Shown piece by piece: positions 1 through 64,000 of a stretch of DNA of 64,000 nt. This DNA is from Blepharisma stoltei ATCC 30299 (lineage: Eukaryota > Protista > Ciliophora): positions 496,001 through 560,000 of the forward strand of contig CBFDEM010000010.1 in assembly GCA_965603825.1 (NCBI GenBank), given 5' to 3'. Positions within the stretch are counted from its first letter, which is position 1; every line of letters begins with the position of its first letter. The notes under the pieces are model-generated. The model made no database searches. It was not told the origin of the DNA and worked only from the letters and a program-made list of their open reading frames with translations. The position numbers and the translations under genes were made by a program.

Positions 1-1112
1 TTGGTGGTGGCTCCTTTGGGGAAATTTTTATGGGTAGTCACATAGAAACTCAGGAAGAAGTTGCGGTAAAAATTGAAAATGCGAACTGTTCAGTTCCACA
101 AGTTATTAATGAAGCAAAGCTTATGAGATCAATCGCAGGCGTAGGAATACCAAAAGTTTATTGATATGGTACTGAAGGGTCTTATAATATAATGATCCAA
201 GAGCTTTTAGGCAAATCTTTGGAGGACAATTTTGCTGAAATAGACCGAAGAATGTCATTGAAATCAGCAACAAATCTTTGCTTACAAATGATTCAAAGAA
301 TTGAAACTGTACATAATCATGACTATATTCATAGAGATATAAAACCTGATAATTTTTTATTTGGCTTAGGTAAGAAACAATCACTTGTATATATAATAGA
401 TTTTGGACTATCAAAAAAATACAGAGACAACAAAACAAAACAGCATATCCAATACAGAGACAACAGAACTCTAACAGGAACAGCTAGATATGCCTCCATA
501 AATTCTCATATGGGAATAGAACAAAGCCGAAGGGACGATTTAGAAGGAATTATATACGTTTACCTTTATTTTTTAAAAGGCTCATTGCCTTGGCAAGGAC
601 TTAAAGGTGCAAATAAGCAAGACAAATATTTAAAAATAATGAACATGAAGGCCAACACATCTTTAGACCATCTGTTCAGAGGCTGCCCTTCAGAGCTGAT
701 TCCTCTTATGAGCTACATTAAAGGCTTAAGATTTGAGGAGACTCCTAATTATGACAGAATCAAAGAAATGATCCAATCTATCGGTGAAAGGAACGATTTT
801 GCATTTGATAATGTTTTTGAATGGAGAAAAAAGAAAAGCGAGTCAAGCTCTCCAAGAAGAAGTTCAGACAGTGCAATTCAGGTAAAAAAAGGCAAAAAAA
901 TAAAAAAAAGACAGTCAAAAGAAGAAATCAAGACAAATATAATAGAGCAGAGGAAGTCGCTGCAATATAATGAAGATATAGCTTCAACAACTGTAGAACA
1001 TAGATGGCCTGAATTTGCGGATAGAAGACAGGTAATGGAAGGAAGAAATAAAATAAAAGATGAGCCTACATGTGATGCCTGTAATGAGAAAAAAGAATGT
1101 TTGATTTTTTAA
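1..1112 (+). CDS. CK1: Casein kinase 1 family kinase, 5' end outside window; C-terminal CaaX (CLIF)
   Basis: GGGSFGEIF, IHRDIKPDNFL, IIDFGLSK, LTGTARYASIN, SRRDDLE motifs; TGA at 162-164 reads as W in IPKVYWYGTEG. Confidence 0.95.
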
Positions 1113-1127
1113 TAAAATATTTACTGT

Positions 1128-4121
1128 TTACTTTGGATGTGGATGATTTTTTTTAAGAACTCGCTTAAATTTGGTAATGCCTTTAAATACAGTTGCGGCG
1201 ACATTTATATCCCTTCTAGCTTTCCACATTCTTTGGATTCTTCTAATAGCAACTCTGGTAGACAGCTTGTGGATTGAGAATAAATTCAATGTTTCGATAA
1301 AACCTTCACAAGCTCTAGGCAATGCAAATATTTCTAAATTTTTTATATTTTCTGGGATATTAAAAGAAAACGCTTTTCTATTGCATTCTTCAAAAGCCAA
1401 CTGAGCTTGTGTACAAAGCACCCAGAAATGCTTGAAAACATCTATTAGAGTCAACCCTCTATAGTTTTCTAGTGGCTCTTGGACTTTGTTTTTAATGAGT
1501 TCCTCAAATTTTATTAAACTTTCTAATACATCAGTCAACCCCATTCCTCTTACAGCGTCTTTGATTAAAGCAACAGGCTGTTTTAAATGGGAAAATGCGT
1601 CATACGCTTCTTTCATTTTGGCTACATATTCTGAGCTTTCTTCATTTATTTCATTATAATTATTGAGGGGCAGAGGAACTGCATCTGCTTTTAGCCTTAA
1701 ACATCTATAGAAAAATCCGTTTTCGTTGGCCAAAATAAAAAATCGATCGTGGGTGATTACGCCGTTTCCCATTATTCAGGCATCTCTGTACATTTTTATA
1801 ATTAAAGAGTCAGGAGCTTCTGGGTCTAAATTATTGCATATTGATTTGAAGGATTTTAAGGATAAAGTCCCGTTTTGGTTTTTTGGGGCTAAGTTAAAAA
1901 GTCCTCTGACAGCTAAATATCTGCATTTTTTTTCTCTGATAAAGTATTCGAGTATTACTCTTAAAGCTAGCCCTGCATCTAAAGTCATTAGACCGTTTTT
2001 ATTTCTGGCTTTAGACTGCAGTTGGAGCTTTAAATCACTCCTATCATTGGGATTAATTTTCGCCATTACTTTGTCAATAATTTCGAAAATTTTGGTCAAA
2101 ACCACAAAATGTACAGCAGAAAATCTCCCAGGAGTCAAAAACAGCTGAGGACCTTTAAAAAGCTCATGCCTGCAATGCAAAAAAAAAGCAAGCTCATCAA
2201 CCATTAATTCTTCATTTAAAAATTCTATAAAAGTGTGGATTTCCCACACTTTTTTGCTTTTTTCGTTTTTCAAAGCCAGAAGTAGCTGAAGCCGAAATTG
2301 GTCAGCTTGCTCTCTTCTCCATCATTCGACTTCTTTGACTTGTCTAGTTATTTCGTCAACGAAAAAATGCCCCATTCAATTATATACGAATTCTGGGAAG
2401 GAGGTCGGGATTCTGCCAGTTTCAAAAGACGCCATTAGGTGCTCATTATATTTAGAGTCATATATACCTCTTATAGTGATCTCTAGTCAGTTTGTAAAAG
2501 GGACTTCAAAAGATTTTTTCTTTTCATTTTGATCAATACCTAGTAATCCTGCATAAGTTGGCCTATTGAACTTAAAAGCAGAAAGGTCAATAAGATTTGG
2601 GTCAACTGATACATCAGGAGGGTTATAAGCTGCAGAAGGGTTTCTTCTCTGCCCTACAGTGCTATAGTCATGTTTAGCGCCAATTTTTGATTTTTCTTTC
2701 TCAAACTCTACTTTTTCACTTATCGCCATCATTTTATTGTTTTCTATCTGTGCTGGAATATTTCTGACAATAGCAAATAAAGGGTCGTCTAATGGAATCC
2801 AAATAATTCCATCTTTATTTAGCGGAACACTCCCAGCAGCGATATTGAGTTCTAATTGATTATATTTATATCTCATTGTGTTTAATTGGTCTAACGATTT
2901 TTCATACATTTCTTTAAAAATCAAATACCTTGTCATATCTTCTGAAAACATTTTCATACTTTCCCTAAGACTGCTTGATTCTTCTGTTAATTGTTGGACT
3001 CTCAGCTGCAGGTTATGGTTTTTCAATTCAAAACTTTCTTTGATTTCATTGAAATCTTTCATGAAAATTGAATTTGAAGCGATTTTTTCACGAAGCTCGC
3101 CTATTTGGAGCTCCATTGAATAAATTATTTTTTCTTTTTCAAGCTTGTAGACTTTAAACCCTTTGGACATTTTTGAATGCTTATCTCTATAGTCTATTAG
3201 TTCTTGCTCCAAATTTTCTACTTTTGTAAAATCTTTTAGGTCTGCAACGTATTTTTCTAACTGTTCTACTTTTTCAGCAAGTTTTTCTTTTTCTAGCTCC
3301 ACTTTGCGATGGACACTGTCTGCAACGACCCCTATTTCTTGTGAATTTTTGCTTTCTTTTGATTTATGAGCTTTTTTACCTGTAATTTTTATATCATTAA
3401 GGGTTTTTTCTTTTTCTAAATTTCTTAAAAGGCTAAATTTTTCTCCGGCTAAGTTTTCTATTTCTTTTTCAAAATTGTTTTTTACAAAAATAATCTGCTC
3501 AATAGATTTTTGGAATAATTCTAAAGAGTAATACAAGCTTTTCAGGCACGTCAACCTTGCGTCTCCATTGAATTTTTTCATTTCAGAAACCTATATAAAA
3601 CATACAAGTTTCCCTGTAGTTTCAAAATTAAATACAAAATCGTCTAAATATGTGTATTCTTTGAGATCTTTTATTTGTTTCTATTTGAATTTTACTTTTA
3701 AGGAATCTAGTTTGGGCTTTCAGGTTTTGAATTCTTGTTTGGATGACTCGAGTTCTAGTTCTTCTTGGACTGGAAGTAACGGATTTGGGTCAGGGGTTAT
3801 ATTTGTAGGGATAAATTCAGAAGTATATGATTCTATACTCGCTTTTGGTTGTGTTGAAAGTCTTCTAGGGGTCATCCTTTGCTTAAGGCTACTCAAAGGC
3901 ACATAAGCCTTTTCCCCTATTTCTTTGAGAGCGGATATGTAAACATTTGCAGGCTCAAAATCTGAATATGTTTTTAATTGTGGGTTTGAATTTCTTGGAG
4001 AAATTGTGGGAAAATATTGATATAAAGATTCTCGAGCACTTCTAGTTGAGGGTTCTGTAATGCTTATTGGAAATGTGGAACAAATCGGATCAACACTTTT
4101 TCCTATTCGTTTCTTTGACAT
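1128..4121 (-). CDS. Large coiled-coil protein with C-terminal EF-hand-like/IQ-like region (~987 aa)
   Basis: Track ORFs 3720-4211, 2487-3581, 1776-2273 and 1128-1772 join in frame with TGA=W and two 15-nt introns (3681-3695, 3591-3605); IQ-like RRIQRMWKAR. Confidence 0.8.
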
Positions 4122-4345
4122 TATTGCTCTTAATTTTTTATAAATAAATTTTGTAGTATATTTGCCCTGGCGTAAATTACAGTTTTTATTCAAAAATATA
4201 AAAATTTGCATCGAATTAAAATTTAAAAGCTGAGAAATTCAAAAAAATTAATTTAAATATTTTTTTGAATAAGATATAGGACTTTTACAGCTGATTATTA
4301 AGCTGATTATTAAATAAAATGCTTAATAATTTGTTTTTAAATACT

Positions 4346-5050
4346 CTATTGATCTTTTTTATCTTTTCTTGATTTCTTTTTAGCAGGGGCAACTTTATCT
4401 TCTTTCTGGTTTTTAAGAGAAGACACTCTTTTAATAACTAAATATTTCTTACTGAAAAACCCAAGCCCTATCAATAAGAACACACCTCCAATAAGTCCTG
4501 GGTAATACAAGCCAGTTGGCAATAGATCTTTATTCTGTGAATAAACACTAGGATCAAAATCATCCACTATTGGCGCTTCAACCTCAATTTCTTCATCAAC
4601 TTTATTTGCTTCCTAATTCACTCTTACAATAAGAATTTTCTTTACTAACTCTTCTTGTTGCTGAGTCAATCTTATATCACTTTTTTCATTCAAATAAAAC
4701 TCTTTGTCAATTATCGTCAATTCTTTGATTCCTGGTGCCTCTAAATTTATATCCTCAGCTACCAATAGTTCTTCAGCTTGTTTTGAGGTCAAAACTTTAT
4801 CACATTTATAAAGAATGTCCGCTATAATTCTTCGCTGGATGAATTCCTTTTTGAAGCTGGATTCTGTATAAATTTCTGAAATAGAGTCAAAATCTTTGAT
4901 TAATTTTGTGCGGGAAATAAGTAAACAAGCAACCCAGCGGGTGCGGGTTTCTGACTGTGCCACTTCGTCGTTTCTTTCTTGGTCATTGATAGGCTCAGGT
5001 TCTTCTGAAGCAATAGCGAGGGCTACGACAGCGAAAAACCAGATTTTCAT
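4346..5050 (-). CDS. Type I membrane protein (signal peptide, TM helix, C-terminal KKxx ER-retrieval motif), ~229 aa
   Basis: MKIWFFAVVALAIAS leader; 15-nt intron 4613-4627; TM GLIGGVFLLIGLGFF; ends KKDQ. Confidence 0.8.
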
Positions 5051-5093
5051 TATAAAATGGCAATTAGAGGGAAATTATAGTTAAATAAAGAAT

Positions 5094-7520
5094 TTATTTG
5101 GCATCATACCAGTTTTGGGCAATTTTTGCATCAGTTTCTAAGTTTATTCTAAGTGGTTCGTCCAGAGGCATTGACATGCATTCTTTTACAATCTCGAAGG
5201 CTCGGTCTGCTGAGCTTGAAGGGCCTTCTAATATAACTTCATCATGTATTTGGACTAGTAACTTCCAGCCCATCTGTTTAAGCTCATCATTATAATTAAT
5301 CCTTATCATTGCGCCGGTCACAATATCTGCTGCTCCTCCTTGTATAGGCGTATTTATAGCTGCCCTCAGAGCATGCTGCTTTTTTGAGGGAAGTTTATTA
5401 TTAACTTCAGTCAATTTTCTATATCTCCCTAGCAGTGTCCTTGTATAGCCTTTACTTCTTACAAGTTTTCTTACTTGATCTTGCCAATCTTCTACTTCTT
5501 TTCGCTCAGCGTACCATCTTTTTAACGCTTCACTAGCTTCTTCTAAGCTGCAGCCCCAATCTTTTGCGAAACCATGAGCTGTTTTGCCATACGCAATTGA
5601 AAAATTCATGGTTTTAGCTGTTTTTCTTTGTGCAGCATATAAAGATTTTAGTAAAGGTGCTGGGGGCTCGCCTTGAGATTTGTCCCATTCTAATAGAACT
5701 TTGCCTTCATCTACAGCTTGTTTTATTTCTGGGTACATAGATATAGCTGTACGAGAGTGAAAATCGCCGCCTGCATGAAAAGCATTTATCATTGACTGAC
5801 AATTTGTCATGTGAGCTAAAACTCTAAGCTCAAGCTGGCCATAGTCAGCGACAATTAAGCAGTTTCCTGTAGATGCGATAAAAGCTTTGCGAATTTTATA
5901 TATATCTTTATCTAGAGCTGGCTGATTCTGAGCGTTTGGCTTTTTGGCTGAAAGTCTCCCAGTTTCTGTGTTAATATTTAAAGAATAATGGATTCTTTCT
6001 TCTTTATCACACAAAGTTTGTAGAGGCTCAATATAAGTGTGAAGCAGAGTATCAATCCCTTTATATTTCAATAAAGAATCCAGTGCATAACATATAGAAA
6101 TTCCAGCTTTCTCATCTCCTTGATTTTTGAAAAATTCATAAGCGATTCCATGCTTACCATTGCTCGGGTCTCCAGCTAACAACCTTAACGCTTTTCCATC
6201 CACCGATGGCATTCCAGATATGGTCCTAAAAGGCACTGGAAGTCCTAGCCCTTTAATTGTCATATGGGTCATTTTTTTCTCACCGTCTTTTCTATCTAAA
6301 TTTTCTACTAAAAATGTCCTTTCTTTAGGAAAATACATTTGGTTTTTTAAAGACATATTTGAGGTCTTTCTTACCTCCTCTTCTTCTCCTTCACTATCAG
6401 AATTCGCTTCTCCTTGTTCTTTATTAAAAGGAGCATATAAAAATTGCTGCATATGGGCATTAGAATCTGGATTAAAATAAAGCAGATCTGGATCCACACT
6501 GTTGACCCAGCTCAAAAACTCGTTTTTATATTTAAATTTGTCATTATTCGCTTGGTCGTTGATTTTTTTCATATGTTGGAGGTCTAATTTCATGCCATTT
6601 CTTTCCATATCTGTCAATGTTTCTCCTAGAGGCAGCCAATATTTTAAATAAAAATCCCACAAGGTAGTCATATCTTCAGATTTTAAAGGAAAACTTGATA
6701 ATTCAGTAACCAAGGCTTCTCGTAAATAAAAGGTTAATTCCTATATAAAACCTACCGCATCAAGTGTGGAATAATCTACCCATTTTTCTATATATTGTGG
6801 GGTCGTATGAAGCTCTTCTACTTCAGGAGTTACTAGAAGCTTGCTTAATCCTCCTGATTTTAAGGGTTTTTGGTAGGCAAAAAGCTCATCCATTGTCTTT
6901 TTTACCCTCATTTTTGTGTTTGCAGTGTATTCTTTGATGGTTTTTAAGACTTCTGGGTCTTTTGTGTTGAAATTTATAAGGTCTTTGATAAGCTTGTTTT
7001 TTACTTTAGTCATAAGCTGGGAATAATTGTGTGTACATCTGGCTAGGCTGTATTCTTTTGGACCTCGCGAAGGGTTTGCAAGCCTTGCCATGTGCATTGT
7101 GTCGCCTCCAAAGCCAAGGACGTTAATTCCATGGTTATAAAAAATGTGACGATCAAAGCCATAGTTATGCCAAACTTTGTAATAATCAGGATTCTCAAAA
7201 TAAGGCTTAAATTCTTCAATTATACCATTTGCCTCTGCGTAATTGTCAATAAAAAGCTTTGAGCCTGAACCAAAATTTACTTCTGGACCTATAAATGCAG
7301 TAGCACAAATTATTTGACCATTTCCTACAGGAGATTGCTCTTTAACATCGAAGCCTATTGTTTCAGTATCTCAAGCATGAATTCTTTCAGGATGACTCAT
7401 AAGAATTTCCACAACTCTTTTTGCTTGGTCTTTGGTTCGGACTATTGTAATTCCAGGAATTTTGAGGTTTTCAAAGGCAGGATTGTGGGCAATTGAACGA
7501 AAAATTCTTGTTGCTGCCAT
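5094..7520 (-). CDS. Family A DNA polymerase with 3'-5' exonuclease, plant/protist organellar (POP) type, ~803 aa
   Basis: HAWDTE (TGA=W), VWHNYGFDRH, GDTMHMARL, TETGRLS, ADYGQLELRVLAH, AKTMNFSIAYG, INTPIQG, QIHDE; 15-nt intron 6741-6755; start codon uncertain. Confidence 0.93.
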
Positions 7521-8221
7521 TTTATAAATAAAATTTTTGGTATATTGAGAGGCTGAATTTTTGATGCAAGAAACTCAGGAATTTTTAGGAATAAAAATTA
7601 ATGAGAAGCAGAAATAATAAAGTGTGTATAAAGCAAATAGAGAATGAGAAATTAGTAAATAATGAAATTTAAATAAGAGATTTCATAAAATAAGCAAGAA
7701 TAATTCAGAAGAAGCTATTAATATTTCTGGTTCTCGCTAAATATTTACATTTAAGACTATAAAATTAAATATAAAATAAAATTCTTTATTTCCTCAAAAT
7801 CTTAAAATAAGCTACCAAATTCATTGAGCTCTTGCATATAATTTATATTAATTATTAGTAATTTTTTATTTGCATTTCCATATCAATAGCCTTAAGATTC
7901 ATATCGAATTTAAAATTTTCCCTTTCTAAATCCAATAAAAAAACCAAAAGATACAAATCTCCATATCTCAAGTAAAAAAAAAAATTCAATTCCAGCCACC
8001 TCGCTAAGCGTTTTTCTGAAAATTTCCCTTTAAAAATCTTTATTTAAGCCAAACTGTAACTGTCTATAAAATCTGTAACGCAAGTAAAAATTTAAAATTC
8101 CCTTATTAAAGCTCAATTATGGGATATAAAAGCCACTTGATAAAGTAAATACACATTCAAGCTCTTATGAAATCCAATAGAATTAAATAATAAAAATTAA
8201 TAATCCTAATAAGGCATAAGC

Positions 8222-8891
8222 TTATGCTTCAGACAGCCTTTTTTCTTCCTCTAAATCTTCGATTAACTTGCAAGCTATTATATCACTGGAGCAGCAGCTA
8301 AAGCCCTGGTCACGCTTTGCTTTCTTCATAAGGCTATTCCACCTATTTTTGACCCCATTCTCAGTTCTACCTGGAAGTTCTTTAGCTATTATGCTCCATT
8401 TGTTGCCGATTTTTTGCTTTAGACATAGAAGTTTTATGTCTTCTTCGTAGCTTCATTCGCCCTCTACAATAAAATTTACTGTTTAAGTCAGGATTTAAGT
8501 GATTATGCCATCGTTCTCTGCAATGTTTCCCTTTACGGATACAGTGAGAGTCATGCAAGGCTTCATTTAGATTTCGAGAAATGAAAGCCCAGTTTTTGGT
8601 CCCATACTGAGTGACCAAATCTCTAAGGAACTTGTCTTCGTGTTCTTTCCAAGGCTTGGTTTTTAGACCGCCTCGGCTAATTTTTGCTTTTAAGTTGTTT
8701 TTTACTGGCGCTGCCGGTGAAGGAGTCCAAGCCGGGTAAGAATATAAGTTATAAATAGGGATGTACGTATTGGTACTGAAGTCAGGGATGCATGGAACCC
8801 ATACACATCCTTGAGGAATTTGTTCCACTTTTGGAATCGGAATGTGGAGTGGAGCTTCGTTCCACTGGTAAGCGTTCAATTCACTGGCCAT
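8222..8891 (-). CDS. R2R3 Myb transcription factor (~217 aa)
   Basis: WKEHED...NW...RKGKHCRERWHNHLNP; 16-nt intron 8464-8479; then KGEW(TGA)SYEED...GNKWSIIAKELPGRTENGVKNRW. Confidence 0.92.
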
Positions 8892-10053
8892 AATTTTTCT
8901 TATCCAAACTTACTATTAAGTCGAAATAACTTGAAATTACCTAAGATTTTACTAAAATTTTTTGAGAAAAATGATTATATAACTCCAAATAAAATCTCCA
9001 TATTATAGGTTTAATTACGTTATTTTAATTTACTGGACAAATTTCCTTCAGGTGATGTGAGTAAAAATGAATTTTATATATTTTGTTTCAATTATATTGA
9101 AAACATTTTAAAATTTACTTGAGAATAGATTTTAAAAATTCATCGTAGATTTATAATAAAAAATTTAAGGTGCTAAAAGAATGAGGAAATATTTTTATTT
9201 ATAGTAAAATGATTTCACAATCGATTATTGTGAAAATTAAAATAGCCAATAATTTTAAATTATAGAGTGTAACAGATTATCAAACATATTTAATCAAATA
9301 TTTTATAATTTTCAATCTTTTATATTAATTGTAAATTGTTTATTGACTTATTGTGATTAGAATTTTAATATCAAACAAATGAAATCAATATATACTCATT
9401 TAGAAATTTAGAGTTATTATAGAATTAGCAATGCTATTGTTTAAATTTCAATGCGTCTTTAGAAATGATTTGCAATTTATATCATTCATGCTTAAATAAA
9501 TATACTTTAAGCTTTTATATCAAAAAAAATTAAATAAACATTTGCTTTTTGTTCCTTTATTTTGATCTCACTTTTTGCAAACCAAGCTTCATTGCTAGCT
9601 TTAAATAATGCTAAAAGCGAAAAAGAGAATTTCTGTTTAAAACATCTCTATATATAAACATTATTTTATTTAAAATTATTTTGATATCAAAAATTTTCAT
9701 TTTAATTTGATCATAGCCAATATTTCTTTGGCCAGAAATTCGAAAACAATGAAAATTTTTAGCATTTCTAATCTCATTATTAAATTTTTGAAACTTTCAT
9801 TAAGACTTTTTAGCAAATTTAAATTAGTTTGCTCTTTAATATTTGATTCTTATAATAAAGCTTGGTTAAATATAAATATAGTAATTCGCTAATTGCAGCA
9901 AAGCAGATTATGATAATTGATCTATCAAAAAAACTCGTAGCATTTGAAAAATCCCTATTCTAATAATGGATATAATTTCGTCAGTTTATTACACAATTCA
10001 AAATGGAATGGCCAATTTACTGGAGTAAAAATGAGTGACTATAATCGAAAAAT

Positions 10054-10269
10054 ATGGGTTGCTGCATTTCAAGAAACAGTGATAAAATAATCACAAATAA
10101 AAATTATAATCAAAGTGAAAATTCCACCCTATCAGAAAAACTTCATATAGTTTTAAGAAACAAAACCAAAAAATTATTTTTCAAATTTTCAATCTTAAAA
10201 ACATATAAAAAGAAATCAGGCTTTGCCAAGCTAAGAAAATATTTTTCTCTTTTTATCATAATTGATTAG
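10054..10269 (+). pseudogene. 5' fragment duplicate of the CDPK-like gene at 10781
   Basis: MGCCISRNS...LRNK...FSILKTYKKKS matches the N-terminus at 10781, then similarity ends. Confidence 0.75.
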
Positions 10270-10780
10270 AAAGAAAGATCAATTCTTAAATGCAAATAGA
10301 ATCAAAAATGAACAGAAATTTCTATTAAAAAAGGTGAATACTGTGCTTATCCTCTTGCAATAAAGAATTGCGAACTATTCTCTTGATCATTTCTTCTATA
10401 ATCCCCTTCTGCAAAATAATAATTAGCAAATTCCGAAAAATCAATTCCTTTTGAAATCACATAGCAATTATTATATCTTAACATTTATAAATATTCTAAA
10501 ATAGCATATATAATAAATGTTTCAATTTATTATAATTTTTTATCAACCTTGAATATAAATATTTATGAGCTTGCTTTTTAACAATTAAATTTCATAATAG
10601 CTTTTTACACAAAAAAATTATAAGCAACCATATTCAATTAAGCTTAATTCTGCATCAAAACAATTAATAGAGTTTAAATAATTACTAGCTTATTGACGGT
10701 TATAATTTTGCAATTATAGCAGGGATAAAAAAACGGCATATTTACTGAAATGCCCAAATAAGAGATTATAATAAAAATAT

Positions 10781-12250
10781 ATGGGCTGCTGCTTTTCAAG
10801 AAATAGCAATAAACTCGCCCCAGCTGAAGCTACTGATTCTAATTTAACAGAACCCTCCACTAGTCCAGAAAAACTTCCTATAATTTTAAGAAACAAAAAT
10901 CAAAAGAAATTCCTATCCAAATTTTCAATCCTAAAGACCTATAAAAAGAAATCCAATGGATCAATTTATCTTGTAAAAGAAAAAAAGACTAAGAAGTGTA
11001 AAATAATAGAAGAGTACCACAAAAACAATAAAAACCGATCAGATATAATTAATGACCATCTAGAAAACTTTCAAAGCCTTGATCATCCAAATATCATTAA
11101 AATATTCCAAATTGTAGAAACCAAATTAAAGGTTTACTTCGTAAGAGAATATTGCTCAGGAGGCGGACTTCTTGAGAAAATCATCAAAACTAAACAAATA
11201 AGCAAAAATCAAGTGGCAAAGTATATTCGTGACATTTTAAATGTAGTGAGCCATTGCCATAGCCAAGATATAGCGATTCAAGATTTGAATCCAGGGCATA
11301 TTTTACTCGACTCAAAAAATGAAAATGCAAATATAAAGGTCGTTGTGGGAAAAGTAAAGGAAAATAATTTATCCAAAAAAAGCATCACAGACGTAATTTT
11401 AAAGTAGATTTGCTATATGGCACCAGAAATGTTTAAAGGAGAATATAGAAAAGAAGCTGATGTATGAAGCTGTGGACTAATTTTATGGACTTTAATATTC
11501 GGAAGGCCTCCCTTTCATGGCAAAACTCGTAAAAAAGTAATTGAGTCTATAAATAAAGGCCTAAACCTTACAGATAAGGCTTGGGCTGAGATTTCTGATG
11601 AGCTCAAAGATCTCATCTCAAAAATGCTCGAAAAAAATCCTGAAATCAGGATTTCAGCCAAAGATGCTTTAGAGCACCCTTGAATTCAGGCTAGGTCTAA
11701 TAATCAAGTCCCTGATAGAGCATGTGCTATAGACGTATTATCTCGCTTATCAAAATTTAATGTATTTTTTATTTAGGCAAAATCACATGTCCAGAAGGCT
11801 ATATTAGATTTTATATCTTACAATACAGCTTTAGCAAGAGAAGAAAAAGAATTAAAAGAAACAGTTAAATCGATTGACGAAGATGGAGATGGCAAGCTCA
11901 GTCCTGATGAAATTTATAAAGCTTTCAAAATCTTGCTGCTTGGCTCTAAAGAAGAAGCAAATTCTGTGATGGTAGCATGCGATAATGATGAAAGCGGACA
12001 TATTAAATATTCTGAATTTATTACTGGGGTTTTACAATGGGACAAAAAAATCCATGAAAATCAGTTAAGAGAAATTTTTACAAATTATGATGCAAATGGA
12101 GATGGGATTTTGACGATTGAAGAGCTTAAAGAATGTGTGATTGGAGAAAAAGGAAAAGAATGGGAGCATTTCTTAGATGATATGAAAGTTGAAAATAATC
12201 ATTTAATTACCGCTGATGAATTGGGAACTTATTTTCAATCCAAGTTTTAA
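10781..12250 (+). CDS. CDPK-like protein (kinase fold plus 4 EF-hands), predicted pseudokinase, N-acylation motif MGCC (~479 aa)
   Basis: 15-nt introns 11393-11407 and 11762-11776; YMAPE, DVW(TGA)SCG, HPW(TGA)I; EF-hands DEDGDGKLS, DNDESGHIKYSEF, DANGDGILT. Confidence 0.88.
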
Positions 12251-13240
12251 TGAAAACTAAGAGGATTAATGATAGTTTCAATTAATTTTATTTCTTATAT
12301 GATTTCATGATTATAGTTAATGTTAAAAACAATTGCTACTATGCTTTGATGATGCTATATATAAATATGGAAAAAATTGTTAATTGTGCATTGAATTTTA
12401 TTCACTGCTTATATAAGAAGATATCAGTCTATAAGCAGCATTTTAAGGTCATTTGTGTATAACAATTAATTATATTCTACCCTCCTGTCGTAATCTTTCA
12501 TTTAATGGTTCAGAAAAAGATATATGGCTTAAAACCTACATATTAAAATAACATATTCAATAATTAAAAATTCTCTGAAATATCAATTATTGGGCAATTA
12601 AGCTTTTTTAAGGCTAAATATGGGTTAAATATTTTTTAAATTATAAGGCATAAAGGCTTAGAAAGAAATTATAATATCATAAACTCTTTCAATATTTTGA
12701 TCCTTTTAATTAGCGATTCAATTAATATAAATCGCTTATTTTAGTGAAACATAGTCAAATTTATTTATATTGAAGAGATATATTTATACTATTAAAATGC
12801 TTTAATCATATTAGGGTTGTTATAAGCTTAATTATTAAAAAATCACTATATAAAAACAGAAGACAGAAATTTAGAATTTGAGGGGTAGAAAGTAGCATTT
12901 ATTTTTAACATCAAAGTTATTTTATAATCATTTAAAAATATTAAAATAATAAGAATTAACGCTAAAAATGATTATAATATAAAATGTTAATAAAAAAAAC
13001 TATTATGGGGTTTTTCATTCAAAATACTTGTTTTAGATTATCATTCTAAACACTTATTTGTAAATATGAACTTTTTCAATTCGCACAATTTTCAATTAAT
13101 ATTTGTCTCTAATTTAGATTTCATACCTCAAATTTTGTTTCTAAGCTTAAAATCAGATGTATAAACAAAAATTAAAATTAACTTATTAATATATAGCGTT
13201 TTTCTACTGTTTTGCAGTTATCTAAGAGTATATATTATAA

Positions 13241-14572
13241 ACCTATAAAAAGAAATCCAATGGGTCTATTTACCTCGCAAAAGAAAAAAGAACAATGAAG
13301 TATAAGATAATAGAAGAGTATCACAAATACCAAGAGCATTGAACCACAAAAGTAAGTGAGCAGCTAAAAACTCTGCAAAGTCTTGATCATCCAAATATCG
13401 TCAAAATATTCCAAATTGTTGAAACAAGCTCAAAGGTTTATTTTATAAAAGAATTTTGTTCAGGAGGTGGACTGCTAGAAAAAGTTATAGAAACAAAGCA
13501 AATAAGCGAAAATCAAGCAGCAAAATATATTCGCGATATTTTAGATGTAATAAACTACTGTCATAGCAAAGATATAGCGATTCAAGATTTGAACCCAGGG
13601 CATATTTTACTCGACTCAAAAAATGAAAATGCAAATATAAAGGTTGCTGTTGGAAAGCTAAAAGAAGATAATTTTTTAAAAAAAAGCATTGCTAATGTAA
13701 GCTTAAAGTAGACTTGCTATTTGGCTCCAGAGATGTTTAGGGGAGAATATGGAAACGAAGTTGATATATGAAGCTGCGGAGTGATTTTGTATACTTTAAT
13801 ATTTGGAAGACCTCCATTCCATGGGAAAACTCGTGAAAAAATAATTGAGTCGATAAATAAAGGTCTAAATTTTACAGATGAGACTTGGGATAACGCTTCT
13901 GATGAGCTTAAAGATCTCATCTCAAAAATGCTAGAGAAAAATACAGAAAATAGAATTTCGGCGAGAGATGCTTTAGAGCACCCTTGGATTAAGTCGAGGT
14001 CAGCTAATCTAGTTCCAGATAGAGCTGCTGCTACAGATGTATTATCTCGTTTATCAAAATTTAATGTATTTTTCACTTAGGCAAAATCACAAATCCAGAA
14101 GTCTATATTAAATTTTATATCTTACCATACTACATCAGCTAGAGAAGAAAAAGAGCTGAAAGAAACATTTAAATCGATCGACGAAAATGGTGATGGAAAG
14201 CTTAGCTCTGACGAAATTTATAAAGCCTTTAAAAGCATGCGGCTTGGCTCTAAAGAAGAAACTAATTCTGTAATGATAAAATGTGATAGAGATGGGAACG
14301 GATATATTGAGTATTCTGAATTTATTACTGGGGTTTTACAATGGGACAAAAAAATCCATGAAAAGCAGCTAAGAGAAATTTTTAAAAACTATGATACAAA
14401 TGGAGATGGACTTTTGTCGATCGAAGAACTTAAAGAATGTGTAGTAGGTGTAAAAGGAAAAGAATGGGAAAATTTCTTAGATGATATGAATATAGGAGAA
14501 AAACATTTGATCAGTGTTTCTGAATTGGAGTCTTATTTTCAGTCGAAATTCTTAATAAGTAAAGAGGATTAG
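13241..14572 (+). CDS. Second CDPK-like pseudokinase paralogue lacking the N-terminal MGCC segment (possible start 13295, or 5'-truncated pseudogene)
   Basis: Close similarity to the 10781 gene; same intron positions (13697-13711, 14066-14080). Confidence 0.75.
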
Positions 14573-14904
14573 AGATATTAATGGTTGATTTAATTGTAGC
14601 TTTTAAAAATTAAAATTTTTATTTATTAATTGCATTTATGTAAAATGCATCAGCTGGTTTAATGATTTTATCATATCATTTTGTTAATCGCTCATTAAGC
14701 TTATATTGCTCTTTATTACTTATACCTAAACTTAAATTTAATTTTTATCTTAATAATCCTATTTATTAGATCCTTCTATAATTATTTTTAGCTTTAAAAT
14801 TTTTAAATTTTTTTAGATGCATTAAATATAATTATATTTTTCAGTACAAAAAATTATTCAACATGGCTTAATTCATAAAACAGATAATCTAATAATTATA
14901 AAAA

Positions 14905-15258
14905 ATGGCTTACACATGTCCATATACAGAATGCAAGAAGCGCTTAAGCTCAAAATATAACCTAAAAAGACACATAGAATGCTGTCATAGGAAAATTAGA
15001 AAATTTGAGTGCGATATCTGCTATAAAAAATTTTCATCTGCACAAAACTTAAAAGAGCATTTGTTCTTACATGAAAATTCCAATCTAAAACCACTAGAAA
15101 AGCCTAAAAATTTTGTCCCTGAGAGAGATATTAATATCCCAATGCTCACTGATATGATTTTTTGGTCTTACGATCCAGATTTAAGGCCAATGATGAAGGT
15201 GCTGCGTTTGTATCCTTATCCGCCTTTAGCGACGGAAGTGACAAATTATGAAAAGTAG
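14905..15258 (+). CDS. Two-finger C2H2 zinc finger protein
   Basis: CPYTECKKRLSSKYNLKRHIECCH; CDICYKKFSSAQNLKEHLFLH. Confidence 0.9.
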   Translation: MAYTCPYTECKKRLSSKYNLKRHIECCHRKIRKFECDICYKKFSSAQNLKEHLFLHENSNLKPLEKPKNFVPERDINIPMLTDMIFWSYDPDLRPMMKVLRLYPYPPLATEVTNYEK

Positions 15259-16032
15259 AAAACGTAATTTAATATTTTTGCAATAAATTACCTATTATGA
15301 TGCAATTTCTTGTGTTTTGGCACATTTTGAATTTATTTTAATTATAAAGTTCATTTTACAGAAATAATTCAATTTAATTTTAAAATGGCGAATTGGCATT
15401 TTAACCTTTATATAAAAATTTAATTAATTTATGACAATTAATTAGTGAAAAAGTCAACATATAAAATTCTTTGATATTGAAATTTGTATTAAGTGACTTA
15501 TTTAAAGTACTTATTTGGATATAAAATCATTATGATAATGAACTGAAAGAAATTAAAATATAAATCTAAAGAGCAAAACAAGAAAAATAAGTGTTCTATG
15601 CATAAGCTATTACACTCTCTATAAATCATTTAATTTATTATAATTTTTAAAGCCCTATGTAATTAATAAAAGCAGGAAATGGAAGCCTGGGCTCTTTTAA
15701 AACTAGAAGTATTGGATATACTTCCAATTTTCAATTACTCGATCATGGATAAACAATCTGGTATTAAAAGTATATATTTAATTGCTGTTTTATAATATGA
15801 TCTATTCTTATTGATAAAATAATTCAATATTTATTCATTGTAATTAAAAAATTCAATTCTTCTCTGTTAAAAACAACTTTTTAAAAAATAAAAATTTATT
15901 TTCATATTGAAATTCGTCTAATTTTTTAGATTCTCCATCTTAGAATTTATTAAGTAATGACTGTATTTACTAACCCATTTAAAGCAAGTTTCCACAAGGA
16001 AATTAAATTTTATGCATTTTATAATAAAATTG

Positions 16033-17421
16033 ATGGAAAAAACCCGAAACCTACTTATTTTTTTAATTTATTCAGCCTTTGCTTTTGATGATGTTCTTAG
16101 TGTAGGACAGAGCGACTGCATCTCACAAGAAAGTTTATGACGTATTTTCAAATTAAATACTTCAAATATCAAGCAACGATATATAAGGATTGATTTAATA
16201 CTAACCGAATTTGGGTTCAAAACTATGCCTATACTAGCCCTCCGTTTCAATAATTATCCACTGTTTTTGGATCAAAATGACGCTTCTAGTTTGATTTCCA
16301 ATTACGCCGATTTATATTCATATGAAAATCAGCTGAAAGAGCATTCACTAATTTTCGATTACAAAAGTTTACCTCAGAACTCAATTTATTATTTAGGAAT
16401 TGCAAACCCTAATTACGAAAACAGTAAAATATCATATATATTAGAGTTTAGTCAATATGATGACTATATTTGTGCATCAGATTGCTCAAATAATGGCTAT
16501 TGCTCTAAGCTAGATTCATGCAGCTGTGGCTCTTGCTATATAGGGAAAAATTGTGGGATTCACGCTTCCAAGCTTACTTTTAAAAACCCCACACAAATGG
16601 AAGTAAAAAACAACGAAATCGGCTATTTTGAAGCAATTTTAACCTCCAAAAATTTCTCATCTGATAATTGGAAATTTTATATTAACTGCGAATGGTCTGG
16701 GGAAATTGGAATACTTTATGTAGGGAACCCTGGAAATAGGTAAGCTATAAATAGTGTTGACGAACTTCCCAATAGTGATGATTATTTTTCTCGATTAAAT
16801 TTAGGCAATTTTTCTCGATCAGGATCCATAATGGTCGATACCTCAAATTTCAGCCAAAAAATCGTTTTAGTATCAGTTTGAAACACTTTAGTAAATTCAA
16901 ATAATAGCTTATTGGTGACTTGCCAATTATCTAAGCCAAGTTCTTCGTCAGATTCCTACACAATAATCACTATTATATGGATTTCTATCATTTGTATTGT
17001 CCTTTCATTAGTCATTGCAATTCTTATTTTCTTTCTGTTTAGACATCAAGCCAGGGTCCAAGTCTACGATTCTAATGCTTTTAGGGTGTCTGGAATAAAT
17101 CAAGAATCAATAGAAAAGATGTACCCAAGTAAGCCTATAAAAAATGTGGCTTCTCATTTGGGTAATATTTGTGTGATTTGTATGGAAGACTTTAAGGGAG
17201 ATTCTAATGTAAGAAAATTGAACTGTGGTCATATTTTTCATGTCGAATGTATTGATGAATGATTTAAACATCATAAAGCTTGCCCTATGTGTAAAAGAGA
17301 TTGCGAAGTGCCTGACATAGTAGTAAAAGAACTTATTTTCGATGAATTAGGAGAAGGAACAAGAATGGTGTCATCAGATAGAGGAGGTGAAGCGGAATTT
17401 TTGGAAATTCGGGTTACTTAG
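16033..17421 (+). CDS. Signal peptide-EGF-like-TM-RING-H2 E3 ubiquitin ligase (~457 aa)
   Basis: N-terminal hydrophobic leader; EGF-like CSNNGYC...CYIGKNC; intron 16740-16754; TM; CVICMEDF...LNCGHIFHVECIDEW(TGA)F...CPMC. Confidence 0.9.
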
Positions 17422-17871
17422 TGAGTATTTTTGTAAGTAAATTTGTTTAATTATATGAATAAGTATTGATTGGGATTGTCCGCTATATATTGCTACTAGA
17501 ATATATAATTTAGACTAGAAATAAGAATTTGATAAGCTAAAAAGTGAATGATTTTTATAAATTTAAATAAGTGATATAGGTATCACAAATAATAAGAGCT
17601 AATACTTAAATTAACAAAGACAAGCATATCAGAATCAGTTAGCTAGTATTTTATTTTGCTTTAAAATATTACAGATATGCCTATAAATTATTTAGCTTTC
17701 GAATTTTACTTTTCATCTTTTTTAAATGAAAATAATTCAAATTCATTAAAAATAGTTCGCAAAATCAGCTCGCACGGCTATATCTATTTTAATGAAAATA
17801 TAATAATTTCACGCATCTAATTTATTGAGCTTTTTTCATCTTCAAATTTTAAATTTAAATTAATAGATTGA

Positions 17872-18100
17872 GCAATTCAACCATTTATTTTCAATGATCC
17901 AAAATCATTATATTAAAAGGCATCTTATTATTTTTCTTTCTATGATGCTTATCTTTCAGCCTATACTTTCTCAACATTGATCAATCTCTTGAAGTCTTTC
18001 AAAATAATTTATAAAATTATATAAAACAGTTCACAGGAAATTCAAGATCAATATATTCTATTAGTCTTCTCAACCGATATGGGCCAAAGTGAATCAATTT
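17872..18100 (+). pseudogene. Degenerate 5' duplicate of the RING ligase gene at 18581
   Basis: Shares caattca-ccatttatttt...aaaggcatcttattatttttctttcta...ttgatcaatctcttgaagtc with 18543-18670; ATG lost. Confidence 0.65.
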
Positions 18101-18580
18101 TATCCAGATCATGTTTCTGAATCTTCAAAATCTCAATAAAACTCCATGAACTCTGAAGTAACTCAACGAATTCGGACGCAATGCTACTCAATATCATTTC
18201 TTGAAGCTCCGCACTTCCCTCTCTTTGCTACTTTTGGGGCAAAGTCCCTAAAATGATTTTAAAGCAGTATATAAAAGACCCAAAATCTCTATAGCACGCA
18301 GATAAATTTAGAATAAACTTAACAACTTAGACTATATTACAAATTTTAATAAATTAGGTTTTTATAAAAATGGCTTTTCAAGAAAAAGCTGAGAAATTAT
18401 TTATTAGTTAGCATAGGATATAGACTTGATACAAATAATCAATAGAAATTTTTTCAATAAAAGCTAAATAATCTTATATCATGCCTTTAGTTTCGTATGA
18501 TTTCCAGATTTTAGATTACTCAATACTAAAATAGCCGACTCAACAATTCACCATTTATTTTTCAATAACCAATATAATTA

Positions 18581-19987
18581 ATGCTAAAAGGCATCTTATT
18601 ATTTTTCTTTCTATATCATTTTTCCTTCTCCCTATACTCTCTCAGCATTGATCAATCTCTTGAAGTCTCTCAAGATACTTTATGAAACTATGTAGAGCTA
18701 AACACCACAAATATTCAAAAGCAATACATTTCTATTAATCTTCTTATAAAGCGCAGGCAATTTCAATCTTTTCCTCTGCTAACTTTAAATTTCGACCATT
18801 TTCCTGAATTTTCGAATGAGAATATTTCTAGTGTAAATTCAAATTACAGTGATTTTTATTCTTATGAAAACCAGATATCACAGCATTCAATTATTTTAAA
18901 GGCAGAATCATTAATGTATGGCCAAAATGCTTATGTAGGAGTTGCTTACCCTAACAATCAAAATGGATTAATTAAGTATAAATTGACATTTACACAATCA
19001 GATGATTATATATGCAGCTCCGATTGCTCAGGCTTTGGGAAATGTGGAGACCTGGACTCGTGTTTATGTCAAGAAAATTATGCTTCTAGGAACTGCGGAA
19101 TACGTCCTTCATTACTGTATTTGAATAAAGGCACTGCAATGCAAGTAGACAATGACAAAATTGGATATTTTGAAGCTGATTTAAATGATTGTATTATTAA
19201 TTTAGGAAAAGAAAATACAATCACTATTAACTGTACATACATTGGAGAAAGAGGCATGATTTATATAGGAAAACCCACAAATAAGTAACAAATAAGCAGC
19301 ATATATGATCTTCCTAATAGTCAAAATTATGTATCTTGAATTTCCTTAAATAGTACTTCATCAGCAAATATTTTATCTTTTGATATTGATATATCTGATC
19401 AAAGGCTATTATTTTTGGCAGTCTTTAATAATTTAGTTGACTCAGGTAGAAGGATATCAATTGTCTGCCAATTATCAAAAAAATCTTCAAATTCGGAATC
19501 ATCTTCAATTTCGACTGTAGTCATAATAACGATTATATGCTCGATTGTATCAGTTTCTCTTGCTATTACAATTTTATGTATAAACAGAAGGCTTTCAAGG
19601 ACTCAAGTAGCTAATGAAACTCAGTTTGCTGTATCTGGGATTAATATAACAACTGTACAGCATTCATATCCAGCGAAACATTTAAAGGACTTAAAAAATA
19701 AGTCGGAAGATATAAAATTATGCGTCATTTGTATGGAAGACATGACACCAATGACAGAGGTAAGAAAAATGATGTGTGGGCATATTTTTCATGCTACGTG
19801 CATAGACGAGTGATTTGGACATCATAAATATTGCTGTATTTGCAAAAGAAACTGTGAGTCGCCTGATTTGATGATGTATGGAGGATGCAATCATGAAATG
19901 GGTGAGGATGCAAGATTTATTAGTGAACATAATAGTATTGAGCCTGGGTCTCGTGAAATAAATTCTAATGCGTGGAGTGCTAGCTAA
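18581..19987 (+). CDS. Signal peptide-EGF-like-TM-RING-H2 E3 ligase, tandem paralogue
   Basis: MLKGILLFFFLYHFSFS leader; EGF-like; intron 19285-19299 (GT-CAG); TM; CVICMEDM...CGHIFHATCIDEW(TGA)F...CCIC. Confidence 0.88.
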
Positions 19988-20185
19988 ATTCAAACAAATT
20001 TATAAATAATTTATATAAGATATAGTTAGATTTAAATCAAATTTAACAAAAATATACCTATCAAAGTTAAAGGGAGCCAATAAGTCTGTTAAGTAAACTG
20101 TCAAAATAAAATGCCAGAGCATTTTTTGCATTAAAATTTGTTAAATTTAGATATTTCTAGTGCTCTAATATTCCCTAAATACCAA

Positions 20186-21457
20186 TTATGAATAAGCAAG
20201 GACTTTCGAAACGATTTTTCTTGTAAAATCAAATGAATAAATTCCATCATTATTTACAAAATAACTCTTTTCTTCATAATTAATCGTATAACTTGTCATA
20301 ATTTCACTTAAAATAGAATATCTACCAACATTATTTCATGTAATTAAATTATCATTGCTTTCAAATATATAAGTTGGTAATTGAAAGAAAAAAACAGTCT
20401 CATTTTTCACTAAAAATAATTTAGGTGATGGATAAACATATAGTGACAAAATTTCTGAGTACGAATCTAAAATTGTATCATAATAAAAAAAATTTCCTGA
20501 ATTAGAAGCGGCTAGTAAGATATATTGTTTAAATAATGCACAAATAGCATAATTTGCATCAGAAAATTGTGCAGGTTTAAATGATACTCATCTGCTGTCA
20601 TTAATGTTGTATTTTTCTGAATTATTATGAACTCCACCAAATAAATAAATCCATCCATCTGTATAAACTGAGCATGCATTTAAGCTAGGTTTATATTGAG
20701 ATATATAATGAGACCCACCAATTTGGTCAATGACAATAGAAATATCACCGTTATAATAAAATAAACTCCCATTAGGAAGAATACATTTTGCTCCGTACTG
20801 GTCAAGTTTATGATTATTTTTCGTTATAATGTTTATTTTAGAAACTTTGCCATTTTCTGGATTAAAAACTCCTAAAGTATTGGCAGAGCTACAAAGTATA
20901 AATTTCATGCAGTTTGAATTTACCTTAAGGTATTCATAATAGTCAATATTTTGATCTGGTAAAACGAATTCATACATTTGACAAAGGTTATCTGTTTTGA
21001 GCCTATTTATATACAGCTTTGGTGATTGAATTTTTTTTATTTTTGAAATATTGATAAAAGGCAAATTTAGCAAATGCTCAACAAAAGTTAAAGGCTTTGA
21101 GTTATCAATTTCTTTTAAACAAGATATTTGCAATAGTGCTTGGTTTAATTTTTTATCATAATTTTTTAAATCTAATAAAGCTTTTTGAGCAGTTTTATTA
21201 AGTTGTTTGATTAGAAAGAGATCTTCACAGATAATTTTTGCTTGAATTGATTTTATTTCTGATTTTATAGAAGAAAATAATTGGAAAACTTTTTTTCTTG
21301 TATTTTCTTCAATTTTTGAAAACATTTTCGAATGTTTGCTGTCTATTTCAAGTTTATTGGGGCATTCTATATTGTCTTTGCAAGTTAACTCTGGATTTTT
21401 TTCAAAATAGCAAGCACTGTCTGAGCTTGAAGAGCATCCTCTCATATAATTTTCCAT
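20186..21457 (-). CDS. Coiled-coil plus Kelch-like beta-propeller protein with degenerate N-terminal Cys motif (~423 aa, intact)
   Basis: Open frame with TGA=W; CILPNGSLFYY, SVYTDGWIYLFGG, EKYNINDSRW. Confidence 0.82.
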
Positions 21458-21663
21458 AGTTTATTATTACTTATTGCTAATTTTCTTCCTAGGCAGTACT
21501 TCAGAATCAATATGCCAAAATAATTTTAATATAAAATTACTAAGATTTATTAGTTAATAATCCCTAGCTATATATAAAATTAATTTTAATAGTGCACTGT
21601 CGCCTACTGCAATATTGCATTCTAAAAAACTTTCCATAATCTATTTATTAAATAAATTTCACA

Positions 21664-22212
21664 ATGGGTGCTAAAATTTCAAGTCTTTTTAGCAGATTTT
21701 CTAAACGTAAAAATCTACGTATACTAATGATAGGACTTGAGGGTGCAGGAAAAACAACTATTCTTTATCAAATGAAACTTCATGAGCATATGGAATCAAT
21801 TCCTACAATTGGCTTTAATGTAGAAACATTTTATTATAAAAACATAGCAATTACATGCTGAGATATTTCTGGAGGAGAAAGAATAAGACCTCTATGACAT
21901 CATTATTTTGAAAATACTGATGGTGTAATTTTTGTTGTGGATTCTAATGATAGGCAGAGAATTGAAGAGGCTAAAGAAGAGCTCCATAGAGCATCGAATG
22001 ATACTAATCTTGAAAATGTTTCATTTCTTATACTTAGCAATAAAAATGATTTACCAAATGCGATGAGCAATTCTGAATTAATTGATAAGCTAGACCTTTA
22101 TATGATTCGAGGGAAAAATTGATACATTCAAAATTCATGTGCCTTAACTGGAGAAGGGCTTTGTGAGGGATTTAATTGGCTTTCAGATGAAATTTTGAGC
22201 CAAATTTATTAA
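21664..22212 (+). CDS. ARF: Divergent ARF GTPase (182 aa)
   Basis: MG N-terminus, [18 protein letters not shown](TGA)DISGGE, IRPLW(TGA), NKND, SCA. Confidence 0.92.
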
Positions 22213-22316
22213 TTTAGGAAATTAATTAAAATCTGATAATCTAGTTCTTAGTATAGATTCGATAAAACTTAATGAATTGAAAATTTGGGTAACCATTGAG
22301 TCAATTTTTCTCTAAG
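22122..22316 (+). repeat. ~195 bp direct repeat, copy 1 (ARF 3' end and UTR)
   Basis: Near-identical to 24485-24677. Confidence 0.9.
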
Positions 22317-22517
22317 TTTTTATTTCCAATTTTGCTCTTGACTCTGTTTATCACAATTGACTTATTCACTTAATTTAATGCCAGCAATTTAAAAATATTT
22401 ACGGATATTTTGCACCCAAGCTTTAGCTCTATAATATAAATAGATTGATTAATAAAAGAGTTAAGAGCTAAAAGCTAAAGATTTTTATTTAATAATGCTA
22501 TTTATTAGCAAATTATT

Positions 22518-24277
22518 TTAATCCAGCTTGAGTTAATATTTTTGCCTCTAAATTAAACTTGAAGTAACGAGTAATATCTGTATCAAAGATGTGCAATGTT
22601 TATTCCTCCTTTATTATATGACAAATAAACTTGATCAAAATCATTTATTATTGAGTCTCCAATTCGTCTCCAGGCAGTGTCATTTGACAATTCGCTTTCA
22701 TAGATTGATCCATTTTACATTCAATTAAATACAGTCTCTCTGCACTTATAAGAATCTTGCTGTTATCAGCTTGAAAATCATAAGGAATTGTTGCGAAAGT
22801 GTTGCTACCAATTGAATACCTCAAAAGATTTTTATTTTACATCCAGAAATCACAATATTCCCGTTAAATATTACACTAGTGCAACGCTAATCAGCTTGTG
22901 GCAGTGGCTTCTAATTTAATTCATCGGTTTTCATTTAAATCAAATCTCTCTGATAGAGTTAAAGTCTCATTCTATCTCTTCCTCCAAAGCAATAAACACT
23001 ATTATTGAAATAGATAGCTGATGAACTATAGCAAGGAGTTCCAGATGGCAGCTCCCGAACTCTATAATTCTCATCAATTATCAATGAAATCCAGAAACTG
23101 GGTTTCTATTACCAAAGCAAAATAAATTACCATTAGGAAGCTGAGCAATGCAAGTGCCGCAATCCAGTGGTAGAGGAGTCTCTACTATCCTGACTTCTTT
23201 ACTATCATTTTCTGTATCATAAATAATCAAATTAGTTCTGTTGTTATCTCTTATAATTGTATAAAGAGATGCTTTTTGGCGATAAGCATTAGTATAATCT
23301 TGATAAGCTTGCTGGAGAGTTGGATCATCAAGATAGATATCTCTTCTGTGACTTGAGCAGGTTCTCCTAAAGTCTTGCTCTAATTCTGGGTCATTTGGTC
23401 TATTTAAAATTTCAGATCTCTTCTCTCTTAGCTCTCTTGAGACTTTTGGGCTTTTTCTGATTTCATTGATTTTGCTGAGATCTTGATTTATGTTAATTAT
23501 TTGAGAATTAAGCAGATCTATTTCGTTTTTTGATTTAAGCATTATTTCTTCTTTCCAGTCTTTGAGGTCTCTCTCGCTTTTTTTATTCTCATTTATCAGC
23601 TTGGAAATAGAGTCATTGATGTTTGCTAGCTGATCATCCGTTGAATCAATGATATTTTTATGCTCTTCATTGGCTGATTTAATGTGCTCTTGAAGACTGT
23701 TTTCTATATTAGACAGTCTTTTATCTAAATAAGCTTCAAATTTATCCCCAATAAAACACTCAATCATTTTTTCAATTTTTTCACTGAGCACACAAAATAA
23801 TTTTGCACTTTTGGACGATTCTTGATTGGCTGGAATAATCCGCTTTAGTTTATCAATAGCTTCATCAGGCTGTAAAGTCAATAGTCCTAAAATCGGGTCT
23901 TGCTCTGATTTTGATAATTTTTGAGCTTGAGAAATTTTTGTAAAATAATTGCTTATTTCAACTGAGCTTGAATCCAGATTTTTTAAGAGTTCCATCATGT
24001 CACTTTCTGATTCAAGTAAGCGCTTGCTAAAGGATGCTAAGATCTTTCCTCTTAGCTTACTATTTTTTGAGTTTTCACTTGTAAGAAACTTAAGAATTTC
24101 TTCTTTTGTCTCTTTACATGACTCTACAAAAATGGAGTTGCGATTATGAGCTCTATTAGGGATTTTCATATGCTTACCAACATGCACTTCACAAGATAGA
24201 CTTTCAGGAGAGGTGCATGGGCATGAGTATTCAACCTCATTCTTGCACCCTGGCTCGAAACAATGCATAAGCTCCAT
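22518..24277 (-). pseudogene. MELMH-family Zn(B-box-like)-coiled-coil-Kelch-like propeller gene, copy 1; frameshifted in the propeller
   Basis: C-x4-C-x7-C-x-C-x7-C-x2-H-x3-H-x7-H; coiled coil; CIAQLPNGNLFCFG, YFNNSVYCFGG, SERFDLNENRW. Confidence 0.8.
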
Positions 24278-24484
24278 TAATTATTATAATGCAAGCTAAA
24301 TTTTATAAATATCTGCTATATAGTTAATAACACAAGAGCATTAGATGAGTTTTTTGAGCCTCTTAATAAGGCAGTGAAGATATTGATTTTTCTTTCAAGT
24401 TAAACTGACAGCGTCTAATGTGACTACCATTATAAAGGGCTGCAATATTCTCTTCTTTTTCTTATAACAGAGCTTAAAGTTTTA

Positions 24485-24677
24485 ATACATTCAAAATGCA
24501 TGTGCCTTAACTGGAGAAGGGCTTTGTAAAGGATTTAATTGACTTTCAGATGAAATTTTGAGCCAAATTTATTAATTTAGGAATTAATTAAAATCTGATA
24601 ATCTAGTTCTTAGTATAGATTCGATAAAACTTAATGAATTGGAAATTTGGGTAACCATTGAGTCATTTTTGTCTAAG
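24485..24677 (+). repeat. ~195 bp direct repeat, copy 2
   Basis: Near-identical to 22122-22316, including a TGG/TGA interchange at the ARF Trp codon. Confidence 0.9.
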
Positions 24678-24921
24678 ATTTTAGCATTATAGTCTATTCT
24701 GTGTAAGTCTTATATATGCTGAATTAGGATGAAATCTTCATTGATAATGCGCAATGTATTGGAGATAAAATAGCTGGAAAGCAAGCTCTCTAGAATTTTT
24801 GAAGGAAATTTCAAAAACAGTTATCCTATTTTTAAGGAAGAGAAAAATCAGGCCACTATGAAGGATTATAACAGTAATATGACATATAATAGAAAATTAT
24901 CTTAAAGGTATAATATTCATT

Positions 24922-25470
24922 ATGGGAACTTCAGCGTCCTGTCTTTGGAGCAGAAACACTGGGCATAAAGAAACATGTATAATTATGATTGGGCTTGATG
25001 GCGCAGGGAAAACAACGATTCTTTATCAAATCAAGCTTGGAGAAACTTCAACATATATCCCAACAATTGGATTCAATGTTGAAAGTATCAACTATAAAAA
25101 TATACAATTTTTAGTGTGAGATATTGGAGGACAAGAGAGAATCAGAGTTTTTTGGCCTAATTATTATGAAACCACTGATGCTGTCATTTTTGTTGTAGAT
25201 TCGAGTGACATAGAAAGAATTGAAGAAGCTAAATACGAACTCCACAAAGCAGCGAATAATAGTATCCTTAGAAATGCAGCATTCCTCATTCTTAGCAACA
25301 AAAATGATTTGCCCGGGGCATTAGGAGTCTCAGAGTTAATTGATAAGTTAGATCTATATCTGATTAGAGGCAGAAATTGGTATATTCAAAGTACTTGTGC
25401 AACGACTGGAGATGGGCTTTATGAAGGGTTAGAATGGCTTTGAAATGCAGTTCTTAGTAGAAGGGCATAA
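24922..25470 (+). CDS. ARF: ARF GTPase (182 aa)
   Basis: [18 protein letters not shown](TGA)[29 protein letters not shown]. Confidence 0.93.
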
Positions 25471-25834
25471 GAATAAAATTGTATCTCTGTGAAAATACCT
25501 TAATTTTCTAATATGCAATGCTTAAAGCAGATTTTTAAATAAAATTTTTAACCTATTAAATAATACTTAAATATGCCTGATAATATATTTTATTTCTTTC
25601 TAATTAAATATTCACAGATAGCAGCAAAAATAATAATTAGTTAGAAAATTTGCCAAATTATAAAAATTAAAAGTATTAAACTGAACTATACAAGTTTTAT
25701 AAACCCATTGGCAAATAATTTTAGAATTATTAATTATCTTCTATAAAATTATTAATTATATCAAATTTATATGTTAAATTTTTTTTTGTACTTAATTTTC
25801 CTAAAGGTAGCATCATTATAATGGTTTTGACGAC

Positions 25835-28263
25835 TCTTAAAGCGGGGAGTTTTAATTTCTAATAAAACGCAAATCAATAGTTATTTTTATTACTGCTTAT
25901 TAGGATAAGTACTTAAATGTCTAAGATCTCAGTATTATTTATTCTATGCTTACTATTGCACACGAATGTAGGAGGATCTTTACATGCATTTATAAAATAA
26001 TTTTTGCTAGCCTTTGCTCTCAAATATTATTATAAAGCTGGCTATTAATTCATTTAATGATATGTTCAAAAATTATGAGATGAGTCTAAAAAGTAAGTTA
26101 ACCTTCTTTGCATACCCAATAAAATATTTTATATTTAAATAATAAAATTTAAGTCAAGAAAACTAGGCTTAGTATTTTAAAATAATTAATTTAGCCATTA
26201 TATCAAAATGAATGGTGGTCCATTAGTGATTTTTCAAAGATTTTTGCCTCTTTCAGCTTCTTTTCTCTTAAATTAAATGAATAAGCACATTGATAAGTTG
26301 CAATATAAATTGTTTCTTTATAGCAAATGGGGTATCCACAAACGGCTGCACAATCACTAATTAATGAGCATTCTCCAATATTATTTCAAGTCATTAAATC
26401 ATCGTCACTCTCATATATAAATTTCGAAAATTCAAATAAAAATACCTTTTCGCCTATAGCAAAAAATTGTTTATGAACTTTAGGTGCTAACTTTATTGTT
26501 AAAATTTCTGAATAAGAGTCTGTAATAGTATCATAAAAGATAGGATTCTCGCTATCAGATGCTATTAAAATTTTGGTTTTGAATAATGTGCACAAGGCTC
26601 GATTTTCAATAGGAAAAGTATATTTACTAAGTGAAAACCATCTATTTTTATCCATGTCGAATTTTACTGCAACTTCATGAGATCCGCCAAAAATATAGAT
26701 TCTTCCATCAACATAAATTGCTCCTGCATAGTAGCATATACAATAAGGTGCAATATTTCTTGAATTTCCCAATGGGTCAATAATTATTCAAGTATCATTT
26801 CAAGCATAAAACAAGCTACCATGTGGAATTAAGCATCCAAATCCATCACAGTTAAGCTCTTTATTGTAATTATAACTAAATTTTTTTATCTTTAAGTTTT
26901 CCGCATCAAAAATTGCGAATTTGTTTGGAAATCCTCTACATACAAATTTAATTACTCGAGTAATAGGAGAATAGCGCTCACGGTAATCGAAACTGTTTTC
27001 CGATCGCTCTAATTTAAATAATTCAGCTATTTTATGTTCCCCGATACTTTTTATCTCAAGTTTTGGAGACCTGATTTTTTCAGTCACAAGTTTGCAGCCA
27101 GACAGTAATGTTTCGAGAAAAGAGAGTGGCTTTGAATTATCAATTTCTCTTAAAGTGCAAATTTCTGAAATAATTTCGTTTATTTTTTGATCATAAATTT
27201 TAAGCTTTTCTAAAGTATTTTCAGATGCTTTATGGATTTGCTGAACAAGAGAGCGTTCTTCATTGATTATTCTTATTTTGTCAGCTTTTATATCTGATTT
27301 TATTTTAGAATATAGCTGAATAGCAGATAAAACTGTTTCTTGCTTGATGTCTGACGAATTATTTTGAGCTTTTGGCAGTTGAGAATAATCAGATTTATGT
27401 TTCCTAAATAAAAGAATAGGTTTTGCTTCAGACATGCCAAAAAAGATTAAATATTAGTATGTCTTTGATTAAGCTTAAATTAAAATGCAGATAACTAGAA
27501 GTGATAAAGTTTTATTCTTGGATCTAAATAAAAATAAAATTCTTTCCTTATGGATAAGTTTACTTGAAAAAAAAATTTTCGCTTAAATCTAGCATAAATG
27601 CAAAAACACTTCTTTCAGAATTAGCACACTATATTGCTTTCTCCTTCTACATAAAAAATTATTGAAACTTATATTTCGAAAATAGAAGAGAAAATCTGTT
27701 ACACAAATAATGAACAGGCAATTTTAATGATTTTAAAATATAAACATTATTCTTTAAATGGCATAGGCTAAGAATTAAATTAAGCAAGACTTATGTTAAT
27801 TAGATTTTAATTATGTTGCTTTACTATAAAATTAAGACTAAAATAATAATTTTAGTGCCAAAATTAAAATTCTTTAGGGAATTTTAAAGGTTTTTAATTT
27901 GTCTACTGTATTTTCTTTTAAGTTAAATGAATAAGCAAAATGTGAAGTTTCGATATAAATTGATTCTTGATAAAGCACAGGGTAACCAAGTACAGTCTCA
28001 TTATTTGATATTATTCAGCAGTGTCCAATATTATTTCACGTTATTAAGCTATCTTCACTTTCATATATAAATTGCGAAAATTCTATTAAGAATAGTTTTT
28101 CGCTTTTAGAGCAAAACAATTCAGATGTGCCAGAACATAGCTGTATAGATAAAATTTTTGAGTAAAAGTCTGCAATTGTATCATAATAAATAGGAGTAGC
28201 ACTTAAGGACGCTATTAAAATTTTGCCCTTAAATAGACAGCATATAATGCGATTCCCAATAGA
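25835..28263 (+). repeat. Segmental duplication block A
   Basis: Direct, high-identity match to 38627-41001. Confidence 0.88.
26191..27435 (-). CDS. MSEAK-type coiled-coil plus Kelch-like propeller protein (~414 aa, intact)
   Basis: Open with TGA=W; CLIPHGSLFY, AIYVDGRIYIFGG, KFDMDKNRW. Confidence 0.83.
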
Positions 28264-28270
28264 AATTGAG
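27905..28270 (-). pseudogene. 3' fragment of a Kelch-like propeller paralogue (duplicated at ~40700-41000)
   Basis: Reverse strand gives FKGKILIAS, IEFSQFIYESED, FAYSFNLKE. Confidence 0.6.
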
Positions 28271-28804
28271 CATTTACTAACTACGCCTGTCTGCTTATAA
28301 AAAGGTTTATTTTATAGGTTTATAAGGGTTTAGCTGAATTTACCCTTGAAATTCAACAAGAGTTTAAAATAAACAAATTGAATTAGTGGAACTTTTGCTC
28401 CTCCAAAATTAAATTTAGTCTTTGTTGAAATTTTGAGAAGGCTCCCGGCTTTGAGATTAATGTCTCAAGGTAAATACAAATTATCACTATGTCTTAGAAG
28501 TATCAAGTCTATAAATTTTTCGAAGTCTCGATTGTAATTTTCTTTAATGGTGATGTCTGGAATAAAAGAGGTTGGATTAAAAGACTTCAATGAAGCTGCC
28601 ATTCAACTTATTTTCCCCAATTGCAGGGTCATCTTCAAAATTTTCAATGCTTGAGCCTACTCAATCATTTTTCTCAAATTCCAGTAATTTGTTTGTGCTG
28701 CTATATATTCAAAAATGCTTTGCTTTCAATTTTTCACACCTCATTAAAGCTAAGCTCTGCTAAGAAAGAGAAGAGAATATTGCAGCCCTTTATGATGTTA
28801 GTCA

Positions 28805-28944
28805 TATTAGACGCTGCCAGCTTAACTTGAAAGAAAAATCATTATCTTTACTGCCTTATTAAGAGGCTTAAAAAACTTATTTAATGCTCTTGTGCTAGCT
28901 ATATAGCAGATATTTATAAAATTTAGCTTGCATTATAATAATTA
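28805..28944 (+). promoter_or_regulatory. Conserved upstream region of MELMH-family genes
   Basis: The ttagacgctgccag...cactgccttattaagaggc...tatagcagatatttataaaatttagc block precedes the ATG in four copies (24277-, 28945+, 37124+, 59788+); promoter role is inferred. Confidence 0.55.
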
Positions 28945-30687
28945 ATGGAGCTTATGCATTGTTTCGAGCCAGGGTGCAAGAATGAGGTTGAATACTCATG
29001 CCCATGCACCTCTCCTGAAAGTCTATCTTGTGAAGTGCATGTTGGTAAGCATATGAAGATCCCTAACAGAGCTCATGCTTGCAACTCCATTATTGTAGAG
29101 CCATGTCAAGAGACAAAAGAAGAAATTCTTAAGTTTCTTACAAGAGAAAACTCAAAAAATAGCAAGCTAATGGGAAAGATCTTAGCATCCTTTAGCCAGC
29201 GTTTACTTGAATCAGAAAGTGATATTAGAGAACTCTTAAAAAATTTGGATTCAAGCTCAGCTGAAATAAGCAATTATTTTACAAAAATTTCTCAAGCTCA
29301 AAAATTATCAAAATCAGAGCAAGACCCGATTTTAGGACTATTGACTTTACAGCCTGATGAAGCTATTGAGAAATTAAAAAAGATTATTCCAGCCAATCAA
29401 GAATCGTCCAAAAGTGCAAAACTATTTTGTGTGCTCAGTGAAAAAATTGAAAAAATGATTGAGTGTTTTATTGGGGATAAATTTGAAGCTTATTTAGATA
29501 AAAGACTGTCTAATATAGAAAACAGTCTTCAAGAGCACATTAAATCAGCCAATGAAGAGCATAAAAAGATCATTGATTCAACGGATGATCAGCTAGCAAA
29601 CATCAAAGACTCTATTTCTAAGCTGATAAATGAGAATAAAAAAAGCGAGAGAGACCTCAAAGACTGGAAAGAAGAATTAATGCTTAAAACAAAAAACGAA
29701 ATAGATCTGCTTAATTCTCAAATAATTACAATAAATCAAGATCTCAGCAAAATTAATTAAGAATGCTCAAATGCCTCAAGAGCTAAGAGAGAAGAGATCT
29801 GACATTTTAAACAGACCAAATGACCCAGAATTAGAGCAAGACTTTAGGAGAACCTGCTCAAGTCAGTAGCGATCTCTATCTTGATGATCCAACTCTTCAG
29901 CAAGCTTATCAAGATTATACTAATGCTTATCGCCAAAAAACATCTCTTTATACAATTGATAGAGTATAACAACAGAACTAATTTGATTATTTATGATACA
30001 GAAAATGATAGTAAAGAAGTCAGGATAGTAGAGACTCCTGAACCACTGATTATTTCACTTGCATTGCTCAGCTTCCTAATGGTAATTTATTTTGCTTTGG
30101 TAATTGCCCAGATTCTGGGATTTCATTGATAATTGATGAGAATTATAGAGTTCGGGAGCTGCCATCTGGAATTCCTTGCTATGTCATCAGCTATCTATTT
30201 CAATAATAGTGTTTATTGCTTTGGAGGACAAAATAAAATTAGATCCTTTAACTCTATCAGAGAGATTTGATTTAAATGAAAACCGATGAATTAAATTAAA
30301 GCCACTGCCACAAGCTGATTACTGTTGCACTAGTGTAATATTTAACGGGAATATTGTGATTTCTGGTAAAGATAAATAAAAATCTTTTGAGGTATTCAAT
30401 TGGTAGCAACACTTTCGCAACAATTCCTTATGATTTTCAAGCTGAAAAATACAAGATTCTTATAAGTGCAGAGAGACTGTATTTAATTGAATGTCGTTGG
30501 ATCAATCTATGAAAGCGAATTGTCAAATGACACTGCCTGGAGACGAATTGGAGACTCAATAATAAATATCTTTTCTCAAGTTTATTTGTCATATAATAAA
30601 GGAGGAATAAACATTGCACATCTTAATGATACTATTAGTTACTTCAAGTTTAATTTAGAGGCAAAAATATTAATCAAGCTGGATTAA
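28945..30687 (+). pseudogene. MELMH-family Zn-CC-propeller gene, copy 2; TAA at 29758 and frameshifts in the propeller
   Basis: Near-identical to copy 1 outside short patches. Confidence 0.8.
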
Positions 30688-30829
30688 AATAATTTCCTAA
30701 TAAATAGGTCTCATTTAATAATCTTTTGCTATTAACTCTTAAAATTTTTTATTGTTTAATCTAGTATTTAAAGTACTTTTAAATCTAAAGTTTGTGAAAA
30801 ATATCTCGAAAAACTGTTAAAAAGAGAAA

Positions 30830-31740
30830 AAGGGCTGAATTTATAGCTCCTCAATGGTTTTTCTTCAATGGAAAAACTGATGATTTGTCTTTGCTAAGGC
30901 TTCTTGATGAAAACAAAGAAAATTTATCCCCAGAAGATTTTATCTTTCAGAAACTTCTCAATGAAAATGTCTTAATAGAAGCTGAAGAAAGTTTCAAAAC
31001 AATGAAAAAATCTACAAGCCCACAATATCAGACTTCACGGATGAGATCCTCAACACAGTGAGAGTTCCTCTTACCCCGCTTCTTCCAAAAAGCTTAAAGC
31101 AGTTACACCCCCCAAAAGAAATTTCAATAAGAAGTCCCAAAAGCTTCTGTGCTCAGACTCATCTTTTTCAATAAAAAATCTCAAATTTTCAGCAATCATC
31201 TCACAAGAGAAAGTCCATACTCTGCCTTCTTTACATAAACTCAGCACAAATAATAGTAGCACTTGACCGGCATGCATCTCATGAGCGTATAAAATTAGAA
31301 GAAATCGAGAGAAAGCTGCCTCAACATTTAGAATCTGAAGAATGGATCAAGTTTCAAACTATGAGAAGTCAGCTTTGATTCAGCAAAGCAAAAGACTGTA
31401 AAAATGAAAATTCAAAATAACGGCAATTGGGGATGCTCAAGCTTTAACACAGGTCCCAAAGCTTTTTGGAAAGGTTTTATGACAGCCAGAGCTGCTGTAA
31501 GTGTTCATACCCAATCGTTAATCCCTAATTCAATTTTGACTATCATGAAATCTAAAGCATGCAGAAGCTCAATAAATTTCGGAAACGAAATGACAGTAGA
31601 AGAATGCGAAAAAATCTGCAAAGACTTAGAGAACTGAGTTTTTTCTACACATTGCGCACACGGCAGGCCTACAGTTTACCCTTTAATGAAGCTTCCTCCT
31701 TATATCTCTGAGCTCCCATCTATAAACTTTAGTTTGTAAT
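30830..31740 (+). pseudogene. MLH3: MutL-family (MLH3-like) C-terminal fragment, frameshifted
   Basis: LDRHASHERIKLE (degenerate DQHAx2Ex4E), SKACRSSINFG, HCAHGRPT. Confidence 0.8.
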
Positions 31741-31825
31741 AATAACGCATACTTTTAAAAATGCATTCTCATCAGAAAAAAGCACTTCTCAGCTGCTCTG
31801 GGAATAATGCAGCTGCTTTGGATTT

Positions 31826-32323
31826 ATGGGCACCTTTACATATGAGGCAAAAGCACAACTAGTGTCGAAGAAGCCCCTCTATCCCTTACATGTGAATCTG
31901 CAGCATCAGCCAAGGTTAGAACGTTTTACCTCCCAGCTCGGTTTCAGTGACCGTGAAATGACCTACATAGAATTACCTATCCCGCTTAAGCTAAAACACT
32001 ACGTTTACCACATTCTTGCTGATCAAGTCGCCTGTGGGCTCAATTTTACTTGCATTATTGGAAATGAAAAAGTGACTTTTGGCATTTTCAAGACTGATGA
32101 GGAGGAAGAAGAAGGAAAAGAAGAAGCCCAAGAGGAAGCTAAAGACAAAGTAGAAGACCCTTTTGACTATGAAATAGCAGATGATGACTGCAAGCCTACA
32201 AAGGCAGCTCTTGATAATTTGAGATCTCCTAAAACAAGCGTATCTTTAGAAGAAATCATAATTGTTGGAAAGCATCTGAAGTGTGAAATAGCCGGGCATT
32301 TGAGTGAACACAAACATATGTGA
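31826..32323 (+). pseudogene. RCC1-repeat-like fragment
   Basis: QLGF...P...DQVACGLNFTCII followed by an acidic tract; no complete gene evident. Confidence 0.45.
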
Positions 32324-33106
32324 ATGAAAATGATGTGGATATCGGCCCAATCTTTGAGCTTTAGTAGCCGGCGCCTTATTTGGCAGAGGACATTGACAAA
32401 AAATCATGGACCCGGATCGAGGTTTTACTGACGCAGGTTGAGTTGCGATGCTTATCTGATCAGCCAAAGTCTAATCCTGAGGTAAGTTTTTCCTCATGGG
32501 CAAATGGGAAATGAAGTTGGAAGGAGCTATTGCAAAGGTCCTGAGGAGGTTCTTTGGCCAACTGGCCACAGAACAATGCATGGCAACATCTTGTGTTTAA
32601 CTTTTTTATTTTGTAAATAGCTGACAAGAAATGTAACCTTTTGAATTTTCTGTTGAGGCTGCTATGCTGACTCTCTGCAGTAACGCAAACTTTTCTACTT
32701 TTACTTTCATATGCAGGCCCTAATCGGAAGGAGCAACACTGCGCAAAACTGTTTGCAGATGGTGAGCAAAAGGTGGAGCGGTATGAAGTTTCATGCTACA
32801 GTGGGCTACTCTATAATCTTGCGTAATGATCACTGGGTATAATAGTGAATACAAACTTGAAATAATGACGCCTTTTAAGTCGAGCAGGCTAAAAGAAGCA
32901 AGCTTTATTAATATCTTGAAAAATCAGATCAAGACTGTGATTCATAAACCTCTATTGGCATTTTTACTTTGCTCAATTGAATGAAAACTTTCTAAAAAGA
33001 CATAAATTTTATTAACGACGTATTAGGCCGAGACCGTAATGAACTACTCCAAAAAATGCAGATTTTCATAAAATTTGGTAATAATAAGTAGTCATTATAA
33101 TAATTA

Positions 33107-33387
33107 TATATGCATACCCGTGTGCTTCTCCTTTAACTTTATGCTGTGAACTGTACTTCGGGAAGCATTTAAAGCTTCATGATTGGCTCATGCCATTGAA
33201 AGAATTTATTTAGAGCCGGTTAAAGGGACAAAAAAGCAATTCTTAGATGTTTTACAAAAGAGTAGTCAAAACATAGCAAAAGTCCTAGCATCCTTTTGCT
33301 AACGTTTAGTTGAATCAAGAAATGGCTCTGAAGAGCTTTTGGAATCAGTTTCAGATGAGCTAAGCAATTGTTTGACAAAAATTCTCA
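33107..33387 (+). pseudogene. Decayed 5' fragment of an MELMH-family gene
   Basis: YAYPCASPLTLCCELYFGKHLK...EPVKGTK...LASF...LVES. Confidence 0.65.
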
Positions 33388-34776
33388 TACGCCTCCTTTA
33401 AGAGATTGATTTTTTTTCATGGATTTTGTTTATTTCTTGGATATTAACTAAGCCTTCTTGCGTTGCAGAAAAGTTAATTCAGCTTTAGCTTTGAATTTTC
33501 TTAATTTTTCAATATATTCTTAATAATTTATTTCTTTTTCAGTAAATCTTTTCTCTTTCCAATAAATCTTGAGCAAGTCTGGGCGGATCTCGATTCATTA
33601 ATCTCATAAGTGTGAGTTGGGAGTACCTACTATTTAAATGCACTTCTACAAGTATTATCAAGTACTCCAGATTTTGACCAAAAATTACCTTCAAATTTTA
33701 AAAATATTTGCTTCAATGTCAAGAGCTATATCATGAGTCTAACAGAAAGGCAGACTTTCAATTTTTCGCTGAAATAAAAAGCTTCAGCTCTGCTTATTTC
33801 ATGAATTCTGCATGGTAATAAATACATAGTTTAATGATTACTCAGAAAATGACCCAAAAGAGCTTTATTTATCATTAATAAACCTTTTGTCAGATTACAA
33901 GAAAATTATATGCAAACTATGTCACGGTTTTTCGAATCTAGAAGGGCCATCTCTCTTTTGTATTTTGAATAATCTGTTAAAACAAGAAATTGACGAAAAT
34001 TAAAAGCCATGAAGAAGAAAAAGAGTATAAAGGGGGAATTTTGTTGCATTGTGAAACTTTTGGGATAAATATATCAAACATTTTTGTATTTTATATTTGC
34101 GAATATGCTCGGCAAAAAAGCTCAAGAAACTTATAATTTCTTTTATTGTAGTGATAAATTTGAGCTGTATGTAGTAATAAGCTATTATAGTAGTTGGTGT
34201 AAGCATTATTTACATATAGTTATATAATGCAAAGCGAATAAAATATTGACCATATTAGCTGCTCATCACCTGATTTCGAGCATGCCTATATCTTGTTTTA
34301 AAAAATGCTTTTTATGAAGCAATTTTTATCTTTTTAAAAATTTGATGCTTTACCAAGACCCATAAATCATATTTGCATTAACATCGCTGACAAAGAAGAC
34401 AATTGGGGTACCATGGCGCCCAAAAGTCAATTTATTTGCCTCATCAAAGTTTTTTTTAAAGGCATAAAGGTTTCTGAATAAATAATTTTGGGAAGTCTAT
34501 TGCATTTTGTTGCAATTTTTCACTTCATTTTCTCTCTTAATGGAAATAGAGCTATAAAACTCATCAAGTAAGCTTGCACGGATTTCATTAAGGATGCATA
34601 AATTTTATTAAAAATGAGAAGCAACGCAGTCTCTATGCTTACTCTTCAAACTTAAGCTGAGGGCGTTTCGTTTTGGGTAGTGTAAATGCTCTCTGTCAAG
34701 TCTCTGTGAGCATAGACATGTGAATATTTATATCGTATTTTGCTATAAAAAAGTTATCATCTCTACATATAATAAA

Positions 34777-34813
34777 TGCCCGATGATGGCACTCAATGTG
34801 CCATCATCGGGCA
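34777..34813. repeat. Perfect 16-bp GC-rich inverted repeat with 5-nt loop
   Basis: TGCCCGATGATGGCAC-tcaat-GTGCCATCATCGGGCA. Confidence 0.95.
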
Positions 34814-35992
34814 ACCTGTATATGCTCTGGAGTGCTTAGCTGTAAGCTGAGTAAATGCATTTTATGAATTTTCTTATTTTGCCTCGTTCCCCAAACATTA
34901 AAACTTTTTTAGTCGAAACAGAATTTGCTAAAATAATGATTTTCTTTCTAGCTACAACCGCAAGGATAGAGTTGTTTGACAAAGAAACTACAGAGCTGCA
35001 TTTTCATCAAATTCAAGCTTAAACAAAGAGAAAAATCTGATATTGAGACTTTCCCATCAATTATCAAACTTGCAACTCTTTCTTGATGGTAAGAAATTTG
35101 TTTAATTTTGCAAGGCTAAGCTCTTTACAGTCATCTGAGCAAGAAATAAGCAAAGAGCAGTCCTCGGTGACCTTCAAGTCATTTATATATTTAGAATGAT
35201 ATTTCGCATATCAGTTTCGTCTATTCTGTGCCCTATCATAGTGCACTTCCCACCCGAAAATAAAATTTTAGCATGTCTAGGCTTGACTTCTAAGGAGGAT
35301 TTCTCCACAAGCCAGTGCAATACATCTCACACGAGAAGTATGAACTTTAGTCTTTGCAATCGGAGTCTTTAAATAATTTATTTTCCATTGCCGAATCCAA
35401 TGCCCTTTATGCTGTGTGATTCATAATATTCTCCATTATCTTCATAAGAATCATTGAGATCACTGCGTCTTCAATTTGAGTTTCTTCAACCACTCTACTA
35501 GAAGGCAAATCTGCTTTTATTAGCTTCCCACTTCTTATAGCAATTGCAATTTCAGGATTGATGCCATTAGAAAAAGAAATTTATTGACTTGAAGTGTTTT
35601 TATTCCCCTTTCGAGAAGAATTGTGGAGATATGTCTCTTTCATGCAGTCTTTATGGATTTTTTAAAGCTTAATTGTTGCATCTCTGCTTGCAGTAAAAAT
35701 GTAGTTACTGAAAGGGTTTGGAATGATAAACCTCAGACATTGTCATGCACCTTAAATAATGGCTTTATTATTTCAGCTTCGGTTTAGTCATCTATACTGA
35801 CTCATTCATTGTCGTCGCCAGCTATTATATACAAGTTCTTGGTATTTGTATAGGCTAATTTTTTGACTTTATCATGATTGTTATGAAAAATTGCTATATC
35901 CTTTGTGATTTCTAAAGCTGGCGAGCCGACTACAACCCTATCCTCCTTTATTTTGGTTAAGCTGCCTTCTGAGTTCAAATATAGTTATGGCA

Positions 35993-36380
35993 TTAATTCC
36001 AGAAAAAGCAAATTATATAAACATTGGTCTTTGGATCTTGCCTTATCTTCATGAAATCTAATCTCCTGTCAAGCGAGCAAGGCGTTATTTGCTGACTTTG
36101 AATGATAGATGGACTTATAATGCTTGCATTTCTGCCTATTTCTTTGCTTCTTGCAATCTCAGCTGTCCAAAATTGTTCTTCGACAATTGCTATCACATAT
36201 AAAAAATTCTTATCAGTTGTAAAACCCAGATATTTTCCATCTGGGCTGAAAGCACTAGAATTCAAGAGCTCACCTATAATGAATTTTAAGTCCAGATGCT
36301 TTAGATGTCATTTGACACGTCTTTCTTCTCTAGGTTCTCTTGCTATCCTGCATGATCTACATCATCATAAAAACTTGTAG
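35993..36380 (-). pseudogene. WD40-like fragment
   Basis: SSAFSPDGKYLGFTTDKNFLYV. Confidence 0.4.
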
Positions 36381-36560
36381 CGAGTAGTGGAGCTGTTAGA
36401 GATATTTTATTATGAAATTGTATAAATCCATAACTTCTACCTATAATAATTATTATCTAATTATTGGCTATTTCTATGATTGCTTATTATATAAAGTTCA
36501 ACAGGAATTTAAAATAAACAAATTGAATTAGTGGAACTTGTGCTACATCAAAAATTAAAT

Positions 36561-36923
36561 TTAACCTTTGTAGCTAATATAGAAGGTAGCTTTCTGGAGT
36601 CGAAATTTTGAGAAGGTTTCGGCTTTGAGATAAATGTCTCTCATATAAGGCCAAAAAAAATTATCACTAATTCTTAGAAGCTTCAAGTCTATAAATTTTT
36701 GGAAGTCTCGACTGTAATTTTCTTTAATGGTGATGTCTGGAATAAAAGAGGTTGGATTAAAAGACTTCAATGAAGCTGCCATTCAAATTGTTTTCACAAT
36801 GACAGGGTCATCTTCAAAATTTTCAATGCTTGAGCCTAGACAGTCATTTTTCTCAAACTCCAGTAATTTGTTTGTGCAGCTATTTATCCAAAAATGCTTT
36901 GCTTTCAATTTTTCACATGTCAT
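36561..36923 (-). CDS. Short hypothetical ORF divergent from the MELMH gene (degenerate copy at ~28400-28745)
   Basis: ATG at 36923, open for 120 codons with TGA=W; no recognisable motif. Confidence 0.3.
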
Positions 36924-37123
36924 TAAAGCTAAGCTCTGTTAAGAAAGAGAAGAGAATATTGCATCCCTTTATGATGGTAGTCACATTAGACGCTGCCAGT
37001 TTAACTTGAAAGAAAAATCATTATCTTCACTGCCTTATTAAGAGGCTTAAAAAACTTATTTAATGCTCTTGTGTTAACTATATAGCAGATATTTATAAAA
37101 TTTAGCTTTCATTATAATAATTA

Positions 37124-38526
37124 ATGGAGCTTATGCATTGCTTCGAGCCAGGGTGCAAGAATGAGGCTGAATACTCGTGCCCATGCACCTCTCCTGAAAC
37201 TCTATTCTGTGAACTGCATCGGTTAAAGCATATGAAAATCCCTAACAGAGCTCATGCTTGCAACTCGATTTTTGTAGAGCCATGCCAAGGGACAAAAGAA
37301 GAAATTCTTAAGTTTCTTACAAGAGAAAACTCAAAAAATAGCAAGCTAAGGGGAAAGATCCTAGCATCCTTTAGCAAGCGCTTACTTGAATCAGAAAATG
37401 ATATTGAAGAACTCTTAAAAAATCTTGGATTCAGGCTCAGCTGAAATAAGCAATTATTTTACAAAAATTTCTCAAGCTCAAAAATTATTAAAATCAGAGC
37501 AAGACCCGATTTTAGGACTATTGAGTTTACAACCTGATGAAGCTATTGAGAAACTAAAAAAGATTATTCCAGCCAATCAAGAATGGTCCAAAAGTGCAAA
37601 GCTATTTTGTGTGCTCAGTGAAAAAATTGAAAAAATGATTGAGTGTTTTATTGGGGATAAATTTGAAGCTTATTTAGATAAAAGACTGTCTAATATAGAA
37701 AACAGTCTTCAAGAGCACATTAAATCAGCCAATGAAGAGCATAAAAATATCATTGATTCAACGAATGATCAGCTAGCAAACATCAAAGACTCTATTTCTA
37801 AGCTGATAAATGAGAATAAAAAAACGAGAGAGACCTCAAAGACTGGAAAGAAGAAATAATGCTATAAAACAAAAAACGAAATAGACCTGCTAGATTCTCA
37901 AATCAATTACACTAAATCAAGATCTCTATCAAAAATTAATTGAAGTTTCAGATAAAACCTCAAATGCTTCAAGAGCTAAGAGAGAAGAGATCTGAAATTT
38001 TAAATAGACCAAATGACCCAGAATTAGAGCAAGACTTTAGGAGAACCTGCTCAAGCTACAGTAGCAGATGTCTGTGCTTGATGATCCAACTCTTCAGCAA
38101 GCTTATCAAGATTATACTAATGCTTATCGCCAAAAAACATCTCTTTATACAATTATAAAGGATTAATGACAGAACTAATTTGATTATTTACGATACAGAA
38201 AATGATAGTAAAGAAGTCAGGATAGTAGAGACTCCTAAAGCACTAAATTCTAGCACTTGTATTGCTCAGCTTCCTAATGGTAATTTATTTTGCTTTGGTA
38301 ATAGACCCATTTCTGGGATTTCATTGTAATTGAATGTGAAAATGGATCAATCTATGAAAGCGAATTGTCAAATGACACTGCCTGGAGATGAATTGGAGAC
38401 TCAATAATAAATGATGATTTTGCTCAAGTTTATTTGTCATATAATAAAGGATGAATAAACATTGCACTTGATGCTAGTTACTTCAAGTTTAATTTAGAGG
38501 CAAAAATATTAATCGAGCTGAATTAA
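37124..38526 (+). pseudogene. MELMH-family gene, copy 3; frameshifts and ~355 bp internal deletion
   Basis: Alignment to copy 2; deletion junction at TAATTGA 38327-38333. Confidence 0.82.
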
Positions 38527-38626
38527 AATAATTTCCTAATAAATAGGTCTCATTTAATAATCTTTTTAAAATTTTTTATTATTTAATCTATTATGCAAGT
38601 TGACACGTGCTGCCATTTTAATGTAT

Positions 38627-41001
38627 TCTTAAAGGGGGAGAGTTTTAATTCTAATAAACGAAATCAACAGTTATTTTTATTACTGCTTATTAGGATAAGT
38701 ACTTAAATTTCTAAGATCTCAGCATTATTTATTTTATGCTCACAATTGTACACAAATGTAGGAGGATCTTACATGTATTTATTAATTAATTTTGCTAGCC
38801 ATTACTCTCAAATATTATTATAAACTCGCTATAATTCATTAATGATATATTCAAAAATTATGAGGTGTGTCTAAAAAGTAATATATTAAACGTCTTTGCA
38901 TGCCCAATAAAATATTTTATATTTAAATAATAAAATTTAAGTCAAGAAAACTAGGCTTAGTATTTTAAAATAATTAATTTAGCCATTATATCAAAATGAA
39001 TGGTGGTCCATTAGTGATTTTTCAAAGATTTTTGCCTCTTTCAGCTTCTTTTCTTTTAAATCAAATGAATAAGCACATTGATAAGTTGCAATGTAAATTA
39101 TTTCTTTATAGCAAATGGGGTATCCACAAACAACTGCATAATCTTTAATTAATGAGCATTCTCCAATATTATTTCAAGTCATTAAATCATCGTCACTCTC
39201 ATATATAAATTTGGAAAATTCAAATAAAAATACCTTTTCACCTACAGCAAAAAATTGTTTATGAACTTTAGGTGATAACTTTATTGGTAAAATTTCTGAA
39301 TAAGAGTCTGTAATAGTATCATAAAAGATAGGATTCTCACTAGAAGATGCTATTAAAATTTTGGTTTTGAATAAAGTGCAAAAGGCTCGATTCTCAATAG
39401 AAAAAGAATATTTGCTAAGTGAAAACCATCTATTTTTATCCATGTCGAATTTTACTGCAACTTCATGAGATCCTCCAAAAATATATATTTTTCCATCAAA
39501 ATAAATTGCTCCTGCATGGTAGCATATAGCATAAGGTGTAATATTTCTTGAATTTCCCAATGGGTCAATAATTATTCAAGTATCATTTCAAGCATAAAAC
39601 AAGCTACCATGTGGAATTAAGCATCCAAATCCATCACAGTTAAGCTCTTTATTGTAATTATAACTAAATTTCTTTATATTTAAGGTTTCCGCATCAAAAA
39701 TAGCGAATTTGTTTGGAAATCCTCTACATACAAATTTAATTACTCGAGTAATGGGAGAATAGCGCTCACAGTAATCGAAACTGTTTTCCAATGGTTCTAA
39801 TTTAAATAATTCAGCTATTTTATGTTCCTTAATACTGTTTATCTCAAATTTTGGAGACCTGATTTTTTCAGTCACCATTTTGCAGCCAGACAGCACTGTT
39901 TCGAGAAAAGAGAGTGGCTTTGAATTATCAATTTCTCTTAAAGTGCAAATTTCTGAAATAATTTCGTTGATTTTTTGTTCATAAATTTTGAGCTTTTCCA
40001 AAGTATTTTCAGATGCTTTATGGATTTGCTGGACAAGAGAGCGTTCTTCATTGATTATTCTTATTTTGTCAGCTTTTATATCTGATTTTATTTTAGAATA
40101 TAGCTGAATAGCAGATAAATTGTTTCTTGCTTGATTTCTGAAGAATTATTTTGAGCTTTTGTCAGTTGAGAATAATCAGATATATGGTTCTTAAATAAAA
40201 GAATAGGATTTGCTTCAGACATGCCAAAAAAGATTAAATATTAACATGTCTTTGATTAAGCTTAGATGAAAATGCAGATTACTAGAAATAATAAAGTTTT
40301 ATTCTTACAATCCCCAAATGAAAACAAAATTCTTTCCTTATGAATAAATTTACTTGCAAAAGATATTTCGCTTAAATCTAGCAGAAAATTTAAAAACACT
40401 TCCTTTCAGAATTAGCACGCTATATTGCTTTCTCCTTCTGCATCACAAAAGTATTGAAACTTATATTTCGACAAAAATAGAAGAGAAAATATGTCTCACA
40501 AATAATGAACAGGCAATTTAATGATTTTAAATATAAACACTATTCTTTAAATGGCATAGGTTAGAAATTAAATTAAGCAAGAATGATGTCAATTAGTTAT
40601 TTCTAATAACTAAGATTTTAACTAAAATAATAATTTTAGTGCCAAAATTTGGTCTTCTAAAACTCGTTAGGAAATTTTTAAAGGTTTTTGATTTGTCTAC
40701 TTTATTTTCTTTTAAGTTAAATGAATAAGCAAAATGTGAAGTCTTGATAAAGCGCGGGATAGCCAAGCATAGTTTCATGATCTGATATTATTCTGCAGTG
40801 TCCAAATTTATTTCACGCTATTAAGCTATCATCACTTTTATATATAAATTGCGAAAATTCTATTAAAAATACTTTTTCGCTTTTAACGCAAAACAATTTA
40901 GATGTGTCAGAACATAGCTGTATTGATAAAGGAGTAGCACTTAAGGACGCTATTAAAATTTTGCTCTTAAATAGACAACATATGTGCGATTCCCAATAGA
41001 A
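38627..41001 (+). repeat. Block A' (copy of 25835-28263)
   Basis: Direct sequence match. Confidence 0.88.
38979..40222 (-). CDS. MSEAK-type CC-Kelch-like gene, copy 2; single 1-nt deletion near 40120 (error or pseudogene)
   Basis: 1244 nt versus 1245 nt for the intact paralogue. Confidence 0.7.
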
Positions 41002-41083
41002 TTTCTAAGCTTATAAAAATTGCACATTAGAAAATTAAGATTATGAGAAAATTAAGGGTATTTCACATAAATAAAAACTTATA

Positions 41084-41759
41084 TTATGTGCTTCTACTAA
41101 TAATTGCATTTGAAAGTCATTCTAACCCTTCATTAAGCCCATCTCCAGTAATTGCACAAGTACTTTGAATATACCAATTTTTGCCTCTAATCGGATATAG
41201 ATCTAACTTATCAATTAACTCTGAGACTCCTAACGCCCCGGGCAAATCATTTTTGTTGCTGACTCTTCACTCTTTTCTTATTGGGATTTGCAATTTATAC
41301 ATCTCCAATTTTTATGAGTTTTTCTTATAAAATTTATAGTTTTTAATAATTTTTTATTTACATTGCAATCTGGGAGGATAAGAATAAGGATGTTGAGTTT
41401 CTAAGGCTACTATTATTCGCTGCTTTATGTAGTTCGTCTTTAGCTTCTTCGATTCTTTCCATGTCACTCGAATTTAAAACAAAAATAATAGCATCGGTGT
41501 CGTCATAATAATAATAATAATGATACCACAGAACTCTGCTTTTCTCTTCTCCTCCTATATCTCACACTAAAAATTGTATATTTTTATATCTAAGATTTTC
41601 CTCATTGGGCCCATTTGTTGAGACTAATACTAAAGTTTCTCCAATCTTTAATTTATAAAAAATCGTTGTTTTCCCTGCGCCATCAAGCCCAATCATAACT
41701 ATACGTAAATCTTCGTGCCTGGTAAATCTACTCCAAAGATGCGATACTGAAGTTTCCAT
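41084..41759 (-). pseudogene. ARF: ARF paralogue (inverted copy of the 24922 gene) with a 119-bp insertion, a frameshift and loss of Gly2
   Basis: [21 protein letters not shown]-repeat expansion (HYYYYY), insertion 41261-41379 just before SNKND. Confidence 0.85.
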
Positions 41760-42159
41760 AATGAATATTATACCTTGTAAGATAATTTTCTAAAAACGCA
41801 TCATATTATAATTATCATCCTTCATATTGGGTCAATTTTTCCATTCCTTAGCATCATTAGATAATTCTTTTTCTAAAATTTTTAATAAATTCAGTAATTT
41901 TCATGCACTTTTTGCATTTAAGTATCTCATTGTTTTGACAGATATGAATTATTCCTTTTAGTTCAAGCATCAAAGTCATGCAGCCTATTGAGTTTTCACT
42001 ATTAAAATTCAATTTATTTTATTTAAAACAAATTATAACTTATATAATTTCACACAATCGCAAATATTTATTGGGCTATTTTATTAAGCAATACTTCTCA
42101 GACATTTCGCTTTAGTGTTCTCATAAAATTAAATGATCTTCATTATTTTTAATTTTTAA

Positions 42160-43845
42160 ATGGCTTCTAAAATGATCATAGATCGTCATAAAAATACAAA
42201 AGAGGCACTTCTTGAATTTCTTATTGATGAAAAATCCAGACAAGAAAAATCAAAATCAATACTACTTAAAATTTTCAAAGAAAATCAACACTCTTCTAAA
42301 AGCAGCCTTAAAGAATTATTAAATAAATTGAATTCCAACATTTTAGTGCTGGATTATTATTTTACTAAGATTTTTGAAGACCAAAAAATAGTAAAATTAG
42401 AGGATGGCTCAGAATTGAACTTTTTAAGCTTAGACCCTCAAGAAGCTACAGAGATAATGAAGACGAAGGTTCTTGCAAATTCTTATGGCGATATTGAGAT
42501 ATTTTGTGGCTTAGACGTGGAAATAGAGAAAATTATTGGGAACTTTGTAGAAAATAAACTTTTAGATTTAAAAACTTCGATAAAGGAGGAGCTTAGAAAT
42601 GATTTTGAAAATGAAAAGAAAAAAGCTGATGAAGAGATTGCCAATCTGAATAAAGAAATAGGCAAACAAACTGAGCTTATAAATGAACTATATACAAAAA
42701 TTAATAGTCTTCCTATGACTCATCAAAATAAAAAATCATATAATTGGCCATGATACTTTACAGTCAGCATTTTGCTTCTCCTTGTTTTGGTTTGCTTTAG
42801 TCCATTTAAAAATACAAATCCTACTTTAGTAGGCATAAAAACCAATTTTAGTAGTTCTTCAAGCAACTCTGGCAGCCTATCACAAGATCTAACTAGCCCT
42901 TCAGCAAAAACTGACTCTTTAAATGTTTCAGGTACTCCAGGAATTTATGATACTTCAACAAAAGCTGATTCTTCAAGTATTTCAGATCAATCAGATGGTC
43001 GCTCAAATAACCACATTGATGATCTGAGTAATGCTCCTGCAAAATCAGCTGATGACTCAGAAAATCTTCCTTATAGCTCTGTAATTGAAACTAATGAATT
43101 GATAATTTGCTCTCAAAGATCTAGACAAATATATTCAGTTGACGTAAAGACCTTTAAAGCGATTAGTTTGAGCTTAGGCCCATGCTATGGGCTATATAGC
43201 AATGTATTTATCCCTACTACTAATTCAACTTTATTTTATGGCGAGTTCATGCATAAAAATTTAGATATAAATGCATTTATTCTTGACGCAGAAAAGAAAA
43301 TAACGAAACTTATTTGGGCGCAAGAAAAATTGTTTCCTAGCTTGGCTTATTATGAAAATTATGTATATGCATTTGGTAACTCAGTATCAGCGAAATACAA
43401 CTGCTTACAAAATAAATGGGAAAATCTCGCTCATCTTGGACTTGACCTTTATGGTCGCCAAAGCTCTTCTGTTGGATTTAAAGGACATATTTTGATAGTT
43501 GAGCGCACTCTTTCATCACTTATAAGCTATGATATTGAACAAAATAGCTTTCAAAAAGTTGCAGGCTTATCTTTAGATTGGAGAGCAAATAAAATTATAT
43601 TTTCAGCAGATAATAGAGTCTATATAATTGAATTTCCTGGGCGCATTCATCAAAGTGCGATAAATGATTTTACGGAATGGGAAATCATAGCTACTAGAAC
43701 AATGGATTGCAGTGGAGAGTTATGGTCTTATGTTATAAGATTTAATGAGAAATTTTATTTCGAATGCATAAGCAGCTATAACTCAATACTTGTAGAATTT
43801 GATCTGAAGGAAAACAAGCTGAAGACAATATCTATAAATATTTAA
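42160..43845 (+). CDS. Coiled-coil-TM-Ser-rich stalk-Kelch-like propeller protein (561 aa, intact)
   Basis: TGA 42751-42753 read as W joins two track ORFs; TM WPWYFTVSILLLLVLVCFS; YYENYVYAFG, KYNCLQNKW; N-terminal region aligns with the MELMH coiled coil. Confidence 0.85.
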
Positions 43846-43899
43846 TTTATATATTCAAGTCTATACCTATCAATTGCAAATCACTATAGAATCATCTGT

Positions 43900-44247
43900 T
43901 AAAGCATCTATAATGTAGTGCTATGCCATACTTCCTTTGTATAATAATCCTTATTAATAGAAGCTTTCGAAGATTTTGCAGGCTTCAATAAGCTTTTCTT
44001 CAGCTTCTTAATCCTTAATCTTCCTAGCCATAAGGTTTAAGAATTTAGGGAAGTCAATGGTCGCATTTGCATTAGGATCAACACTGTTGACCATGTCTCG
44101 AAGTTCAGCCTTAGTTGGGCTTTTTCAAATAGATTTCATAGCAGTGCCAAGCTCTCTTCATGTGATTCCCCCATCACCGTCTCTGCCGAAAAAAGAGAAA
44201 GCTTCCTTGAATTCTACAATCTACCCTTCGGTTAGTTGTTCTTCCAT
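43900..44247 (-). pseudogene. CAM: Calmodulin pseudogene (N-terminal half)
   Basis: MEEQLTEG*IVEFKEAFSFFGRDGDGGIT...ELGT...[10 protein letters not shown]...[17 protein letters not shown]. Confidence 0.88.
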
Positions 44248-44835
44248 TTTATCATTATTATAAAAACTAATATAAAATTGTGTTAAATTTATAATTTTAG
44301 AGACAAATTAAGCAGAGTTAGGAATGATTATTGATTATTTGCATATTTTTATATATAGCTTTAATACTAAATCTTTATATTATTAATAAAATTATATTTG
44401 TCCATCAACATAAACTCTTCCTCTCCTAAACTTATCTATATAATGAGAATCTCACCATTCTAGTATATTTAAAATTATTTTTATCAAATTAATGAAGCAT
44501 AAATTTTTGAACACAAAAATTCACTTCCTCTTCGTAAAATTTGTAAAATCCCATACATGTTTAACAAAAAGCATGATTATAAAGAAAAATTTCTATTAAT
44601 CTAATTCTTCTCTCACAATTGTTACAAATATGCCATATTTCATGATGAAAATCTTTAAAATATATAACGTTAGGGATTTTGGTAATAGATAATGATCTAT
44701 TCTGAGCCATAAAAGTCCTAAAGTTTGGATCCAGCTTATGATAGCTTAAGTTTAGATATAATTATCAAATCATTAATAGTAAAATAATACTCTAAGTGAA
44801 AAATATAATGAAAAATCGAATTTTTTATATTAATT

Positions 44836-46128
44836 ATGTGCACTAGACTCTGCTCTTTCGAAAAATGCTCTAGTAATCCTGCAGTCGTATGCAATTGTGA
44901 AGCAATTCCTGTATTAATTTGCCAAGAGCACATTAAAAATCATTCCCAGCTTCAAAGATCTCATACTTATACCAAAGTTTTTTCTGAAATTCGAGAAGAA
45001 GCAAGGAAATCTGCAATTAAATTATTTTCAAAAATCAAGCCAGAACTAATAAAACTTAAATCAAATATCATACAAGAAGAGCTATCAATGATTAAAGAAA
45101 TCAACAAAATCTCCAAAAATGCTTTAGAAAAGCTAAAAACTTGTGAAGAAAACTTAAATCAAATTATATTAGAAATCAGCAGCTTAAGATTTATTGATAA
45201 CTCAAAATCATCGACTTTTGTAGAATCATTACTCAAAATGCAACAACAAGATATTGAAAAAATCAAAAAAATTAGAGGGCCTAAGCTTAGCATAAATAGC
45301 ATTGATTCTAATTTTTTTTCTAAAATTTTCAAACTTGAGACCTCATCAGAATGTTTCGATTATCGGCAAAATTGTTGTGATAATTCCAGAGTAATTAAAT
45401 TTGTATGAGGAAATTTCCAAAATATTATTGGTACTTTTGACGCCGAAACTGTAAAAGTTTATCAACATAAGCATGCATGAGATTATCATTTTGATGCATA
45501 TGGGATAAAGTGTTTGCTGCCCGATGGTAACATCTTTTATGCTAAATATAGAAATCTGATCATAATTGACTCATTCGGTAATATAAAACCAATATCTCCT
45601 TATAAAATTAAGTCAATATTCTCAGCCATTTATGTTGGTGGATGCATTTTTGCGTGCTGTTCTGGTTCTCAAAGCTGGGCAAAATACATTATTCAAAGAA
45701 ATGAATGAAACTTTTTAACTCCTCTTCCTCAGAGTCAAAGTATTTTTACTGATTGCGCTTTGTTTCAAAATTATATTTTATTCGGATCAAATAGCGAATC
45801 AAAAATTATTTACTACGATATGCTAATAGACTCTTTTTCAGAAATATCATCATTAAATTTAAAAACATTAGCAGCAAAGACTATTATTGCACAAGATCGA
45901 AGGGTATTTATCATAGAATTTTCGCAATTCATATATGAAAGCACTGATAATTTAATAACATGAAATATTATAGGAGAATGTTCCGAACTAATGCCATTTT
46001 TTCCTGTAACAAGCTATCCAATCCTTTATAAAGAAAATATATATTTTTCAAGTATATATGGGATCTATGCATTTGATATAAAAGAAAAGGTTACCAAATC
46101 TGTGGTTTATTTTGATTTTTCTAATTAA
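44836..46128 (+). CDS. MCTRL-family Zn(B-box-like)-CC-Kelch-like propeller protein, copy 1 (430 aa, intact)
   Basis: CSFEKC...CNC...CQEHIKNH...SH; open with TGA=W; CLLPDGNIFY, AIYVGGCIFA. Confidence 0.85.
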
Positions 46129-46239
46129 TTCTACTATCTTTAATTTATAAAATTATTTAATCAGCACGATAATATGATTTTTAGCTTACACTCTGCAAAT
46201 ATAATGAATGAGCCTATATTTTATTGAAATATATAGCAT

Positions 46240-46722
46240 TTTTCAGCTTCTTTTTCTTTAAATTAAATATAAAATGCCTGATAAGTTTGTATAATAAACT
46301 TTTTCTTCATATAATTCTTTGCCATTTTTGTTCTACTTCAATTAAGGAAAGATTATTTTTATTAAAGAGTCTTTAGCTTTCATATGCTATATCGAATTAT
46401 CCTTTTGGAATGCAGGAATTAAAATGACAGCGCATAATAATAAATTCGTAAACTCTTCATCTCAAAACTGAATCTCTAACATATAATTGCTCAAGGATTT
46501 TTGAGTCACCTAAATCTCCATTATTTTCATATAGATATTCTTCATTGCCAATTGCATAATGATTTTCCCTACCAATAATAAATATAATTTATATTGCGCT
46601 TCTGATGGAATTGATAAATTTGAAAAAGAGTCTATATCAATATCATAGATATACACTTTATTTGTGACAAGGCTCCATAAAAATGCGTAATTCTTAAATA
46701 AAGGGCAGACCTGTGAAGACAC
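46240..46722 (-). pseudogene. Decayed propeller fragment related to 52919-53626, with an ~125 bp insertion
   Basis: QVCPLFKNYAFLWSLVTNKVYIYDIDIDSFSN shared. Confidence 0.7.
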
Positions 46723-46836
46723 GAGTTCTAAGATATTCTGCTATAAGCTTAATTTTATGGATAATTATCAAATCATTAATAGTAAATCATCTCTAAGTGA
46801 AAAATATAATGAAAAATCGAATTTTTTATATTAATT

Positions 46837-48133
46837 ATGTGCAGTAGACTCTGCTCTTTCGAAAAATGCTCTAGTAATCCTGCAGTTGTATGCGATTGCG
46901 AAGCAATTCTGTATTAATTTGCGAAGAGCACATTAAAAATCATTCCCAGCTTCAAAGATCCCATACTTATACCAAAGTTTTTTCTGAAATTCGAGAAGAA
47001 GCAAGGGAATCTGCAATTAAATTATTTCAAAAATCAAGCCAAAACTCAGAAATCTTAGATCAATTATCATACAAGAAGAGCTATCAATGATTAAAGAAAT
47101 CAACAAAATCTCCAAAAATGCTTTAGAAAAGCTAAAAACTTGTGAAGAAAACTTAAATCAAATTATATTAGAAATCAGCAGCTTAAGATTTATTGATAAC
47201 TCAAAATCATCGACTTTTGTAGAATCATTACTCAAAATGAAACAACAAGATATTGAAAAAATCAAAAAAATTAGAGGTCCTAAGCTTAGCATAAATAGCA
47301 TTGATTCTAATTTTTTTTCTAAGATTTTCAACCTTGAGCCCTCATCAGAATGTTTCGATTATCGGCAAAATTATTATGATAATTCCAAAGTAATTAAATT
47401 TGTATGAAGAAATTGAAAAAATATTATTGGTACTTTTGATATCGAAACTTTACAAATTTATCATTATAAGCATTCATGAAATCATTATCTTGATGCATAT
47501 GGGATAAAATGTTTGCTACCTGATAGTAGCGTTTTTTGTTCTCAATATGAAAATTGCTTCATAATTGACTCATTAGGTAATATAAAATCAATATCTACTT
47601 ATAAAAATAAGTCAATATTGTCTGCCATTTATGTTGGTGGATGCATTTTTGCATGCTGCAATGGTTTTAAAAGCTGAGCGAAATACATTATTCAAAGAAA
47701 TGAATGAAGCGAATTAACTCCTCTTCCTCAAAGTCTTTTTACTGAAAGCGCTTTATTTCAAAATTATATTTTATTAGGGTCAAATAGCTCATCAAAAATT
47801 ATTTACTACGATATGCTAATAGACTGTTTTTCAGAAATATCATTAAATTTAAAACAATCAACAACAAAGACTATTGTTGTACAAGATCGAAGGATATTTA
47901 TCATAGAATTTTCTCAATATATATATGAAAGCACTGATAATTTAATAACATGGAACACTATAGGAGAATGCTCTGAACTAATAGCGCGTTTATCTAGAAC
48001 AAGCTATCCCATCTTTTATAAAGAAAAAATATATTTTTTAACTGATCATGAGATCTATGCATTTGATATAAACGAAAGGGTGACCAAATCTGTGGCTAAG
48101 ATTGATTTTTCTCATAAATTCTTATATAATTAA
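46837..48133 (+). pseudogene. MCTRL-family copy 2; frameshifts near the N-terminus
   Basis: Alignment to copy 1. Confidence 0.78.
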
Positions 48134-49740
48134 TGCATAAAATTATTTAATCAGCACGCATAATATGATTTTTAACTTACATTCTGCAAAGATAAATAGA
48201 ATTTACCTTAAAACTACCTATTTAAACGAATTTTCGCAATATTTGCAACGAAGCGAACACAGAATTCTTCACAAGGTTTATCAGTCTCGCAGTCAGGCTG
48301 CTGCGAAAGATCTAGTTTGGCATTTTCCTTGCTTTTAGGCTGCATTCTTTATTATCTAGCTTATGGATTTCTGTGCCACAGCAATGGCCGTGGGCATCTT
48401 GTGATTTCAAAAATTACTACTTTTGGCTTCAAGGTAAAAGACTGTTTTCTATCATCGATGCGTAAATTACCGGCTTCTAAGCTAATTCAATACAACATTG
48501 CCACATATCTCAACTTCCTATTACAATAATATAGCAAAAACTCTTTGGCGCTTTTTTTAAGCTTTTTCGATTTTGAATTGTCGATCTGAGCTCGCATTAG
48601 GCTTAAGGTTTGGACTGTTTCGAGTTAAATATAATTATACCTACTTTTTTAAACTTGATCTCATAAGATTTCCGTTAAATTTTCGCCCTAATAATGCCAC
48701 TCAATAGCAGAATTAGGGGAAATCAGACCTCTTGCACAAATATTTAGCCAAGAGGCTCTTGCCTTTACCAGTTTTTATTTATCTAGTTGGATTATTTCTA
48801 TCTTTTTACGGGATTTACAATAAACAAGCACACACCCAAGATTTCCTTTGGCTGGCATAAAATCTAAGACTTATATATCCCTTAAAAATATCATTGGATT
48901 ATTGTTGATTTAAATATCAAGTTTATTGCTTTTTTAAGGTTGATGTAAGATTATGTAATTCGGTTTTTAGCAGGTCGAGGCTTAAAGAAAGAGGAGTTAT
49001 CAGAAATCTTTGCAATTGAGGAAAATCCAGCAGCTGATAAATACTTAGGCACATATAAACATTGGCAAATTTATTTCGAATGAGTCAATTTTCAAGCAAT
49101 TTGTGTGGTAAAACATTTTGTTTATTTTTTATGCCGCATAAAAGAATTTTCTTGGGAATTTTCATTGATATCAGAGTAAGATAATTTGGATTTCTCATAA
49201 AAAAAATTAGTATAATTATCAGACATTTTTATCAATATTTATAAGCATTTAAACGAAAATTTAAACTGAATTAATCTTTAAAGATAATTTGTATGAAAAT
49301 CTTCTTGAAAGTAGAAAACGAAAATAGCAAACTATCACTTATACTTGAGATTCTAATCAGGGTTAAACTGCATAGCGCAGTATATTTTTTGGTTAGTATA
49401 TTGCTTGATCGTAGTGATCTCTTACGTCAAGCGATTAATATTCATTCAAAGCTATTAATAATTATTTATATTTAGACTCAAGCTATACTACCTTATATGA
49501 ACAACTTTTAATGTGCTCTCTATAGTATCAATCTTTATTGCCCTGTTGATATTTTTCCAATTCTTAACATACGGCAAATGAATATAGCATTTCAAGTCCA
49601 AGGACTGCTTTTAGCTGCTTCAAAGGCAAAATTTTATCAATCCCGAATAATTCATCTTATAATTTTACTATTTGTTATATTTTGCAATTAAATAATTAAA
49701 TCTATATTTAATTTAGTCATTATTCTAATGAGCATGATAA
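48130..49740 (+). repeat. Diverged duplicated downstream segment (partner ~51065-52895)
   Basis: Shared runs such as gcagtcaggctgctg-gaaagatctag, aggttgatg-aagattatgtaattcg, ggcaaaattttatcaatcccga. Confidence 0.75.
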
Positions 49741-49774
49741 TTCTATAATGAAACATCGAATTTTTATATTAATT

Positions 49775-51067
49775 ATGTGCAGTAGACTCTGCTCTTTCGA
49801 AAAATGCTCTAGTAATCCTGCAGTTGTATGCAATTGCGAGGCAATTCCTGTATTAATTTGCCAAGAGCACATTAAAAATCATTCCCAGCTTCAAAGATCC
49901 CATACTTATACCAAAGTTTTTTCTGAAATTCGAGAAGAAGCAAGGAAATCTGCAATTAAATTATTTTCAAAAATCAAGCCAGAATTAAGAAAACTTAGAT
50001 CAAATATCATACAAGAAGAGCTATCAATGATTAAAGAAATCAACAAAACTTCCAAAAATGCTTTAGTAGAGCTTAAAATTTGTGAAGAAAACTTAAATCA
50101 AATTATATTAGAAATCAGCAGCTTAAGATTTATTGATAACTCAAAATCATCGACTTTTGTAGAATCATTACTCAAAATGCAACAACAAGATATTGAAAAA
50201 ATCAAAAAAATTAGAGGGCCTAAGCTTAGCATAAATAGCATTGATTCTAATTTTTTTTCTAAAATTTTCGAGCTTGAGACCTCACCAGAATGTTTCGATT
50301 ATCGGCAAAATTATTGTGATAATCCCAGAGTAATTAAATTTATATGAGGAAATTCAAACAAATATATTATTGGTACTTTTGATGCCGAAACTTTAAAAGT
50401 TTATCAGCATAAGCTTGAGGGTGATTATTTTTATCAACATGGGATAAAGTGTTTGCTGCCTGATGGTAGCATTCTTTATGCTCTATATGAAAATTTGATG
50501 ATAATTGACTCGTTGGGTAATATAAAACCAATATCTACTTATAAAATTAAGTCAATGATTTCTCCCATCTATGTTGGTGGATGCATTTTCGCATGTACTG
50601 GCTATCCGAAGATGGGCGAAATACATTATTCAAAGAAACGAATGAAGCGAATTAACTCCTCTTCCTCAAAGTCATGAGCTTTTCCATTTTTGCGCTTTGT
50701 TTCAAAATTATATATTTTATTAGGATCAAATAGCGAATCAAAAATTATTTACTATGATATGCTAATAGATTCTTTTTCAGAAATATCATCATTAAATTTA
50801 AAAAAATCAGTAACAAAGACTATTGTTGTGCAAGATCGAAGGGTATTTATTATAGAATTTTCTCAATTTATATATGAAAGCACTGATAATTTAATAGCAT
50901 GAAACATTATAGGAGAATGCTCTGGACTAACAGCACGTTTTTCTATCACAAGCTATCCCATCTTTTATAAAGAAAAAATATATTTTGCACATACATATAA
51001 GATCTATGCATTTGATATAAAAGAAAAGGTTATCAAATTTATGGTTAACCTTGATTTTTCTCATTAA
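49775..51067 (+). pseudogene. MCTRL-family copy 3; frameshifts near 50610-50710
   Basis: Alignment to copy 1. Confidence 0.78.
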
Positions 51068-52613
51068 TTCTAATATCTTTAACGCATAAAATTATTTAAT
51101 CAGCACGCATAATATGATTTTAACTAACGCCCTGCATATATAAATAGAATTTACCTTAAAACTACGTTAGGCTATTAAAACGAATTTTGAAGCTAACACT
51201 GACTTCCTTTGCAAGATTTATCAGTTTTGCAGTCAGGCTGCTGTGAAAGATCTAGGGTTGGCCTTTCCTTACTTTAAGACTTCACTATTAATTAGTCAGC
51301 TTATGGATTTTTTGACCCAGAAATGGCGATGGGAATCGTTTGATTTCAAAAATTAATTCTTGGGGCTTAGCAGGTGCTAAAGTGCCTTTCTTCAGAAATT
51401 ACAGGAAAAAGACTGTTTCAATAGTCGATATGTAAATTGACGGTTTTAGGCAAGTGCAATACTTAAGAGTCGAAGGGCATTGTCACATACCTCAATTTCC
51501 TATTACAAAAATATAGAAAAACCTCTTTGATGCATATTTACTGGGCTTTTTAGATTATTTAAGAGCTCGCCTTAGCTTAAGGTCTGGGCTGTAGCGTCCA
51601 AGTCACTAGAAAACGCACATGTCTTGGGTTTATTAAATATAAATATAACACTTTGACTAAATAATTCCAACAAATTATAAATTTTTTATACAGCCTTTCA
51701 TCTTTCCTAGTTCGAGTCAAATATAATTATATCACCATTTTTAATCTTCACCTCACATGGTATTTCCATTAAGCTTTCACCATAATAATGCCATTCAATG
51801 GCTGAATTAGAAGAAATCAGACCCTGCCAATCTTTTGCGTAATATTTGGCAAGAGGCTATTCTCTTTACCAATTCTTATTCATACAGTTGACTTATAGAT
51901 ATCGATTTACAGGATATTGCCTTATAATTTTTGTCTATTTTGCTTAAAATGTTTTCACAAGCCTTTTTCTTCTTTCTCTGGTATAAGTCTCTTTTGCTTT
52001 TTGCAAAGCTTTAAACTGTCTGATTTTTTTTTTCTCAATATTCATATATCAAAATCAAAATAAATGCTTAAATAGATTTTTACTATTCTCCAAGTTTATT
52101 TACTATAAGCAAGTACATACCCAAGGTTTCCTTTGGTATGCATAAACTCTAAGGCATGCTATAGATATTTCCTTTTAAGCATATTATTGAATTTGTGATT
52201 GCTGAATTTAAATATCAACTTTGATAAGTTTATTGATTTTTCTTAGGTTGATGCAAGATTATGTAATTCGATTTTTAACAGGTCGAAGCATAAGGAAAGA
52301 GAGTTTATCAAAATATTTTCAATTAGAGAAGTTCCAGTAAAAGCTGATATATACACATTCGCAATTTTAGTTCATCAGATTCAATTTCCAAGCCATTTGT
52401 AAAAGGCTTTATTGGTTTTTAATTAGTTTTTATGCCTTATAAAAGAATTTTCTTGGAAATTTCCATGGGTATTAGTGTAAGATAATTTGGATTTCTGATA
52501 AAAGAAGTTAGTATAATTGTCAAACATTTTTACTGATATTTTATACTGAACTTTTATTTTCTAAAACAAAGTAAATTTTAGCCAAACAATTAATATTCAC
52601 TCAAAGTTATTAA

Positions 52614-54398
52614 TAATTATTTATATGCAGACTCAATTTATATACTACCTTATATAAAAGCTTTTAATGTGCTCTATATAGTATCAATCTTTATTGCCCT
52701 GCTGATATTTTTCCAATTCTTACCACATGGCAAATGAATATAGCATTTCAAGTCCTAGGACTGGTGTTAGCTGCTTCAGAGGCAAAATTTTATCAATCCC
52801 GATTAATTCATCTTATAATTTCACTATTTGTTATATTTTGCAATTAAATAAATTAAATCTATAATTAATTTAGTCATTATTCTGATGAGCATGATATAAA
52901 ACCACCTGCAGTCCAAAATTATTCTTCAGCTAATTTATTAAAATATATAACATTTTTCAGCTTCTTTTTCTTTAAATTAAATCTGAAAATGCCTGATCAG
53001 TTTGCATAATAAACTTTTTCTTCATAATAAATTGGTGAACTCTTCATCTCAAAACTGCATCCTCTAACATATAATTTCCCAAGAATTTTTCAGTCACTTA
53101 AATCTCCGTTATTTTCATATAAATATTCTTCATTGCTAATTGCATAAATATTTTCACTACCAATAATAAATAATTTACATTGCGTTATTGATGGGATTGA
53201 TAGATTTGAAAACGAGTCTATATCAATATCATAGATATACACTTTATTTGTGACAAGGCTCCATAAAAATACGTAATTCTTAAATAAAGGACCGACCTGC
53301 CCTGCACTTCATGCATCATAATTAGAGGCAAGTTTATACCATCGACCTTCGCTAATTTTATATCTTCATGACATATGGTGAATCCCACTTACTAAATAAA
53401 CAAAGCCATCATGATAAAATGAACACCCATACTGAGACTTTTTATTCGTTGTAATATACTTTACGTTATTCAAAGGATCAATGATATATGAGACAGATCC
53501 ATAATGATAAAATAGGCTTCCATCAGGGAGCAAACACTTTGATGCTTGAAAATGCAACTCTTTATCTATTTTTAGCTCTATATGATCAATTGTTTTAGTT
53601 CTTGCATCAAAAATACTTACGGGCAAGTAAAACTTTAGAAAATCCTAATTTTTTTAAAGAAACCTCTCCATAAAAGAGCAAAAAGATTTTCAAATATTTT
53701 TTATATATGATTTTTATAACAAAATCTCTTGCAATTTTTAAGACATTGAATTCTCAAATAGAAGATTTAATTCTAAAAATCAATTTTAATATAAAATTAA
53801 CTCTTTTAACGAGCAATAAAGAAGGTTTGCTCCCTTGCACAGGAGAATTAAAGTTTTTGAGTTATTACTGCTTAATTTGAACTTTAGCTTATCAGATTCA
53901 AATTGTTGAGAGCTTTTGTGATATCAATTTTGATCAATTTGAAGAATGCTAGATTTTTCTTCCATATATTACAGAAATGGAAATGAAAGCTAGAAAATGA
54001 ATAATAAGCAATAATTCTTATAATGACACTATAGTTCAAAGTTCGGATGGGTGTTGGCATTCTTCAGACTGGTGGTGCTCTCTAATATTTAGCTAATTTA
54101 TTATCGATCTCTTTTAGTGTCCACTATCATATCGCTCCTGTCCTTCCCTCCCTGCTCCAAGGTTCCTTGCCCACACACGAGGCCCTATATAGCGTTATTC
54201 AGCTCGCCATTCGACTTCTAGCGTTAGATTTTTAAAGGGATAATCTCTAATATAAATTCTCTTCTGATTCTTGTATTTTTATTCAAATTTTAACAGATCT
54301 TTTGAAGCTTGTAAGGTGCTACGTGAACCATTTTTGGAGCTCCAGGCGCGCAAATCTCTTAACCGCTGTTTTAGTTTGAAGATAAGAGTTATATTTTG
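52614..54398 (+). repeat. ~1.75 kb direct repeat R1
   Basis: High identity to 57937-59634. Confidence 0.92.
52919..53626 (-). pseudogene. Open propeller-only reading frame (236 codons) with no evident ATG, copy 1
   Basis: CLLPDGSLFY, YHDGFVYLVSG, RYKISEGRW; open with TGA=W. Confidence 0.65.
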
Positions 54399-54578
54399 GT
54401 AATAAATAATTTAATATGAGACTAAAATCTTAATGATAGCATATTTAAATGGAATTACAATAAACTTTGATATTTCTTTGACATTTATTATTTATAAGAA
54501 AAGACCACGCTTTTTTTTTTTAAGTTACTCTACCTTTATATTCAAAGGGAGGTATTGATAATGAAACAATTCAATTGA

Positions 54579-57500
54579 TTAAGATTTTTTAAATCTCTTT
54601 TCTGGCTTTTGTTCTTCAACTACATATCTTTTTCTTTTTCTGTTATTTCTTTCCTCTTCTTGTTCTCGTAACTTATCACGTATGATTTCCAAGCCGGAGT
54701 CTTTCTTTTTGATTTTTTGAATTAATCTATCTATATTTTCGTCACCAAACTCAATTCTTTTTTCTTTTGTTAAAGTAACATCATTTTCTCTACACAATAT
54801 TGAACTCTGAGAAAATATTTCTCCTCTTGCAGTACTAAAATGATTATTTATATCGAATGCAACTTTAATGCTGAATTGTTGCTCGTTTATATGAATTGCT
54901 CATTTTCCATCAACAGTATTTCTATAAAATACAATTCCGCGAATTATCATTCGTTGGAGATAGTCATAATTTGGATTTAAAGCAACTTCTATGTACTTTT
55001 TAGCGCATATTTGTCAAAGTAAATCATGAGCCTTTTCACAGACCACAGAAATTTCAGCCTCTCCTAGCTTTTTATACTCATGAATTATAGCAACATCCCC
55101 TTTTCCACGCCTTGAAATGAAAATCCCATCAAGCTTTTTTTGGAATTTGTTAGATATCTCAAAGCCGATAGAATATTTTGGATCATTTGCTGTTAATAGT
55201 GGTATTGCACCTGCTCCGCCTACGATAGTTTGGAAAAACTTTTCACTTTTATATGTTCCATCGTTATTTTATCAAGGATTTCTTCTTGTATCGCTCTTGA
55301 AACTTCATCTTTATCCTCTAAATTTTCAACAAATTTTTCTAACCAATCATAAGAATTAATTTGATTTTCTCCTGTTATATTTAGTCATGCATTAAGCATT
55401 TTGTGGTAAAAATATCTTCCCACTTCTTTATTAGGAACTACCAAAACATCGATTTTGTGCTTATATTCATATGGAGTCAAGTATCCTGCATGAAGCAGGA
55501 GTAAATAAGCATTATTTCTTGCCCAAGGTTGATTAATAATCGGTTCTTTCAATTTAAGAAATCCAGTTTTCATTATATCAAATAATTCATCATCAGGTTT
55601 AAGAGCTTCGAATATCGAAGTTAAAAATCTATCGTTATTATTAACATCATTTCAATATTGATTGAGAGGTCATTGGCAATTATTAGCAGCAGAGTTCAAG
55701 CAGCTTATTATCGATCGAGAGTTGTATATTTTCTGACCCCTACATTATAACCATTATATCAGTCTTTTATTAACGCTTTCTGATCTATTAGATGACGGTC
55801 TGAATATTCTATTAAGTGCTTATTAAGCAGCCATTCAACATCCGCTTCAGTAAATCCAAAAAATTTTGAATATGATTTTATCGAAATATTGTAAGGAAAA
55901 AAAGCATCTAAATTAGATATATCAAGCAAAGTGTCATAATAATTTCCAGCTACAATTAATTTTTTTATGCGATAATCGATATGATCGACGAGTAACGTAA
56001 TGATTTTCCATAAGAGAATCTTTATTTCTTTCTGATTCTTTTGGACGAGTCCTCTATTAAAATTTTTATCATATTCATCAATAATAACAATAACAGCTTG
56101 CCCATGAATTAGATGAAGCATATGAGCCAAATTTTTCAGTGCTGTAATTATATTTATTTGTGAGCTGAATTGTCGATAAGTTCTAAATAGCTGAACTTCA
56201 GTAGGCAATATTATTTTATTACGATCAATAATATGTTCCAGCATCTCAACATTTCGATTTTTATAATTCATTTTTTCTACTCCGTATTGCTCTATTATTT
56301 TCTCTAAGTACAGACAATAGGAGGAAGTGTGCTCTTGATACAGCTTTGAAATTTCTACTTGAATTGCTTCAAAAAGGATTTCCGGAGGTATTGATTCTCA
56401 GAAAAACCCAGGAAAAGTAAACAAAATAGTCGGAATACACCCAGCAAATTGTCTATAATGTCCATTATCAGCATTCATTATTTTCAAGCATTTTGTGCTA
56501 TCCAAATTATTTAAATCAGTGTTATTTTTCCCTCCTGTAAGTAAATACAAATTTGCGAATTGCCCATTTGCATCTTGCTCTGGATTTAAAAATGCCTTTA
56601 GCATAGTTAAATTCAATGTTTTACCCCAACCTCTCGGTCTCAAAATAGCAAATTTTAGACACATATCATCTAAAATAGCTTTAATAAACATTGTTTTATC
56701 CACATAGACAGCCTTATCATCAATCATACGTTTAAAATCCCTATCACCAGTGCTAAAAAGATAAGAATTTTTGACTCTAATTGCTGATTGTGGCGTTACA
56801 GGAGACTTTTTTAGCCTTTTCTTCATGGAAATTGGTGTTTGGAAGATATTGTGGCCGGGCAATGAGCTAATCTTTAAAGATTGGATAAATTTATGCGCCA
56901 TATCATTTTTGCCTTTTTCTTTAAAATCCCTTAATATGCATAATTGATTTAAGTTCAAATTGCTTAATATAATATCCGTATCATCTTCCGATATTACCCA
57001 ATCTTCCATTTCTTTTTTAAGCTTGTTTAAAATTGAGTCTTTTATCCTTCCAAGCCAACTCAACTCGAAATTTCATGAGTCTATTTCACAATTTTGTGTC
57101 AGGGTTTCAATAATACTTTGGTCTTCAAATAGCGCTGTAATTTTATAAGCTGAGTTCAAATCAAACTGAGAAAATGAATCTAAAAAGACAGATTTGCCTG
57201 TTGAAATCAGCATAATTATATTGTACATTGATAATAGGCAGCTTTGGAGGCAATGCTTATACATTTTAATGCTATGATGATCGAATATCCAATAAGAGTT
57301 GAAAAAGCCTCCAAAGGTAGCTGATTGTCCATCAGGCCCTTTATAAGAAAATTTTGTACAAAGCAGGTACTTAAGGAGAGGAGGCAACCTATAGTTATTT
57401 CCTGATGAATCAATCGAAAAAACTAGCTCAGAAAGGTTATACAGAGGTTCTCCGTTTATATTTATGTAGTCCTTGGGGATAATTGCCATTGTTTGCCATA

Positions 57501-57899
57501 TGTAGTTTTTTTCTATTTGCTCATCTGCAAGATTAGAGTTTTACTTGCATCTAATTTTCAATAGGCTACAATAGGCCTCTTAAGTTTTTCACCATCATTT
57601 CTAATCGCCTCTTCGATTTTCTTTGTATAAGATAGCACACCATTTACTTCATCATCGATGGCGGGAGAATTATTCAAAATAAGCTCTGAGCCTATTATTT
57701 GAATTTTGTCTTGGTAAATATGCTTAAGGGCTTCTTGAATGCCAAAGGCAGATGCATAGCATTTTGCTTTGCTTAAACGATCATAAGTATCAAGATTGTT
57801 AAAAACGGTGTAAAGTTCCTGCTTTAAGCTATTCATATTTTTATTTATCAAACTCAATTTATAAGAAAATGTCTTAGCCCCTTTTTCATTTAATAGCAT
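54579..57899 (-). CDS. N-terminal domain + AAA-ATPase-like NTPase + PD-(D/E)XK nuclease + basic NLS-like tail (~1100 aa; two 1-nt frameshifts)
   Basis: YVDKT, RPRGWGKTLNLTML (Walker A), IIDEYD (Walker B), FGFTEADV, KDW(TGA)YNGY, LLLHAGYLT, VPNKEV, EKFFQ, LDG...IIHEYKK, LW(TGA)QICAKKY; putative 20-nt intron 57525-57544; frameshifts ~55738 and ~55267. Confidence 0.85.
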
Positions 57900-57936
57900 T
57901 TATTTTACTCTAGATTTCTTTTACACTTTGCCTCAG

Positions 57937-59634
57937 TAATTATTTGTATGCAGACTCAATTTATATACTACCTTATATAAAAGCTTTTAATGTGCTCTCT
58001 ATAGTATTAACTTTATTGCCCTGCTGATATTTTTCCAATTCTTACAACATCGCAAAATGAATATGGCATGTAAAATCCTAGGACTGGTGTTAGCTGCTTC
58101 AGAGGCAAAATTTTATCAATCCCGATTAATTCATCTTATAATTTCACTATTTGTTATATTTTGCAATTAAATAATTAAATCTATGATCAATTTAGTCATT
58201 ATTCTGATGAGCATGATATAAAACCACCTGCAGTCCAAAATTATTCTTCAGCTAATCTATTAAAATACATAACATTTTTCAGCTTCTTTTTCTTTAAATT
58301 AAATCTGAAAATGCCTGATCAGTTTGCATAATAAACTTTTTCTTCATAATAAATTGGTGAACTCTTCATCTCATAACTGCATCCTCTAGCACATAATTTC
58401 CCAAGGATTTTTCAGTCACTTAAATCTCCATTATTTTCATATAAATATTCTTCATTGCTAATTGCATAAATATTTTCACTACCAATAATAAATAATTTAC
58501 ATCGCGTTATTGATGGGATTGGTAGATTTGAAAACGAGTCTATATCAATATCATAGATATACACTTTATTTGTGACAAGGCTCCATAAAAATACGTAATT
58601 CTTAAATAAAGGACCGACCTGCCCTGCACTTCATGCATCATAATTAGAGGCAAGTTTATACCATCGACCTTCGCTAATTTTATATCTTCATGACATATGG
58701 TGAATCCCACTTACTAAATAGACAAAGCCATCATGATAAAATGAACACCCATACTGAGACTTTTTATTCGTTGTAATATACTTTACGTTATTCAAAGGAT
58801 CAATGATATAAGAGACAGATCCATAATGATAAAATAGGCTTCCATCAGGGAGCAAACACTTTGATCCATGAAAATGCAACTCTTTATCAATTTTTAGCTC
58901 TATATGATCAATTGTTTTAGTTCTTGCATCAAAAATACTTACGGGCAAGTAAAACTTTAGAAAATCCTAATTTTTTTCAATTTTTAATTCTCAAATAGAA
59001 GATTTAATTCTAAAAATCAATTTTTAATATAAAATTAACTCTTTAACGAGCAATAAAGAAGGTTTGCTCCCTTGCATAGGAGAATTAAAGTTTTTGAGCT
59101 ATTACTGCTTACTTTGAACTTTAGCTTATCAGATTCAAAGTGTTGAGAACTTTTGTGATATAAATTTTGATCAATTTGAAGAATGCTAGATTTTTCTTCC
59201 ATATATTACAGAAATGGAAATGAAAGCTAAAAATGAATAATAAGCAATAATCCTTAAAATGATATTCTTAAAATGACATTATATAGTTCAAAGTTCGGAT
59301 GGTTGTTTGCATTCTTCAGACTGGGTGGTGCTCTCTAATATTAATTTATTATCGAACTCGTTCAGTGTCCACTATCATATCGCTCCCTGCTCCAAACTTC
59401 CTTGCCCACACATGAGGCCCTATATAGCGTTATTCAGCTAATCCTTCAACTTCTGGCGTTAGATTTTTAAAGGGATAATCTCTAATATAAATTCTCTTCT
59501 GATTCTTGTATCTTTATTCAAATTTTAAAAGATCTTTTGAAGCTTTGCAAGGTAGTTGGGGAACCAATTTTTGAGCTCCAGGGTGTGCAAATCTCTTGAC
59601 CGCTTTTTTAGTTGAAGATAAAAGTTGTATTTTG
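57937..59634 (+). repeat. ~1.7 kb direct repeat R2
   Basis: High identity to 52614-54398. Confidence 0.92.
58241..58948 (-). pseudogene. Open propeller-only reading frame, copy 2
   Basis: Same length (708 nt) as copy 1, few substitutions. Confidence 0.65.
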
Positions 59635-59787
59635 ATGGTAGTAATATTAGACGCTGCCAGTTTAACTTGAAAGAAAAATCATTTTCTTCACTGCCTTATT
59701 AAGAGGCTTAAAAAACTTATTTAATGCTCTTGTGTTATCAACTATATAGCAGATATTTATAAAATTTAGCTTGCATTATAGTAATTA

Positions 59788-60930
59788 ATGAAACTTATGC
59801 ATTTTTTCGAGCCAGAATGCAAGAATGAGGTTGAATACTCGTGCCCATGCACCTCTCCTGAAACTCTATCTTGTGAACTGCATGCTGGTAAGCATATGAA
59901 GATCCCTAGCAGAGCTCATTCTTTCAACTCAATTTTTGTAGAGCCACGTAAAGAGACAAAAGAAGAAATTATTAAGTTTCTCACAAGAGAAAACTCAAAA
60001 AATAGTAAGTTAAGGGGAGATAATTTGCCACTCAAAGAAATTATAAAATTTGCTCAAAAACCTTCATTCTATATTTCAGATTTAGTTTACAAGGAGCAGA
60101 TTCATTTGCTAAAAGATGAAATAAGAGAAATATCAACTTCAATTTGAATAGCAGAAAATAACTCCCAAACTGTGGCTGTAAAAAAATATACTTATAGAAA
60201 GAAAAAACTTACTCGAAAATACAAAAAAGAAGCAAAATTTCTTGCTATTTTAGATTTGCTTAATCATCCATTTTTTGTAAAGTTTTATAAATTCGGCAAA
60301 AAATCATTAGAAGGACAGTTTGAGTTTTGCGTCGTTATGGAATACTGCCCTAGTAGCTTGCATAGACAAATTATGGAAAAAATTGTCTTTGGTGAAAATT
60401 CTAATTCTATCATAGCTAAAATTGTGGATAAATTATTAAGCGGATTTGTAAAGTTAAGCAGCTTAAATATTGTGCATAGAGATATAAAGCCTCAAAATAT
60501 CTTAGTCTCTGAGGATGGTGAGTATAAACTAATTGATTTTGGGATTTCTGAAGTTGTTTCATCAATTTCTGAAGAAAATGAGTACTTAATTAAGGGCACA
60601 CATGATTATATGTCTCCAGAACTTATTTCAGAGTTAAATAAAAATTCTCAAACGTGTGTGAAGTTTAAATATAACCTGGAAAAAGCAGATGTTTATTCAT
60701 TAGGACTAGTATTTTGGAAAATTAGCACAGGTAAAAGAGTAAAAGGAATCAATCAAATTATTTATCAAGAGGAAATGTGCGAAATTCTTAATGAAATAAA
60801 ATTAAACTGACTAAGAAAAGTGCTAGAAAAAATGCTCTTGATGGATCCAGCAAAAAGATTCACATTCAAAGAAGCTTACACATATCTGAAAGAAGATGAT
60901 GATTTTATCAAAGATCTGAATCTGGCTTAA
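59788..60930 (+). CDS. Chimeric kinase: MELMH-family N-terminal Zn module fused to a Ser/Thr kinase domain (380 aa, intact)
   Basis: TGA at 60145-60147 and 60808-60810 read as W; VAVKK, HRDIKPQNIL, DFG, GTHDYMSPE, DVYSLG, DPAKR. Confidence 0.87.
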
Positions 60931-61015
60931 AGTATTCGAAAGTAACCGGTAACTCTAATTATCATATTAAAAACCATTGCAAATTTAAATTCTATTAAAG
61001 ATTATTTAAATAAAA

Positions 61016-61753
61016 ATGAAAATCGTATTTTTATTAATTACTGCAATATATGCAAGCAATTTTCCTATGCTTGATCTTCAAGCATCTCTCAAAGTCCCTA
61101 TATGAACCTCCAATAATTATTGTGGCTGAGCAGGGGTCTACTGTAACAGCAGTAATGAAGTCTATGCAATTTGTTTAACAGGCCTCCCATTTACAGGCGA
61201 TCTTGCTGAAGGAATTTTTAGCAGGCTTCCAAAACTTTCGATTTTGGCTATCGTGATTGACGACAATTCCCAAGCTCAAGCTTTAACTCTTCCCAGCGAT
61301 CTTTGCACATTGAATTCTTTGAATCAGCTGGAACTTCACAGATTAAATATAAATACAGCATTTCCTTCACAAATTCTCAGCTGCACAAAGTTAAAAATTC
61401 TCCATATGGCTTATTGTGGATTGACAGGAACTTTGCCTGATTTCTCTAATATGAACAACCTGGAGACGCTAGATTTGAATGGAAATAAGTTTACAGGAAG
61501 CATTTCTCAATCTATAGCAAATTTACCAAATTTAGTAACTTTGCAATTATTCAGTAATTCACTTAGTGGAAGTCTGCCTAGCTTTGCATCAAACAACTTG
61601 GCTTCACTTGATGTAAGGAATAATGCCCTCACAGGATCAGTTCCTTCTGATTTGTTTTCTAAATCAAGCATAGACTATTTTGGGTTTGATGGAAATCAAA
61701 TGACAGTTCCTGAAATTTGCAAAGATAAGCCATTTTGTATCCCGTTTTCTTAA
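61016..61753 (+). CDS. Secreted plant-type LRR protein (245 aa)
   Basis: MKIVFLLITAIYAS leader; cap YCGW(TGA)AGVYC; repeats LDLNGNKFTGSI, LQLFSNSLSGSLP, LDVRNNALTGSVP. Confidence 0.88.
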
Positions 61754-62499
61754 GTGATTGAATAGATTTTAATTAAAACATATTGCCGAATCATTCTCTT
61801 ACTTATCAAATTAATCACTCAATTTTCATAGTCCATCATGAATCTCTACAATTTTCTCAATTAAAAAATATAATAATTAAATAATTAGCTTGATATATAA
61901 TCCTTTCTATTATATCTAAGAGTTTCACGATGGCCAAGAAAGTTTTGAATTGCAGGATGATAATTATCAAAACTATTTCTCAAGGTCTATAATGCCTTGG
62001 ATGATAAATAATGCTGATCGCATAAAATTATTATTATTACTAAGTTATTATAATGAGATCTCTAATATAAGCCCTAAATTGCTAAGTTAATATAATTCTC
62101 TATCTTATCTTCTCCCCACATGCACCTATTATTATTTCTGACAAAAACCCTTTCTCCAAAAAACTATTTTAAAATTAATTTTAAAAGAACTAAGCTAGCT
62201 ATCACTGACAGAATTAAGATAATTAAGCAGAATTCTTGACAATGTATTTTACAAGATAACTTTCAGGATTTTTATTTGGAAATCCACAATGCAAGGTTGC
62301 ACTATAGCGAAGAGTTTCTGTGTAAGTCTTATAGTCACTGGATATATATTACCTTTCAAGATGGGTCAACTCTGATAATACTTTGGCAGCTTTATCATCG
62401 TTAAATAAGCCACTTGTAAGCTTCTGACTATATTTTACACTGAAGTTTAAATCGTGTTCCATATTTATTATTATCACCAAACTCATTTTGATTATATAA

Positions 62500-64000
62500 T
62501 TATTTGTCTAATTTTAAGCGATTTTCTAAATTAGTGCGTTTTTTTGAAAGGAAAGGAAAACTTTCATCGCCAAAGTATTTCTTTGAAATTGGAGATATAT
62601 CAGGTGTTACTGATTTATATGTGTCTATTTCACCTTTTTGCGGTAAAGAAATTGTCCGTTTCGGAGTAATTGTAGGGGTTTTAGAATACTCAAAAATTGA
62701 GAACGATTGGTCAGCAGTTTCTTCGGTTTCTCGAGGAGAATCCCTGCCAAAAGAATTTTCTGAAAATTTTTCTTTGAAAATTCCTTTTAATTTTTCTGAA
62801 TAAATATTATAGACTTCTCCCATTTTTCGCTTATTTTTGACCGTTTTTTTGATTCGATTAATTTCAGATTTAAAATCGAAATTTGATCGGGCATTCGGAT
62901 CTTTCGGGCATTTGTGGGGAGAATGTCCATTTTTCTTGCAATTTGAGCAAAAAAGGGATCTTTCAGGGTTTTCTTCTTCATTGTCGCTGTCGATTAAATT
63001 TTGATTTTCGTGCTTGCTTCTTTGGCATCCTGAGCTTTCTTTATTTGTATTTCCACAGCACCAATACATTTGGCCATTTCATATATTGCCATGTGTAGAA
63101 CAAGACCAATTATAATTATTTTTCTCGAAATAAGGTTTTCTGCATTTTTTGCATAGTTTTTCTTCTGTTTCTCTCACAGCTTTATGCTTAGCTTTCAGTG
63201 CCTTGAGCCTTTCTTTCATTTTTTCATATTCCATATTAAAATCATTGAATTCTTTTTCTTTCTTTGAAAACTCTTGCTCACTGTCTTTCGTCCTCGCAAT
63301 TTCTCGTTTGAGCTGATTTTTTTTGTTATTAAAATAATCTGTGATCACAAATCTAAGTTTTTTCACCTCCTCTTTAATATTTTGTCTACTAGAAATATTG
63401 TCATAGTTAGAAATGACTAATTTGAAATTTTGCCACATACACTTGCCTGCCTCATAACTTTCTGTTTGCTCTATTTTATTTAGATTTTCATTTAAATTTT
63501 TCCATGAAGACAGTGAGGCTGATAAAATATCCTCGAATTGAGAAGACGATAATAAAGATGTGCAGGATTCAAAAAATCCTTTTAGTCTTTCTCCCATAAT
63601 ATCACTTCGCATTCTATATAGATCATTTCAATGAAGCAGGGTTTTTGATTTTTCTTTTAATTCCATATTGAAATTCTTTTCTTTGTAGTAAGAATTTTCC
63701 AATTCGATTTTTTCTGTTTGACTTTTTTCATACATAGATTTTGATTCCAGCAGATCTTGCCTTGTCCCAGTTATGCCTAAAACTACAAATTTATTTCTTT
63801 TATCTGTCTCTTTAAGCATATATCTTATGCTATTCAAATTTGTTTTATCCCTCAGCAGCTTTTCTTTTAATGCATTAAGCTCAATTTCGACTGTATTTTT
63901 CTCAGTCACCACTTTTTCATAATTGTTTTTAATTTTTTCTAAACCAACAAGCTCTTTGCTTAAAATTTCTTTCAGTAAATCACTTAATTTTTCTAATGGC
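62500..64000 (-). CDS. Coiled-coil protein with Cys/His zinc-binding region and CCHC knuckle; 5' end outside window
   Basis: Track ORFs join in frame via TGA=W; CKKC...WSCSTH...YWCCG...GC...H; CSNCKKNGHSPHKC. Confidence 0.8.

Follow-up and report, generated by a model that had tools for sequence, protein, structure and literature searches.

Frame-broken members of a large Kelch-propeller family with hypervariable loops on one face in the ciliate Blepharisma stoltei

Three Kelch-like copies that share an almost constant framework and differ in short, regularly spaced patches raise the question of how such patches arise in a ciliate: by a targeted diversification mechanism in working genes, or by selection on inherited paralogues. 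The copies lie in a 64,000-nt stretch of the Blepharisma stoltei MAC genome, referred to here as the window. Large inherited repertoires in which a fixed framework carries hypervariable contact loops are a hallmark of immune-type recognition (V segments, TRIM5/finTRIM, NLR, F-box adaptors). To our knowledge, such repertoires are almost unknown in free-living protists.

Broken reading frames and loop patches of the three window copies

Sequences were translated with TGA as Trp, as indicated by TGA codons at conserved Trp positions across the Kelch family. The three copies were located where a sequence-only reading of the window had placed them. That reading had taken them for working receptors; instead, all three propeller frames were broken. 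Copy c1 (22518-24277, minus strand) encodes a Cys/His zinc module, a coiled coil and the first blade, still in one 398-aa ORF (23081-24277). Beyond blade 1 its propeller carries 7 net frameshifts, and the public annotation at this position holds a 399-aa product only. In c2 (28945-30687, plus strand), the N-terminal part forms an ORF of 271 aa that is closed by a TAA stop in the variable linker, and the propeller is then broken by 6 net frameshifts, all within loop patches. Copy c3 (37124-38526, plus strand) is the most decayed of the three; frameshifts already affect its N-terminal and coiled-coil part, and blades 2-5 have been lost through an internal deletion of ~358 nt. Patch length changes in all three copies are not multiples of 3, so that every propeller reading frame is broken. 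c1, c2 and c3 are frame-broken pseudogenes in which the propeller is no longer encoded, and a Pfam search of their own proteins returned no Kelch match for this reason. Of the 13 net frameshifts that c1 and c2 carry between them, ten fall inside loop patches, which make up 25% of the codons.

Mini-introns of 15-16 nt at the patches were rejected on the lack of GT...AG borders (few breaks, inspected by eye), and removal of the lone 15-nt intron candidate in c1 left the frame broken. Ribosomal frameshifting was rejected from one c1 break viewed by eye, at which a frame-restoring shift would swap out conserved strand residues.

Across the propeller (window positions 29960-30690), c1 and c2 differ at 63 alignment columns in 14 clusters; random placement of the differences gave a mean of 31.4 clusters and a minimum of 20 (5000 trials). 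Twelve patch coordinates had been proposed for c2, of which 11 (29958, 30040, 30105, 30171, 30229, 30320, 30367, 30444, 30494, 30568 and 30622) lie no more than 3 nt from a difference cluster, and the proposed spacing was recovered as two patches per ~135-nt blade. The twelfth, 29864, falls within the variable linker, which precedes the stretch tested for clustering. Outside the patches, the c1 and c2 propellers show 0-2 differences in ~560 nt, in agreement with the near-invariant framework described earlier. Changes had also been said to fall often on codon positions 1-2 and to leave position 3 intact; family-wide this holds only weakly, with per-position differences of 0.35, 0.34 and 0.27 at hot codons.

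Patch bounds in c2 were taken from the c1/c2 comparison, and loops were assigned from the structure model and family alignment. On the plus strand, the patches are the B-C loop of blade 1 (29958-29965), the D-A loop before blade 2 (30040-30055; 1-nt deletion relative to in-frame relatives), the B-C loop of blade 2 (30105-30117), the D-A loop before blade 3 (30172-30183; 2-nt deletion), and the B-C loop of blade 3 directly after the GG doublet (30229-30245), which has gained 4 nt and holds a genome-unique variant. These are followed by the D-A loop before blade 4 (30298-30323), the B-C loop of blade 4 (30367-30373; +1 nt), the D-A loop before blade 5 (30446-30451), the B-C loop of blade 5 (30494-30497; 2-nt deletion), the D-A loop before blade 6 (30568-30575) and the B-C loop of blade 6 (30623-30637).

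Propeller fold, variable face and family architecture

The Kelch identity of the domain was borne out by Pfam, AF2 and Foldseek. Kelch_6 scored 27.4 and 29.3 bits in the intact relatives P0014 and P0005 (cutoff 25.3); Kelch_1 was borderline, and only one repeat per protein scored. The AF2 model of P0014 residues 401-670 (pLDDT 91, pTM 0.87) has 23 strands in blade order and confidently predicts a six-bladed Kelch propeller. Top Foldseek matches were the Kelch domains of KLHL20, KLHL3, Keap1 and PfK13 (E ~1e-11, TM 0.73-0.77), and the structure matches included peptide complexes such as 5wfv and 4ch9. G115, G116, W136 and W221, representing the Gly-Gly after strand B and the conserved aromatic Trp of strand D, were invariant in a 15-sequence alignment.

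Among 85 intact propellers, entropy exceeded 2.5 bits at 18/35 sites in B-C loops and 17/48 in D-A loops, compared with 0/15 in A-B turns and 3/23 in C-D turns. The patches that vary coincide exactly with the D-A and B-C loops and hence lie on one face, as had been predicted, with the turns of the opposite face conserved. Kelch adaptors such as Keap1 and KLHL3 bind ligands on this face, and in these two the D-A and B-C loops contact the bound peptide. By analogy, the propeller may bind ligands and the family may form an intracellular recognition repertoire; 'receptor' is a label that we infer for it.

The family comprises at least 147 HMM matches in B. stoltei (E ≤ 1e-10; a lower bound), of which 30, about a fifth, begin within 20 kb of the start of their contig (~3% expected). 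Its named relatives are from Blepharisma only, all named matches being B. stoltei. A full-text literature search returned no description of this Kelch-propeller family, and Kelch is unmentioned in the genome paper. Propellers are joined to one of several modules, namely an N-terminal two-zinc Cys/His module, a protein kinase or sometimes a C-terminal TPR array, with a coiled coil as the connection; one propeller subgroup was found with either kinase or zinc-module N-termini. The zinc module of c1 (24143-24277, minus strand) follows the pattern C-x4-C-x7-C-x-C-x7-C-x2-H-x3-H-x7-H, with eight Cys/His ligands conserved in the family alignment. In its AF2 model (pLDDT 85; helix 55-89), a long helix from residue 55, the predicted start of the coiled coil, directly follows the module. 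A repeat-rich helical region of ~200 residues, with no Pfam domain, lies between zinc module and propeller. Pfam gave no match to the zinc module even at E ≤ 10, and the nearest folds, p62 ZZ and PML B1-box, were weak matches (E 0.6-1.5, TM by target 0.48-0.68). No RING match was obtained, the protein N-terminus opening directly with the single Cys/His module, and no F-box was found in the family members examined.

Loop selection, framework exchange and rival explanations

Selection was assessed on the 85 intact copies by counting methods. For 28 independent sister pairs, dN/dS was 1.08 in B-C loops, 0.83 in D-A loops and 0.37 in strands, with equal pS across classes. Tree-based counting gave dS of 13-18 in all classes and loop dN 2-3 times higher. 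Whole-loop dN/dS is only ~1; estimates above 1 come from a subset of sites and were obtained by counting. Hot columns, defined on 29 other sequences for cross-validation, had a dN/dS of 1.43 (bootstrap 1.13-1.84), compared with 0.57 elsewhere (19 close pairs). In the intact paralogues, the positive selection proposed earlier is supported by an excess of replacement in loops and by dN/dS > 1 at cross-validated hot sites. The share of four-fold sites that differed was 6.4% for hot columns, compared with 8.3% for the others (p = 0.58). NG86 pS was 1.7 times higher in hot columns than elsewhere, which was put down to codons hit more than once, given that four-fold sites, under the strict test, had no excess. 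Strictly synonymous change is not raised in loops, which makes selection acting on germline paralogues a better account than targeted hypermutation.

Synonymous divergence was lower in the framework than in the N-terminal part, with pS of 0/80 and 12/151 for c1-c2, 4/80 and 48/149 for c1-L003, and 12/79 and 45/151 for the intact pair L003-L004; the contrast was significant in all three gene pairs. Divergence was also mosaic between successive framework blocks, and the pairing of one propeller subgroup with either kinase or zinc-module N-termini fits exchange as well. For framework sites, the PHI test gave no significant signal of recombination (p = 0.30), although 38% of site pairs were incompatible. 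Near-identical c1/c2 frameworks together with N-terminal halves that differ at pS 0.08 point to exchange of framework sequence, and gene conversion between paralogues may be ongoing.

The whole account that we consider probable is that the window copies are decaying members of a large Kelch family, with inherited loop diversity under diversifying selection and with framework exchange. The propeller would be the candidate recognition part, in which the beta-strand framework and the turns of one face are held constant and 11-12 loops of the opposite face (the B-C loop that follows the GG doublet, and the final part of every D-A loop) differ in every paralogue. Diversity would be inherited, with one specificity per gene, and would arise as genes are duplicated and lost, for the most part close to chromosome ends. 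Diversifying selection would act on loop residues, and gene conversion or module swapping among paralogues would keep the propeller framework more alike than the remaining gene. Selection cannot explain the placement of 10/13 net frameshifts in loop patches with c1/c2 frameworks unchanged.

Neutral drift of unconstrained loops on a constrained propeller, with neither positive selection nor a recognition repertoire, was considered unlikely. Whole-loop dN/dS near 1 by sister pairs and by tree-based counting (1.16 and 0.88) would fit it, and the same loops often carry in-frame indels; however, variation is on one face, and the equally exposed A-B and C-D turns are the most conserved class (entropy 0.98 and 1.48 bits, dN/dS 0.40-0.67). 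The bootstrap interval of the hot sites also excludes 1, and His, Trp, Arg, Asp and Tyr are over-represented at them. Consensus errors at paralogue differences, in genes that are actually intact, would produce breaks only where paralogues differ, as is the case for every break in c1-c3, and c2's own sequence is absent from Logan DNA contigs at ~30321-30330 and 30444-30450. Logan contigs fragment wherever paralogues differ and collapse paralogue bubbles, so that missing coverage means little. In the PacBio HiFi and Flye assembly, reads up to ~12 kb would be long enough to cover a copy together with its unique flanks. Over 85 paralogues that carry the same 12 patches were assembled in frame, several breaks are other than homopolymer length changes, and c3 also has its 358-nt deletion and coiled-coil breaks. 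Such errors were judged a very improbable cause.

A programmed loop-targeted mechanism, at work in the germline or, somatically, in the polyploid macronucleus, would rewrite the patches by mutating them locally or through imprecise junctions; working copies would be in-frame survivors and c1-c3 the raw output. The frameshift bias towards patches (binomial ~1e-4) beside unchanged c1/c2 frameworks speaks for it, as does a patch divergence of ~30-50%, far above the neutral 8-11% of N-terminal synonymous sites and upstream DNA. Homopolymers or AT-richness were rejected as the cause of loop-restricted indels, the gap between run densities of 2.7 and 2.2 per 100 nt being too small. Also on this side, other pseudogenes of the family have frameshifts in the framework too. 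Against it, the targeted mechanism proposed by the sequence-only reading left no sign in the 85 intact genes, where loops and framework did not differ in synonymous change. A search for donor templates of the c1 and c2 patch variants gave none, and these variants were absent from ~120 other family loci; two of them, with flanks, were unique in the 41-Mb genome (≤3 mismatches), save one ordinary paralogue. Loop variants were essentially one-copy-only among the intact genes, and likewise in c1 and c2. Neither a template repeat as in a diversity-generating retroelement nor shared patch variants recombined between donor and expressed copies (vls/VSG-like) were seen. Compared with the window, the public MAC+IES record has 12 inserts (62-2144 nt) as its only differences, and 0/12 of these germline-limited inserts, which are those above that assembly's detection limit, lie in a propeller. 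This NCBI record is the window sequence plus germline-limited inserts, agrees elsewhere by construction, and is thus no independent assembly. The strain is reported as virtually homozygous, and the assembly is from HiFi reads. The programmed mechanism was judged highly improbable. Very small credence is likewise given to a dedicated process in the germline or the amitotic macronucleus, be it loop-confined mutagenesis or homology-guided exchange that restores the framework and halts at heterologous loops.

Relation to known recognition systems

Kelch adaptors of the BTB-Kelch type (Keap1, KLHL2/3/12/20) share the six-bladed propeller and the GG doublet after strand B, and the loops that vary in the Blepharisma family are the peptide-contacting loops of Keap1 and KLHL3. 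Sequence identity is ~12-15%. The family is without BTB/BACK, is paired instead with a Cys/His zinc module, kinase or TPR repeats, and has >140 paralogues with hypervariable loops, whereas BTB-Kelch proteins are a few dozen and conserved. TRIM proteins (TRIM5alpha; teleost finTRIM, PMC2657112) likewise have a coiled coil between a zinc module and a C-terminal recognition domain, and are alike in large lineage-specific expansion and in positive selection concentrated in recognition-domain loops. The ciliate family differs from these vertebrate proteins in the absence of a RING, in a zinc module that is only putatively B-box-like, and in a Kelch propeller in place of B30.2/SPRY. Nematode and plant F-box families, including F-box-Kelch, are similar in size, fast turnover and an adaptive substrate-binding domain, Kelch being one such domain of plant F-box proteins (PMC8120010, PMC3719486); the Blepharisma family has kinase, zinc module and TPR as its outputs.

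Germline immunoglobulin V segments and plant NLR LRR surfaces are likewise inherited paralogues with a conserved framework, hypervariable contact loops, dN > dS at contact residues and sequence exchange between paralogues. They differ from the Blepharisma family in fold, and in the latter no somatic recombination or hypermutation was evident. Borrelia vlsE cassettes, chicken pseudo-V genes and diversity-generating retroelements share the invariant DNA framework with variable patches and frame-broken copies, but the family is without their expression site and donor array, template repeat or shared patch variants.

With its size, its kinase, zinc/coiled-coil and TPR links and its enrichment at chromosome ends, the family would be a strong candidate for an immune-type repertoire in a ciliate. 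Possible roles are recognition of pathogens, symbionts or prey, and self/non-self or mating recognition. Beyond this family view, the window copies add decayed genes with a pristine framework and breaks mostly in loops, a combination that is either the trace of gene conversion limited to the framework or a hint of loop-directed mutagenesis. Were dedicated diversification true, a unicellular eukaryote would possess a programmed variable-receptor system, and c1-c3 would be its unselected output. Developmental RNA-seq of Blepharisma exists (PMC9942806) and the organism is culturable, so the hypothesis should be testable.

Patch variation and frame breaks in the three window copies

The genome holding the window comprised 41.46 Mb in 64 contigs, the window being 496001-560000 of contig 10, with a G+C content of ~30%. 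Flye was used to build the published macronuclear assembly from PacBio HiFi reads, and virtual homozygosity has been reported for the strain (PMC9942806). As TGA codons stood at conserved Trp positions inside otherwise open frames, TGA was read as Trp for translation. The three copies of the sequence-only reading were recovered at its coordinates: c1 at 22518-24277 (-), c2 at 28945-30687 (+) and c3 at 37124-38526 (+). The near-invariant scaffold with short variable patches that it described was seen in the DNA alignment as long identical blocks broken by scrambled stretches, and 11 of its 12 patch positions lay ≤3 nt from a cluster of c1/c2 differences. Between the propellers of c1 and c2, 63 of 743 columns differed, grouped in 14 clusters; random placement of the 63 differences gave a mean of 31.4 clusters (≥20 in all 5000 trials), which shows that the patch pattern is genuine and did not arise by chance.

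Many of the patch differences were length changes other than multiples of 3, which had been overlooked earlier. Relative to L003, the nearest intact paralogue, c1 carried 7 and c2 carried 6 net frameshifts as assembled; in c3 the frames were already broken in the coiled-coil region and ~358 nt over blades 2-5 were gone. Only truncated products are annotated publicly here (c1, 399 aa; c2, 271 aa). Introns of B. stoltei are 15-16 nt long (PMC9942806); neither tiny introns nor ribosomal frameshifting rescued those frame breaks that were inspected by eye. Judged from their sequence, c1, c2 and c3 are all pseudogenes, at least for the propeller part, and dead members of the family.

Apart from 12 inserts, NCBI record CAJZBQ010000010.1 was the same as the window. 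The inserts measured 62-2144 nt, stood at window positions 21541, 22498, 23612, 25844, 27367, 28336, 29628, 32663, 33108, 34087, 35525 and 35829, and were taken to be germline-limited segments (IESs). Short direct repeats flanked several of them, and a 924-nt insert lay just beyond the c1 stop, exactly at the end of c1/c2 homology. The coiled-coil inserts of c1 (162 nt, window 23612) and c2 (110 nt, window 29628) consisted of additional units of a coding repeat of 54 nt (18 aa), INENKKNERDLKDSISKL, and look like repeat-number differences between germline-derived and macronuclear reads; run contigs showed a 'go back' joint at these sites. The repeat site was also the point where kinase-type and zinc-type genes switch homology.

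Variable loops and probable selection in intact genes

For an intact member of the subgroup (P0014:401-670), the AF2 model had pLDDT 91 and could be superposed on the KLHL20, KLHL3 and Keap1 Kelch domains with TM 0.73-0.77, the Pfam Kelch_6 score was above cutoff, and the Kelch identity was borne out by all three defining features of such a propeller. Family entropy was placed on the strand order of the model, for 9 close members and then for 85 intact members. In each blade the hypervariable positions either followed the GG doublet (B-C loop) or were the final 2-4 residues ahead of strand A (D-A loop), as had been proposed. Across the 85 intact members, sites with >2.5 bits made up 18/35 positions of B-C loops and 17/48 of D-A loops, 0/15 of A-B turns and 3/23 of C-D turns, and the B-C and D-A loops also took the in-frame insertions. 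In an antiparallel blade of four strands, the topology would put the D-A and B-C loops on one side and the A-B and C-D turns on the opposite one, which agrees with the single variable face predicted by the sequence-only reading. The face with D-A and B-C loops is the peptide-binding face in Keap1 and KLHL3.

To compare substitution rates, loop classes were set from the model alone and 28 phylogenetically independent sister pairs were used. dN/dS was 1.08 for B-C loops, 0.83 for D-A loops, 0.55 for A-B plus C-D turns and 0.37 for strands, and pS was alike across loop, turn and strand classes (0.25-0.29). When hot columns were chosen on 29 sequences outside the sister pairs and then measured in 19 close pairs, their dN/dS was 1.43 (bootstrap 1.13-1.84) vs. 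0.57 for the rest, in line with the excess of replacements expected at the patches. NG86 pS was 1.7 times higher in hot columns, as is expected from multi-hit codons. By tree-based counting, all classes had 13-18 synonymous changes per synonymous site. B-C and D-A loops exceeded the other classes in dN by a factor of 2-3, and a nominal excess of replacements was seen at 14 sites, 12 of which lie in these loops or next to them. At four-fold third positions of codons with positions 1-2 unchanged, 6.4% differed in hot columns vs. 8.3% in the rest (P = 0.58). Loop variants were essentially unique to each copy and were not shuffled cassettes; His, Trp, Arg, Asp and Tyr were enriched at hot sites. 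The selection tests, the copy-unique loops and the hot-site residues together favor diversifying selection on inherited paralogues. Of the two drivers named in the sequence-only reading, positive selection at the loops is thus the favored one; nothing in the intact genes spoke for targeted diversification or for locally elevated mutation.

Probable framework exchange and loop-restricted breakage

Within the c1-c3 subgroup, gene pairs showed 2 to 8 times less synonymous divergence in the propeller framework than in their N-terminal halves. Synonymous differences per sites in framework and N-terminal half were 0/80 and 12/151 for c1-c2 (P = 0.009), 4/80 and 48/149 for c1-L003 (P = 8e-7), 12/79 and 45/151 for L003-L004, both intact (P = 0.023), and 7/80 and 36/150 for L003-L007 (P = 0.0045). 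Divergence between copies differed from block to block, and kinase N-termini on other contigs carried the c1-c3 propeller subgroup, with homology beginning at ~680-840 of c2. Since strand dS was not depressed across the whole family, the cause is placed in sequence exchange or recent module transfer, not in constraint at the nucleotide level. The PHI recombination test was not significant, and ongoing gene conversion among the paralogues is accordingly graded as likely only.

The c1 and c2 frameworks showed 0-2 differences in ~560 nt, while their N-terminal halves had a pS of 0.076 with dN/dS ~0.4 and the upstream 210 nt were 11% different. Ten of the 13 net frameshifts of c1 and c2 together fell inside patches, which hold 25% of codons (binomial ~1e-4); the other 3 were located in loops, next to them or in the C-terminal tail. 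Homopolymer content did not explain this bias. Conversion tracts limited to identical framework blocks would erase framework mutations and would stop at the heterologous loops; such framework-limited conversion is favored as the explanation of loop-restricted breakage over loop-directed mutagenesis, which remains as the less favored source of the same pattern. Framework frameshifts were also present in other family pseudogenes, no donor sequences were found for the c1/c2 patch variants, and none of the 12 germline-limited inserts of public record lay in a propeller.

Extent of the family, related systems and neighboring genes

A DNA search gave at least 59 related places in the genome, and a profile search at least 147 propeller matches at E ≤ 1e-10, a lower bound with 143 of 583 candidates scored; most had TGA 'stops' only and are therefore intact. 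By a count from the match table, 30 of the 147 began ≤20 kb from the start of a contig (expectation ~3%), and many more lay near the far ends. The family is strongly enriched at chromosome ends, the window cluster being an internal exception. The propeller was linked via a coiled coil to one of two N-terminal modules, a protein kinase or a Cys/His module with eight ligands, and some members additionally had a C-terminal TPR array.

Named matches of protein searches with family members were Blepharisma stoltei entries only. An exhaustive profile search gave 95 representatives at E ≤ 1e-30, and the 20 sampled comprised 16 B. stoltei proteins, 1 MMETSP transcript fragment, and 3 unnamed proteins: one from JGI/IMG and two long ones from ENA, the latter with 7-16 matched stretches. 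About 9 short representatives (~105-234 aa; including P0068, P0075, P0077, P0083, P0088, P0099 and P0104) began at profile position 138-142, directly after a conserved TGA-encoded Trp, and the one looked up was an MMETSP transcript. They are probably transcripts of another Blepharisma translated with the standard code, in which case the family would be expressed.

No description of the family was found in the literature searched, nor in the genome paper. The closest analogues in mode of working are the TRIM5alpha and finTRIM proteins (PMC2657112), the expanded families of F-box adaptors, among them the F-box-Kelch proteins of plants (PMC8120010, PMC3719486), and the repertoires of germline V segments or NLRs. 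The Blepharisma family lacks a RING domain and is not a canonical TRIM, its zinc module being at most a candidate B-box; none of the features checked as diagnostic of DGRs, cassette conversion or IES-junction diversity was found. The family is an inherited hypervariable repertoire with a putative recognition role, of a kind known from other systems. The observation of the sequence-only reading is thus confirmed and its interpretation supported in part, the three window genes being dead members.

The window held several more propeller genes of related subfamilies. Further intact Cys/His, coiled-coil and propeller genes lay in tandem at 44809-46128, 47021-48133 and 49712-51067 (+), at 26191-27453 and 38979-40145 (-), at 20186-21460 (-) and at 42160-43845 (+). 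In the tandem genes variation was also mainly in propeller loops, and in the 26191/38979 pair it was not. Arf-family small GTPase genes (Pfam Arf; 21652-22212 and 24769-25470 (+), 41358-41789 (-)) were interspersed among the propeller genes and co-duplicated with them. An intact 380-aa gene, P0022 (59785-60930, +), had a zinc module of c1-c3 type, together with 230 promoter-proximal nt of that type, fused directly to a protein kinase domain, and is a recent chimera. Direct repeats of ~1 kb with 97% identity (52614-53658 vs. 57937-58980), each carrying a 241-aa propeller-like ORF, flanked 54579-57899.
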